In this document: piece by piece, positions 1 to 64,000 of the stretch
Position numbering within the stretch: position 1 is the first letter of the stretch
How the letters are laid out: every line of letters begins with the position of its first letter
DNA from: Iphione sp. A-MEVVRFRX5
Lineage: Eukaryota
Assembly (NCBI GenBank): GCA_976226885.1
Contig: OZ320315.1
Span: forward strand, 97,588,001 to 97,652,000
Length of the DNA stretch: 64,000 bases
Reading direction: 5' to 3'
Notes under the pieces: generated by a model
Databases searched by the model: none
Seen by the model: the letters and a program-made list of their open reading frames with translations, nothing else
Told to the model about the DNA's origin: nothing
Position numbers and translations under genes: made by a program

Positions 1-12299: not shown

Positions 12300-12798
12300 C
12301 ATCAGCTGAATGAATAGAGGAAGTATGGCATGCTAGTAGACGAGATGTTGGGCGTGTAATAACCATTCCTGTTGCTCATGGTCTCAATAGGACGGTTCAC
12401 AATAGACACATGGAGACTTAGAAGTTGGATTCTTGTAAAGGGGCCATCTCCCTCAATGCCATGGATCGGTAAAAAGACAACGAGATCGCGAGTATGGCTT
12501 GAATAGCATGTTAGTTATTGTGGACAATGACTCCCTTATATCATAATCCAATGCAAAAGAAGTAGTATACCTAGCTGTGAGACAACCACTTGAATATTTA
12601 ACGAGGCCATAGAAACCTACCTAGAAGAAGGTTACATTGTTATCTAATATGGGATCATGATTAAGTTGCTCTGCAATGTTCAGATATTTGATTTCAGGGA
12701 GGATCGTCATGGTCCAGATGAATCTGTCTCCCAGGGTATGCTCAACAGTCTGCCCGAAACCCACGGTTATCCGTAATTAAGTTGATTCATGTAGTCAT
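12300..12798 (-). pseudogene. SGNH ORF remnant of element E2
   Basis: ATG 12798 ..INLITDNRG (block I), AYPGRQI (block II), FFxVGFYGLVK (block III position), VVFLPIHG, NRPIETMSNRNG; many stops. Confidence 0.62.
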
Positions 12799-12844
12799 GG
12801 TGAGTCTGTAAATCACCGAGTATAAGTTCTCATACATTTGCCTG

Positions 12845-13127
12845 CTAGTCCAACAGTAATTCACCTGTCAATGGGACTAGGGCTTCACCGACATAATTTC
12901 TTCCAGGAAAGTTCCCTACTGGGATAGACACATCGTGAAGCCCAGAAGCACTCCCATAATACTATGTGGTGAGAACTCATCTTGGGTACTGAGTAGATAC
13001 TCTACATTGCCCGGGTTGTGTTTCAGTCTTTCTCGTAGAATATAAAAGGGAGTGTCTCTCTCTGTACTCTCCGAAAGAGCAGTCGTAGTGAGTCACCTAG
13101 CTGTCTTACCAAAGCAGGGTCCAATGA
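12845..13127 (-). pseudogene. C-terminal half of the NADAR domain of E2 ORF1
   Basis: LDPALVRQLGDSL..ILRERLKHNPGNVEYLLSTQDEFSPH..YYGS..FPGRNYVGEAL..stop 12845; frameshifted and absent from the ORF track. Confidence 0.78.
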
Positions 13128-14109
13128 ATTGAATTGAATTGAACAAAGTTTATTGAGCATAAGTGTCACCACAATCATGGTGTCTTTTCAACATACAGCT
13201 CTTCCTCAACATCTCTCCATAGTAATGCGCATACATAAATCATGTACCATAGGATAACTACCACGACTAAGTTACAACAGATTATACAACAAAATGCCAT
13301 CGAATAATCCTATCACCCAATAGACTTAATATATTTCTTTATATTCACTGATGGCGATCTTAATACTACTGCTGGTAAATTATTCCATCTCGATATGCCT
13401 TCTACGAAAAAACTGTTTGATATATTGATAAGTTCGGCTTCCCAAACTTCAACTGAACAGCTCTACCTACCCTTGTTGCTGTTCTTCTCTTAACCTCACA
13501 GATTCCTAGATCATAAAGGTCAGTGATCAAGTAAAGCAAATGGCAGTTTAGTCTTTCATTACAGTCCTTGATTTTGTTCTCTCAGCCACAATTGGACTGC
13601 TGATGTGCTCACCCATGTTGTCATCACACTAGATCGGATACTTCTATACCAAGCGTTTATCAATTGTTGGTAATACTTTTTACTTGCTCCCACTAGGAAA
13701 CATAGGCCATAGTCGAGGTGTGGAATAGCAAATGAAACAAATATTTTCTTCCTCAATTTCTCATTCAAGAAATACCCTGCACGCTTTATCAGGTATGCTA
13801 TCTGTTGGAGCTTCTTTATCTTATAACGTATCATATCCACAAAGGTTAACCTGTCATCCAGAAGCAACCCTTAGAATTTAAAACTGCTTACTTGACTTAG
13901 TTTCATATCACCTAATTTCACATCCAGACTAAAACCTCTTGCCTTCCCAAAGAGCATTACCTTTGACTTCCCTTCATTCAATACCAGAGCATTTTGACCA
14001 CACCAAGCATATATTATATTCAGAGCCAGTTGCAACTTGGTTCTTAACGCCAAGGCATTCGACCCAGTAGACAAGACAGTCACATTGTCAGCATAAGCGA
14101 CGATGTGAC
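13128..14109 (-). mobile_element. 5'-truncated LINE (RT C-terminal part + 3' UTR) inserted in the E2 NADAR
   Basis: begins SHIVAYADN; PHLDYG; hairpin CACCA/TGGTG 13167-13182; AATAAA; (TTCAA)n tail; TGA duplicated at 13125-13127 and 14110-14112. Confidence 0.85.
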
Positions 14110-14490
14110 TGATGTTTGACTGATTTTTCGCCCTGTCTGATTATAGTTGCTAGCACGTGCCCTTGTGGCCTGTAATGAATGCTCAGCTGTTGCATACGTC
14201 ACTCCTTGTAAGGTGACAGGTGTTGGATGGTAGGGTGACAGAGCATGCATAAGTGACCCCTGAACACTAACACATCATTAGCTTTAATTCATGTGGTACA
14301 GGTCAATGTCTCTGTGAATGTATAGTTCACCCTCTAGAGGAAGAGAAAGCCCAACTACATCAGCTTTTAACCTTTTTTTCGAACATGGCTTGCTATTTCA
14401 TGTAAATCTTGCTAAATTTGTTTTTGCCTCAGTATTGGAAGTACTTGTGATGTGTCTCTGAACACTCCTGCAAGGAAATCTGCATGGTAC
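14110..14490 (-). pseudogene. ORF1 CTD and N-terminal half of NADAR of E2
   Basis: KADVVGLSLPLEGELY (CTD; compare KASVNGLTLYVNDRSF at 45 kb); LSPYHPTPVTLQGVTYATAEHSLQATRARA. Confidence 0.78.
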
Positions 14491-14494
14491 TGAA

Positions 14495-14800
14495 GGAGAC
14501 CTCAGTATACTCGGTATACTAGATGCCTTGTCTATCCTAATTTTGGATACTAGTTTGTGCAACCCGAAGGCACATCAAATCTAGTCACTCTCCCTCTTGC
14601 CTCAGGGTCTATGGAGACCATACTAGATAACTTGTCCATAGTCAAGACGAAGTGGTTGTTTAAAAGCTCTGCCCTGTTTGAAGCAATCTCCCATATTTCC
14701 CAGTCATGGGTGGCACAGCCACATTTAATCCCTTCCTCGCCATGCATTCATTCATCACTACCCAGAATTGTTTTTCTTCTTCCCTGACAACCTATTAATA
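14495..14800 (-). pseudogene. LINE APE-RT linker fragment
   Basis: FWVVMNE..AELLNNHFV..KIRIDKASSIPSI. Confidence 0.65.
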
Positions 14801-14956
14801 TTGCTCCTAGGTCATACAGTGTACTACAGGAGCACAGCATTTATGATATCAGATCTTATTTGGCTTGCACGGTGACAAAAAAAACTGCTACATCTCTACA
14901 GATGCGACCTTCAGCTGTCATGAGGAATGAAAATCTTGCTTCATTCGAAAGGTATC

Positions 14957-14967
14957 CAAAATGGCGG
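14957..14967 (+). promoter_or_regulatory. YY1-consensus motif at the element 5' end (candidate internal promoter/initiator)
   Basis: CAAAATGGCGG, ending 34 nt before the ORF1 ATG; human L1 carries a YY1 site at its 5' end. Confidence 0.5.
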
Positions 14968-15001
14968 ACGAGTAGACGTGCCCTGCTGAGCTCTCCCGGT
15001 T

Positions 15002-16738
15002 ATGGTTAAAAACAGTGGTATTGGTCGCCACAAACTCAATCAGGATGACAGACGGCAATATACTAAGCCATCTACCCGTGCTGCATACGCTCTTAGGTCT
15101 GCAGAAAGCATGGATTATCTACCCTCGACCGAGGATACCTGTAAGAGTAGGGCTACAGCGTTGCTGAAAATGGACGCCAGTTTGAACCCAACGGTCGAGC
15201 TGACCAAACTAACTCTAGCTGAACTGGAGAAGTACTCTCAAAGTCCTTCTAACTCACGAAAGGAGGACTCATTGAGTATGGAAAGTGCAAGCAACATATG
15301 TGACTCATTGGAAATAACCCAATCTACAACTTGTACAGACAAAACAATGGGTACGCACCTTCATGCTGGCTCAACTGTCATCGGTAACGACACGATCAAG
15401 GTAGACAAGGCTTCGTTATCCAGTCATCTGCACGTCGGTGGGCCACTCATAAAGCCCATGTTTAAACGTGGTGAGGAGCTTATGAGTTCGACCCCCATGG
15501 TCCCGATCAGCACCCAGGAGTCAAACGTCATCCTATCTCCTATCCCCTCAACCTCCATGGGTGTCAGTCAAGAGATCTTGGACGAAATCAAACACTCTGT
15601 GGATAGCATCGAAAAGAAATTCATGGGTGAGTTACACTCTGTTAAGAATGATATCAGAGACATAAAGTTGTCATTGGAACAGTGTATTTCTAAACAGAGC
15701 CACCCGAGTAAAATGATGACATCGACTCTTGACAGCAAGATTGCTGTTATTGAGGCTAAGCTAAATGCACTGTCAGAAGGCTGCAATGAGGTAAAACTCG
15801 ATCTAACACGCCTAGAGATCAGAGATAGGAGCAGGCGCCTCGTAATTGAAGGTATTCACAAGAACAACAGACAGAACCTAATGAACTTCCTAGCAACTCT
15901 GTTTCATTCCATAGCGGGGATCAGGCGTGACGAAGTGTCAGATTGCATTGTTTACACTGAGTCCGGGAATTATCTTCGTGTCGGGGTTCTCCTGACCTCA
16001 CTTGAGGCTCGGAATCTTATTTTCCGTAACAGACACAAGCTTAGATCTGGAGATACTTCGGGCATCTACGTAAAGGAGGATCTTCCGACCTCGGCGGTCG
16101 ACATAAACAAAAAGCAGCAAAGGTTGGCAAAGAAAGCACGTGTGCAGGGAAGCAAGGCCACTGCCAGGGGCGTGGACTTAATAATCGATGGTGAAAAGTA
16201 TTCTCCTGCTGACATCCCCTACCTTCCATCCTACCTTCAAGATGACTCCCTCAGCACACATGTGACGGATAATGCGTACAAATTTGATGCTGACAACACA
16301 TTATTCTCACCTAACAAACTAGGTCCAGTGATTATCGAAGGTAAACAGTACGCCACGCCGGAAGTGGCTGCGCTATCGCTATTGTCTCGTGACGAACGAG
16401 ACTTGAAGCTCAAAAAAATTGTAAACAACTGTCGTAGTATTGCGGAGGCCAAAGGAGCACTCGATAATTCACAGGCGGATCAGTCATGGGAATCACGTTT
16501 GAAGGTAATACTATCAAGTGTATATGCCAAACTCCTTGAGGATAACTGTGTTGCTCGCGATGCGTTGATTTTGACGGGATCTCGACATATCTGCTTTATC
16601 GATCGCGACCATGTACTTGGAACAGGCGAAAAGTGGGTCACCCCTTTGAATGTCGCGCTTACGGATAACTACCCAGGAAAAAACCTTCTAGGAGAGGTAC
16701 TGATGGGGGTTCGATCACGACTCACAGCAAACACTTAA
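15002..16738 (+). CDS. E3 ORF1 (578 aa): disordered N-terminus, coiled coil, L1-ORF1p-like RRM/CTD, C-terminal NADAR-like domain (about 16277-16738)
   Basis: LEIRDRSRRLVIEGI (compare L1 LExRSRRNNLRIxGI); IYVKEDLP; IIEGKQYATPE; LILTGSRHICFIDRDHVLGTG; YPGKNLLGEVLMGVRSRL (NADAR terminal GxNxLGxxLMxVR). Confidence 0.9.
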   Translation: MVKNSGIGRHKLNQDDRRQYTKPSTRAAYALRSAESMDYLPSTEDTCKSRATALLKMDASLNPTVELTKLTLAELEKYSQSPSNSRKEDSLSMESASNICDSLEITQSTTCTDKTMGTHLHAGSTVIGNDTIKVDKASLSSHLHVGGPLIKPMFKRGEELMSSTPMVPISTQESNVILSPIPSTSMGVSQEILDEIKHSVDSIEKKFMGELHSVKNDIRDIKLSLEQCISKQSHPSKMMTSTLDSKIAVIEAKLNALSEGCNEVKLDLTRLEIRDRSRRLVIEGIHKNNRQNLMNFLATLFHSIAGIRRDEVSDCIVYTESGNYLRVGVLLTSLEARNLIFRNRHKLRSGDTSGIYVKEDLPTSAVDINKKQQRLAKKARVQGSKATARGVDLIIDGEKYSPADIPYLPSYLQDDSLSTHVTDNAYKFDADNTLFSPNKLGPVIIEGKQYATPEVAALSLLSRDERDLKLKKIVNNCRSIAEAKGALDNSQADQSWESRLKVILSSVYAKLLEDNCVARDALILTGSRHICFIDRDHVLGTGEKWVTPLNVALTDNYPGKNLLGEVLMGVRSRLTANT

Positions 16739-16837
16739 GTCGCATACTTATCTCTGACTTGATGATACCTTCTGCCTCACGCAAAATGGTCGTGTATTTT
16801 ATTTTGTCCTTTCTCTTACTTCTTCACAGCAAAAGTG

Positions 16838-17554
16838 ATGAGGTATCCGAGGCAGTATCAGGCAAGCCACTGTACAAGAATTCTCGTCATTGCCGACACT
16901 CAATCTGCGCCGGCCTTCTTGGAACTAGAATCGAGTCTTCATCTTCTCCCTCCTGTATCCATGCATCTAATAACGATCAAACGGTGCTCCTACAGGATGG
17001 TGGCCAAATGGCTATCATATGGGAATGTCTCGTCGTTCCATCTCGTCTTAGTTGCTGCCGGCATGTATGACTGGATGATAAAAAGGGATGGTGAGTGGAG
17101 TGTCCGTACAGGATCGCCGGCGATGTATGCGGACCGTCTCGACTACTATATGTCAAAGATTCTTCATTTGTGCAAGGGTGCCAGTGATGGAGGCCCACAC
17201 GTTGTTTTTTGTCCGGCAGCATGTGTTGATTTATCAGGCATGAATCCAGACATTGTGGACGACATGGATCAGTTCAAGATCAATGCTGCAGTAGTGATAC
17301 ATAACATCAGATGTGAGGGCTCCTCCAGCTCGATAGGCATTTTCCCATGCACCCTTGCCACCCCTGTCACCCATCCTAGTATGGGTGACATTGTGAATAA
17401 CTTCGACCACCTGAAAGCGGATGGTTTCCGGCCAAAGGACACAACCATCTGTGAGTGGAGCTACACTATCAGACTCTTCTTACACGAATACATCAGTTTT
17501 TATGGTTACTACCATATCAGTAACAACGGCCCTCTGGTTCACATCAATCACTGA
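16838..17554 (+). CDS. E3 ORF2: SGNH-hydrolase-fold protein with substituted catalytic residues
   Basis: same position as the SGNH ORFs of E1/E2/E4/F; ILVIADTQ (block I), VAAGMYD (block III), VVFCP, ADGFRP (block V); ATG at 16838 (ORF track starts at GTG 16835). Confidence 0.72.
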   Translation: MRYPRQYQASHCTRILVIADTQSAPAFLELESSLHLLPPVSMHLITIKRCSYRMVAKWLSYGNVSSFHLVLVAAGMYDWMIKRDGEWSVRTGSPAMYADRLDYYMSKILHLCKGASDGGPHVVFCPAACVDLSGMNPDIVDDMDQFKINAAVVIHNIRCEGSSSSIGIFPCTLATPVTHPSMGDIVNNFDHLKADGFRPKDTTICEWSYTIRLFLHEYISFYGYYHISNNGPLVHINH

Positions 17555-18261
17555 GGTATATGTCCTGTAATGACTTGGACAACTTAAAACTGACCAACTA
17601 TGACTGCTCCATAACCGGGAGAGCACAGGCCCCATTTTCTTCTTGTCCCTTGCTAGTACAGTAGGAGCTTAGATACCTCAGAGCAGGAGCTAAAAACTGT
17701 TCATATAGTGTGTCCTATGTCAGGCCAAAACTTGTGGTCGTGTTACACAGAAATGTATCACTTGTATTCCAGGCTCATAGTAATCTGTGATACACTGTCC
17801 GTTTTTCCGGCCAAAAGACTTGAAGTGGTATTATTTATCAACTTTTCATTAATATTCCAGCCTTAAAATTAACCTGTGATACATTGTTTGTCTATTTGTT
17901 ACATTTACTAATCATCTCAATTATATACTAGGCTTGAAATTAATCTTGATGCGTTGTCCTTCAAAGTGTCATACCATTGAACCTACATACTCGTATATTC
18001 CTTCTTTATGTAGGACTAGACTCACTATCTCAGATTCCATTTCCCCAATCCCTTATGCTTTCTTTCTGCTTTCTTCGCAGCATTATTACCCCAATCCCTA
18101 TCCAAGCCTGTACTACCTACCTGTTGACACCAAAGAAATTTATCCGTGTGTACTTAGATGTATTCTTATCCTAGTAAACTCTGAAGTGTCCTTTCAGTTT
18201 CATGTACTTAGCTTACCCTTGAAGCCTTAGCTATAAATTCATCTATTAGTATCATAACGGG

Positions 18262-21039
18262 ATGTCTATCCCAGGCATTTTTCTCATATTATTTCTATAC
18301 TATATCCATGTATCTGTAAACATGACGCCTGGATTGAAATTTGTATGCTATAATATACGTAGCATTACTAAAAAAGTTGAAGATGTCCGAGTCTTGCTTA
18401 GTAATGAAAAGGTTGATGTTTGCCTTATTACGGAGACTTGGCTAAACGAGACAGTGGATGATTCATCGCTTGAGATCAATGGTTACAGCTTTGTTAGACA
18501 TGATAGACATATGTTGGGAAAGAAAAGGGGTGGTGGTATTCTATTTTACTACAGATCGAATTATGAAGTTCAAGCTGTAATGAGGCATCATCATCCCGAC
18601 TCCAAGTGTGAGATCCTAGGCATTACCCTAAAAGCTGGCAATAGGAAACCTATCGAAATCTTGGGGATTTACAGACCACCAGATGACCCCATTAGTGATA
18701 CTGAAGTATGCCTGTCCGTAGCATCAGACGAATTTTTCTCATCGAAAGGCACTGACAGAATTGTCATGGGTGATTTTAACTTTGACTTTACAGAGCATAC
18801 AAAAGTGGGGGGAAAGTTAGTTGATCTACTCTCTCGCCTGGGTCTCCGTCAGTTAATACATGAACCAACGATGATTAACTCTAACAACTGCTTAGACCAG
18901 ATCTGGGTTGACTTTAGTGACCACTCTGGGGGTAAAACACTTGATTATTTCTTTAGTGACCATCTACCTATATCATTTACCATGAAGAAAGGAGTAGGCT
19001 GGAGGAAAAAGGAGGAGATCACACTTCGTAACTGGTCTAATGCTAACCCAATTGAAATACACAACATGTTAGCTAGGGAGGGTCTGCTAGCTAAAACAGG
19101 TAACCATGAAGATAGGTGGGAGAACTTCGAAGATGCCATTCGCAGTTATCTTATAGATAAATGCCCTGAAAAAACTGTCACTGTGAAGAGGGATAGAAAT
19201 GGTTTCGTACCAAGTGCAGCTCTGCTGGACCTAATAGAGGATAGGAAGTACTTTTTTCGAAAATGGAAGAGACTGGGTGACATTGACAGCAAGAGAATAT
19301 TTAAATTTCTGAACAAAAAGGTTAGGGCGTGTCTTAGAGCAGAACGGCGCATCTACTGGGACTCTCAGATTAGTAATGCAAGATGTGACTCCAAGGCTAG
19401 CTGGAATCTCCTTAACAAGGCAGTTGGAAGGAGAAGTGAAACGGTTACGCTCCCGAGTGAAACTAAGGCTGAGGGTGTCAATCTGGCCTCAGCCTTTAAC
19501 TCACACTTTATAGAAGAAGTCACCAGCCTAACAAAAAACCTTTCTCCAATCGCAATAGATCTCTCCAATAAGGAGACAGATGGCTTTGAACTCCCCATTC
19601 CTGATCCAACTGAAATTTTGCAATGTGTACAAAAACAAAAAGTGTCCAAACCTTCAGGCATCCAAGGTATACCAACCAAGATCCTCAAGCCTGTACTGAT
19701 ACTGTGCCATGAATTTCTGACCTGGATATTCATGCAGTCGCTGTTGCATGGCATGTTTCCAACTGTTTGGAAAAATGGTGTAGTGACTCCAATCTATAAA
19801 AAGGGGGATTCCGACTGTCTTCAGAATTACAGACCTGTCACCATACTCCCACTACCAGGCAAAATCTTCGAATCATGGTTCTGTGGTAAAATCATGGGTT
19901 GGATTGAAGACTCTAGTCTTCTCTCGACGGCACAACATGGCTTTAGGAAAGGTCGCTCGACAGAAACTGCCATCACTAGCCTCCTATGTCATCTACAAGA
20001 AAAATACAATGAAGGCAAGCACACATGTGTCCTACTCTTTGACTTGAAAAAAGCCTTCGATGTTATCTCACATAGGAGACTACTGCAGGTGCTAGAACAA
20101 AAAGGCATAGGCCCGGTAACAAGAGCTCTGATCAGCAGCTATTTAACTGGTCGCAAGCAATGTGTGTTATGCAAAGGTGAAAGGTCACAGTATCTGCCAG
20201 TGACACAAGGAGTTCCACAAGGCTCAATAATGGGGCCTAATGCGTTCACTCTGGTGATAGATGACATAGTCACAGCTCTTCCTGAGGGATGCTACCCCAT
20301 ATTGTATGCAGATGACCTAACGGTTTCAGTTCATGCTGGTAACATATTGAAGCTTAGAAGCATTGCGCTAGATGCACTAAACAGAGTGTCTGAATGGTGC
20401 AAGAATGCTGGTCTTGTGCTAAGCAGAGAAAAGTGTTCGTACGTTAGCATTGGAAAAACCTGTGGCTTTGACTTGGACCTTAGTCTGGGGGGTACATCTC
20501 TTAAGAAAGTTGACAGTGCGCGTATCCTGGGCTATCAATTCTCATCAGACCTGAAACCGATTAGGACCCTCAGCCATGTAAAGAAGCTAATGTGGTTGGC
20601 GTGCCTGAAAATAGGGAGAGCCAAGCACCTGCTACCATTAAGGGCTAGGAAAATCCTGTTCACCTCACTGGTGCTAAGCCACTTGAACTTCCATGCTGTG
20701 ATGTTGTATGAGCTGTCAAAAAATCAAAAATCAAAACTTCAAAGCTTTGTAAATAGATGTGCTCGTGTATGCTATCAGTCTAAGGACTTTCTCTCAGGGA
20801 GACTATTGACCAGCAAGTTCTCTGTGCCCATTGTAACGAGTCTTCTGGATGAAAAAGGAACCAAATCTGTAGGTAAATTAATGAAACTAGGTTCACTTCC
20901 AGAGGCTACTAGGACTAAAACAAGACGTGGGTGTCTATCCCGAGGCCTAGTACCAAAACCTATGAGTGCCGGTTTTAGGCGCTCGCTAAGATACAAGGCT
21001 GTATTGAGCTGGAATTCTGAGTTCTATGTTAAGCTTTAA
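18262..21039 (+). CDS. E3 ORF3: intact APE endonuclease-reverse transcriptase (925 aa; likely start Met at 18322)
   Basis: YNIRS, TETW, YRPP, GDFN, LDQI, SDH; NYRPVTILP, QHGFR, DLKKAFD, GVPQGS, YADD; C-terminal SLRYKAVLSWNS; no RNase H. Confidence 0.97.
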   Translation: MSIPGIFLILFLYYIHVSVNMTPGLKFVCYNIRSITKKVEDVRVLLSNEKVDVCLITETWLNETVDDSSLEINGYSFVRHDRHMLGKKRGGGILFYYRSNYEVQAVMRHHHPDSKCEILGITLKAGNRKPIEILGIYRPPDDPISDTEVCLSVASDEFFSSKGTDRIVMGDFNFDFTEHTKVGGKLVDLLSRLGLRQLIHEPTMINSNNCLDQIWVDFSDHSGGKTLDYFFSDHLPISFTMKKGVGWRKKEEITLRNWSNANPIEIHNMLAREGLLAKTGNHEDRWENFEDAIRSYLIDKCPEKTVTVKRDRNGFVPSAALLDLIEDRKYFFRKWKRLGDIDSKRIFKFLNKKVRACLRAERRIYWDSQISNARCDSKASWNLLNKAVGRRSETVTLPSETKAEGVNLASAFNSHFIEEVTSLTKNLSPIAIDLSNKETDGFELPIPDPTEILQCVQKQKVSKPSGIQGIPTKILKPVLILCHEFLTWIFMQSLLHGMFPTVWKNGVVTPIYKKGDSDCLQNYRPVTILPLPGKIFESWFCGKIMGWIEDSSLLSTAQHGFRKGRSTETAITSLLCHLQEKYNEGKHTCVLLFDLKKAFDVISHRRLLQVLEQKGIGPVTRALISSYLTGRKQCVLCKGERSQYLPVTQGVPQGSIMGPNAFTLVIDDIVTALPEGCYPILYADDLTVSVHAGNILKLRSIALDALNRVSEWCKNAGLVLSREKCSYVSIGKTCGFDLDLSLGGTSLKKVDSARILGYQFSSDLKPIRTLSHVKKLMWLACLKIGRAKHLLPLRARKILFTSLVLSHLNFHAVMLYELSKNQKSKLQSFVNRCARVCYQSKDFLSGRLLTSKFSVPIVTSLLDEKGTKSVGKLMKLGSLPEATRTKTRRGCLSRGLVPKPMSAGFRRSLRYKAVLSWNSEFYVKL

Positions 21040-21742
21040 TGTGATCTCTTGTATTCTATGAACTGCAGTGAAAGCAGTCAAATGCATCTTTTGTATTAGG
21101 TTGGTTAATTATTGCATCATTTTTGGTGTATTCTAGTAGTAAAATTCTATAATTAATTCTACCTTTTTACCTACTTGATATTAAACTTTATCCTAGACTG
21201 CTAGGGATCACACAGCGAGTAATAACTATGCTGCTATGATTCCATAATCTAAAGTAATGGGTCACATTGTACGTTATGTAATGTATCCTGTGTTTTTCTT
21301 AAAGATTACTTTCTGTGACATGTTGCTGTACATACAGTCAGTTATTCATCTATGTAATGATGATAATGATTATATTTCGCCTATTGTACCATATTATGTG
21401 TCCTTTATGTTCAAGATATGTCCACATTTGTAATCTCACTATAAGTGAAATTCTCTTACTTCTCTGTCATTTGTGCTGCAAAATATGTTATGTTACTATG
21501 CAAAGTATGTAAGAAACATGAACACGAGTTTTCTGACGGTGTAATGTAATGTATACTCCTATTGAATAATTATTGCTCACGCTCTTGACTATCGATATCA
21601 AATGCTACTTTCATACGTCATATACTGTTTTACATTGTATCTATGTCACGACATGTTTCATTTTGCACTTACATTTGAATTTATATTCTGTAATCTTTTT
21701 GTATTCCGTTTGTAATTGTATTTCTGTAATTTCCAAGACAAG

Positions 21743-21797
21743 CTCCTGACCTGTATCATGGAGAAGGAAATAAACTATCTTGAAACTTGAAACTTAA
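21743..21797 (+). other. LINE 3' recognition hairpin, poly(A) signal and microsatellite tail
   Basis: CTCC-TGA-cctgta-TCA-t-GGAG 21743-21763; AATAAA 21769-21774; CTTGAAACTTGAAACTTAAA. Confidence 0.75.
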
Positions 21798-21897
21798 ATG
21801 AAATTTGGGCAACTATCACAGGTAGCAGCATAGAGGGTGGCCCAGTCATTTCTGTAGACTGGGCAGATAGTTAGGAAGTAGATTTTGTTATGTCTTG

Positions 21898-21994
21898 TTT
21901 ACCTCACACTCCTGTCATGTACTGGTAGTAATAGTCACATTTACCTCACAATCCTATCATGTACAGGTAGTAATAGTGACATATACCTCACAAG
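21898..21994 (+). repeat. 42-43 bp tandem repeat, about 2.3 copies
   Basis: tttacctcaca..tcatgtac(t/a)ggtagtaatagt(c/g)aca. Confidence 0.85.
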
Positions 21995-22049
21995 TGCAAG
22001 CGTAAGACAGGTAGATTCGGTGTCTCTAAGGATGTAGTTCTCTTCCAAT

Positions 22050-22960
22050 GTCTAAATTTAACGCTGTTTGCCCATTGCGTCCACAGTGCGTTTGGTCAAT
22101 GACCATACAGGTATACCAACTTGGAATATACCAGCCTGGAAACAATGTCATAACCTGGTTGTCTTCTTCCCAGCCAACCTTCTTTCCTTCTTTCTTTCAA
22201 GTTTTTGGTGTAGAAAATTAAAAACCCTTAAGCTATCCACATTATTATTTTTTTCGGACCAGCAAGAAGTACTTGTGATCTGCCGCAAGTTCCCTAGGCC
22301 CTTTACTTATGGCAAATCCATCCCTCCTCACCCATGTCATTATTGTCATGGGTGGACACTGTCGATCAAGCTCTAACCGTATATTATCTGCAAATTTAGT
22401 CAACGTGCTAACGTTATCGCCCTTCATTCCATCCTTTAAGTCCCCCAGGTTAGTTTGAATGTCAACTCTGTGTGCTCCCAACCCCTTTCTTGATTACCAC
22501 TAGTAGATGGTCAGCAGGTCCACATCCTTCTACAAACCTACCCAAGTGTCCACAGAAGTCAGCCCAAATATGATCGTTACACTTGTTACCGTTGACCATA
22601 ATTGTTTCGTGCACTAGCTGTCTAAAGCAAGAGCCTGCTAGCAGTTAAGTCACACTGGCACCTCCTCCCTTGTTGTCCCCATAGCTGTAGTTGAAGTCGC
22701 CCATTACGATTTTATCATTCCTTTCTCACTGCCCTAATTGTACTACGACATCCTGTAGAACTTTCATACTGTCCGAAACCTTGTCTGAGGGAGGTCTATA
22801 TACATGTAACATTCAATTGCCATCTCATACTGGCACTAGAGTCTGCCTTGCATTGCTGATTTATTTCCCCCAACAGATTGAAGTCAAAATTACAGTTAAT
22901 AAATATGCCCCCCCTCTTTTGCTCCACCTACCCTATCCTTCCTAACAAACCTGTAACCCT
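22050..22960 (-). pseudogene. LINE APE + linker fragment
   Basis: KRGGGIF, GDFNY, ELDRQCPPMTIMTWVRRDG..DHKYFLLVRKK (related to the E3 linker). Confidence 0.7.
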
Positions 22961-25599
22961 CAATGTGTAGCTATCTGTGACATTCAACCATGTTTCTGAT
23001 ATACAATACCCATGCACACCCTCAGATACGAGACATTCTATCAGCTCCAACATCTGCTCATATTCCTAAGGTTATAATGCATCACTTTGAGCCCTCTCAT
23101 GCTTAGGATATTGATACATCGACGAGTACCAGTTAGGAGTGTCCCCCCAGGACTGATTTGCTTCTCCTCATACACGCTCACCCTCACACCTTTAACCACA
23201 AATCTCACCATTCACATAACGTCACCCTACATTTAATGTTTAAAATTTGTATGCTCTCAAAACGAAATGCACAAATGACAAGAATGAAGTAGTGATATAT
23301 AACAATCATCATCTGTCTAGGATATTGGTCATATATTGCATATATCTTGGATAAATGAGTATAAGTAGCCTTGTCAAAAATACAATCAAGTCCTGCTTAT
23401 CCTTGGCCAACATCCAAACTGGGATATCTAACAAGGTAGCCTGTATGAATAAATGGATATATTTGCCTAACAGAAGTTGCAGTGATAATGAGGCGTATCT
23501 TGAATGTACGGTCCAAAATCATGCATTGGATGGTCTTGGTTAAAGCCTAGAATTTATTGCATGAGTTTCAACACTCTCCTGACCAGCATTTTTGGACACT
23601 ACGTTCATTCATATAACAGTATAACACATTAAAGTATGCAGTACAGAAAATAGTACAAAAACTACATAGCATCCTAGTCATGTTCTCATTCACATAGCAG
23701 ATTAACACAATGGGCTGTTATTTCTGACCATCTAACCATCTCCGGTACATCATGCAGCTTCACATGGGCAATGTTTGTTTGGTGACCTAGTCATATCAAA
23801 GTTCCCACTGGCAAATATTCGTATGAGGATTCTGGAACAAGACACAAATGTTAAACGACATGATAGTTTATGGTATTACCAGGAAGAACTTTCTGATATA
23901 CTCCTGAATGCTCAGTGTATAAGCCCAGTCTGTTTCAGTGAGTGTCTTTTGGGTGATGCCACCATTCTTGAGGTATTCAAAACGTGACATGAACCTTCCT
24001 CCAACACAAGCATTTACAGGGTGATATAAATAGCAGGGTGAGAGACCATACCTCTGCAAAGCCATCAACTCCCTGATGTAGTCATGAATAGGCTGCTGAC
24101 CTGAAAAGAAAAAAAAAATTTTAAGAATGTAATATGGCAATACTGCTGATGTAATTATGATTAAAACTGACTGTATCAGAAATATTATCAAAAGGATTAG
24201 CGATAGTATTGAGTCATAATGTACAGAGAGGCTGGCCTACATAATCATGCTATTTTATAACATAGTGCAAAGTATATGTATTACAGATTCTATTGAATAT
24301 TACAGAAGAACCAGCATACTCATCTTTTGATACACGGCTTGACTCCAATGGAAACTGCATCTGTGTATTGAAATGTCAGGCAGTGAGTGATCCTGGGCAG
24401 CCCAGATTGCCTTCTCAGAATCCACTACCACTTCCTCCACTAGTGGCTGAGAAGGCAGTAATTTCAGGATGGCATCCAAGACTGCACTGTAATCCCCCTT
24501 CTTTAGTCTCGGCTCTCTAACTACTTTAAAAGTGCCATCAATGAACCAGACTTTGGCATTTTGTAGGTGTTTCAGGTGTAACGGTGTTACAAATATCAGG
24601 TGCTGCTGGTTGTCAATAGAAGTGCCTTGCTGGAGGAAGTCATCAGGAATATGAGCCATGTTTATCTTCATTTTCTTCATTGCTCAGTTGACAGCTCACT
24701 GAAAATATTTAACCTTTGGCAGGGGGATCTCATCAGTTGTTTCCAGCTGTTTCAATGTGTCCATGACAAGTTTTTCCTATGAACTGTACAGGTTGGCAAT
24801 ACCTGACTGCTTTGCCTATATAAATATACACATATACAAACATGGCATTAATATATTATAGACTCTACAATAAACTACATACATGAGTACATATATATAT
24901 TTATGCAAGGTTATAAAGTTATGTAAGGTTTTAAATACAGCACAGGAAGTCAATGAAGATACATGATACACAATACAAATGAGAAAAGCAATATTACAAT
25001 GCATCTACATCGATGATCTATGACAACAATACAGTTGAACTAACCTTTGCTTGGGACTGGGTCACCAGGGTGCACATGGTCCTAGGATGAAATCCTCTCC
25101 CTTTTGGTAAACTGATGCCAAGCATTTCCTCCTGCTACAACTGCAGAACCATCTTGTAGCTATACCGGACACACTTTTCTTCCCATAGGTGAACCCTAGG
25201 CTGTCAGTCAACAAGTTGTGACTTCCTTTGGCACCAGCTTTCAGGAAAAAAGACAAAATTTCAAAGTTATAAAACACTGTTTACAAAGACTGTTTTCAGC
25301 ATTAATGGGAGATTTGGTAATATCAAATTACATAAACAAAAACTATGTTCTTATTGATACCAAATCTTGGTAAAAACTTTGTTGCCACTACAATAGGTAA
25401 TTGGTACTGGTGTAGATCATTTAATGAATATTAATCATGGGTACATACATACAACAAATTAATTAAAGATAAATCAGACATAGAGGTTCCTAAAAGTCCA
25501 TAATCTAACAATGATACTGTATATAATTCAAGGATAAAGAAATCAGTATTAAAAAAAGGATTTTCTAATGTTTGCAAAGTACTACAACTGTACCTTTGG

Positions 25600-25800
25600 T
25601 AGCTCCCTAGCCACTTGATCCTGATCTGATCTTTCAAGATCCAGCTCCAATGACCAGTTCCCTGTGTCTGGTGGATGTGCAGGATGATTTTCAACAATCA
25701 CTTCATCTGTCTGATCAAGACCTGATCCTTCAAGATCCAGCTGAAATGACCAGTTCCCTATGTCTGGTCTACGTGCAGGATGATTTTCAACAATTAATTC
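25600..25800 (-). repeat. ~100-bp coding tandem duplication (ENHPAxxPDxGNWSxxL), third copy at about 27125-27200
   Basis: VENHPARRPDIGNWSFQL / VENHPAHPPDTGNWSLEL / IENHVAPLPDPGNWSLRL. Confidence 0.8.
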
Positions 25801-26067
25801 ATCAGTCACATAATTCTCTAGAGGGTTAACCACCTGAACCAAAAACTATGAGATTGCTTGAACGATATGTTCAATTCAATAAAATTCATACAACATATAG
25901 TGAATTAGATCAATGAATAAGAGTATAAGAGAACAAAATATAAAGATATGCATTATACAAGGACTGAGGAAGTACAAGATATAAACGTAAACAGAGATAA
26001 ACTTACCAGCTTAACTTAACAGCTTAACTGTTAGCTTCTCAAACAGATTAGGTCAAGGTGAGGTAAA

Positions 26068-26880
26068 TCAGAAGTCAGAAGTCAGAATTTTTATTCACAT
26101 CTGGTGATAAATTCATCTCCAGGTCTCCCAGTAAATGGAATAAAAGTGCAAGCACAGCATTTATGGTGGTTGATCTACTATAACATTCCTTCCTATATTT
26201 GTCTTTAATGCAGACATCCAATTAAGCTCTTTTGCCATCAGTGGCAAGCTATTTTACAAGGTCACACCTCTCTAATAGAATGATGTCCTCATTTATTTGG
26301 ACCTAGGCTTTGGGACTTCATCCAGTAAGACTCTCCTTGTTTTCCCAGTTGACTTTATGGGGATCAGGTTCAGCTGAATTAGTCTATGATATAAGCACAG
26401 CAACTGATTCAAGCCCATCTCAGTCTGTTCTGGGATGGACCCGGCCTTTTTCAAACGAGTCATAGACATCATTCCATTTGCCATGTGCTTCAAGCAGGAG
26501 CTGAACTCTAGCTGCAATGTCAGCATCACCATTTTAGAAGCTGATTGGATAAGGGGTAGCCCATAGGTAAAAATGGGCATGACAAAGGATTTGAATAGCC
26601 TTATACAATCTTTAAATGACAGAATTTTCTCACCTTTTAGAGATAGTATGCTCGAAGTCTCACCTGTTTGCACATGGATTGCACCATCGGATTCCATGAC
26701 AAATTTTGTATCAATAGTATAACCTAAGAGTTTGCACTGAGATACTCTCTGCAGTGTCTTATCTTCCATTCAGAGATCAAGTTCAAAATTCCTGCTGGGG
26801 CCAAATGTTATAAACACTGTTTCCCAAGTCCATGTCATGATATCCCGGATACCTCATTGTATCTTCAATTGGAGGGCCAT
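26068..26880 (-). mobile_element. 5'-truncated LINE (RT C-terminus)
   Basis: CIRLFKSFVMPIFTYG; hairpin 26101-26122; AATAAA; (CTTCTGA)n tail 26068-26087. Confidence 0.8.
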
Positions 26881-29800
26881 TACATACATGCTGTCATTAC
26901 TAATGTCACATCATCAGCACAGATGTTGGCTATATTTAGTGCAAAGCTGCCCAAAGATCGTTTAACAGGATATCAAACAACATCAACCCCAGCAGGCCAC
27001 CTTGGTGAACACCATTTGCAAGTGGTAAACATGTAGAATAATACAATACACTCTGTAAACGTAGCAATAATCAATAGTCAACCTCAACATCTACACCAGA
27101 CTTGCATCCTGCCATGCATGGTATCCTTAGTGATTGATAGCCGAAGTGACCAGTTTCCTGGGTCCGGTAAAGGTGCAACATGATTTTCAATAACCTCATT
27201 AGCCACAACATCTGCTGGGACATGGTGTTAGCAGCTGTCCAAAACGTGGAATGAAACACATAAAAACAGAATCCTACAAGAATTTAACAAAATATTTTTG
27301 GGTTTATTGTTCCAAACATGCAGATATATGCTGGTTAAGCTTTCAGACCTTCCTTTCCTTCATCAGACATGAAGTCATAAAAGAATTGCTTCAGAAATTC
27401 TCCTTGTAGAACTCATACCTTGCTGAGTGCCAATAATCTATCTACTATTCATATTATAAATATGAGTATGTGACAAGAATATACTACTCATAATAATAAG
27501 TGAGGTAAAAGATATATTGAAACATATAAAATGAAAGAATTTAAACTATAAAAACAAAAATCTGTATAGCTTCACTTGATCCATCCAATCCTGCGATCTC
27601 TGCTACCTAAATAATGCTGCTGTGTCCAATCAAACTAAAATGGCACAGCTAGTTGAAAGTGTCCAGCTTCATTTGTTTTCTGTATTCTTTCTGGCTGATG
27701 CTAGTCTTACAGGTACAGTGCTGCCCCTACTCACATGAATCCCAGTAAAGTCCCTCTTGCCTGGCCCACACAGCCTTCCCACAGAAGACACATGGAGCCT
27801 TTCATGTTTCCTACGAGATAAATTCATGGAGTATTGATAAACCTGCCCCTATCCTGACTGATACATGTACACCAGATTCAGATTCAGATTGCTTATTAGC
27901 AACAAAGTCACCGCGGATGGAGTTTTCCATATGTTACCAGTCTTAAGTCTAACAATCAGATGTATATATGGTCTATACATCGCTACAAAACTCATATCTT
28001 TCTTTTAATAACCATTTAATACTGCTTTCTTTCCATCTTCTGTATGCATAACGGTAGAGCATTCCATACCTTATCCTGCACTTAATTGACATGATTCTTT
28101 CTAAAAACACCACTTCCTCATCTCCCTTGCACTACTATTGTTAGACAAGAACAGCTTATGAACCACATTATTAAAGCATCTCTACAGTTTCCCTATAACA
28201 AAATTTGACACATTTCCAAGAAAACAGGCTTCTATATTTAAATATGGGATAATGAATGCATTCAATAGTATCATTTTACAATGATCATTTAGGAAGGGTC
28301 TCACTCTGCTAATCAAGTACGATTTAGATTTTATTTTCTTTATTTTGTCATGGAGAAATGCTTCGAATCTCATCGAATCTCCAACTTAACACCCATCAAC
28401 CATAGGTCCAAATCATAACTACTAGCCTTTCCGAATTACGGACCATATCATTATTATCGCACCATGCAGATATTTGCCCCAGTGGGTATCTCGTTTTTCA
28501 AGATAATGACAAGGCATTTGCTCCCCACACGTACAAAGTCATGTCATTAGCATACAGAATCAATTTCCCCATTGTCGATGATAACACAATATCTTTTATT
28601 AATATCGGAAATAACCAAGGGCCTAGGATAGGCCCCTGGGGTACTCCTACCTGCACAGGTTTGTTTGAAGAGTAACGACCATTACACCGTGTTCTCTGTA
28701 CTCTTCCCACAAGATAAGATTTGAACCACAAAAAAACTTGACCTGAATAACCATAAAATTTTTTCCAACACTAATGCATGATTCACCAAATCGAAAGCTT
28801 TGGATAGGTCTAGAAATTTCACAGTGCAGTACCTTAACCAAATACTCATAGACATCTTTTAATAATGATGCACATGCTAATGAACACCCCCTCCCGGCCC
28901 TAAACCCGAATTGAGAGTTTATGATATTCCTTCTCCCTGCATACATGTTCACCTGCTCAAAGACAACCCTCTCAATAATTTTTCTAGGAACTGCCAAAAG
29001 GGAAACAGGATGTGATTTCCTTTGTCATGTTGACTTCCTTTTTTATGAATTGGCATGATTGTGGCCTCATTCCAACTATTAAAAAATATACCCTCCACTA
29101 ACAATTTATTTATAATATGTATCCCTTCTATCCCTGTGGGTTTCTTTAATTTTAGCTGATCTATTAGACGCAGGACTGCCTTCATGTCCACTCTTTCAAA
29201 CCATGTCATGCAATCATGTTCCATCCTCATTTCTTTTTGTTGATCCAATTGCACATGCATACAGTTTTTCCACTGAATCAACAAAGTAATTGTTTAATAG
29301 ATCAGCAGAATTTTCATCTGGAACATCAGGGTTACCTTCTCTTAAGCTTATAGGGATATTCACCCTTTCATTACCTGGAACTTCTCTATTTAATATTTTC
29401 CACAGAGTTTTGGAGTCACCACTGCTTTCCCTTATCTCCGATCTAATCTTTTGTCTTTGTGCTCTCCTTATTGCATAATTAACCATTTTCCTATAGAACT
29501 TAAAAACTCTTCATCCTCCATTTTTCGGAATGTTTTAACAAAAAAGTCCCTTTCTCTTTGCAAGGCTAATATCTCCTCATTAAAACAAAACCCTCTGCCT
29601 TTGCTTACTATTTTAGGCCTCAGCTGTGTGATTACATCTAATGCCTCTCTCAAGTTGTTTATAAAAGTATCCCATAGGCTTTCTAAGGTTGTACTACTAT
29701 CGCACTCCCATTTCCGACTGTCTACTCTGAAGAATTGCCTAATTTCGAAAATCCCTTACGTGCACTCTCTCTGACTACGTCTTTTCCTTTTTCTTCTTTA

Positions 29801-29912
29801 GGTCGAAGTAGACAGGAAAATGATCACTAATCCCTATGGAACATATCCCACTACTAAAGATATTGTCACTATTTGTGTAAATATGATCCAAACACGACTT
29901 ACCCTGATAGGT

Positions 29913-32900
29913 AATGAATGAATGAATGAATGAATTTTATTAGTCAAATCTTTGTCCTATTACAAAGTTCTCCTTGACCAATCATGTGAACGACAGATAG
30001 ACAACTCACAACATATATGGAACACTTACACTAGTAATCATTACACAACATTCAGATACACAAGACGACACAGGACATTACACATCGTGGATATATGTAT
30101 AGGTTTCAATCCCAATCGTGCGGTCCCTATTGTGGCCACAATGCTCGCTGTCAGTGTATGTCTGAACCACTTTAATCTAGAAGAATGGTAATGTTGAACT
30201 TGCTGTCCAGCCCTTTTAGATTTACCAGGAAATATGATAGTTACCCCATTCAATATTCATCTAAATGTCCCCCCTTACATTTGCCCGTATCTGCCCGTCT
30301 GTATCCCTCGTTATTATGACCCAGATGCAAGCCCCCCGCCTTATGTCTTTCCCCAATTGCTAGTTCACCCAGCTGCACTGCTATGTCCCTGTGGATGACC
30401 TTACCTCCCGCTCTTCCCCCATATAAATAAACCTATTGTAGCATTACCACCCATACCACCCATACTGACTTATATAGCCGTGTAATCCCTGTGCCTGATC
30501 CCATTTTGAGTCCAATCGAGATGTCCTTTACATTGTGGTTTCCCTTTAAGGGCCCCCTACTGCAGTTTGGCTACTCTGTCAATCTGTAGTCAGCTGATGC
30601 AAATTTTTGGACCATCCTTGTCCTAGCCGAGGTTGTAGCTTCTTTCTTTCTTTTGCTTCTGACGGCAAGCGATTCCATGCGACAACCGCCCCATACCGTA
30701 TGCTGTTCACAAACTTCTTACTCTTGGGCTTAGGGACTTTAATTCGCATAGTTGAACCGCCCCTAGTGTGTGACCTCTCTGCCATCGGTAGTATGCCAAG
30801 GTGAACTAGCCTGTGTACCACCTTGAGTGCCCTTGTCTCAATCTTATCCGACACCCGTTCAATGTTGAACGTTGCACACAGTTGTTTGGCCATTAATAGC
30901 CTCCCTCGCAGCACACCTACTCGCAGGCAATGGTTTAAGTGAATTTGCAGATTGGTCTTGCTTGTCTCCGGTAAGCAGTAGAGGAATGCAGCTCCATAGT
31001 CCAGGTGCAGCAACACAAGGGCCTTGAAGAGATGCACCCAAATTGTTAATGGTAGCAGTGCCTTTACCCGGCCGAGCTTTACGGCCGCAACCCACATCTT
31101 AGATTTGATGTCCTTTAACATCTCCCGCTGGATTAGTCTGTCGTCCACCACATAGCCCAATAGCCTGATCTTTCTTTCCATCTTCAGTTCTGCTGTGTAT
31201 ATTTGCAGATCCAATTGCGTCGAGGCAGCTTTGCCGAGCACCATATAGTTACACTTTCCTTCGCTCAGCATCAGACTATTTTCCTCGCACCAATTTGTTA
31301 CACAGGTGATGACATGCTGTGCATTTCCGCGCAACCGAAGTAGATCTCCTGCAGTGACCACTACTGAGAGGTCGTCCGCATAAAGCGTGGCATGGGCGTA
31401 AGGGGGTAGGCTGTGTGTCACGTCATCTATGATGATCGAGAACGCGCTGGGTCCAAAAATCGACCCTTGTGGCACTCCATGACGGACTTCTCTTAGGTCT
31501 GAGTCATGGCCTCCGCTTCTGACAAATTGTCTGTGATTATTAAAGTACCCAGCGATTAACTTAAAGATCTTCAGACTGGCACCAGCTCTCGACAAACGTT
31601 TAAGTACACCAGCAGATGGCACTAGATTGAACGCTTTTCGAAGGTTGAATGTTAAGAGACAACAAAAGAGACCCATATTCAGCGCCTCTTGTGCCCGATT
31701 GTTGACGCAACTGAGTGCCGTCTCTGTGCTTCTCCCCTGTCTGAATCCTTGTTGGTCTTGGCCTACTTGGTTCTGTTCCTCTAGTCACTGCATTATTCTC
31801 TTAATGAACCAGCCCTCAAACACCTTGCCCGGTAAAGGCAGTATTGAGACCGGTCGGTAGTTCGATAGCAAATTTCGGTCTCCCTTCTTGTATATGGGTG
31901 TAACCCGGGCGACCTTCCAACTTTCCGGGTATCTCCCAGAGTTGATTATGTTGCACAGAAGCGTCGTGAAGAACTCCAGGCATGCCAGCAGAAGGGGTCT
32001 CAGGACGCGAGTCGGTATCCCCTCCACGCCCGATGATTTCTTTAATGCCTGCTTCGCTATTAGAAGGCCGATTTCCGTTGGCGTCGGAGGGTCCAGGTCG
32101 AACTTGACCATGTGACGCGAGCTCGAATGTCCCGTTGTCACTGGCTTTGCCAGACGTTCCACCTCATCTATGAAGTAGTTGTTGAAACGGGTTGCCATCG
32201 TGGCGCCATCCCTGTCGGCTGCCCCCTCCTCAGATAGTGTCTCCAGAGAGGGCAGGATCATCTCGCCTCTCTGTCTGCCCATCATCTCATTTGTGACCTC
32301 CCACAGCTTCGCCGAGTCGCGTCCTGCAGCTCTCAGTCTTCCATGCCAGTACTCCTTCTTTATCGCAGACATGGATTTGCGCACCTCATTGTTCAAATAT
32401 TTTAAAATCCTCTTTGCATCCTCATCGCCGGTCTTCTTCCAGCGTCTGAAGAAGTAGCGTCTGTCCTTGATCAGTTCTCGTGTTCCATGGTCCAATTCCA
32501 GGCCGTCATCACGTTTTGCAGAGCATCTCGTAACCATAGGACAGACTTCTTCCAAAATACTCTTCACTCATGCAGCGAAGATGTCCCATGCTTCGCCTGG
32601 CTCCTTTCGAGTCCGGTAGACCATCATCCATCAATCTCTGGTACAGGTTGGCCACATCCACTCTATCCCAGCATCTGGTTTTGTAGGTGGTCCTGTGAAT
32701 ATTGCGGTGTCCTTTCTTGATATGCACTACAATAGGTAGGTGATCACTCATGAAGTTTTCTGGGTAATACACCTTCTCAACTCCAGCAAAGTTTACCCAG
32801 CAGTGGTCCAGGCATCTTGCTGTGTTCACCATTGTTGCAGAGTCCACCACCTGTACCAGTCCCTTACCGCTTAGCAGTTCTGTCATCGCCCTGCCCCCTC

Positions 32901-33452
32901 TCTCACAGCTCAGGTAGTCGTAGTTGAAGTCTCCTGCTATCACTAGATCACTTCTGCCATTGTTAACCTCCTTGTGTATAGCATCTTGCAGGGCAGCCAC
33001 TGAATCCTTAACCTTGTCATGGGGAGGGTGATATACTGCAACTATCATAAACGGTCGCCTTTGTCCTGCTTTTAGTTTCACCTTTAAGACTTCACAGATG
33101 CTGTTCTTGTGGCCTCTGTTTTCAACAGAAATCACATTGATATCACTTTTCACATACAACCCCAGCCCCCCTCCCCTTTTCCCCCCTTCTACCTCCCTGT
33201 CCTGTCTGATGAAAGTATAGCCAGGTATTGTTATTTCCCCATCCCCATGAGTGGCATTCAGCCAGGTTTCTGATATCACTCCCACATCTATGTTTTCTTC
33301 TCTTAGCAGACTCCTAAGATCCCCTACCTTTTTTCCCAAACTTCGAATATTGTACGCAAGAACTCTGAAACCCCCCATAGTGTCCCAATCGTACAGTTAA
33401 GTAAACGATGTACCTGTGTATGACTGAGGGAATCATAACCAGCACATCGTAT
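29913..33452 (-). mobile_element. Element B: LINE truncated just upstream of APE-RT, inserted in E4
   Basis: APE 32509-33378 (YNIRS, SETW, GDFN, SDH), linker 31785-32567, RT 30579-31676 (PQGS, YADD); hairpin CTTTGT/ACAAAG 29950-29967; AATAAA; (ATTC)n tail; GGT duplicated at 29910-29912 and 33453-33455; E3 family. Confidence 0.92.
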
Positions 33453-34039
33453 GGTGAATAAAGTAATACCATCTATAATCTGCATCAAACCTACTTCCTG
33501 ACTGAGCTGTTGACATCTTTTTGTGTGACATACTTCTTAACAAGTCCACATTCATATTGCGATAATACTACACAGCTTATCTCCTATAGATAGCAATTAA
33601 GTGATGTTTTTTTCCCTTTTTCCCGTCTTACAAGTAAATGAAAATACGTGTCTTAACTCTGTAGGTGAAGCTTGATCATTTATAATGTTAACATCTAATC
33701 CTCACTTATAGTATACCACAATCCCTCCACCTATGTGAAGTCCTTACTCGTAATAGGTATGATCTTGTCTAGCTAGGAGGTATCCATCTTTATGGATAAC
33801 CGATGATGGAATTTTCTCTCCTGACCATGTTTACGTCACCACTAGCACATCAATATTTTTGCTATTCAAATAAAACTCTACTTATCACAGCTTTCCTAAG
33901 AGACTATGCACATTCCATGTGCAAATCCTAAATATTGTCATCCAACCTCAGTTGTGTCCCAAGTGTTGGAGCAATATACCCCCATCCAACCCCCACTTAC
34001 ATGTGTTCCCTCATAGGTCAAGCATCACTGCCGGGGCGA

Positions 34040-34371
34040 TCTGAACACTGTATACTCAATTGTCTACAACAAATGGGCTTGGATGAACCCCGTCAAGCAG
34101 GTAGCTGTATTGAGACCTGTACCTCTTCTTGTCCTTCCTATAGACTGTTCATTCATCAGGCATACCGAATCGTACTCGAATTTTTTAAAACAACTATATA
34201 TAAAAGACACCAACCTTCACCACACAGCTCCAAGAATTTCGGCAGGGCAGATAATAACACAGCGATGGTTCAACATTGAATTCCACCCCATCCTTTTAAT
34301 ACACCCTCATAACAAGATTTGTGGATATAGCGTCAGACCACTGAACGCTTCTGGAAAGAAACAAGTGACAT
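34040..34371 (-). pseudogene. internally deleted SGNH ORF of E4
   Basis: ATG 6 nt after the ORF1 stop; CVIICPAEILG; TVYRKDKKRYRSQYSYLLDGVHPSP (block V). Confidence 0.7.
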
Positions 34372-34377
34372 GTATTA

Positions 34378-35664
34378 CTAACTCGACAATTCACTACGAA
34401 TCTCCATCAGCGCCTTGCCCGCCAAATTTTTACCGGCCCATGTTTTTTCTCCTATTTTTTTTCCGAAAGATTACAACCAGTGGCCAGGACTGGGTCCATC
34501 CCAGCCACAAGTATGTCCATGTCTCCAGTCACCTCAAGTCCATGCTTGAAGGAATTACTCACTTTTAACTTCGGAGACCCTCTTTCAATACTTCAACTTG
34601 CATGCGTTACCAGTCGGTGCTATCCCTGATAGATTGAGCCAGCTGAATAACGCAGTCTGTGTCCTCCTCCAAAATAATGCGTTCACATAGATCCACCTTG
34701 CAATGAAGAAGGGCTCGTTCTGCAGCCATGCAATGGTTGATTGACTGCTCAAGTTCTATTGGTGCAGAATTTGACAGAGCAGTGTACTTACCCCCAACTA
34801 CAGTCGCAGTGTCCATTTTACGTAAGCAGGTGTCCTCTTGGGTCAAACCACTAGCACATTCATCCTGCTCCAAGTATTCTCCCCCTCCACCTCATTTAAG
34901 CCTTGAACTATCATGTTAGATGAATGCCTATCCATCTGTGAATCGACCACCTTACAGATCATCATTTGCATCTACCGACTCTCGCATCTTACCCTCAAGC
35001 ACATGCATTTTTGTATCCACTGCATCCGCTACCTTCTCTTCAATTGAGCTCTCCACCTCAGCTAATCTCTCTGATAGTTTATCAAGTTTCCCAATTAGGG
35101 AGGCAGTGTTGTTCACAAACTTCAGCTACTGAATTATCAAGTTGGGGAAACGTGAAATTATAGCCTTATTTGATACCAGCTCACCCTTGATTTCATTGCT
35201 TCATTTATGCCAGACCATTCTGAAATATGGGGAGAAGTGCCCAATTTGGGAGAACAAACCACAGTCTCGAGTTGAATCAAGTCACTGCTAATTAGGTCCT
35301 GTTTATTCGACTCATCTGTATCCCCAAGGGGCACTGGTACTGCTCTTGATGCAGGTGGGTACATACCTGGGTAATCAGATTCAATTGTAACCGTTGCCAT
35401 ATCAGTGTTATTAATAGAGACAGGGGAAGGTATACTATGCACTGGCGGTGATCCGACCGGGGCGATATTAGAGTTAACACTAGCGCCTGCCTGACTGGTG
35501 CTGCATGATTCCGTAATTTCTTCCTCCTGAGGTTGATTCCTCTGTGGATTTGCCCTTCCACGAGTATCTGGGGCATTGTCAGATCGATTTGCTAGCTTAG
35601 CTGCCGCCTTCCTCGATTTTGGGGGCACCATGTTTCGATTATTTCTTCTTTTTCGATGCTCCAC
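34378..35664 (-). pseudogene. ORF1 of E4: disordered N-terminus, coiled coil, NADAR (about 34800-34378)
   Basis: ALSNSAP..HCMAAERALLH..RIILEEDTD..DW..VLKEGLR..LEVTGDMDILVAGMDPVLATG..WAGKNLAGKALMEIRSELSS-stop (across frameshifts). Confidence 0.82.
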
Positions 35665-35714
35665 TCACAAACACGTCCGCTCAGCACGACATCATGTCCA
35701 GATAGTATATATAT

Positions 35715-37174
35715 AGTCAAGTCAAGTAAAGTCAAAACACTTTATTCACTTCTCAAGCATGATCGTATGAGGTGTTAATGTGAACATTATTAAGGAAAAA
35801 ATTTAAATATTATAAAAGATGTTTAAGTCGTAGAATTTCAAGGCGTTTCTTTCTTGCCGGCAGCAAATTCCAATTTTTGAGGCCAGTATAATAGAAGCCC
35901 TTACTCGTAGACGACAGGCGAGTCTTTCTTAGTCGAATCTGGTTAGTCTGCCCACGTCTTGTTCATCCTGGTCACTCACTGTGAAGGATATTTTCCCTAT
36001 GCAATCTATGAATGAGCAGAACAGCTCTTAATGTAGACAGTTCCTTAAGGGTTAGTAATGAGAGTTTTTCTCGTATTCTTTTAGCACTAACAACACGCCT
36101 GGCTGGCAATGACAAAACAACTCTCTTGATTGAAGAATTAAATTCAATCTGAAGTGATGTTAGTACTTTTGATGATGCCCCACATAAAAAGGCGAGGCCA
36201 TAAAGAAACAGTGGTTTGATAAAGCCCCGGAAGGCATTAACTCGGGCACTATGGGGTAATTGATAGCACAGTCGAGATATCATCTTACTACGACTTCTAA
36301 CCCTTGAGATAATCAATTTAACATGGGCAGTCCAAGTCAGTCAGGGATCCAACCGATACCCTAGGAGTATTGGATTTTTATCATGTTTCAAGCCATTGCC
36401 GTTCAACTTTAGGTCTAAGTTAAACAGTGCACTGCATCCAAGGCAAGTGTATGTTGTCTTGGCTTCATTTATACTCAAGCGATTGGTCTGTGCCCATTCT
36501 TTTACCCTATGCAGTCCATGCTGCAACTTTAACCCAAGACTGAGTATGTTACTAGCACTGGCAGCTAAGGTAACATCCTCAGCATAGATGACGGCCTGGG
36601 TTACTTTCAAATTTTCTTCAATATCGTTTATCATCAACGCGAACAGGAGGGGACCGAGAATGCTCTCCTGCGGCACCCCCTGCCTCATATGCATATACTC
36701 TGAGCACTGATTGTTGCAGCTAACGTATTGCTTTCTTCCTGCTAGCTAAGATGTTAATAATTTGACCCTCCCAGAACTTATCCTCATCTTGTATAACTTG
36801 TTGATTAGAACAACATGATTTATTGCATCGAAGGCCTTAGAAAAATCCGCCATGACTATACCAAAGTGCAGACCCTTATCGATAGACTCATAGGCATTAA
36901 TTGGCAGGGATGCCACAGCGGTCTCGGTCCCCCTCCCTCTGCGAAAACCATGCTGTGATGTGGTCAAGAGATTATTTCCTTGGAGAAAGAACGATAACTT
37001 TTTATAAATAATATGTTCAAAAATCTTTCCAATAGCTTGTAAAATTGAAATTGGGCGATAGTTACCCTTGTCAGTATATGGGGGCTTTTTAGGGATGGGG
37101 GTCACTTTAGCCAGTTTCCAGCTATCTGGAAACTCATTAGCACCTAGCAAGTTATTGAAGATGTCTGACTCCAC
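35715..37174 (-). mobile_element. 5'-truncated LINE RT (frameshifted)
   Basis: WKLAKVTPIPKK..NYRPIS, QHGFR, DFSKAFD, GVPQESILGP, YAED; (CTTGA)n tail 35715-35735. Confidence 0.9.
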
Positions 37175-37530
37175 CTATATGTGTATATATATATATATAT
37201 ATATGAGTACATGCACCGCATAATATAATTGCAAAGAAATGTGTCTACACATAGAGGTACCAATATATATGCACTAGCACTGACTCCACCTATATGTCTA
37301 CACATTCAAGTAGTATTACCTATATATATGTAGACACCTCATAGGTAGCACTATGGGTAGCATTACATTTGTGGTAGTACTACATCTAAAACAGGCCCTA
37401 GCCTACACCTGTGGGTAAGACTGACTCAAACATGTACATAATGTCAGATACATAATTATAGGTATAGAACTAGAGGTAGTAATGCATGTGGCAGTACTAC
37501 ATCTAAAACAGGCCTTAACCTACACCTGGG
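37165..37530 (+). repeat. (TA)n plus degenerate ~117-bp tandem repeat
   Basis: ctgactccacctatatgt x2; gtagtactacatctaaaacaggcc..cctacacctg x2. Confidence 0.7.
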
Positions 37531-38982
37531 AAACATATATGCCACATACTATACCAGACACATTATTATAGGTAAGACTACATGTAATGTTATGAATGTC
37601 TCCTTACCAATAGGTTCGGATCACTTTCCAGCCTGTAAATTGGCAGGAATTGTTGGCTTGAAACAGCTAGACGTACTCAGAAGCAAGTACGTCACCGGAG
37701 AGAGACTGATTGAACTCATTAAGGGTGGCATCTTTTATACCTGTCCTGTCACCCTCACAAGTCCATGGGTGGCCAGGAGACGTCCAGGATGACTCCCTGG
37801 ATGGTATGAACAACTCACACAGACTAGGGCATCTGTAAAGAGCGACGTATCCCGCCCTGGTGTATGACCCGGTACTAACTACTCGGTCCCCAGGCCCTGC
37901 AGCCTCACCCGGGGACTGGCAACCTGTCACATTTTGCAAATAAAAAAAAACATGAGACAAGGATTACAAAATACAACAACTATGGTAAATTAAGGCAATA
38001 AGACAAATATAGCATAGCCAAGGTTATTCCTGATTACACTAGCTTTCATATGAAATTTGAATCACGAAAATTGGAGGTTCATTAGTAAAGATAGGGTGGG
38101 ACTACTTTTAGGAAGAAGCATCAGGCCCTGGAAGGAAAGTGGCCTTGGCCCCTGTGGCACAAATGACCCTTATTTATTTCTACTGTATTTTACAGACATT
38201 ATGTATATGGAGACCAGTATATACAATATTTTTTATACGTTATACGAGTACATGCATGCATAATAGTGAAATAAAAAATGAAAATGATATGTGTGACGCG
38301 AAGTTATGTGCAATTTTGATGTGAGTATAATATTGTTTTTGCTCTAATAAAATACCATCCGAAAATAAGTGTATTTTAGCAGATTATTTAGACCCGTTGT
38401 TTCCCTGGCTGAATTTACTTACATGTACAGAATGTCTGTCCAAACTCGTGCAGAGGTTGGTTTGTTCAGAGTATATTGTAATTGTGCTTGTTTGTATTTA
38501 GAAGCGGCTTATTATGCCCCATTCAGATTAATATTCATATTTCGCCGAAGGTTTTGTTGCAGTCACTTCAGTTTACATTGTTATGTATTCTGGAGAGCGG
38601 CTCATTGCCAACATCCGAAGGCTGACGCGAGAATGCTGGCCTCCTATGGTACCTTTAGGTTCATTTCATATTCCTTTCCAAATGCTAGTGCATACTTCTA
38701 CATAGTCCTTTCCGCACAAATGCGATACATCAGATGGTACCTATTGCCACAGCAGGTGTTTTGCATGGATTGACTATACAGCATTCATTTTTGTGGGCGT
38801 GGTTGTTTCATAGTCACATTTGAAAACATTTTATTGAGATTTTAGTATCACCTACAACTCGCCATGGAATTGTACAATGTTTTTGGTCGTAACAATGAGC
38901 CGATTCCCAGCAGTGGAAGTAGTTCGTAGTGTGAATGTTGTCGCAATTTCTTGAGCTTATGGTCAGTCATACATGAAAAAAG

Positions 38983-39165
38983 TACTTACTTACTTCTCTT
39001 CATTCCGATGGGAACATAGGACCCACACTGTAGATCTCCATCTCGCTCTATCTTTTCCAGTTGTTGACCAGTCGTCCTCTCTTTCGTTTTCCCTGTGGAT
39101 TCCAATCTAGGGCATGGCATTGAATGTGAGCCTGTCCTCTGCACAGGGTGTGTGTGATCCAACCC
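38983..39165 (-). mobile_element. 3' end of an RTE-clade LINE
   Basis: WITHTL..ALDWNPQGKRKRGR..DRARWRSTV..LCSHRNEEK-stop followed by (TAAG)n. Confidence 0.85.
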
Positions 39166-39639
39166 CACTTCATCTCGATACTCTTGGTAATTCATTTCAT
39201 CTCAATACTCTTGGTTATTCAGTCTTATTTTGTCCTGTGTATGAATTCTTCATTTGAGATTTTTTCATGAAACCTGTTCCAGTTTTACATCATCCTATTA
39301 CTAGACTCATACAGTGAAAAGTGCAATATATGTACTCTCTCATGAATTATGCTAAAATTCACCTGTTTGAAAAAGAGTAGTGAGTCTAAAAATATTAAAT
39401 TATAAAAGGGGTAATGTACGAACATTTAATTTTAAAAAGCGTATAATAATAACCAACCTGTTGATTGATGAGTTGAGAAATTTTGTCTCAAGAAAACATC
39501 TCCTTGTGGAGCTCATATCGCACATATCCTTCTGGCTATATGATGTAAAGGATGGATGCAATGAAGTGAAACATTAGCGCTCAGTGCACACATCGTCTTG
39601 TGCACTTATGCCCTGGTCATGCCGGGCTTATTACCCCAC

Positions 39640-40500
39640 CTAGTTTCTTTTCAAATTCTTAATAAATTTTTCCAGCAATAGTACAAGTTTGATTTTTCCA
39701 GCCCTATTGAAGTGGCAGCCATCTCCAAGCATTTTATAGCTAGTAGCCCTCTCACCCCTTCTTCTCCTATATGTGAGGTATCCTATAATGTCCATTCTGA
39801 AAATTGACATCAGTGATTGTGTGGTTGACATCCCTTAAGATTACATTTGCTGCGTGTTGTGTTTCAGTGCTACCATTCAAATCCTTGATTCTATTGATAT
39901 GTATATTGTACTTAACCACATTTATACCTGGAATAATCCCTAGATAAAAAAAATAATTATGTCCAAGCTTATTGTACAATCTGAAACTGGCTTCCTCGAT
40001 TATGGTCAACATGTTATTGACTACCTTTTCGGCTGAGGTACTTCTCAGTTCAATTGTGGCATAGCTGTCCCCACTCTGGTCATGCTTCAAACTCTTCTTG
40101 GTGCAATTACTTATGCCACCTAGCAAAATCTCTCCCATTATAACACCAGGATTAACGCTTACCTGTTCTAACTCCTGTACAAGTCTGTCCAACCATGCTC
40201 CAGGGAACATAAGTACTGACACCTGTTTCCCTACATCCCCCATCATACGTTCGAGGGCTGCACCTCTTGTGTCTGTCACACAATCAGGGATCTACTACTT
40301 AAAATATCACAATAGCCTTTAGCTTTTTTCCCTGCTGCCGCTGCCCTCTCTGGCGATGTGTACGATCTGCTCTGTGCGCCTCTCGCGCATGTGGTCTCAT
40401 CCCCTTTTGTTCGTCTGTACCGAATCGTCGTCCAGGAATCCCCACGCTTTGCACCCCGATGTTACCAATTTGCCACTGCTCCACTGTTAGTAGTAGTCAC
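39640..40500 (-). pseudogene. conventional esterase-type LINE ORF1 (basic N-terminus + SGNH)
   Basis: SWTTIRYRRTK..SP..DIL then SLIVTDTRG, MFPGA, LLGGISN, LGDGCHF; no NADAR upstream. Confidence 0.75.
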
Positions 40501-41194
40501 TGCCTCTGTTATACTACAAGGAAACGATGTAACAATCAGCATATACATATAATTGCTCAGCAGTTTCACAGACAATTATATTCATAGTTCCGAACTTCTC
40601 ACAACACTTGTTATAATTATCCAATTGTGTCTCAACAATAAACTAGCTCAGTAATCTCACCTCTCACTAATACTACAGCTTTGCCCGTGTAGTTTCTGCC
40701 AGGAAAATTCCCTACTGGAATCAATGCTTCATGCAGTCCACAAGCGATCCCATAAATGGTGTGATTTGAAACTTTGAGAAATTTTTTACTTTGTCTTTAG
40801 CAAGTGTTCGATAGTGTCCGGATGTTGTTTGTAGCGTTTGCTGAGGATCATGGAGAGTGCCTCTCTCTGCACCCTCCGACTGTGTCCATGTGAGTGGGAC
40901 GCGCAACACAACATGTCTGTCATGATGCCTTTACACCTCCGAAAAGCAAGTTCTCTTCAGAAGCTGGCAGCTGCCTCCAGTGTTGTGCACCTCCATACTA
41001 GCTGTTTTTGCTCAGCTATGTGGGAAAGACACATTTTCATAGCTGATGGTACTGTTTCACCCCGTGCTATATACTATAATCGGAAGCAAATTGAGCGATA
41101 CAGAGTGTCCTCTAATTCTCTAATTCACCATTCACCCTAGTCGTGCTGTCGGATCACCAAGTTATTTCCTTCGCCCCTCCACAGCTTCTTCTGT

Positions 41195-41630
41195 TCCTGT
41201 CTCATTTTAGCCTGATCTGTTGCAGTAGCTAGGATAGTCGTCCTTTGGCTGGGTAGCTGTTTTGGTAAGACAAAATTGAGACATTCTCTCCAGCTTAGTA
41301 CATAGATGACTTCATGGTAAAGATCAGATTAAATAGGATGCACAGCTTAGTACATATAAGATGTCATGGAAAGGATTGGTTTATATAAGGTACACTAATT
41401 ACTTTCATAATGACTAGACTTATACAGTCAATGTACTCTATTATTGATTATAAAAAAATTATCTGCTTGAAAAAGTAGTGGCTATAAGACTATTTACTTA
41501 CAAAATGGGAATTGTAACACCAGTTACTTAAAAAAGGCTATTATGATTACCATCCTGGTCCTGTTTCATTTCAGCCTGATCTGTTGTAGTGGCCAGGGTT
41601 GGTCTCCTTTGGCTGGGTAACTGTTAGCGG
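41195..41630 (+). repeat. ~70-bp direct repeat pair about 360 bp apart
   Basis: cctgtctcattttagcctgatctgttgcagtagctagg..cctttggctgggtagctg vs cctgtttcatttcagcctgatctgttgtagtggccagg..cctttggctgggtaactg. Confidence 0.8.
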
Positions 41631-41649
41631 GAGAATTAAGATTCAGACT

Positions 41650-41972
41650 TTTGCTGAAACTTAGTGCGTTGATGACTACATCGAAAAGATGTTTAATCAA
41701 TTCCCGGTGCGCCAATTACTTTTATGAATTACAAGCGGTAGGGGGTGATTGCGATTTACAATCAAAGGAGATTGGGTCTACTTCAACCGGGGCCTTCTGG
41801 AAGAACAAGAAGAGGCAAAGAGAGGAGGGGACATCTGCTTCAGCCTAAGTCCTCTAAATTTGCCTCGTGCTTGTGGTACCGAGGCGTTCAACTTTGGAAC
41901 GCTCTTCCCAGCCAGCTGAGAAGCAATGATAGGCTAACACTTGCTCGGATACTCGGGCATTGGAAACAGTAA
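41650..41972 (+). pseudogene. LINE RT C-terminal fragment
   Basis: PKSSKFASCLWYRGVQLWNALPSQLR. Confidence 0.7.
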
Positions 41973-42771
41973 AATTCCGTAATGGTGGTGCCAGCGTTGA
42001 CGATTAGGGAAAGTCGAGTCTTGATGCAATCAATAGCTGTCAAGCTTATTCGGGGATGGTAGGGAGGGTAGAACGGGCCAGGTCAGTCTTTAACTCTTAT
42101 AGGTACTTGTGCCATATCGGGAGGTTTTAAGAGAGGAACATATGCTGATTAACTGGCCGTCTCTTAGGCATGCTTTAACACACAGGCTAGGATGTGTTGC
42201 CGCTTTAGAGCCCGGCATCTAATTGTGTTCAGTGCTCTTCAAGATTGCTCAAAATAACCTCTATCCCTTTGTTTGAAGTTCTGGTGCCTCCCTATGGGAT
42301 TATTCTATGGCAAACCTAACTGTCAGGCTGACCAGCTGCTACAAACAACCCGGTGACCAGCAGGGAAACCATCTTATGTTGTTAAGCAATGCAAACCCAT
42401 ATTCGTGCAATGCTTTGCTTGGAAAGCTGTATTCAGTGTAGCATAAGAATGTAAACCCATACTCTTGTGATACATATCAAAATTAAGAACTCTTCGTTGT
42501 ACAGAAAAGCTATTGAATTTGAAAATTGAAGACTTATATAGTGAAAAATGCAATCCATATACTCACATTACTATCCCAGTTACTGAATTCTTATTATATT
42601 TATCAGCTGTTGGCAAAGATTTATTGATAACCTGTCCTTTTTTGTTGCTGCTGTTTCTCTCTCTGTGTCTGTCGGCTTCCCTGGGACACTTGCCTCCTTT
42701 TGTGGCTGTCCGTGGAACAATAAAATTAGATTTTTCTTCAATTATCGGTTATGGACACCCATCTCCAAGAC

Positions 42772-43125
42772 AGGGGGCCTAAGGACCCCCCGTCTAAGGT
42801 ACAGGAGGGGTGGACCTAGGGACCTAGGGACACCTTCCTCCAATAGGTAGGGGGCCTAAGGCCAACCTTCTGAGATGTAGTGGATATGAGGACACCCATA
42901 TCTTATACAGGGGCCCTAAGGCCCTGTCAGCTATATAGAGGGGGGCCTGGGGACACCTGCCTTCTATAGATAGGGGGCCTAGGGATACCCTTTTGACAAG
43001 TAGGGGGCCTAAGGACAGCCATCTCTTATACAAGAGACCTAAGGACACCTTTCAGCTATACAGAGAGGGTCCTTAAGACACCTTACTCCTATAGGTAGGG
43101 GGCTTTGGGACACCCTTCTGAGATA
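42772..43125 (+). repeat. degenerate ~31-bp GC-rich minisatellite
   Basis: about 10 units of GGGGCCTAAGGACACC..TATAGGTA-like sequence. Confidence 0.85.
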
Positions 43126-43255
43126 AAGGATTCAAGGATTCAAGGATTTTTATTACCCAAATTCTGCTGCTCGGAGAGGAGCAGGAGAGGAGGTAAGGAA
43201 GGCTAAACCCCCTCCCTCCTGACACAGACATAATAAAATTGTAAGCCTAGCGAGA
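43126..43255 (-). mobile_element. very short LINE 3' end
   Basis: (CCTTGAAT)n tail, AATAAA, hairpin CTGCTC/GAGCAG 43167-43184. Confidence 0.6.
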
Positions 43256-43326
43256 CAATGCACTGAGTCGGCGGAGTGCAATGCACTGAGTCGGCGGAGT
43301 GCAATGCACTGAGTCGGCGGAGTGCA
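43256..43326 (+). repeat. perfect 23-bp triple tandem repeat
   Basis: caatgcactgagtcggcggagtg x3. Confidence 0.95.
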
Positions 43327-43329
43327 TTT

Positions 43330-46081
43330 ATCCTCTGCTATGGCCAGGCTTAGCTTTCTCATAATGTCAAGGGTACCGTGATATGCAATGGATGGTGGTA
43401 CATACCGGTGTCCTGAGTCCAAAAAATATTTTTCTGATGGGATATGTGCATTCACGCCACTGTAAGACAAAGTCTATTATGATTCTCCTATCAGAGGGCT
43501 GTTTCTCAGGAGTTGACAGCATTGGACTAGCTACATACCATGGAACAGAAGGGGTTGATGCTCTGGACCAATTACAACATTATACAATAGCTTGGTATCG
43601 ATGTACTTTTGCACAGCATGCAGGTATTTGGTAGATGAAATGAAATTTTCATCAAAATCAAATAAAATGTCTGGACCTTTGTAACCAATGGAGGAGCCAT
43701 AAAGGATGTTATTATAAATGAAACTGTCTAGTGGGCTCAACATGAAATGCCCACCCACTCTGATATGGCCAGGTGGGTGGGCAGGGGGATTTTAGCTTCC
43801 AGTTGGTTGGGCCTGCCTGTTTTTTGGACACTGGAATAAACCAAAAAATTGTAGTGATGGTTTGGGTCAATGGTTGTATAAGGGGTTGGCCATGACAGGA
43901 GGTGTGTGAGGGTCATTGCATTGTATTGCAGTCCTGCCAGCAGCTGAGTTGTTGTCATGCCGGGGTAGCTGTCTTGTATCTAGGTGACCCAGTCCGGTTC
44001 CGACTCACTGCCATTCTTCCTGTCGGCATCTTTGGGCCTGCGGCTGTATGTTGGATTGTGGCCGCTGCTGCTGTTGCAATTTCTTCCTGAGTCGGCATGC
44101 CTCTGTCTTGTGTTCGAACCTCCTGCTTAAATGATAAAGGCGATCTAGGGCATGCATGTATTATCATGAATACCTCATTACCTTCAGGTTTTTATCACAC
44201 TTCCTGCAGCCACTGGGGGCATATAACCACAGAGTCTTTCTTGCTTTGCATCAACAACTTTCCCTTCCCCTTCCCTTTGATTCGAGGTAGTCATTAATGG
44301 CCCTGGTTTTGCATAAGTGAGCCACATGCTTATTACCCCAATTAAACTTTTTCTTTTTGGCTGCATGCCATAATTCCATGACCCACTGTCTCAGCGGGGG
44401 CCACAGCAATGATATTGCCTCCTCGGAAACCTCTGCTAGGTGGGTGAACAAAATAGTTTGATCTTTTATCAATCTGGCTAGGCCAACGATATACTGTGGA
44501 AAAGTCAGTCCTTCAACATCTGGGATGTCAGACTTCTTGAAATAGATGTATGTAGCAGGGGAAATTAACTTTTTCTTCTTACCTGCCATAGAAATTGCCG
44601 AAGGGTAGATGAGTCCAGCTATCTGCTGAAATGTGTGTGTTGCCTCGTTGCACAGCTGTTCTGGTGGTGGGAGTTCATTTTCCTTGGACTCCTCTGACTG
44701 TGTGACATTACTGGTTGTTTCCATGTGTTGTCCTCTTACTGCCGCTTCGAGGAACTCTGTATGGGTCTTGATAAGTTTAACCCTTTTAAGAACTTTGTAT
44801 AGCTGTGCGTTTGTATTTTGCCTGGAGACCCTGCAGCTTCTATGCATGAGATGGTGTGTGAAGCCTATTTATATAACTGTGGTTCAATAAGCCGCTACCA
44901 CGGGGCCTGTTACCTCGCAAATCCTTACAAGCACATTCTTCCCTTGGGCTTGCGAGGCGTAGCACATCCTTCATGCATTGTTCTCTGCTTTCCTCCTCCG
45001 TCTGTCACTATACCTCAACTTGGTCTGCCGTTTGGAGAATTTCTCGTTCAAGAGTCCCCTGCTGTTTCAGCCTTTTTTGCTTGATATGCGTGTTCGGCAC
45101 TCTGGTAAATTGTATCCTTGTGTTGAAAGGTAGCTTGATATAGGTTGCTCAGACTCGCACATGGACTTTCAAATACCACTCTGTCGTCCGTGACCGCCTG
45201 CTTCTTCTTGTCCAGTGTGAAATCCGCGGGTAGGTTACATAACTCCCTCGCCTTGAATGAGCGATCGTTCACGTATAAGGTCAAACCATTCACTGATGCC
45301 TTATGCCCCTGAGCCTTTGCCAGATTCATGATCACCCTCATCTCGCCTTGTTGTTCCCTTTGCTTGACTGTCAGATCATTAGAGAGCCATATGTTTGAAC
45401 CTTTCAGTTTGTTCCTGCTCTTCATTACCGCAAAAATTATCCTCCTGGGCCAGGAACTTCACTACCAGCTCGCGGACCCCTTTGACTGATTCTTTACTTA
45501 TCCGGTAACAGCCTCCAACAGCCCTCCTATTCACTTTTATCCCTACTTTGCATAGTCGAGTCTGTACCTCATCAGACGGTTTCTGTCCCTCCTTCCCAGT
45601 TAATCCGCTGACCACCTGTGTGTTTGACCTCATGGCCTTATCCATTTGTGACAGACTCGACCTCCGTTTGGTTAGTTTTTTTAGAGTTGACTTCTCATCG
45701 GGTAGTCTCACTATCTCGATTCTTAGCTCCTCATTCTGTTTAGCCAGGTTCTCATTTTTTTGAGCCTCCGCCGAATCACCCTGAATTTTCTTTACCTCCT
45801 TTTCCATGTTCTCCCAACTACTGTGCGTGCCCTTAAATGTTGCCTCCATTGTTCCAAATTCTTTCTGTGCCTGCCTTCTTTCCCTTATGTATCGATGAAG
45901 ACACCTTTCTCTCCCTCTTTTTTAGCTCTCTGTTGATCACCCCTTTACAATACATCAGAATCCTCTCCTGCCTGTGTTCCCTGTTCATCTCTAGTATGTC
46001 ATATATTGTTTCCGCCAATTCCTCATGCTCGCCTCGAACCTTTGTCCCGTCTAATACTCCAACCTGGCCCTCTTGAGTCAC
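43330..46081 (-). mobile_element. Element E5: DIRS/Ngaro-type retrotransposon remnant whose gag region begins with an L1-like ORF1-NADAR
   Basis: coiled coil/RRM/CTD 45190-46081; NADAR SLSNLYQATF..YQSAEHAYQAKKA..REILQTAD..EQCMKDVLR..PGKN (45180-44765); Ngaro-like gag LTFPQYIVGLARLI..HLAEVSEEA..W..LRQW (44251-44600); RT start SIGYKGP..VQKYID..IGP, SPMLSTPEK..RRIIID..SGVNAHIP (43330-43758); 3' part lost. Confidence 0.75.
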
Positions 46082-46540
46082 TTGGTTTGCCTTAGCACTT
46101 GTGCTTGCGAATTATAGTCACCAGCCTTGACCCTGGGTTCCTTCTTGTAGCTCCTTGTAAGTAATTTTGTTCAAATTCTTCAAATTCGGTAACCTTCTTT
46201 CTTCCTTCAAAGAGATTTATGGGTCCTGATTACTTCCCATACATTTTAGCATTGATCTGCTATCCAGTTATCTTCACCATCATTCCGAAATCCCACTTAT
46301 ATATTGGGCAAATCCTCATGTGCATCTGACCTGTGTGCTGCCATAATTACGTTTACATGATGATACTGAGCTAATTCCTTGGAACTGATGGACACACTTT
46401 GGCTGCCAGTATCACTACAACTAACATCGTCACTGACTGACAACATTTCACAACTTCTATTATATTTTATTAGCAATAATAATAATGAATCTTCAATGTA
46501 GAATTTGGTCCCGTTAACATTTGACCAAAGCTATGATAAA

Positions 46541-49500
46541 TCAAACTGACAAGAAGGCATGGTTATGGTACAGTGAGGAGAGACTCTTGCAACTGTAACC
46601 GTTCTTGAGAAAAGTTGCAAACATTTGCTTGCATGGGAGGAATGTTCTCTGAAACAGGAGACATTCACAAGATGGATATGTTGTACCAATTCCATGGCAG
46701 AAAACATAGTACTTGTACCCAGCATTTCTTGCACTCTTGAAATTGTGCCACAATGCTGTCCTTTTACATCGGTAGGACACATCCTCAGCTGAAAACTCAA
46801 GTTCATATGCTCTCAAAATTTTGATGCAATGTTGCACCATGCCTTTTGGTCGGTTGTGCAGATATTATGGTATTGTTGGCAGGTATGCTCAGTTGTCTGA
46901 GGATGGCCAGAATTATGGGTCATAATGTTTCCACCTCTCTGGTAGGCATTCCATTGCCAAGACTGACACCATGGTGCTCATAATCGTGGTGCTGGAGAAT
47001 TATGTCAGCTTGAGACATCCTGGGGTGTTCAGCCTTGTACAGACAGAGCTCTTTCTTCTGGGCAGTGGTAATACAGATTCGACAACGCTGGGTGGTTGGT
47101 TGTTCCATCTTTGAGGTTCCTGGAGGAATGAATACAGACCATGCAGCCCTCCTTCCCTTAAGCTGATTTCCACACTCCGGAGGATGATCCGGCTGACACG
47201 CATTGACTAGACGCAGACAATAACCCGGCGTGACCTCAGGGCCTGCTGTAGAAAATTCTTTGTTCTCCTAACACCTCCTCCCACCTGTGTGTGATAAGGC
47301 GTTAAGTCCCCCACCAGTAACCCTGACTGGTATAGCCATTTTATGGTGTCGCGTGGATGTTTTATCAGCTTAAGACAACATTAGTCTGGTTAAATGAACT
47401 AATTTTCTATATTAATTCCCTCTAAAATACATTAAAATGGCCTCCAGATACGGATATGGGATTCCAGTTAAATAGTGCATCTAATATAGGAAAGCAATCA
47501 TTTTTCTTAAAAAAGGCTCCGATTAGGACAATATTCTGGAATTAGCGGGTCTGGTACGAGGGGGGGGGGTGGGCGCCTGTATATGAATGGATAACACAGA
47601 AACATGTCATTAACCACACAAGAAACTGGATGGAACAATTATGGAGAATATGCTAAACTACTGACATTCCATTTGTTGTCCAATTTGTCCATAGAATGGA
47701 CCCTGTCTTAAGGACTGCACAGCTTGCTTTATTTCCCCATGTCCTTGCCAGCCAATCGCATCCCCAAACCTGTTCCTGGTGAAAAGCAGAAATGAAAATC
47801 TTGGTATGTAGAAAGGCAGAGCAAAGTGCTTTCATCTTGGCGTCACAGCAGTCAGTCATGAAATGCATTGGCTGCCAAGATGGGTCTTCCTTAAACACAA
47901 GAGGGGTTGTTCTAAACCCAGGGGAAGACAAATAAAGGTATTAACCCTCAACCTTCTACTGTTCACATATACCTGGGTGTTAGCAGGGCAACGCTCTTAG
48001 GTGAGAGACATAGGGTCACTATCAGGCTAAAAACTAAGCATGATGAAACACATCTTAAGGAAGGACGATTGGTGTAGATGGCCAAAGGCAGACAAATGTT
48101 AATGATTTCCCCATTTACATTAAATATGACATGAATGGCTTGTAATAATTATGGTCTTTGATGTCTTGTTATGAATAACAAACTCAGCAATGGATACACT
48201 ATCAATATGTGTGCATACACTAGAGCATAAAGAAGGGAAAGGCATATTAGCACATTTGATAGATGGCATCTATGAGACACATTTTGTTCCCATACTGAAC
48301 AAGCAACTCTTTCTGCCACTTAGTTTCATTTGAATATTGATCCTTTTTTTAAATATTTTAATATGACAGAAGGAAAAAAATATATTTAAATATGAAGCAA
48401 TAATATGACTTGGGATACATGGAAATAGTGGGAATACCTTGATGAAATTTCAGTTCATTTTGTACTAAGGAAGTATCACCTGGTTGCAAGGCTTCTGTAG
48501 GTGGATGAAACAAGAAATATCCTTCCCCTACTGGGCTATTTTCTGTTCCAACTCATGCAGGTCCAATAGGGAACATTGACCAGCAACCACAGCAATATGA
48601 ATGTTCGTCCTTTGCCGTGTTATAATAGTTATGATCCAAATCATGTGACTTCATTTCTCCTCACTGCCAAATCTCCTTCTCAACAAAGGCCTTAAGTGTA
48701 CATCTGATAATAGGAACCTGAAGGATTCCACTCCTCACCATTCAAAAATTTTCTCCTTAATTTTCTTATCTACTGAGGGAGCGCGACCAGACTCCCTGCT
48801 TATAGCATGTTTCTCATGGTCTGAAACCAATGGTAGTGCGATAAAAGATTCCCAATGGATCTGTGAAGAACCATTGGCGAAGTCTTCAAGTTGCATTTTT
48901 CTTTTTTTTTCTGATCGACCTTGGATTAAGTAGCAGAAGCAGCAGCGTGCTGAGCGTGACTCCATCTATCACTATACTACCTCTTATCTGGAAGGGCTGA
49001 CTAAGACCAAACAACATATAAGAATAACAACACAACAGAAAAAATGTGTACATTGATCAAGATAGGGGTAGTATTGAAACCATGTGCTAAGACTAGATAC
49101 AGAAAATAATGATATCTTGGTACTCACTTCTGTCAGTCATTGGGCATTGAGCAGCTCATTTACATAAAGCAGTTTGGCTGACAGGAATGCTGGCACATTT
49201 TATAACCATGGGGCAGCATCCAGCTGCTTTAGTCTGGTGAGGGCCAGCATAGTCTCGTACACAATTCCATGTTTCGAATTTTAGGGTTAAGGATGTCATC
49301 CATGCCCTGGCCATGATGGTAAAATCCCTTTTCAGGGTATGAGAGAGCAATTACATATACATAGTATGACACTCTTTGATGTATACAAACACAATCTGTC
49401 TCTCTCGCAGTCTACTTTTATAGATAATTTATAGGTATAATTTTAAAATCTTTGGATTTAGACCTGAAGATGAGCAGATTGCATCTGATGGTAGACCAGT

Positions 49501-49990
49501 ACAGTTTTGGGAGAGAAGGGACAGTTCCCAATTCCTACTGTTAAATTGGAGGTTGGCCAGGTTATCGTGGTAGCCATACCCTGACGTTGTTATGTCACAT
49601 AACAACGTCAGGGTATGGCTACCAGGATAACCTGGCTCTCTCTGGATTGGGATCAGTACTGCATGGAATTAGGTCAAGTAAACCACTAGCATTGATCGCA
49701 ATATACCAGTTTCTCCAGTGCTGCTGGAGCATGGAACTTGAGTTGGTTGATGATGGTATCTTTTATTTACAGTCTTCAATGTGGATGAATGTCGATGTGG
49801 AAGACCTTTCTCACAGCTCCCCAGCTACACACAACCATCTGTAGTTTGGGCCTACCCACTAGTTCCTTGATGAATGGATATCATAAAACAAAGGAAAGAA
49901 ATTGGTCTTCTGATGATCTGTCATCTGTTCCTTTGACATCAGTGCAAATGCCAAAGGAACGGGGTTTACTTGGTTCCCACTCTTCATGAA
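46541..49990 (-). pseudogene. multi-exon MULE-type transposase remnant (CARF/ALS2CR8-like N-terminus, MULE DDE, SWIM)
   Basis: QTKAAGC (49200), LPLVSDHEKH..VDKKIKEKIFE (48750), NIHIAV..ELEQKI (48550), WQPMHFMTDCCDA..FHQEQVW (47750), PSCECLLFQRTFLPCKQ (46600). Confidence 0.72.
46990..47108 (-). pseudogene. pogo/Jerky-like HTH fragment
   Basis: ITTAQKKELCLYKAEHPRMSQADII. Confidence 0.5.
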
Positions 49991-51787
49991 TCATGGATGC
50001 TGCATAGTTGGTAAAATAGTGCCTTCACAAACTTGAGCATTGTATCAACATACCAGGTCTATGCAGCCTTCAGGTAGTCCAGTTGTTCTTTGGTGGTAAA
50101 TATGATGTTTCAAGATTCAAAGATTCAAATTCAATTTAATTCACTCTTTTGCCATGAGCATGGTGGTGTTCATAGACAAGAAAAATTTCACTACTCATGC
50201 TGAGAGTTAACCTGCTAGAATAGGGTGAAGTATGAGATGAATTTATACATAATGAAAGAAATACATTTTATAGTAGAGTAAGTGTTAATATGCAATATGT
50301 TAGATAATGATTGATAACTTAATTTAGACTATGGCGAATTTACACATTTGCATTAATTCTTGTCTGTCTGTCATATTTCTCAAGAGAACATCTGACACGT
50401 TCCAAGTTCTAGGTCCTTGGTATGCTATGGACTTGAGTACTTTTGGGGTTTTAGGTATGGGAGTTTTGATACTCCGTGATACTATTTCCAAGGGAATCGA
50501 TCTAAACATTAAGTCTATTGTCATGATTCGTTGTCTAACTTTCAAGCTGTCAACATGAAAGTAAATTTGGATTTCATTAACCTTTAGGGTCTATTTACCA
50601 TGTAATTTCTTGTAGATCAATTCTGTACTCAATTCTGGAGTCTTTGCAAGTGATGATGGTATGAGAGTGGGATACATGAGATAAAGGCAATACAGTAATT
50701 AATTAATGGCAGCATTAGTGATTTGTAAATTATTGCCGCAGACTCAGTCAGGTAGTTTCGAACCTTGATAAAACATATGCTTGTGAAGATAACTGCTTGA
50801 TAAGTTTTGATGTGTTCACAACTAATTGGTTGACATTACACCAACTTTCTATTTGTTTGATAATTATTGCGATTTTATCATGCAGGTTATTCACACTCAA
50901 GTCACTACAGTAACATACAGTATCGTCTGCAAACAGTATCGTAGAGTCTGTGATTGTTTCTGACAAATCGTTTATGTACATCGAGAATAGGAGTGGTCCA
51001 AGTTTTGAACCTTGTGGAACACCCTACTTAATCGTTCTTTCAATTGACATTTTGTCATTGACATAACAACATTGTACCCTGTCGCTCAGGAGGAAGTGAA
51101 CCATTTAAGGGTGTTGTCAGCAAAGTTAAAGTAATGCCGCAGCTTGTACAGTAGTAGTACGTGGTTTATGGTATTGAACACCTTACAAAAGTCTCTGTAT
51201 AGAAGTAAATTGTACTTTCCTTTGTTTGGTCCAGGTAAAGATCATTAAGTAATTTGTGTATGGCATTTTTAGTACCATGTGCATGCCTGAACCCAAACTG
51301 CTGAGTACATAACAGGCAATATTCCTCCAGGTGGTCATATAGTTGGTTATATACTACCCTTTTAATGTCCCTCTCTCATGTAGAGGCTTCACTGCTGCTC
51401 TCTTCCTTCTTTTGGTACTACACCTTTGTCTATTGAGATGTTTATGAGAATTTGCAGTTGGTTAAGGGATAATCGTAGGAGACATACTCTGGACAATTGG
51501 TACTATATCTGATATGGTACATTTTGATAGTTTGAATTCCGGTGAATTCTTTGCATCTTTCAGCTTATGTTTAGCTATTTCTATGAAGAAATTGTTTAAT
51601 GTATTGGCTATGTCATCATTGTTAATGACAATACCATTATGCTTGATAGAAATTGTATTTGATACAATTATTTCCCTACCCATAATAATATTCATTACAG
51701 ACCTGAGCTCCTGTGGTTGTTTTTTACACTTGTGTAGTCTTTGTCTGTAGAAGTAGGCTTTGGAATTCCTAATGGCATGATTATCAT

Positions 51788-52758
51788 CTGATACCAACTT
51801 CCTAAAATCTGAAGAGAAATCTGGCCTTACTTCTTCCCTCCTAACCTTAATAAGAGATTGAACGGTCACGCCCGATAGCATGACCGCATCTAACAAAACC
51901 ATAGACAAGTTGGACAACCATGGGGCCTCATTGGCCTCTGCCCTTGGGTTTACCATTTCAACCGCCCTAAGGCAAGCCACCATGGAAGCCAACAGATCGA
52001 GCTGAACTTTCTGGAGGGACATTTCTGTCTCCTTACCCTCCTTAGCCAGGGCGTTCCACACAATTTCATTCAACCTGCAAAGCCCCAACCACTCATTATT
52101 GGAGGGCCTCAGGTTTCTCTTCTTGACAGTAGTCACCAGGTCAAATTGCATCGTCTTGATAGCCAATGTTGCGAACTCAGAAATCACATCATCCAAAGGT
52201 GGACCCAATATCTCCTCAGCGCTCATTTGCGCCACCCTGCCGCGCAACGACTCTGGATTAGGGTCTGGTTTTGCTACAGGCTCGGGCTGAGGAAGACCTT
52301 TCCCTGTGGAAGCCTCATCCTCCTCCTCATACTCCTCCTCCTGGGCATCCATTATCATGTTGAAGCCCATTGCCAGGTTCTCACCCAGGGACATAAACCC
52401 CTCCCTGACAGCATCCAAATTCCTGTTAATGTCCCCAAAGGCAGATGTCAACTTAAGGCCCATAGCAGCCTGGCTTGCAGTGAATGCACTAGACATCTCC
52501 TTTAAGGTAGCTAACAGAGCAGAACTGTCTGCATCCCCACTCCCAGCGCGCCTTGCCCACAGCCGCAGACGGCAAAGTGCAACGCACCAAAGGCGGATTC
52601 CTAAGGGGCACTGAAACACAAACTCGATCAGCCCCAACCTGAGGAGGAGGAGTGAGCTGATAATCAGCTAACAGTGTCTCCCCCACAGACGGCACCACAG
52701 CACTGCTACCTTGGGTTGATACAACAGAACCACCTGAGTCAGCCGGTGCAGACTCCAT
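51788..52758 (-). mobile_element. DIRS1-type gag fragment inserted in the linker of LINE F
   Basis: GPPL..RPSN..LNEIVWNAL..LQKVQ..DAVMLSG..VRREEVRPDF; ATG at both junctions (52756-52758, 51785-51787); host reads FRYLRNN|NHAIRNSK. Confidence 0.75.
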
Positions 52759-53423
52759 TGTTTCTGAGATATCTGAATATGTTTTGTGTCTCAGTATCTC
52801 GCTGCTGTTTGTTTTTGTTGAGGTAATAATTTTTCAGTCTAACAGTTTTGAGCAGGGCCGAATTCATCCACTGTGGTCTCTTGTTTGAGATTGTGGTTGT
52901 TTTTTGTGTGAAATGCTTGTCTGCTATCAGGGTCAGGTTCAAGTAGTAGGCTTCCCAACAGTCATCTGGACTTTCAGCATTGTATAAATTGTACCAGTTC
53001 ATACTTTTGATATCATGACTGATAATATTTTCATCAGTTGTAATTTTTTTCCTGTATGTTATAGTTCTGGATTCCCTGAGTTGTTTTTTCTTTGTGAATC
53101 TTTTAATTTTGTAGGTTGTGAAATGATCTGAGATGTTCCAGGCAGTAGTACCAGTGTCTGCTATGTGCTCGCAATTTGAGCAGATTACATCTATCATAGT
53201 TGAGCTTTTTGAGTCAACTCTGGTTGGTTCAGTAATGTGGCTCTTTATACCATGATTTTCAAGCATATTTCTTAAAATTATGGCTAGTCTATCGTTTGAT
53301 CCTAGGTTGATGTTTATGTTTCCTAGTATCAATATATCTCTTTTGTGGTTGAGCTTGGATAATACATCATCTACATATGATATGAATTTGACAGCTGACC
53401 CATTGGGTGGTCTGTCGACATTT

Positions 53424-55023
53424 GATTGATTGATTGATGACTTTGTCCTCTTTGCATATGTACAAAGTTTTCACTGGACAACATTGTGCAAACATAAGCA
53501 TAGCATAAACAGAAACAAAGCACATACAGGGCATAGCACACACAATCAACAATGAGCATATAACTACATGACATGAAGTGCACACGTTCGGAAATGACCA
53601 TTCAAACTACATAGAGCGAGCAATAGAAGATTATGGGATGACATACAGGCCATATGCTGATACGAGTATCGCAATAAATCACATCAACCTCATTACAGCA
53701 GTATGAGTTCACGTTACAGCTCTAGTGCCATCCAGCAACCATATTACCAGTGTCAAGCAGTCTTGCTGGCACTGGAAAAAGTGTCATTAACCTTGTGACA
53801 GGTGTCAACCACCAAGGTCATTACTCTTATACTCTTCAACCACTTGTCAATTGGGAAACAATTCACTTGCGACTTAACATATTAAACAATCCTTACACAG
53901 ATCTCAAATTCTTGAGCAAAGGTGAGTGCTCCATCAGCCCTATCTGAGTGCTTGTGCTAATCACGTTCTAAGCAGCTCACAGTCTTAGCTTTAATCATGC
54001 AGTATATAGCAGCCGCACCTTACTATATCCACCTCGACTATCATGCCTATGCCTCCAATCTTTAAACTAAATTATGATCATGAAGCGTGAAGAGACAATT
54101 CAATTCAAGCCTGGTGCCACATGCTGAGTGAAACTTCAGCTCACTAAGCCCCGGGCTTGCACACATGCTTGGAATTAGGCTGTTTGTGCTGCCGCAGGGA
54201 CACAGGTAGATATTCCATTCCTTGACACCTCTGTGTCTGAGGCTTCACACGAAGAAAGTTGATCTGGGATGGTCACTTTTAATTTTGACAGTTCCCCCTC
54301 TCCTGGTAGCAGTTCTATCCACTCTATGTAGCAGATTAAGAACAACCAGTTTGTGAATGACAGATAGAGAGCCCTGTGACTCACTAATACTTCAACTCTT
54401 TCGATGTTGAACCGAGTAAATATTGCCTTAGCCGACATTAGTGGGTGATCTTGCAGACACACACGCACACACAGCAGTTCAGGTGAATTTGGAGACTCTT
54501 GATGCATGTGGCAGAGCAACCGAAGAATAGGATAGCATTATACTGCAAATCAGTATACACTAGTGACCAAAATAGCATCACCCTTCAGTGTAGTGGAAGA
54601 AGGCGCTTGGTCCTTCCTATCTTCAGTGCCGCAATCCACATGCGGGCCTTAGTTACCTTCGTGGCTTTGCCAAACCTCAGTTTGCCATCGATGGTGTATC
54701 CTAGCACCCATGTGCTAGTAACAATGTCAAGTTTGAAGTCGTCCATCTTGAGGTCAAGATTGGTGGCCATGGCCCTGCCAAGGGTTAAGTGGTAACACTT
54801 GCCTATGCTCAACAATAGCCCAACACTTGAGCACCACTTCAGCACCACTTCAGCACAGCATTAATGGCAACCTGACAGGACCATCTCAACCTCAACAGGT
54901 CATTACAGCTGTGCATTCCTTTGGAAAGAATCTCACAACCTCGTCCATCACTATGCAAAATGCATTGGGACCAAACACGGAGCCCTGGGGGACCCCATGT
55001 TTTATGCCCCTGTGCTCCGAGTC
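53424..55023 (-). mobile_element. 5'-truncated E3-family LINE inserted in the APE of F
   Basis: PQGSVFGP, ARMWIAALKIGRTKRLLP; hairpin CTTTG/CAAAG 53450-53467; (ATCA)n tail; CATTT duplicated at 53419-53423 and 55024-55028; host reads MMLIIN|VDRPPNG. Confidence 0.88.
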
Positions 55024-56239
55024 CATTTATGATTAGCATCATTTTCCATTTCCCTGGGGTAATCTCCAAGACCTGGATCTCTATGTCTTTAGTTGAGCTG
55101 GTGAAGGTTGAATATGATTGAGGGATTGATGCCTGTCTAATCGTACAAAAGTGTAGCCTTTTAGGTGCAGGAGATTATCAGGGAATGCACCATGAAGCCA
55201 TGGTTCTTCTTGAATAGCTAGTATACAACAATTGGAAGTGCTCAGCTATAGTCCGATAGATGGGATTGTATTAATGATACTGGTTGCATTAAGTTGCATT
55301 AGCTTGAGACCCTTGTCATGTTTATTAGTTTTGTTCTTCCCAATACTGGTCATAATTTGGAATACGGAGGTGATATTCTATACAGGATATATGCTGCCAG
55401 AGATTCATGTATGGTTTATGTATAAACCGATACACCATTGAATGAATTATGGTAACACTCCAGTAGTTTGCACACAGTTTAAGCATAAACCAGTGCACTG
55501 CTGGTGCTAGTGTATAAATAGAACATATAATGTATGGTTTAGGTATAAACTCATACATATGATTGCGGTAGATACACACATAAGGTTTAGGCGAGATGCC
55601 ATCTGATTAGGTCTGATCTCCACAGTTGATAATACAGACGATGAAATACATTGCCATAGTACAGTTGATAAACAATAATCAGAATAATGCATAACAAAAT
55701 AAAAGAGAAGGCAAGCTTGCAAATGAGGTTTGATTGAGCAAATTCATCAGTGAGAGAAAGATCGTCATAGGGGCAACAGCATATGTGTGAGTGTGAATTG
55801 TGTATGTGTATGTGTAAGTGTACGTGTACCTGGTGTGAGCATACACCCAGGTCAACAATGCCATCCAATGTTGATTTGTACCCAGTTGCTTTATCTGTTT
55901 ATTCATCCACCTAGTCATTGGTATGGTGTTCATTCTGTCCATATCCGTCACTGTCAAAATTATTGCATGATGCCGGTTGGTGTAACTATACACCTAACCA
56001 GTGCATCACATATGATCATCTTTCGTCGTAATTTTGATTCTTAAGATATTATGAATATATGGGAGTAAGTGTCACTATACACCATGCTCGCCATATACCC
56101 ATATATAATTATCTCTTGTGTATTTTGAACTGTTGCTACCCGTAGTGAGTATATCAGAGTTCGTGTAGCTATACACCCTGCTCTTGTAATGACCACAATG
56201 TGTAGCGTAGAGTAGAAATGTAGTCCGAGTTAGAAGACA

Positions 56240-56903
56240 TGTCTGGTCCCAGTCAGGGTGGTGGGAACATCACTGCGGTGTATGAATGATGTGCCTGAAT
56301 GTTTTAGCCATTTAGATTTCGTTCATATGACAGTACTATTTATGAGGCGAGTTGTTTTTCAAAAGGATCACCTGGAAAAGAAAAAAGATCTACACAAATA
56401 CCTTTTTTGAAATATGTGTAGGTGACAGTGTACGTGAAAGATATTTAGACTCACTGGCTGACTGAAGTGAAATTAATTGTATCGAATCTCTGTGCCTGAG
56501 CAAGGGACCTGTGCAGTACCCTCTGCAGAGAAAAGTCTTGCACCACCTTCAAAGACCGCTTATCCATACGGTGCTTGTTGTATCCCCGATACCGCATGCC
56601 GAAGATTGTACTAAATACATATGTTTCACCATATGACCCCAGGTTTCAGCTTCTACAAGATGCTGGGGACATACATACACACAAGACCTGCGGCCATATC
56701 TATCCTGTATAACTACCAGTTTAGTTATGTCACTCGCACCTCCTAGTATAATCATATACCGAAACGTGTACTTCCTACATAGAATGTATCTAGAGCTTGT
56801 TCAGTCAGGTAATCTAGGCTCTTGCCTGAATATGCAGCGACGGCGACGGAGAAAATGAGGCAACAATCCCCTACCATGACTGCTTGACACGAACAGGACC
56901 CAT
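56240..56903 (-). pseudogene. SGNH ORF of element F
   Basis: VLFVSSSHGRGL (block I), AYSGKSL (block II), IILGGASDIT (block III), GLHF (block V); frameshifted. Confidence 0.68.
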
Positions 56904-56936
56904 GGTTGCGTGATAGCAAAGGAGTAAAACTGAAAA

Positions 56937-57056
56937 TTATCGTCGTTCCTTCTGCAGCTCATTACGGACAGCGGTTAGAAGTTTTCCGGAGTGATTCTTA
57001 CCAAGCGTGGTGATGTAGCGGCAATACCACAGCCCCAAAAGTCATCTGCAGCAATA
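56937..57056 (-). pseudogene. NADAR C-terminal remnant of element F ORF1
   Basis: IAADDFWGCG..(frameshift)..GKNHSGKLLTAVRNELQKERR-stop, 33 nt before the SGNH ATG. Confidence 0.8.
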
Positions 57057-57112
57057 GGGTGCCTCCTGCCCCGCCCCAGGTTGAGCGAGGTGGTTTTATC
57101 AGTGCTCCCTCC

Positions 57113-59414
57113 TTCAACAGTTTGGGAGGCAGCTTGCCACTCTTCAGATGACACAATGTGAGCTTCAGCCCATGCTACACCAATGGCCCTTGCAAGACAC
57201 ATATTGTCTTGATTCACAATTTTCACCATAGATGTCTTTCATGCTATGGAATTACCAGGTCCCTCCACACTAGTGATGTAACAATGAGCTGCACCTTTGG
57301 GGAGTTCTATGGTGCCAACATCAATCTGAAAGTGATCAGCCATGGTCAAATCCTGATTGCTATTCACCACATTTTCTATTGTTTTCATGACTTTATCTGC
57401 ATTTAACTGCTCTTAGGGACCAAGAGGCACAATGATTGGATTGTCCAAGTCTTGATGATGAATGATTACTCTTCCTAAATCATTACCTGACAAGTTATTT
57501 CTGACCTCTCTAATGACTCTGTCAAACATGTCATGGAGTACGTCATACATATCTGTAATCTGTGAACCATGAAAGTCATTAAATTTTACCTCATATGTCG
57601 TATCAATGGCTCCATTCTTCATGAAAGTTCTTTGACGTCTTCTCCTCATGGTGTAGGGTGGTTCTGGTGCTACTGGTGGTGCATCAAACTGAAGCTTCCT
57701 CTTCTTGAATGGAAGTGATGATGGTGGTGGTGGTGGTGCATTGAAGGCCTCTGCTGAGTGGGGTGTTTGTCGGGTTGGTTCAGGTGAATGTCTTCTCCGG
57801 TTCTTCAAAGGACCTCCTTTCCTTACTTGGGAACGTGGCGACCTCTCAGACTCAACCATGTTTTCCTAAATGAATAACTAGAAAGCTGTAATATGCATCT
57901 GTTATATTTAAAACAAAAAGTTATGTTCACCTTAAAATTACTATTTTTAATACAAATGAAAACTTATGTTCATCTTAAGATCATTATGTTTGAGACAATA
58001 TTCATGAAAATATTTCAAATCATGATAAATATATCACGAAAAATAAAATAGACATTCTCTGCAACATCTTGAAACTATTACAGGTCATAGCATGCATGAT
58101 GAATCATTTTCAAGAATACCTTGTTTTTTGGTCTTTCCCAAGGCTGGGGTGCACTTGTACTCGGTTGATCCCATGGCTTTCCAACAGGAAGATTCTGTCA
58201 ATTAAGAATATGTAATATAAATATTTTTTCCAAAGAAAGAGAGAGAGAGAGAAAGTGCAGCAGCTGAATGAGAGAGAGTAAACCTACCTCATTCAGCTGC
58301 TGCAATCTCTGTCGTTTTGGTGGTGCATCCTCAACAACCTGGAGCTTCCTCTTTTTCAAAGGAAGTGGAGCTTGGTTCTCCTTTTCCTCCTCCCACTCTC
58401 CATCATCGATGCAGGCATTGACGAGTTCTTGAATGGACTGAAAATTAAGATATATCCATGTATAATTCTGTACAAATAAAATAATGTTATGAAAATAAAA
58501 CCATGTTATAAAAGAAATAGCTTCCCATATACATGTAAAGATACCTACCTCTTCACTTGGTTGTTCCTTTTCAGTAGACACTGTTGGATCATCATCCTCC
58601 CATTCCCCGTCTGCAACACAAGCATTGACCAATTCTTCAATGGACTAAAACAATGTAAAAACATTTTCTGTAAAGATGTATATCACAGACACAAGAGAAA
58701 GATAGACAAAAAGTACTGAAATATTTTTCTACCTCTTGACTGTCCACAATATGAAAAATGTGTTGAATTTTAATCTGTCATGATTTATAACAAAATAGTA
58801 CATATCAGTGTATTAACATATACACACCTCATCTTCATGAACCACTGAGTCATCAGTCTGCATTGGTTCTCCATTTTGTTCAATTCGATCCTCATGACAA
58901 ATCTCCCATTCTCCATCATCCAGGCAAGCATTTATCAACTCTTGTATGGACTGAAAGTATATTATATACCAAAAGGGAAAGATAAATTTACATTTTTTGT
59001 CATTGTGATACATTTCAATGATCAAGATGTACTTTGACCAATATGGATATGGACTTGAAAGAAAAGTAATCTAACAATGTCAAGCCTACACTTTTCTTTA
59101 TTTTTTTAAACCTACATACCTTGTCTTTTTCCATTGTATCTGCCTCCTCAACTATTCCACACATTTCAATCAGATCTTCCAGGGTCTGGAAGGTAAAATG
59201 GGTCATATAAATCAAACCCTTCAAACTGAAAATTAATTCATGAATTCACAGAATACCATTGGTAAGTACTGTAATTCTTTCTGCTGTGAATACCATGTTG
59301 TATCATAATATAAAAATACCTCTGGTACATGATATTCAACATATCAAGAACAGCTTGATTCAATTCATCCAGTGTCCGAGGAGACATGGAGAGATTCATG
59401 TCAACGTTGTCCAT
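57113..59414 (-). pseudogene. eight-exon gene whose last exon resembles the N-terminal region of Polinton/Maverick-type protein-primed DNA polymerase B, truncated
   Basis: GT-AG exons 59414-59320 (1-nt deficit), 59283-59257, 59185-59120, 58950-58828, 58644-58549, 58437-58288, 58194-58120 (these six are multiples of 3) and 57865-57113; DLGRVIIHHQDLDNPIIVP..VMKTIENVVNSN..ELPKG..KIVNQDNMCLARAIGVA; no polymerase core. Confidence 0.68.
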
Positions 59415-59469
59415 CTGAAAAAAAAACTTTAAAGATCTTTTGCTGACCAGAAAGTATGTATAATGTATA

Positions 59470-62030
59470 TTTTAGGATGGGTCTACTAAAGTCGATAGAA
59501 AGAGCACTTTAACTTGTTGGATTTTCATATATTTTATATCTACAGAAAGCTAAGAGGCTGTTCTTTTCAGATCTGCAGCCCAAAACTACACTTCCACTTG
59601 TTCGATTTTGATAAACTTTATATCTACAGAATGCTGAGGGTCTCCTTTTTCATTTGGTAGATAGCATTTGGATCTAACTATAGTAAAAATGGCTGAACAT
59701 TGCAAACATATTCGCCAATCGGAAAGTGGCCGACTGTATGAGCGGCATAATTTGTGTTTTAGGGTGGGTGTACAGATTTAGCCATTTCTCCATCTTTAAT
59801 TATTGTATCAACATGCAACTACTACCATTAAAAAGCTGACAGTCTGCTCCCTTTGAATCTGAAATCTATTTATTTCTATCTGTATTGTAACTTTCTCAAA
59901 ACATCAAGCAGATTCGCCAATCGGAAAGATAGTAAAATTTCAGTTTAGGGCGGGTCTACTATGATTACTCCACTTCTAATTACTTGATATTCATATATTT
60001 TATATCTACAGAAAGCTCACAGTCAGGGCTTTCATTTGGCATTAGTGAAAGGTTGTCAAATTGCTCATCAGATTCACCAATAATAAAGTGACAAATTGTG
60101 TATGAAAAAGATTGAACTTACCTTAACAGGAGTCCAGAGGAGTGTTTAAATCGTTATTCCTCGTCCAGAAAGGCTCTTTTCCTGGGAAGAGGTCCCTTGT
60201 CCAGAGGAGTGTTTCCTTGTTCAAAATTGTGATTCCTAGTCCAGAGAAGTTATATATCATCCCAAGAGACGTTTTCCTGTGCACAGGAGTGGTTTCCCTG
60301 ACAGAATACATCTACAGGGAGTTTTCCTCTGTCTTTTCAATCCTCTAGGAGGGTCCCATTGATGAATCAGAGATCAAGATCTGACCAGTAACCACCTCTC
60401 CATGTTATGTGTCCAATCACTGACCAGGGATGATATGACTGACAGCCCTCCCCCTCCCTTACACCCTCTATCTTAAACATACAAAAAATAATTATTTCAT
60501 CAATTTTCCTATTCTAAAACCCTTTTATGCCACTACAAATTTGTTCTGACTATCCTTGTAATAAAAAAAAAGTATTACCCATAGGGAGGCGGCTAACTGT
60601 GTGAGTGGTATGATGCAGGTTTGACAGTGGGTATACTAAAGTATTCCATACCACATTTCTAATTATCCAATTTTAATAAACTTTATATCTACAGCTAAGA
60701 GTCTGCTCTTTTCAAATATGGAATCCATGTTTCTTTATCATGATTTTAAATGTTTAAAGATGGTGAGTATAATCGCCGATTGGAAAGCGGCGAGCGCCAG
60801 CCGGCTAATTGGTTTGGTGGGTCTAGTAAAGTAGTCCAAAACCACACTTGTAATTATCGTATCTACACATATTTTATATTTAAAGAAAGGTAATACCCTG
60901 GGCATTTCAACTCTGAAGTTCCTGTGTCTCTATCTCTATCACAATCGTAATAACACAAAACATATTGCCAATCGGCAAGCAGTCGACCGGATAATAGTAA
61001 ACACACATGGTAGAGGGGGGTCTCCTAAAATGTTGATTATTCCACTTCTAATTATCCGATTTTCATAAACTTTATATCTACAGAAAGCTGATACTCTTCT
61101 CTCTGTAAATCTGAAACCTATTTTCTCTGTTGTTATCGATATGCTCATGATAATAGAAAAACATCGCCAATCGGCAAGCAGCCGACAGGGTAGCGGCGAC
61201 CGGATAATACTAAACACACATGGTAGGGTAGGTCTACTAAAGTAGCCCAAAACACCACTTCTACTTGATTTTCATGAACTTTATATCTACAGAAAGCTGA
61301 TACTCTGGGCATTTCGAATCTGTTATCAGTTTTTCTCTAGCACTGGTCTACCTTACAATGGCCAGTGTAATCGCCAACGGGAAACTGTACGAGCGGCATA
61401 ATGTGTATTTGATAGTGGGTGTACTAAAGTTCCCCCAAACCATATTTCTAATTATGCGATTTTAATAAACTTTATATTTCCTAAAAGCTATGTCTCTGGG
61501 CATTTCGAATCTGTAATCAGTGTTTCTCTAGCACTAGTCCAAGTATCTATAAATGGCGAGCGTAATCGCCAATTGGAAAGGGGACGGCAGGTTAGCGACT
61601 GACTAGATAATCTAGTGTTGTAATAGTAGGTCTACTAAAGTAGCCTAAAACCATACTTGTAATTATTGTATCTACACATATTTTATATCTACAAAAAGCT
61701 GATACTCTGCTCTTTTCAAATATTAAATCCTTTTGTCTTTAACACTTTTTTAAGTATCTAAAAACGGCAAGCGGATTTACCAATTGGGATGCGGCTGGCA
61801 GGGTAGTGGCTGACTAGATAATCTAGTGTTGTAATAGTAGGTCTACTAAAGTAGCCTAAAACCATACTTGTAATTATTGTATCTAGACAAACTTTATATC
61901 TGCAAAAAGCTGATAGTCTTCTCTTTTCAACTTATTGTATAAGTCTCTAGCACTAGTCTAAATACCTGAAAATGGCGAGCGTAATCACCAATGGGAAAGC
62001 AGTCAGCAGGGTAGTGGACAACAGGTATAT
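59470..62030 (+). repeat. degenerate ~200-bp satellite (about 10 units, interrupted at about 60070-60600)
   Basis: recurring CGCCAAT(C/T)GGAAAG, GGTCTACTAAAGT and TTTATATCTACAGAAAGCT blocks. Confidence 0.85.
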
Positions 62031-62059
62031 CTGATAGGACACAAATTATTCTTTGATGC

Positions 62060-62320
62060 CTACATGTTAAAATCGAGGTTTAACACATGTACAAGGAGTC
62101 TATCTTTCATGTAGATATAATCTCTCTGATAAACGAACTCTTAGATGTGGAGGAGGTAAGGGAGGGAGGGAGCATTGATTGCCACACAGAACATGTGAAA
62201 ATCGAGGTTTATCACATATACAAGGAGTCTGTTTTTTATCTAGACTAAATCTATGTGATAAAGCATGGCAAACGAACTCTTATATGTGGAGGAGGTGGGG
62301 GGGGAGGGAGGGAGCACTGA
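62060..62320 (+). repeat. ~140-bp subterminal tandem duplication next to the right TIR
   Basis: aaaatcgaggttt..aaacgaactctta(g/t)atgtggaggagg..ggagggagca x2. Confidence 0.8.
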
Positions 62321-62410
62321 TAAAACCATCTAGCTGAACCTGGGGTGGGGCAGGAGGCACCCGTGGAGGCACCCGTGGCTGTCATCCGTGGAAGTTATTT
62401 CTATTTCCTT

Positions 62411-64000
62411 GAATTGAATTGAATTGAAAATGATTTTATTCTGATCGTCGCCCTTAAAGGGCGTTATTAATGATACAGAAATAGTTGTGAACAAAGTTGG
62501 AATGTTCTTAATTTTTCATTGTTCTTAATACATCATTGTAGTAACAACTAGTAATCATATTTGCTACTTACATATAGTTTGGCAAGCAATTTGAATACAC
62601 CACTTTCCCCCTGACTCCTCATAAGCACATCAGCATCATTCCAGGCTTTACAGCCTGAATAATAAAGTGATTTTTTAACTTTATTTTTTCTGGGTTTCGC
62701 AAGCTTAACCAGTGGTCCAGCTGCATTTCTTGTGGCCATTATAGGCTTCATAGGCAGCAAGTTATTATTAACCATGCTGTTGATTGTACATAGTTGGAAG
62801 AGATGCCTTCTTTTTACCACACTGTCAATGTTGTATTGTCGATGTAATTCAGCTACTGTTGGTCTGTACTCCGTGTTTTTCTGGACTTTATCAGTCATCA
62901 TCAGGACTCTGGTTTGTAACCGCTGCAATCTATCTAGTTTTGACTTCTGATTATTACATAAGAAAATGGTACTGTAGTCCAGTTGTGGCCTAATGAATGC
63001 TCTGAATGTATGCAGCATTTCCTTCTTGTTCAGCATATGTTTAATTTTGTTTAGCACCCCAACTTTGACAGTTTGTTTTTTTAGGACCAATTCCAGCTCT
63101 ACATCAAACATGAGATCACTATCAATGGTGACACCCAAGTATTTATAGGTGTCTACAGAGTCAACCACTGTACCATTTAACACAATTTGTGGCAGTACAT
63201 TATTAACAGAAACTCCTGTTCTTATGTGCATAATTTTTGTTTTTGATGTATTTAAAAGTATCAGATTTTCTGTACACCATTCATCAAATTGATTGCACAC
63301 ATGTTGAGTTCTGAAATGCAGTTCATTTAGGTCTTTGGCCTCCACAATGACCATGGTGTCATCAGCAAACAATATGGTGGTTTCACTTAATCTGTCTACA
63401 ACATCGTTAATGAAAAGTGAGAACAGCAGGGGCCCCAATGTTGCCCCTTGCGGTACCCCATGTTTACTGTCAAGCACACCAGAGGTCAGTTTGTTTGTTA
63501 CACATCTCTGTTTTCTTTGGTCAAGGTAGTTTGTGAATAGGTTAATTTCTCCTTCAGAGAGATTGAATATGTGGTTTAACTTTTTTAATAGGAGATCTCT
63601 GTTAACCATATCAAATGCCTTTTTTAGGTCAAAGTATATGATATTTACAAGAACTCCATTGTTATAGGCCCCAAAGATATGGTGTAGTGCAAATGTGATT
63701 GCTTCCCTTGTTCCTCTCCTTTCCCTGAAGCCAAATTGATGCTGTGACAGCAGGTTATTTGATTCTAGATGTTGGTAGAGGTGCATAATCACTAGCTTCT
63801 CCAATATTTTACATGGATAAGGTATCATTGATATAGGCCTGTAATTATCCCGATTTTTTTTGTCACCCGACTTATGTATCGGAATTACTCTAGCTGTTTT
63901 CCAGCTATCAGGAATTGTGCCCTAGCTTATTATCATGTTTAGGAGATGGCAGAATTGGTCCAATGAGCACATAATAATGTGTTGCATAAATTCTGTATTA
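62411..64000 (-). mobile_element. CR1/L2-type LINE, 3' part (continues beyond the window)
   Basis: RT ORF 62548-63828 (QFGFR, DLKKAFD, PQGATLGP, FADD, YLG); one upstream in-frame stop at about 63922; hairpin CGCCC/GGGCG 62449-62463; AATAAA; (TTCAA)n tail. Confidence 0.93.

What the first reader, a model, noticed from the sequence alone, without database searches (positions are those of the whole stretch)
15002..16738. Retrotransposon ORF1 proteins fused to a NADAR domain: six divergent copies in 64 kb
Seen: an L1-ORF1p-like coiled-coil/RRM/CTD followed by NADAR-type motifs (FSN-x-Y, Y-x-S/T-x-E, LRAKF-x-QN, LL-x-TG, D-x-x-WG-x-G, G-x-N-x-LG-x-x-LM-x-IR) at 10052-10535, 12845-13127 plus 14110-14270, 16277-16738, 34378-34800 and 44765-45180. 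The 56937-57056 copy keeps only the terminal motifs. The copies differ strongly from each other, so this looks like an old, diversified family trait and not one accident. Established: NADAR/YbiA enzymes hydrolyse N-glycosidic bonds, and characterised members remove ADP-ribose from guanine in DNA (DarT1-NADAR toxin-antitoxin, phage NADARs). Known Jockey/CR1 ORF1 accessory domains are PHD, CCHC knuckles and esterase; I know of no described NADAR-ORF1, but could not check. Inference: the RNP carries an eraser that protects its RNA/cDNA or target site from host ADP-ribosylation, i.e. a transposon counter-defence system.
Basis: partly seen in the sequence, partly recalled or inferred. Interest (0 to 1): 0.95.

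Follow-up and report, generated by a model that had tools for sequence, protein, structure and literature searches.

The report
LINE ORF1 protein carrying NADAR domain
Jumping genes (LINEs) in this animal genome really do carry a NADAR enzyme domain, a type known to strip ADP-ribose off DNA, on their RNA-packaging protein. In the one intact copy here that domain has lost key catalytic residues, and the fusion itself was noted briefly in a 2025 paper.

Summary
A profile built from genome relatives finds NADAR pieces at all six stated sites (E 5e-64 to 0.03) and none in shuffled or reversed controls.

The flagged ORF (15002-16738) folds into a coiled coil, RRM and CTD like human L1 ORF1p (Z 9.5), followed by a NADAR fold (Z 16.8 to 8bau). 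It is ORF1 of an intact 6.85 kb three-ORF LINE at 14953-21804. ORF2 is a separate SGNH-fold protein and ORF3 is APE-RT.

The fusion is old and very common:
- There are thousands of candidate sites in this genome.
- At least 1,158 public 50%-identity clusters match at E<=1e-30.

It is not undescribed. PMC12477816 (2025) mentions NADAR in ORF1 of oyster Tx1 LINEs in one sentence. This scan has also reported the fusion repeatedly on other DNA of this genome.

The "eraser" reading is untested, and it is contradicted for the flagged copy. That copy and 12 intact relatives have replaced K50, E125 and W133 with other, mostly hydrophobic, residues, yet the domain stays under purifying selection (dN/dS 0.19-0.37). 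Its esterase-like ORF has also lost its catalytic triad. Other lineages, including the broken copy at 10055-10992, keep all catalytic residues.

The parts
14953..21804 (+). Full-length three-ORF LINE. It has a 49-nt 5' UTR, a 765-nt 3' UTR, and ends in CTTGAAACTTGAAACTTAAATGAAA with no poly(A) tail.
   Evidence: A 92%-identical copy on contig C19 aligns from exactly 14953 to 21804. The sequence was read.
15002..16738 (+). ORF1, 578 aa: a disordered N-terminus (aa 1-185), then coiled coil, RRM, CTD and NADAR.
   Evidence: Open frame. AlphaFold2 model m83ea13047eb1 has pLDDT 83-93 over aa 190-410.
15569..16240 (+). L1-ORF1p-like core: coiled coil aa 190-275, RRM aa 279-360, CTD aa 363-413.
   Evidence: Foldseek to 2yko gives E 4.7e-5 and TMt 0.59. 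VIA to 2ykp_B gives Z 9.5 with 182 aligned over model 229-433. RRM matches reach Z up to 9.8. No Pfam match.
16274..16732 (+). NADAR-fold domain (aa 425-577) that is probably catalytically dead. E43 is kept; K50 is L, E125 is F and W133 is L.
   Evidence: VIA Z 16.8 to 8bau and 12.5 to 2b3w. Pfam NADAR E 1.3e-7 at 32.4 bits, below the cut-off. Residue table. dN/dS 0.19-0.37.
16838..17554 (+). Separate second ORF (238 aa from the ATG). It has an SGNH/GDSL fold with a degenerate triad: Ser to Thr22, GxND to GMYD, DxxH to DGFR.
   Evidence: Three stop codons separate it from ORF1. Foldseek to 8gr2 gives E 1.2e-5 and TM about 0.5-0.6. Alignment A2. dN/dS 0.03-0.28.
18262..21039 (+). APE-RT ORF, 925 aa, with no C-terminal CCHC motif.
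   Evidence: Pfam RVT_1 E 7e-33, Exo_endo_phos E 2e-9, Exo_endo_phos_2 at 26.9 bits. Homologues are about 950 aa and carry PF14529 plus PF00078.
10055..10992 (-). Broken ORF1 C-terminal half of a different lineage. Its NADAR is canonical (E43, K50, E125 and W133 present) with one frameshift near 10165-10210.
   Evidence: Pfam NADAR at 58.9-61.1 bits, above the cut-off. HMM E 1.8e-22 with alignment.
9381..9888 (-). SGNH-like second-ORF remnant of the same element. Its APE-RT remnants lie at 4363-8722(-).
   Evidence: Mid-ORF HMM E 5e-9 and 3e-3. tblastn with ORF2.
14083..14274 (-). N-terminal NADAR fragment (YATAEHS motif: E43 kept, K50 is R). Its C-terminal piece lies at 12848-12961(-), separated by another LINE fragment.
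   Evidence: HMM E 1.2e-4 and 0.03. ORF2 hit at 13661-14101.
34381..34592 (-). C-terminal NADAR remnants in two frames, lying upstream of an APE-RT at 30672-33932(-).
   Evidence: HMM E 3e-4 and 1.3e-3. ORF2 tblastn shows 38-40% identity.
45036..45813 (-). Decayed ORF1: RRM/CTD plus the first 40 residues or so of NADAR, with E43 and K50 kept. It abuts an unrelated retroelement gag-like ORF at 44251-44847(-).
   Evidence: N-terminal HMM E 2e-14 and NADAR HMM E 1.2e-3. tblastn E 1e-7. Searches cover the neighbouring ORF.
56940..57041 (-). Terminal NADAR helix only (GKN-x-x-G-x-LL-x-x-R).
   Evidence: HMM E 5.8e-3. tblastn E 4e-4.
40635..40796 (-). Possible seventh NADAR remnant (weak), upstream of an SGNH-like remnant at 39655-40129(-) and an RT at 36350-37162(-).
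   Evidence: HMM E 0.07. Mid-ORF HMM E 1e-3. for the RT.

Best explanation
The flagged ORF is ORF1 of an intact three-ORF LINE of a CR1/Jockey-like type.

Shown:
- Its protein is an L1-type RNA chaperone (coiled coil, RRM, CTD) with a YbiA-type NADAR domain at the C-terminus.
- It is followed by a free-standing SGNH-fold protein and an APE-RT.
- The ORF1-NADAR fusion is ancient and widespread among invertebrate LINEs.
- In most lineages all catalytic residues are kept.
- In the lineage of the flagged copy, K50, E125 and W133 are lost. E43, W89 and the fold are kept under purifying selection.

Inferred:
- In catalytically intact lineages, the domain rides on the RNP and cleaves an N-glycosidic ADP-ribose-base adduct on the element's own RNA, its cDNA or the target DNA during target-primed reverse transcription.
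- In the flagged lineage the domain no longer hydrolyses. It most likely serves as a non-catalytic binding or structural module of the RNP.
- The same fate has befallen the esterase-like ORF of this lineage.
For: - Architecture: open frames, Pfam, AlphaFold2 models with Foldseek and VIA matches to L1 ORF1p, NADAR and GDSL esterases.
- Element ends come from a 92% copy.
- Spread: PF08719 gives 4,416 first-look candidates in the genome. All 150 that were scored pass the cut-off, mostly in 500-700 aa open frames.
- 75 scored relatives of this ORF1 share 38-92% identity with it.
- A profile search finds 1,158 public representatives at E<=1e-30, most spanning RRM/CTD and NADAR in one stretch.
- A public contig shows ORF1-NADAR followed by APE-RT.
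- Catalytic state: six genome lineages and about 70% of 166 public domains keep E-K/R-W-E-D/N-W. The flagged copy and 12 intact relatives have K50 as L/G/C/F, E125 as F/Y and W133 as L/F. Residue roles are from PMC11543638.
- Constraint: NADAR dN/dS is 0.19-0.37 in six pairs, and the second ORF gives 0.03-0.28.
- E454 (= E43) and W496 (= W89) are invariant across all 18 aligned proteins.
Against: - No activity, binding or expression data exist, and no sequencing run could be listed.
- 'Dead' is inferred from mutagenesis of bacterial and oomycete NADARs. A changed mechanism or substrate cannot be excluded.
- dN/dS between LINE copies mixes selection on the active lineage with neutral decay, and several pairs have saturated dS.
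- No host ADP-ribosyltransferase that writes on bases was found (inconclusive).
- The RT clade was judged by proxies, not by phylogeny.
Confidence: 0.6

Rival explanations
1. Its NADAR would be an active eraser that removes host-written ADP-ribose from the RNP's RNA, cDNA or target site, acting as a transposon counter-defence.
For: - The NADAR fold is intact.
- E43, D130 and W89 are kept.
- The domain is under purifying selection.
- NADARs of several subfamilies hydrolyse N2-guanine-ADPr (PMC11543638, PMC11125620).
- Invertebrate nidoviruses, including an oyster virus, also carry NADAR and macrodomains (PMC11848433, PMC12377751).
Against: - K50 and E125, both needed for hydrolysis and for rescue from toxicity in E. 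coli C7 NADAR, are hydrophobic here and in 12 relatives.
- The Pfam score is below the cut-off.
- No writer enzyme was found.
Confidence: 0.08
2. In catalytically intact lineages the NADAR does not counter a host defence. It would instead process the element's own RNA ends or caps, for example an NAD cap or ADP-ribose-phosphate intermediates, as predicted for viral NADARs.
For: - PMC12477816 suggests a role in processing RNA intermediates.
- Nidovirus NADARs sit beside methyltransferases and RNA-end enzymes.
- The domain is fused to an RNA-binding protein.
Against: - No NADAR has been shown to act on RNA caps or ends.
- Nothing in the element suggests a partner ligase or phosphotransferase.
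Confidence: 0.15
3. The NADAR pieces are captured host exons or chance motif matches, and are not a functional part of the LINEs.
For: - Four of the six window copies are short, decayed fragments.
- A stand-alone NADAR open frame also exists in the genome (L001).
Against: - Controls gave no hits.
- The domain is in frame with the RRM/CTD in 21 intact ORF1s and in more than 1,000 public clusters.
- dN/dS is below 0.4.
Confidence: 0.01

Closest known systems
ORF1 proteins of Crassostrea gigas Tx1 LINE families in Repbase, noted as carrying YbiA-family NADAR domains (PMC12477816, Genome Biol 2025)
   Same: A LINE ORF1 protein with a YbiA-type NADAR domain in a lophotrochozoan. Function is unknown, and that paper suggests RNA processing.
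   Different: - That paper gives one sentence and an alignment figure.
- Here the ORF2 looks CR1/Jockey-like: about 925 aa, PF14529, no CCHC, no poly(A).
- Here the element has a third, SGNH-fold ORF.
- One whole lineage here has lost the catalytic residues.
- Whether the clades really differ was not tested by phylogeny.
Ectocarpus Gypsy LTR elements with an N-terminal NADAR in Pol (PMC12477816)
   Same: A retrotransposon-borne YbiA-family NADAR.
   Different: It is an LTR element with the domain on Pol, probably of bacterial origin. It is not fused to an RNA chaperone.
Human L1 ORF1p (PDB 2yko, 2ykp; type II ORF1p)
   Same: Coiled coil, RRM and CTD in the same order (Z 9.5, 182 aligned).
   Different: - About 10-13% identity and no Pfam match.
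- Here there is a long disordered N-terminus and an extra C-terminal NADAR domain.
Esterase-bearing ORF1p of CR1/L2 LINEs (for example ZfL2-1; from my own knowledge of Khazina & Weichenrieder 2009 and Schneider et al. 2013, not re-read here)
   Same: An SGNH-fold accessory module in a CR1-like LINE.
   Different: - Here it is a separate cistron after ORF1.
- In this lineage it lacks Ser, Asn and His of the catalytic blocks.
DarT1-NADAR toxin-antitoxin pairs, phage NADARs and P. nicotianae NADAR (PMC11543638, PMC11125620)
   Same: The fold (Z 16.8 to 8bau). In canonical LINE lineages the same catalytic residues (E43, K50, E125, D130, W133) are present.
   Different: - No adjacent or known cognate transferase.
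- Eukaryotic mobile-element context.
- The flagged copy lacks K50, E125 and W133.

Membership tests
NADAR (PF08719, YbiA subfamily) | Profile match above Pfam's gathering score | tested here: not met
   The intact ORF1 scores 29.0 and 32.4 bits against a cut-off of 35.1. The broken copy at 10111-10977 does meet it, at 58.9-61.1 bits.
NADAR (PF08719, YbiA subfamily) | NADAR/YbiA fold | tested here: met
   VIA Z 16.8, rmsd 3.1, 164 of 189 aligned to 8bau, and Z 12.5 to 2b3w. Foldseek E 6.5e-5 and 1.3e-4.
NADAR (PF08719, YbiA subfamily) | Catalytic residues E43, K50 and the YbiA-family E125 (P. nicotianae numbering) | tested here: not met
   In the intact ORF1, E43 is kept, K50 is L and E125 is F, with W133 as L. 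The residues are present in the copy at 10055-10992 and in genome loci L004-L012.
NADAR (PF08719, YbiA subfamily) | N-glycosidase / ADP-ribosyl-base hydrolase activity | not testable with these tools
   Needs an enzyme assay.
L1-type (type II) ORF1p | Coiled coil, then RRM, then CTD | tested here: met
   Helix aa 190-275, RRM 279-360, CTD 363-413. 2ykp_B gives Z 9.5 over model 229-433.
L1-type (type II) ORF1p | Sequence-profile match to L1 ORF1 families in Pfam | tested here: not met
   No Pfam family at E<=1 for aa 1-400.
SGNH/GDSL hydrolase (second ORF) | SGNH fold | tested here: met
   Foldseek to 8gr2 gives E 1.2e-5, and 25 GDSL-type chains match at E<=1e-3 with TM 0.45-0.64.
SGNH/GDSL hydrolase (second ORF) | Catalytic Ser (block I), Gly-x-Asn-Asp (block III), Asp-x-x-His (block V) | tested here: not met
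   This lineage reads ADT, GMYD and DGFR. Genome relatives L004 and L009 keep Ser and DGxH, and L009 also keeps GSND.
CR1/Jockey-group LINE | APE plus RT ORF of about 900-1000 aa, no C-terminal CCHC, and a short-repeat 3' end without poly(A) | tested here: met
   Pfam, homologue architectures, 3' end read. L1 ORF2p is no closer than R2 in the PDB.
CR1/Jockey-group LINE | Placement of the RT in that clade by phylogeny with reference elements | not tested
   No labelled reference RT set (Repbase or Dfam) was available.
Tx1 LINEs with NADAR-ORF1 (Repbase, C. gigas) | RT of the Tx1/L1 group | tested here: inconclusive
   Human L1 ORF2p matches only the RT core at E 4e-10, no better than R2 at 8e-11. 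The L1 endonuclease is not matched. There is no CCHC.
ADP-ribosylation writer/eraser conflict system (DarTG1-like) | A cognate base-directed ADP-ribosyltransferase in the same genome | tested here: inconclusive
   PF01375 and PF03496 gave no match, but the control genomes did not ring either.

The most novel reading that the evidence does not exclude
Invertebrate LINEs with catalytically intact ORF1-NADAR may carry a working nucleic-acid de-ADP-ribosylase. It would defeat a host (or viral-defence) system that marks guanines in retrotransposition intermediates, a eukaryotic counterpart of phage NADAR against DarT1. Lineages such as the flagged one would have repeatedly turned the domain into a non-catalytic ADP-ribose reader or decoy.
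Probability: 0.2. Interest if true: 0.85.

Novelty: new variant of a known kind. Interest (0 to 1): 0.6.

Why it matters
The roles of animal NADARs are unknown. PMC11125620 says so explicitly and lists molluscs and other invertebrates as carriers. Many of those "animal NADARs" may in fact be LINE ORF1 proteins.

A retrotransposon RNP carrying an enzyme that reverses base ADP-ribosylation would point to an unrecognised layer of conflict between host and mobile elements in animals. It would parallel macrodomains and NADARs in invertebrate nidoviruses.

Catalytically intact and degenerate lineages sit side by side in one genome. That gives a natural experiment for separating enzymatic from structural roles.

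Tried and rejected
- Word-indexed protein search with ORF1, both whole and aa 235-578, returned nothing. The exhaustive profile search shows this blank is a limit of the index.
- Sequence search of the PDB with the intact NADAR part found nothing meaningful. A canonical relative found 2b3w and 8bau.
- Pfam on the ORF1 N-terminal 400 aa gave no family.
- A search for a pierisin/cholera-type ART writer (PF01375, PF03496) in the genome gave no match. The controls were silent too, so this is inconclusive.
The adjacent ORF at 44251-44847(-) belongs to an abundant gag-plus-RT retroelement family. Five other copies of that family have no NADAR or ORF1 part within about 1.3-1.5 kb upstream. No Pfam RT or recombinase lies in the window ORFs there. 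I read this as two elements abutting, not a fusion.
- Stop-codon read-through from ORF1 into the second ORF is rejected, although both share a frame. Three stops lie between them.
Full report
**What is there.** The window is a LINE-rich stretch of a 1.18 Gb animal genome (G000:C4:97588001-97652000). tblastn with the intact ORF2 finds at least a dozen APE-RT remnants on both strands.

The flagged ORF at 15002-16738 (578 aa) is followed by a 238-aa ORF (ATG 16838 to 17554) and a 925-aa ORF (18262-21039). The last one carries Exo_endo_phos and RVT_1. ORF1 and the second ORF share a frame, but three stop codons separate them. A 92%-identical copy on contig C19 aligns from exactly 14953 to 21804. 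The element is therefore 6.85 kb long, with a 49-nt 5' UTR and a 3' end of CTTGAAA-type short repeats without poly(A).

**Checking the observation.** Pfam finds NADAR (PF08719) in the intact ORF1 only below its cut-off (29-32 bits against 35.1). In the broken ORF at 10111-10977(-) it scores well above the cut-off, at 58.9-61.1 bits.

I built an HMM of the NADAR part from 19 ORF1 proteins found elsewhere in this genome and ran it against all six-frame fragments of the window. Shuffled and reversed fragments give nothing below E 1. tblastn with 166 public domains finds the same six sites.

Only the copy at 16277-16732 is complete and open. The copy at 10055-10533 is nearly complete with one frameshift. 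The other four are remnants of 20 to 70 residues.

An AlphaFold2 model of ORF1, built on an 18-sequence alignment, has confident structure from residue 190 onwards. Residues 415-578 match P. nicotianae NADAR 8bau at Z 16.8 (rmsd 3.1, 164 aligned) and E. coli YbiA at Z 12.5. Residues 229-433 match the human L1 ORF1p trimer at Z 9.5 (182 aligned), and RRM matches reach Z up to 9.8.

**The rest of the element.** The second ORF has no Pfam match, but its model matches GDSL/SGNH esterases. Foldseek gives E 1.2e-5 to 8gr2, and 25 chains match at E<=1e-3.

A second ORF of 180-300 aa follows ORF1 in 20 of 21 genome loci with an intact ORF1. Remnants follow the copies at 10055-10992 and 40635-40796 in the window. 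A public contig shows a two-ORF version without it.

ORF2 homologues are about 950 aa and carry PF14529 plus PF00078. The protein has no C-terminal CCHC motif. In the PDB, human L1 ORF2p (E 4e-10, RT core only) is no closer than R2 (E 8e-11). I could not run an RT phylogeny with labelled references.

**How common and how old.** PF08719 gives 4,416 first-look candidates in this genome. All 150 that were scored pass the cut-off, mostly in 500-700 aa open frames. The flagged ORF1 has 75 scored relatives at 38-92% identity, many of them intact.

A profile of 18 ORF1 proteins finds 33,535 public representatives at E<=1e-3 and 1,158 at E<=1e-30. Most of the best 150 match from the RRM/CTD through the NADAR in a single stretch. 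The named examples are few:
- a Haliotis rufescens protein with seven NADAR stretches;
- Atlas clusters whose few recorded members are annelids.

**Prior description.** The full-text library holds one paper that links NADAR/YbiA with LINE ORF1. That paper is PMC12477816 (2025), which describes NADAR in Ectocarpus Gypsy Pol. It adds in one sentence that ORF1 proteins of several Crassostrea gigas Tx1 LINE families in Repbase also appear to have YbiA-family NADAR domains, perhaps for processing RNA intermediates. The fusion is therefore not unreported, but it is barely described. This scan has also noted it many times elsewhere in this genome.

**Catalytic state.** PMC11543638 gives the residues that matter, in P. 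nicotianae numbering.
- E43 and E125 hold the distal ribose.
- K50, W89, R93, D130 and W133 hold the pyrophosphate.
- In E. coli C7 NADAR, the equivalents of E43, K50 and E125 are needed for guanine-ADPr hydrolysis or for rescue from DarT1.

I mapped these positions through a phmmer alignment of a canonical genome relative to 8bau and 2b3w. Six genome lineages (L004-L012) and the window copy at 10055-10992 keep E43, K50, W89, E125, D130 and W133.

The flagged ORF1 and 12 intact relatives keep E43 and W89, and most of them keep D130. In all 13, K50 is L, G, C or F, E125 is F or Y, and W133 is L or F. Eleven of these relatives, at 41-66% identity, are in alignment A1. Among 166 NADAR domains in the 149 best public hits, about 70% have the canonical set. 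The rest show assorted losses, often E125 changed to Y, C or F.

The same pattern holds for the second ORF. The flagged lineage reads ADT, GMYD and DGFR where SGNH enzymes have GDS, GxND and DxxH. L004 and L009 keep the Ser and DGxH, and L009 also keeps GSND.

**Constraint.** Nei-Gojobori dN/dS was computed between six pairs of intact relatives with unsaturated dS.

| Region | dN/dS |
|---|---|
| NADAR part | 0.19-0.37 |
| Coiled coil, RRM and CTD | 0.02-0.18 |
| Disordered N-terminus | 0.22-0.40 |
| Second ORF | 0.03-0.28 |

At protein level the second ORF is more conserved than ORF1 (66-87% against 41-66% identity). Both degenerate domains are therefore retained by selection on the active lineages, even though they lack the catalytic residues.

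**Interpretation.** Three things are shown:
- the architecture;
- its age and spread;
- a split into catalytically intact and degenerate lineages, both under constraint.

The rest is inference. In intact lineages the NADAR, tethered to an RNA chaperone that coats the element's RNA in cis, probably cleaves an ADP-ribose-base adduct on RNA, cDNA or target DNA. In the flagged lineage it probably acts as a non-catalytic binding or structural module, since half of the ADP-ribose site (E43, W89) is invariant.

The counter-defence idea remains attractive. N2-guanine ADP-ribosylating proteins exist in shellfish and butterflies (CARP-1 and pierisins, cited in PMC11543638). Invertebrate nidoviruses, including an oyster virus, carry NADAR and macrodomains. 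However, no writer was found here (inconclusive), and nothing has been assayed. An RNA-end or cap-processing role is a live rival.

**Verdict.** This is a new variant of a known kind: a LINE ORF1 with an accessory domain, where the NADAR version has been mentioned once in print. Three aspects appear to be undescribed:
- the three-ORF layout;
- the apparent CR1-like backbone;
- the conserved pseudo-enzyme state of both accessory domains in a whole lineage.

Noticed in passing
window 44251-44847 (-); loci L051-L055: This 198-aa ORF belongs to a very abundant retroelement family (2,249 first-look candidates). The family has a gag-like ORF of about 320 aa with no Pfam match, overlapped by an ORF carrying RVT_1. 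It abuts the decayed ORF1-NADAR copy at 45036-45813. Five other copies of the family show no NADAR or ORF1 part upstream, so I read this as two elements abutting and not as a DIRS-NADAR fusion.
   Followed up: partly
L001 = G000:C22:27634916-27638365 (ORF at L001:1360-2346:-): A 329-aa open frame holds a full-length NADAR domain scoring 174 bits, far above the LINE copies at about 105 bits. It may be the host's own stand-alone NADAR gene or exon.
   Followed up: partly
P0001 (Haliotis rufescens XP_048255699.1, 4,240 aa): This annotated 'uncharacterized protein' has seven NADAR stretches, four of them within the first 1,500 residues. It could be a tandem NADAR host gene or a gene model stitched from LINE ORF1 copies.
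   Followed up: no
window 17555-18261: An unusually long spacer of about 700 nt with no ORF lies between the SGNH-like ORF and the APE-RT ORF of the intact element. It is conserved at about 92% in the C19 copy. How the third ORF is translated is unclear.
   Followed up: no
L043-L045 (ENA ERZ26222911 contigs): Three identical copies of a two-ORF relative are present: ORF1-NADAR of 438 aa, a 367-nt gap, then APE-RT of 964 aa. It has no esterase ORF, so the SGNH cistron is a variable add-on.
   Followed up: partly
window 1-64000: The window holds at least a dozen APE-RT remnants and six or seven ORF1-NADAR remnants of mutually distant lineages, several of them nested. This is a LINE graveyard, and the clustering of copies has no functional meaning in itself.
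   Followed up: partly

Follow-up and report, generated by a model that had tools for sequence, protein, structure and literature searches.

A conserved gene with a predicted SGNH fold that has lost its catalytic residues lies in a three-gene non-LTR retrotransposon of Iphione sp.

The window, by which we mean the whole 64,000-nucleotide stretch of DNA that was analysed, is dense in LINE remnants and is part of a 118-Mb contig in a 1.18-Gb animal genome. Within it lies E3, a full-length non-LTR retrotransposon whose three genes are all open and all on the plus strand, in the order ORF1-NADAR, SGNH, and APE-RT. The features are listed below by position in the window, together with E1, a decayed esterase nearby.

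14953 to 21792, plus strand: E3, a full-length non-LTR retrotransposon with three open genes; ends approximate, taken from a 90-92% match to copy L031
14958 to 14974, plus strand: motif at the 5' end, patterned like a four-codon uORF (ATG GCN NNN GAG TAG), in 55 of the 62 loci having both stem arms
14990 to 15005, plus strand: long-range inverted repeat, 5' arm, with a core of 11 nt and a perfect match over 16 bp in E3; in 65 of 81 loci
15002 to 16738, plus strand: ORF1, 578 aa when begun at its first ATG in frame; N-terminus variable, middle predicted to be coiled-coil/RRM-like, NADAR at the C-terminus
16137 to 16365, plus strand: synonymous-site motifs in ORF1, namely CACGTG at 16137, TGAC at 16210, GTAAACA at 16341, and CCGGAAGT at 16358
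16265 to 16735, plus strand: NADAR domain; Glu454 kept, Lys site Leu461, last-strand Glu site Phe532, WG Trp replaced by Leu539
16486 to 16504, plus strand: putative exon 1 of the SGNH gene, read in a different frame within the NADAR code; six codons, M-G-[I/L]-x-F-x
16505 to 16829, plus strand: predicted GT-AG intron, 325 nt, phase 1, containing the 3' part of NADAR
16830 to 17554, plus strand: predicted second exon, SGNH-fold pseudo-esterase (ORF 16838-17554 plus 8 nt)
17555 to 18321, plus strand: non-coding spacer, 767 nt (507-2008 nt in relatives); putative cassette/pol exchange zone
17609 to 17624, plus strand: 3' arm of the inverted repeat, core 59 nt past the SGNH stop; in 76 of 81 loci
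18322 to 21039, plus strand: pol, APE endonuclease and reverse transcriptase, 905 aa (Pfam RVT_1 7e-33, Exo_endo_phos 2e-9)
9432 to 9983, minus strand: E1, a decayed esterase belonging to a different family; its S, G, N, and D-H motifs are in shifted frames

The APE endonuclease and the reverse transcriptase (RT) occur together in one ORF of E3, a feature of APE-type non-LTR retrotransposons; RT matches were 30-45% identical and mostly without clade names. The middle region of ORF1, the part in which type II proteins have an L1-like RRM and CTD, had no Pfam or PDB match, and its Atlas leads, all unnamed animal proteins, reached only 0.89. At the position of window 15020-15022, where E3 reads ATT, an ATG that opens M-G-R is present in many relatives, and the in-frame ATG of E3 at 15002 sits within the 5' stem arm. 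The pol ATG has a purine at -3 in 69 of 69 loci. The spacer before it holds 4-38 ATGs, and the gene-structure model leaves the translation route of pol unexplained; an acceptor or shunt landing upstream of pol was rejected, the spacer being ATG-rich and without a conserved acceptor. We also observed TCTGTGAT in 15 of 26 representative spacers of E3-family loci, at no fixed distance from pol. The 5'-terminal motif resembles a YY1/TISU element.

E3 has at least 150 relatives in the genome, 46-100% identical (the best 150 of 2588 candidates). Eighty of those 150 matches were fetched, with a preference for open frames and spread over identity, which with E3 gives 81 copies; as a mostly open-frame sample from the top 150 of 2588 candidates, it is biased toward conservation. 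Most of the 81 loci have ORF1, SGNH, and pol in that order, and all three frames are open in 17. Counts out of 41 for ORF1 and NADAR refer to copies whose ORF1 match is uninterrupted. Among the matches listed, many E3-family copies lie within ~20 Mb of contig ends, and the window also holds a remnant like the C-terminal part of the E3 SGNH (23895-24047, minus strand, 36%, E 2e-5).

For the middle gene, the original prediction described an ORF at 16838-17554 open over 238 codons with altered SGNH blocks. We found both to be correct: the blocks read D20-T21 (T at 16898), G75-M76-Y77-D78 (Y at 17066), and D195-G-F-R198-P (R at 17429, the His-to-Arg change), and their registers are backed by a profile match to the catalytically complete homologue P0002 (HH probability 95, E 3e-8). 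The block II Gly, absent from the earlier list, is also replaced in E3 (Cys50), and with Tyr77 at the block III Asn both oxyanion-hole residues are changed. Searches with this ORF found no match in Pfam, none credible by sequence in the PDB, and none in a word index; a full profile scan gave two weak matches only. An AlphaFold model built from 42 copies (pLDDT 81.7) had a best Z of 14.9 with an rmsd of 2.8 over 167 residues and a Foldseek E of 2e-7 to GDSL esterases, and nearly all structural matches listed were SGNH/GDSL-type esterases. Thus, the structure prediction that had been proposed as a check yields the SGNH alpha/beta fold. The invariant residues His11, His68, Cys112, and His121 of ORF 16838-17554 lie beside neighbouring strands, on the side facing away from the old active site, where a metal site is possible.

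The catalytic loss had been taken as a trait of one copy, and we found it to be family-wide. Among the 81 copies, the Ser site of block I is Thr in 63, Arg in eight, and Ser in three; the block II Gly site is Ala in 55, Cys in 18, and Gly in six; the block III Asn site is Tyr in 67, Asp in seven, and Asn in two; and the block V His site is Arg in 66, Thr in 10, and His in none, with Asp195 retained in 77. Position 73, the transposon-specific His site four residues before the block III Asn, is Ala in 56, Ser in 19, Cys in five, and Thr in one. The T/Y/R combination at the Ser, Asn, and His sites occurs in 59 copies. Thr21 is written with all four of its codons and Arg198 with five, indicating that the replacements themselves are selected. 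Thr occupies the His site in 10 copies, and eight of these, which form one clade and reflect one event, have Arg at the Ser site; one pocket Arg is therefore retained either way.

We estimated dN/dS for SGNH from 167 unsaturated pairs among 3240, and obtained 0.142, 0.119, and 0.098 in three dS bins (pairs with dS 0.1-1.5). These values are below that of NADAR (0.20-0.33), and E3 and L032 differ in SGNH by a dN of 0.068 and a dS of 2.2. A comparison among E3-family copies had been suggested earlier, and its outcome is strong purifying selection (0.10-0.14) rather than neutrality. In addition, 24 columns are invariant in 42 SGNH sequences with identity down to 46%. The original idea that selection keeps the fold and not catalysis therefore stands as far as it goes: the fold is predicted, selection is purifying, and the catalytic residues are gone throughout the family. 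As judged from sequence, we conclude that the SGNH product is a family-wide selected pseudo-esterase, and it likely acts as a binder and not an enzyme.

Proteins of the E3 SGNH family have a median pI of 6.5 and a net charge of -3, versus pI 9.1 and net +6 in 34 intact-esterase proteins. Lys or Arg is nevertheless kept at positions 22, 48, 49, 53, and 200 in 71-80 of 81 copies, a basic cluster that is placed near the old active site by homology only. The esterase of ZfL2-1 does not depend on its catalytic residues to bind acidic lipids, and its liposome binding is charge-driven (PMC3905857, available text). With the E3 family at pI 6.5 and net -3, ZfL2-1-style membrane binding is weakened for E3, and so is the generic membrane-binding option of the original prediction, given that the family is neutral to acidic with only a local basic cluster left.

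A second search reached other three-gene LINE families, in which 30 of 40 loci fetched keep Ser and His, indicating that the catalytic loss is lineage-specific and old. The esterases of these intact families have their own Met, and AGATAA lies shortly upstream in 23 of 37 loci (L123-L162; 34-115 nt 5' of block I) versus 0 of 41 control windows. Their NADAR keeps the Glu and the Lys, and in some also the last-strand Glu, which is Ser in the L135-L151 group and retained in L152, L156, L157, L159, and L161. Neither the long-range stem (by an exact-match scan) nor the micro-exon was found in the intact-esterase families. Many of the esterase matches listed cluster on C26 at 1.1-2.4 Mb, where L127, L130, L133, L148, and others are esterase ORFs with no nearby ORF1 or downstream pol match; such lone ORFs could be stand-alone or tandem copies. 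For E1, the motifs reported earlier are present on the minus strand (DSRG 9983-9966, PG 9911-9900, GTND 9843-9829, DGYH 9446-9432), and its decay is evident in motifs spread over two frames with two shifts. A partial esterase of another family at 39767-40291 (minus strand) reads TDTRG; Ser is retained in the closest relatives of this esterase, and its own Thr at the Ser site likely reflects decay.

The NADAR domain of ORF1 was identified with a Pfam E of 1.4e-6, under the curated cut-off, and a profile E of 4e-18. Its fold matches at E<0.001 were 2B3W (YbiA) and 8BAU only, and a single-sequence PDB search gave nothing credible. We mapped the catalytic residues on 8BAU as named in the available text of PMC11543638. 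Hydrolysis by NADAR is described there as requiring both the Lys (K50/K95) and the last-strand acid (E125/D171) (PMC11543638, PMC11125620), with Arg able to replace the Lys in vitro (PMC11543638). Compared with these NADAR/YbiA hydrolases, E3 has the fold and the E43/E88 Glu in common, and the K50/K95 Lys and the E125/D171 acid are replaced. The equivalent Glu454 is present in 40 of 41 copies; the Lys site is Leu461 in E3 and most commonly Gly (11), Arg (11), Tyr (4), or Leu (3) in the 41 copies; and the acid site is Tyr in 25 and Phe in 16. The original account of the NADAR losses was accurate for the lost Lys and WG Trp and for the kept Glu of TPE, and went too far for 'SN', of which only the Asn is lost (Ser in 34 and Ala in seven at the first position, Pro in 38 at the second). 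The Asp of DHVLG, named there as kept, occupies a different position and is not a catalytic acid; the last-strand Glu site itself carries Phe or Tyr in all 41 copies. With two of three catalytic residues gone, the NADAR of the E3 family is predicted to be inactive.

We found no support for the suggestion that this NADAR reads ADP-ribose. Fixed DNA signals coincide with its kept Glu and with one Trp: an ETS-like motif spans the Pro-Glu of TPE, and the SGNH start codon spans a NADAR Trp. Part of the NADAR conservation may therefore be dual coding, and that of the Glu and this Trp may not serve the protein. Two further NADAR-type ORF1 remnants lie in the window, at 45048-45921 and 10111-10992, both on the minus strand.

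Residues just N-terminal to Met1 of the SGNH ORF are conserved, and Met1 is Leu in six of 81 copies. A pyrimidine tract and an AG lie ten and nine bases 5' of Met1, with A in 76 and G in 78 of 80 loci (anchored on His11). Upstream, two GT sites in the NADAR code, at 16341 and 16505, are fixed at synonymous positions. The donor at 16505 reads MAG|GTA in 41 of 41 copies versus a synonymous null of 4.2, and the micro-exon before it starts ATGGG in 41 of 41, with a purine at -3 in all 41 (a strong context). Both intron ends were found in 69 of 80 loci, with intron lengths of 264-468 nt. Joining 16486-16504 to 16830-17554 gives 247 residues, the donor phase fitting the acceptor. From these patterns, the SGNH ORF is probably a second exon, so that the 238 codons are not the whole gene, which would start at 16486. 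The second codon of the micro-exon is an invariant Gly. The usual myristoylation pattern constrains position 6, which fits in only four of 69 loci.

We found no intronless copy among 80 loci, and none of 25 DNA matches spanned the splice junction. L087 was considered as a spliced genomic copy and rejected, its deletion lying away from the splice sites. Read-through from ORF1 into SGNH was also rejected; the two are kept apart by stops, and the frames vary among copies. A stop-restart at Met1, past the second donor, was not relied on: a stop lies within 8 nt of the ATG in 58 of 76, but the amino acids largely force it.

If the SGNH gene starts within ORF1, its RNA would need a start upstream of 16486. 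The four synonymous-site motifs of ORF1, which sit 120-350 nt 5' of 16486, were present in 26, 38, 40, and 30 of 41 copies versus 1.8, 5.4, 8.5, and 4.4 under synonymous nulls that ignore phylogeny, and likewise in 28 representatives. We take them to match E-box, CRE half-site, forkhead, and ETS sites. This suggests an internal promoter within the ORF1/NADAR code, and the motif at 16341 could also serve as a splice donor. A conserved acceptor was not apparent 5' of 16486.

The 5'UTR and the spacer of E3 contain the arms of an inverted repeat that brackets ORF1 and SGNH, the 5' core being the reverse complement of the 3' core. Both arms occur in 62 of 81 loci. Flanking positions form Watson-Crick pairs in 48, 46, 38, and 44 of these 62, versus 18, 18, 15, and 24 when shuffled. 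The pairs covary: in 28 representatives there were 144 pairs versus 90±8, none of 20000 shuffles reached this number, and all four bases were used. At an adjacent position G-U outnumbers A-C 12 to 1, which favours pairing in sense RNA; across the broader stem region G-U is only weakly in excess (28 versus 21, representatives).

Distances among 38 loci correlate better between ORF1 and SGNH (rho 0.58) than between either and pol (0.37). E3 clusters with L032 and L033 in ORF1 and SGNH and not in RT, and an AU test on RT (20 of 38 rows) rejected an E3/L032/L033 clade at p 6e-39 and a second such clade at p 2e-6, the groups having been picked after viewing the trees. As read from these trees, the ORF1 and SGNH genes form a cassette swapped between pol lineages. 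Exchange of ORF1 among LINEs is discussed in the available text of PMC4120745 and PMC3905857.

Taken together, we favour, with moderate confidence, a model in which a conserved SGNH-fold gene without catalytic Ser, Gly, Asn, or His makes, from a spliced sub-genomic RNA starting within ORF1, a separate 247-residue protein, a non-catalytic accessory factor that by phosphate binding would tether the particle of the element to acidic membrane lipid. An RNA driven by the internal promoter in the NADAR code would start upstream of 16486, and removal of 16505-16829 would join the six codons in frame to the SGNH exon. The old active site would have been rebuilt, with one Arg at its core, as an anion-binding pocket that conserved basic residues surround, and the NADAR would also be inactive. 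Overall basic charge is lost but Lys and Arg are kept in the loops lining the old active site, which favours a specific phosphate-binding pocket; for its ligand, our analysis ranks membrane lipid first, with the main rival being RNA or protein. That the ligand is phospholipid head groups is the weakest step, and we consider it doubtful. The 5'UTR-spacer stem would form only in full-length RNA, which would be marked as the template. Internal-promoter RNA would be without the 5' arm, so that the stem could tell the template apart, and this fits the absence of intronless copies. We hold more tentatively a wider view, in which E3 follows a virus-like plan with an internal promoter, a hidden start, an intron in a pseudo-enzyme gene, a template stem over a range of 2.6 kb, a mobile cassette, and both former enzymes serving as binders.

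The best-surviving alternative keeps the same gene structure and has the pseudo-esterase scaffold the particle by binding either RNA or a protein, be it ORF1p, pol, or a host factor. Inactive SGNH folds have been reused for binding in Oskar (PMC4754038; PMC3905857, available text), and conserved basic residues close to the old active site would serve such a role as well. The better agreement of the SGNH tree with ORF1 than with pol could reflect a partnership, but the overlapping exon forces co-inheritance with ORF1. A low net charge suits a protein interface and speaks against general RNA binding. On balance we judge this scaffold rather unlikely.

It is improbable, in our estimate, that the main product is instead an ORF1-SGNH fusion, spliced from 16340|16341 to 16830 in frame with most of NADAR swapped out. 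Such a fusion would give the coiled-coil plus esterase layout seen in known esterase ORF1 proteins, and a phase-1 G|GTAAAC is present in 37 of 41 copies, with the codons GGT in 37 of 38 and AAA in 41 of 41. However, the wider pattern RTAAAYA is conserved in 40 of 41, and some of these copies have AT rather than GT, which better suits a DNA-binding site. We downgraded 16341 as the main donor on this pattern and on the second donor and its own ATG, present in 41 of 41.

Altered catalysis, in which Thr21 would be the nucleophile and a different His, for example His191, the base, is more improbable still. Thr appears selected at the nucleophile site, given its four codons, and both Asp195 (77/81) and His191 (74/81) are conserved. 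Against this, Arg occupies the nucleophile site in a sub-family whose frames are open (8/81), both oxyanion-hole sites are replaced, and in ZfL2-1 a single change of Ser or His abolishes hydrolysis (PMC3905857, available text). Finally, that the ORF is a decaying passenger open by chance, for which the lack of a Pfam match could speak, is already refuted by a dN/dS of about 0.12 with saturated dS, the 24 invariant columns, and the confidently predicted fold.

Parts of the arrangement preferred here, a spliced pseudo-esterase in a NADAR-bearing LINE, resemble known systems. In type IV ORF1p of CR1/L2/RTEX LINEs, including ZfL2-1, an SGNH fold likewise lies 5' of an APE-RT pol; there the esterase is the ORF1 protein itself, coiled-coil-fused, active, and basic, with a strongly conserved active site (PMC3905857, available text). 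The E3 gene differs in standing on its own between a complete ORF1 and pol, with neither the catalytic residues nor the transposon-specific His, and it is not basic and apparently spliced. NADAR is also carried by Tx1 LINEs of Crassostrea gigas, in ORF1, and by Ectocarpus Gypsy Pol; the available text of PMC12477816 mentions no esterase gene, catalytic loss, or overlapping exon in these. Bdelloid Vesta LTR elements and Athena retroelements have GDSL/SGNH as an extra separate ORF, without catalytic residues in Athena-L derivatives, as in the E3 family. These elements are LTR or Penelope-like rather than APE-type LINEs, their ORF3s show no clear departure from neutrality, and NADAR and an overlapping exon go unmentioned in the available text (PMC5408684). 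The OSK domain of Oskar belongs to a host germ-plasm protein with shown RNA binding, and is likened to the E3 SGNH by its inactive fold (PMC4754038; PMC3905857, available text).

Thus LINE ORF1 esterases, Tx1 NADAR, extra or dead GDSL ORFs in rotifer retroelements, and dead SGNH binders are each in print singly. The listings of openly accessible papers that were searched contained no report of a three-ORF spliced LINE with NADAR and esterase or of a 5'UTR-spacer stem. The novelty of the arrangement could be affected by an unpublished Repbase annotation or by the supplement alignments of PMC3905857, PMC4120745, and PMC12477816. Among vertebrate CR1-group elements, a survey from 2026 mentions neither a third ORF nor splicing in the available main text (PMC13343379).

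Whether selection keeps catalysis or binding in LINE esterases has been open since the structure was solved. This genome has both states, lineages with intact Ser and His and a large lineage that has lost them at a dN/dS of about 0.12, and natural proteins can thereby be used to test the question directly. APE-type LINEs copy themselves through RNA, so that finding a conserved intron in one of their coding genes is unexpected. Such an intron implies control of spliced versus full-length RNA, for which the covarying stem is a concrete candidate.
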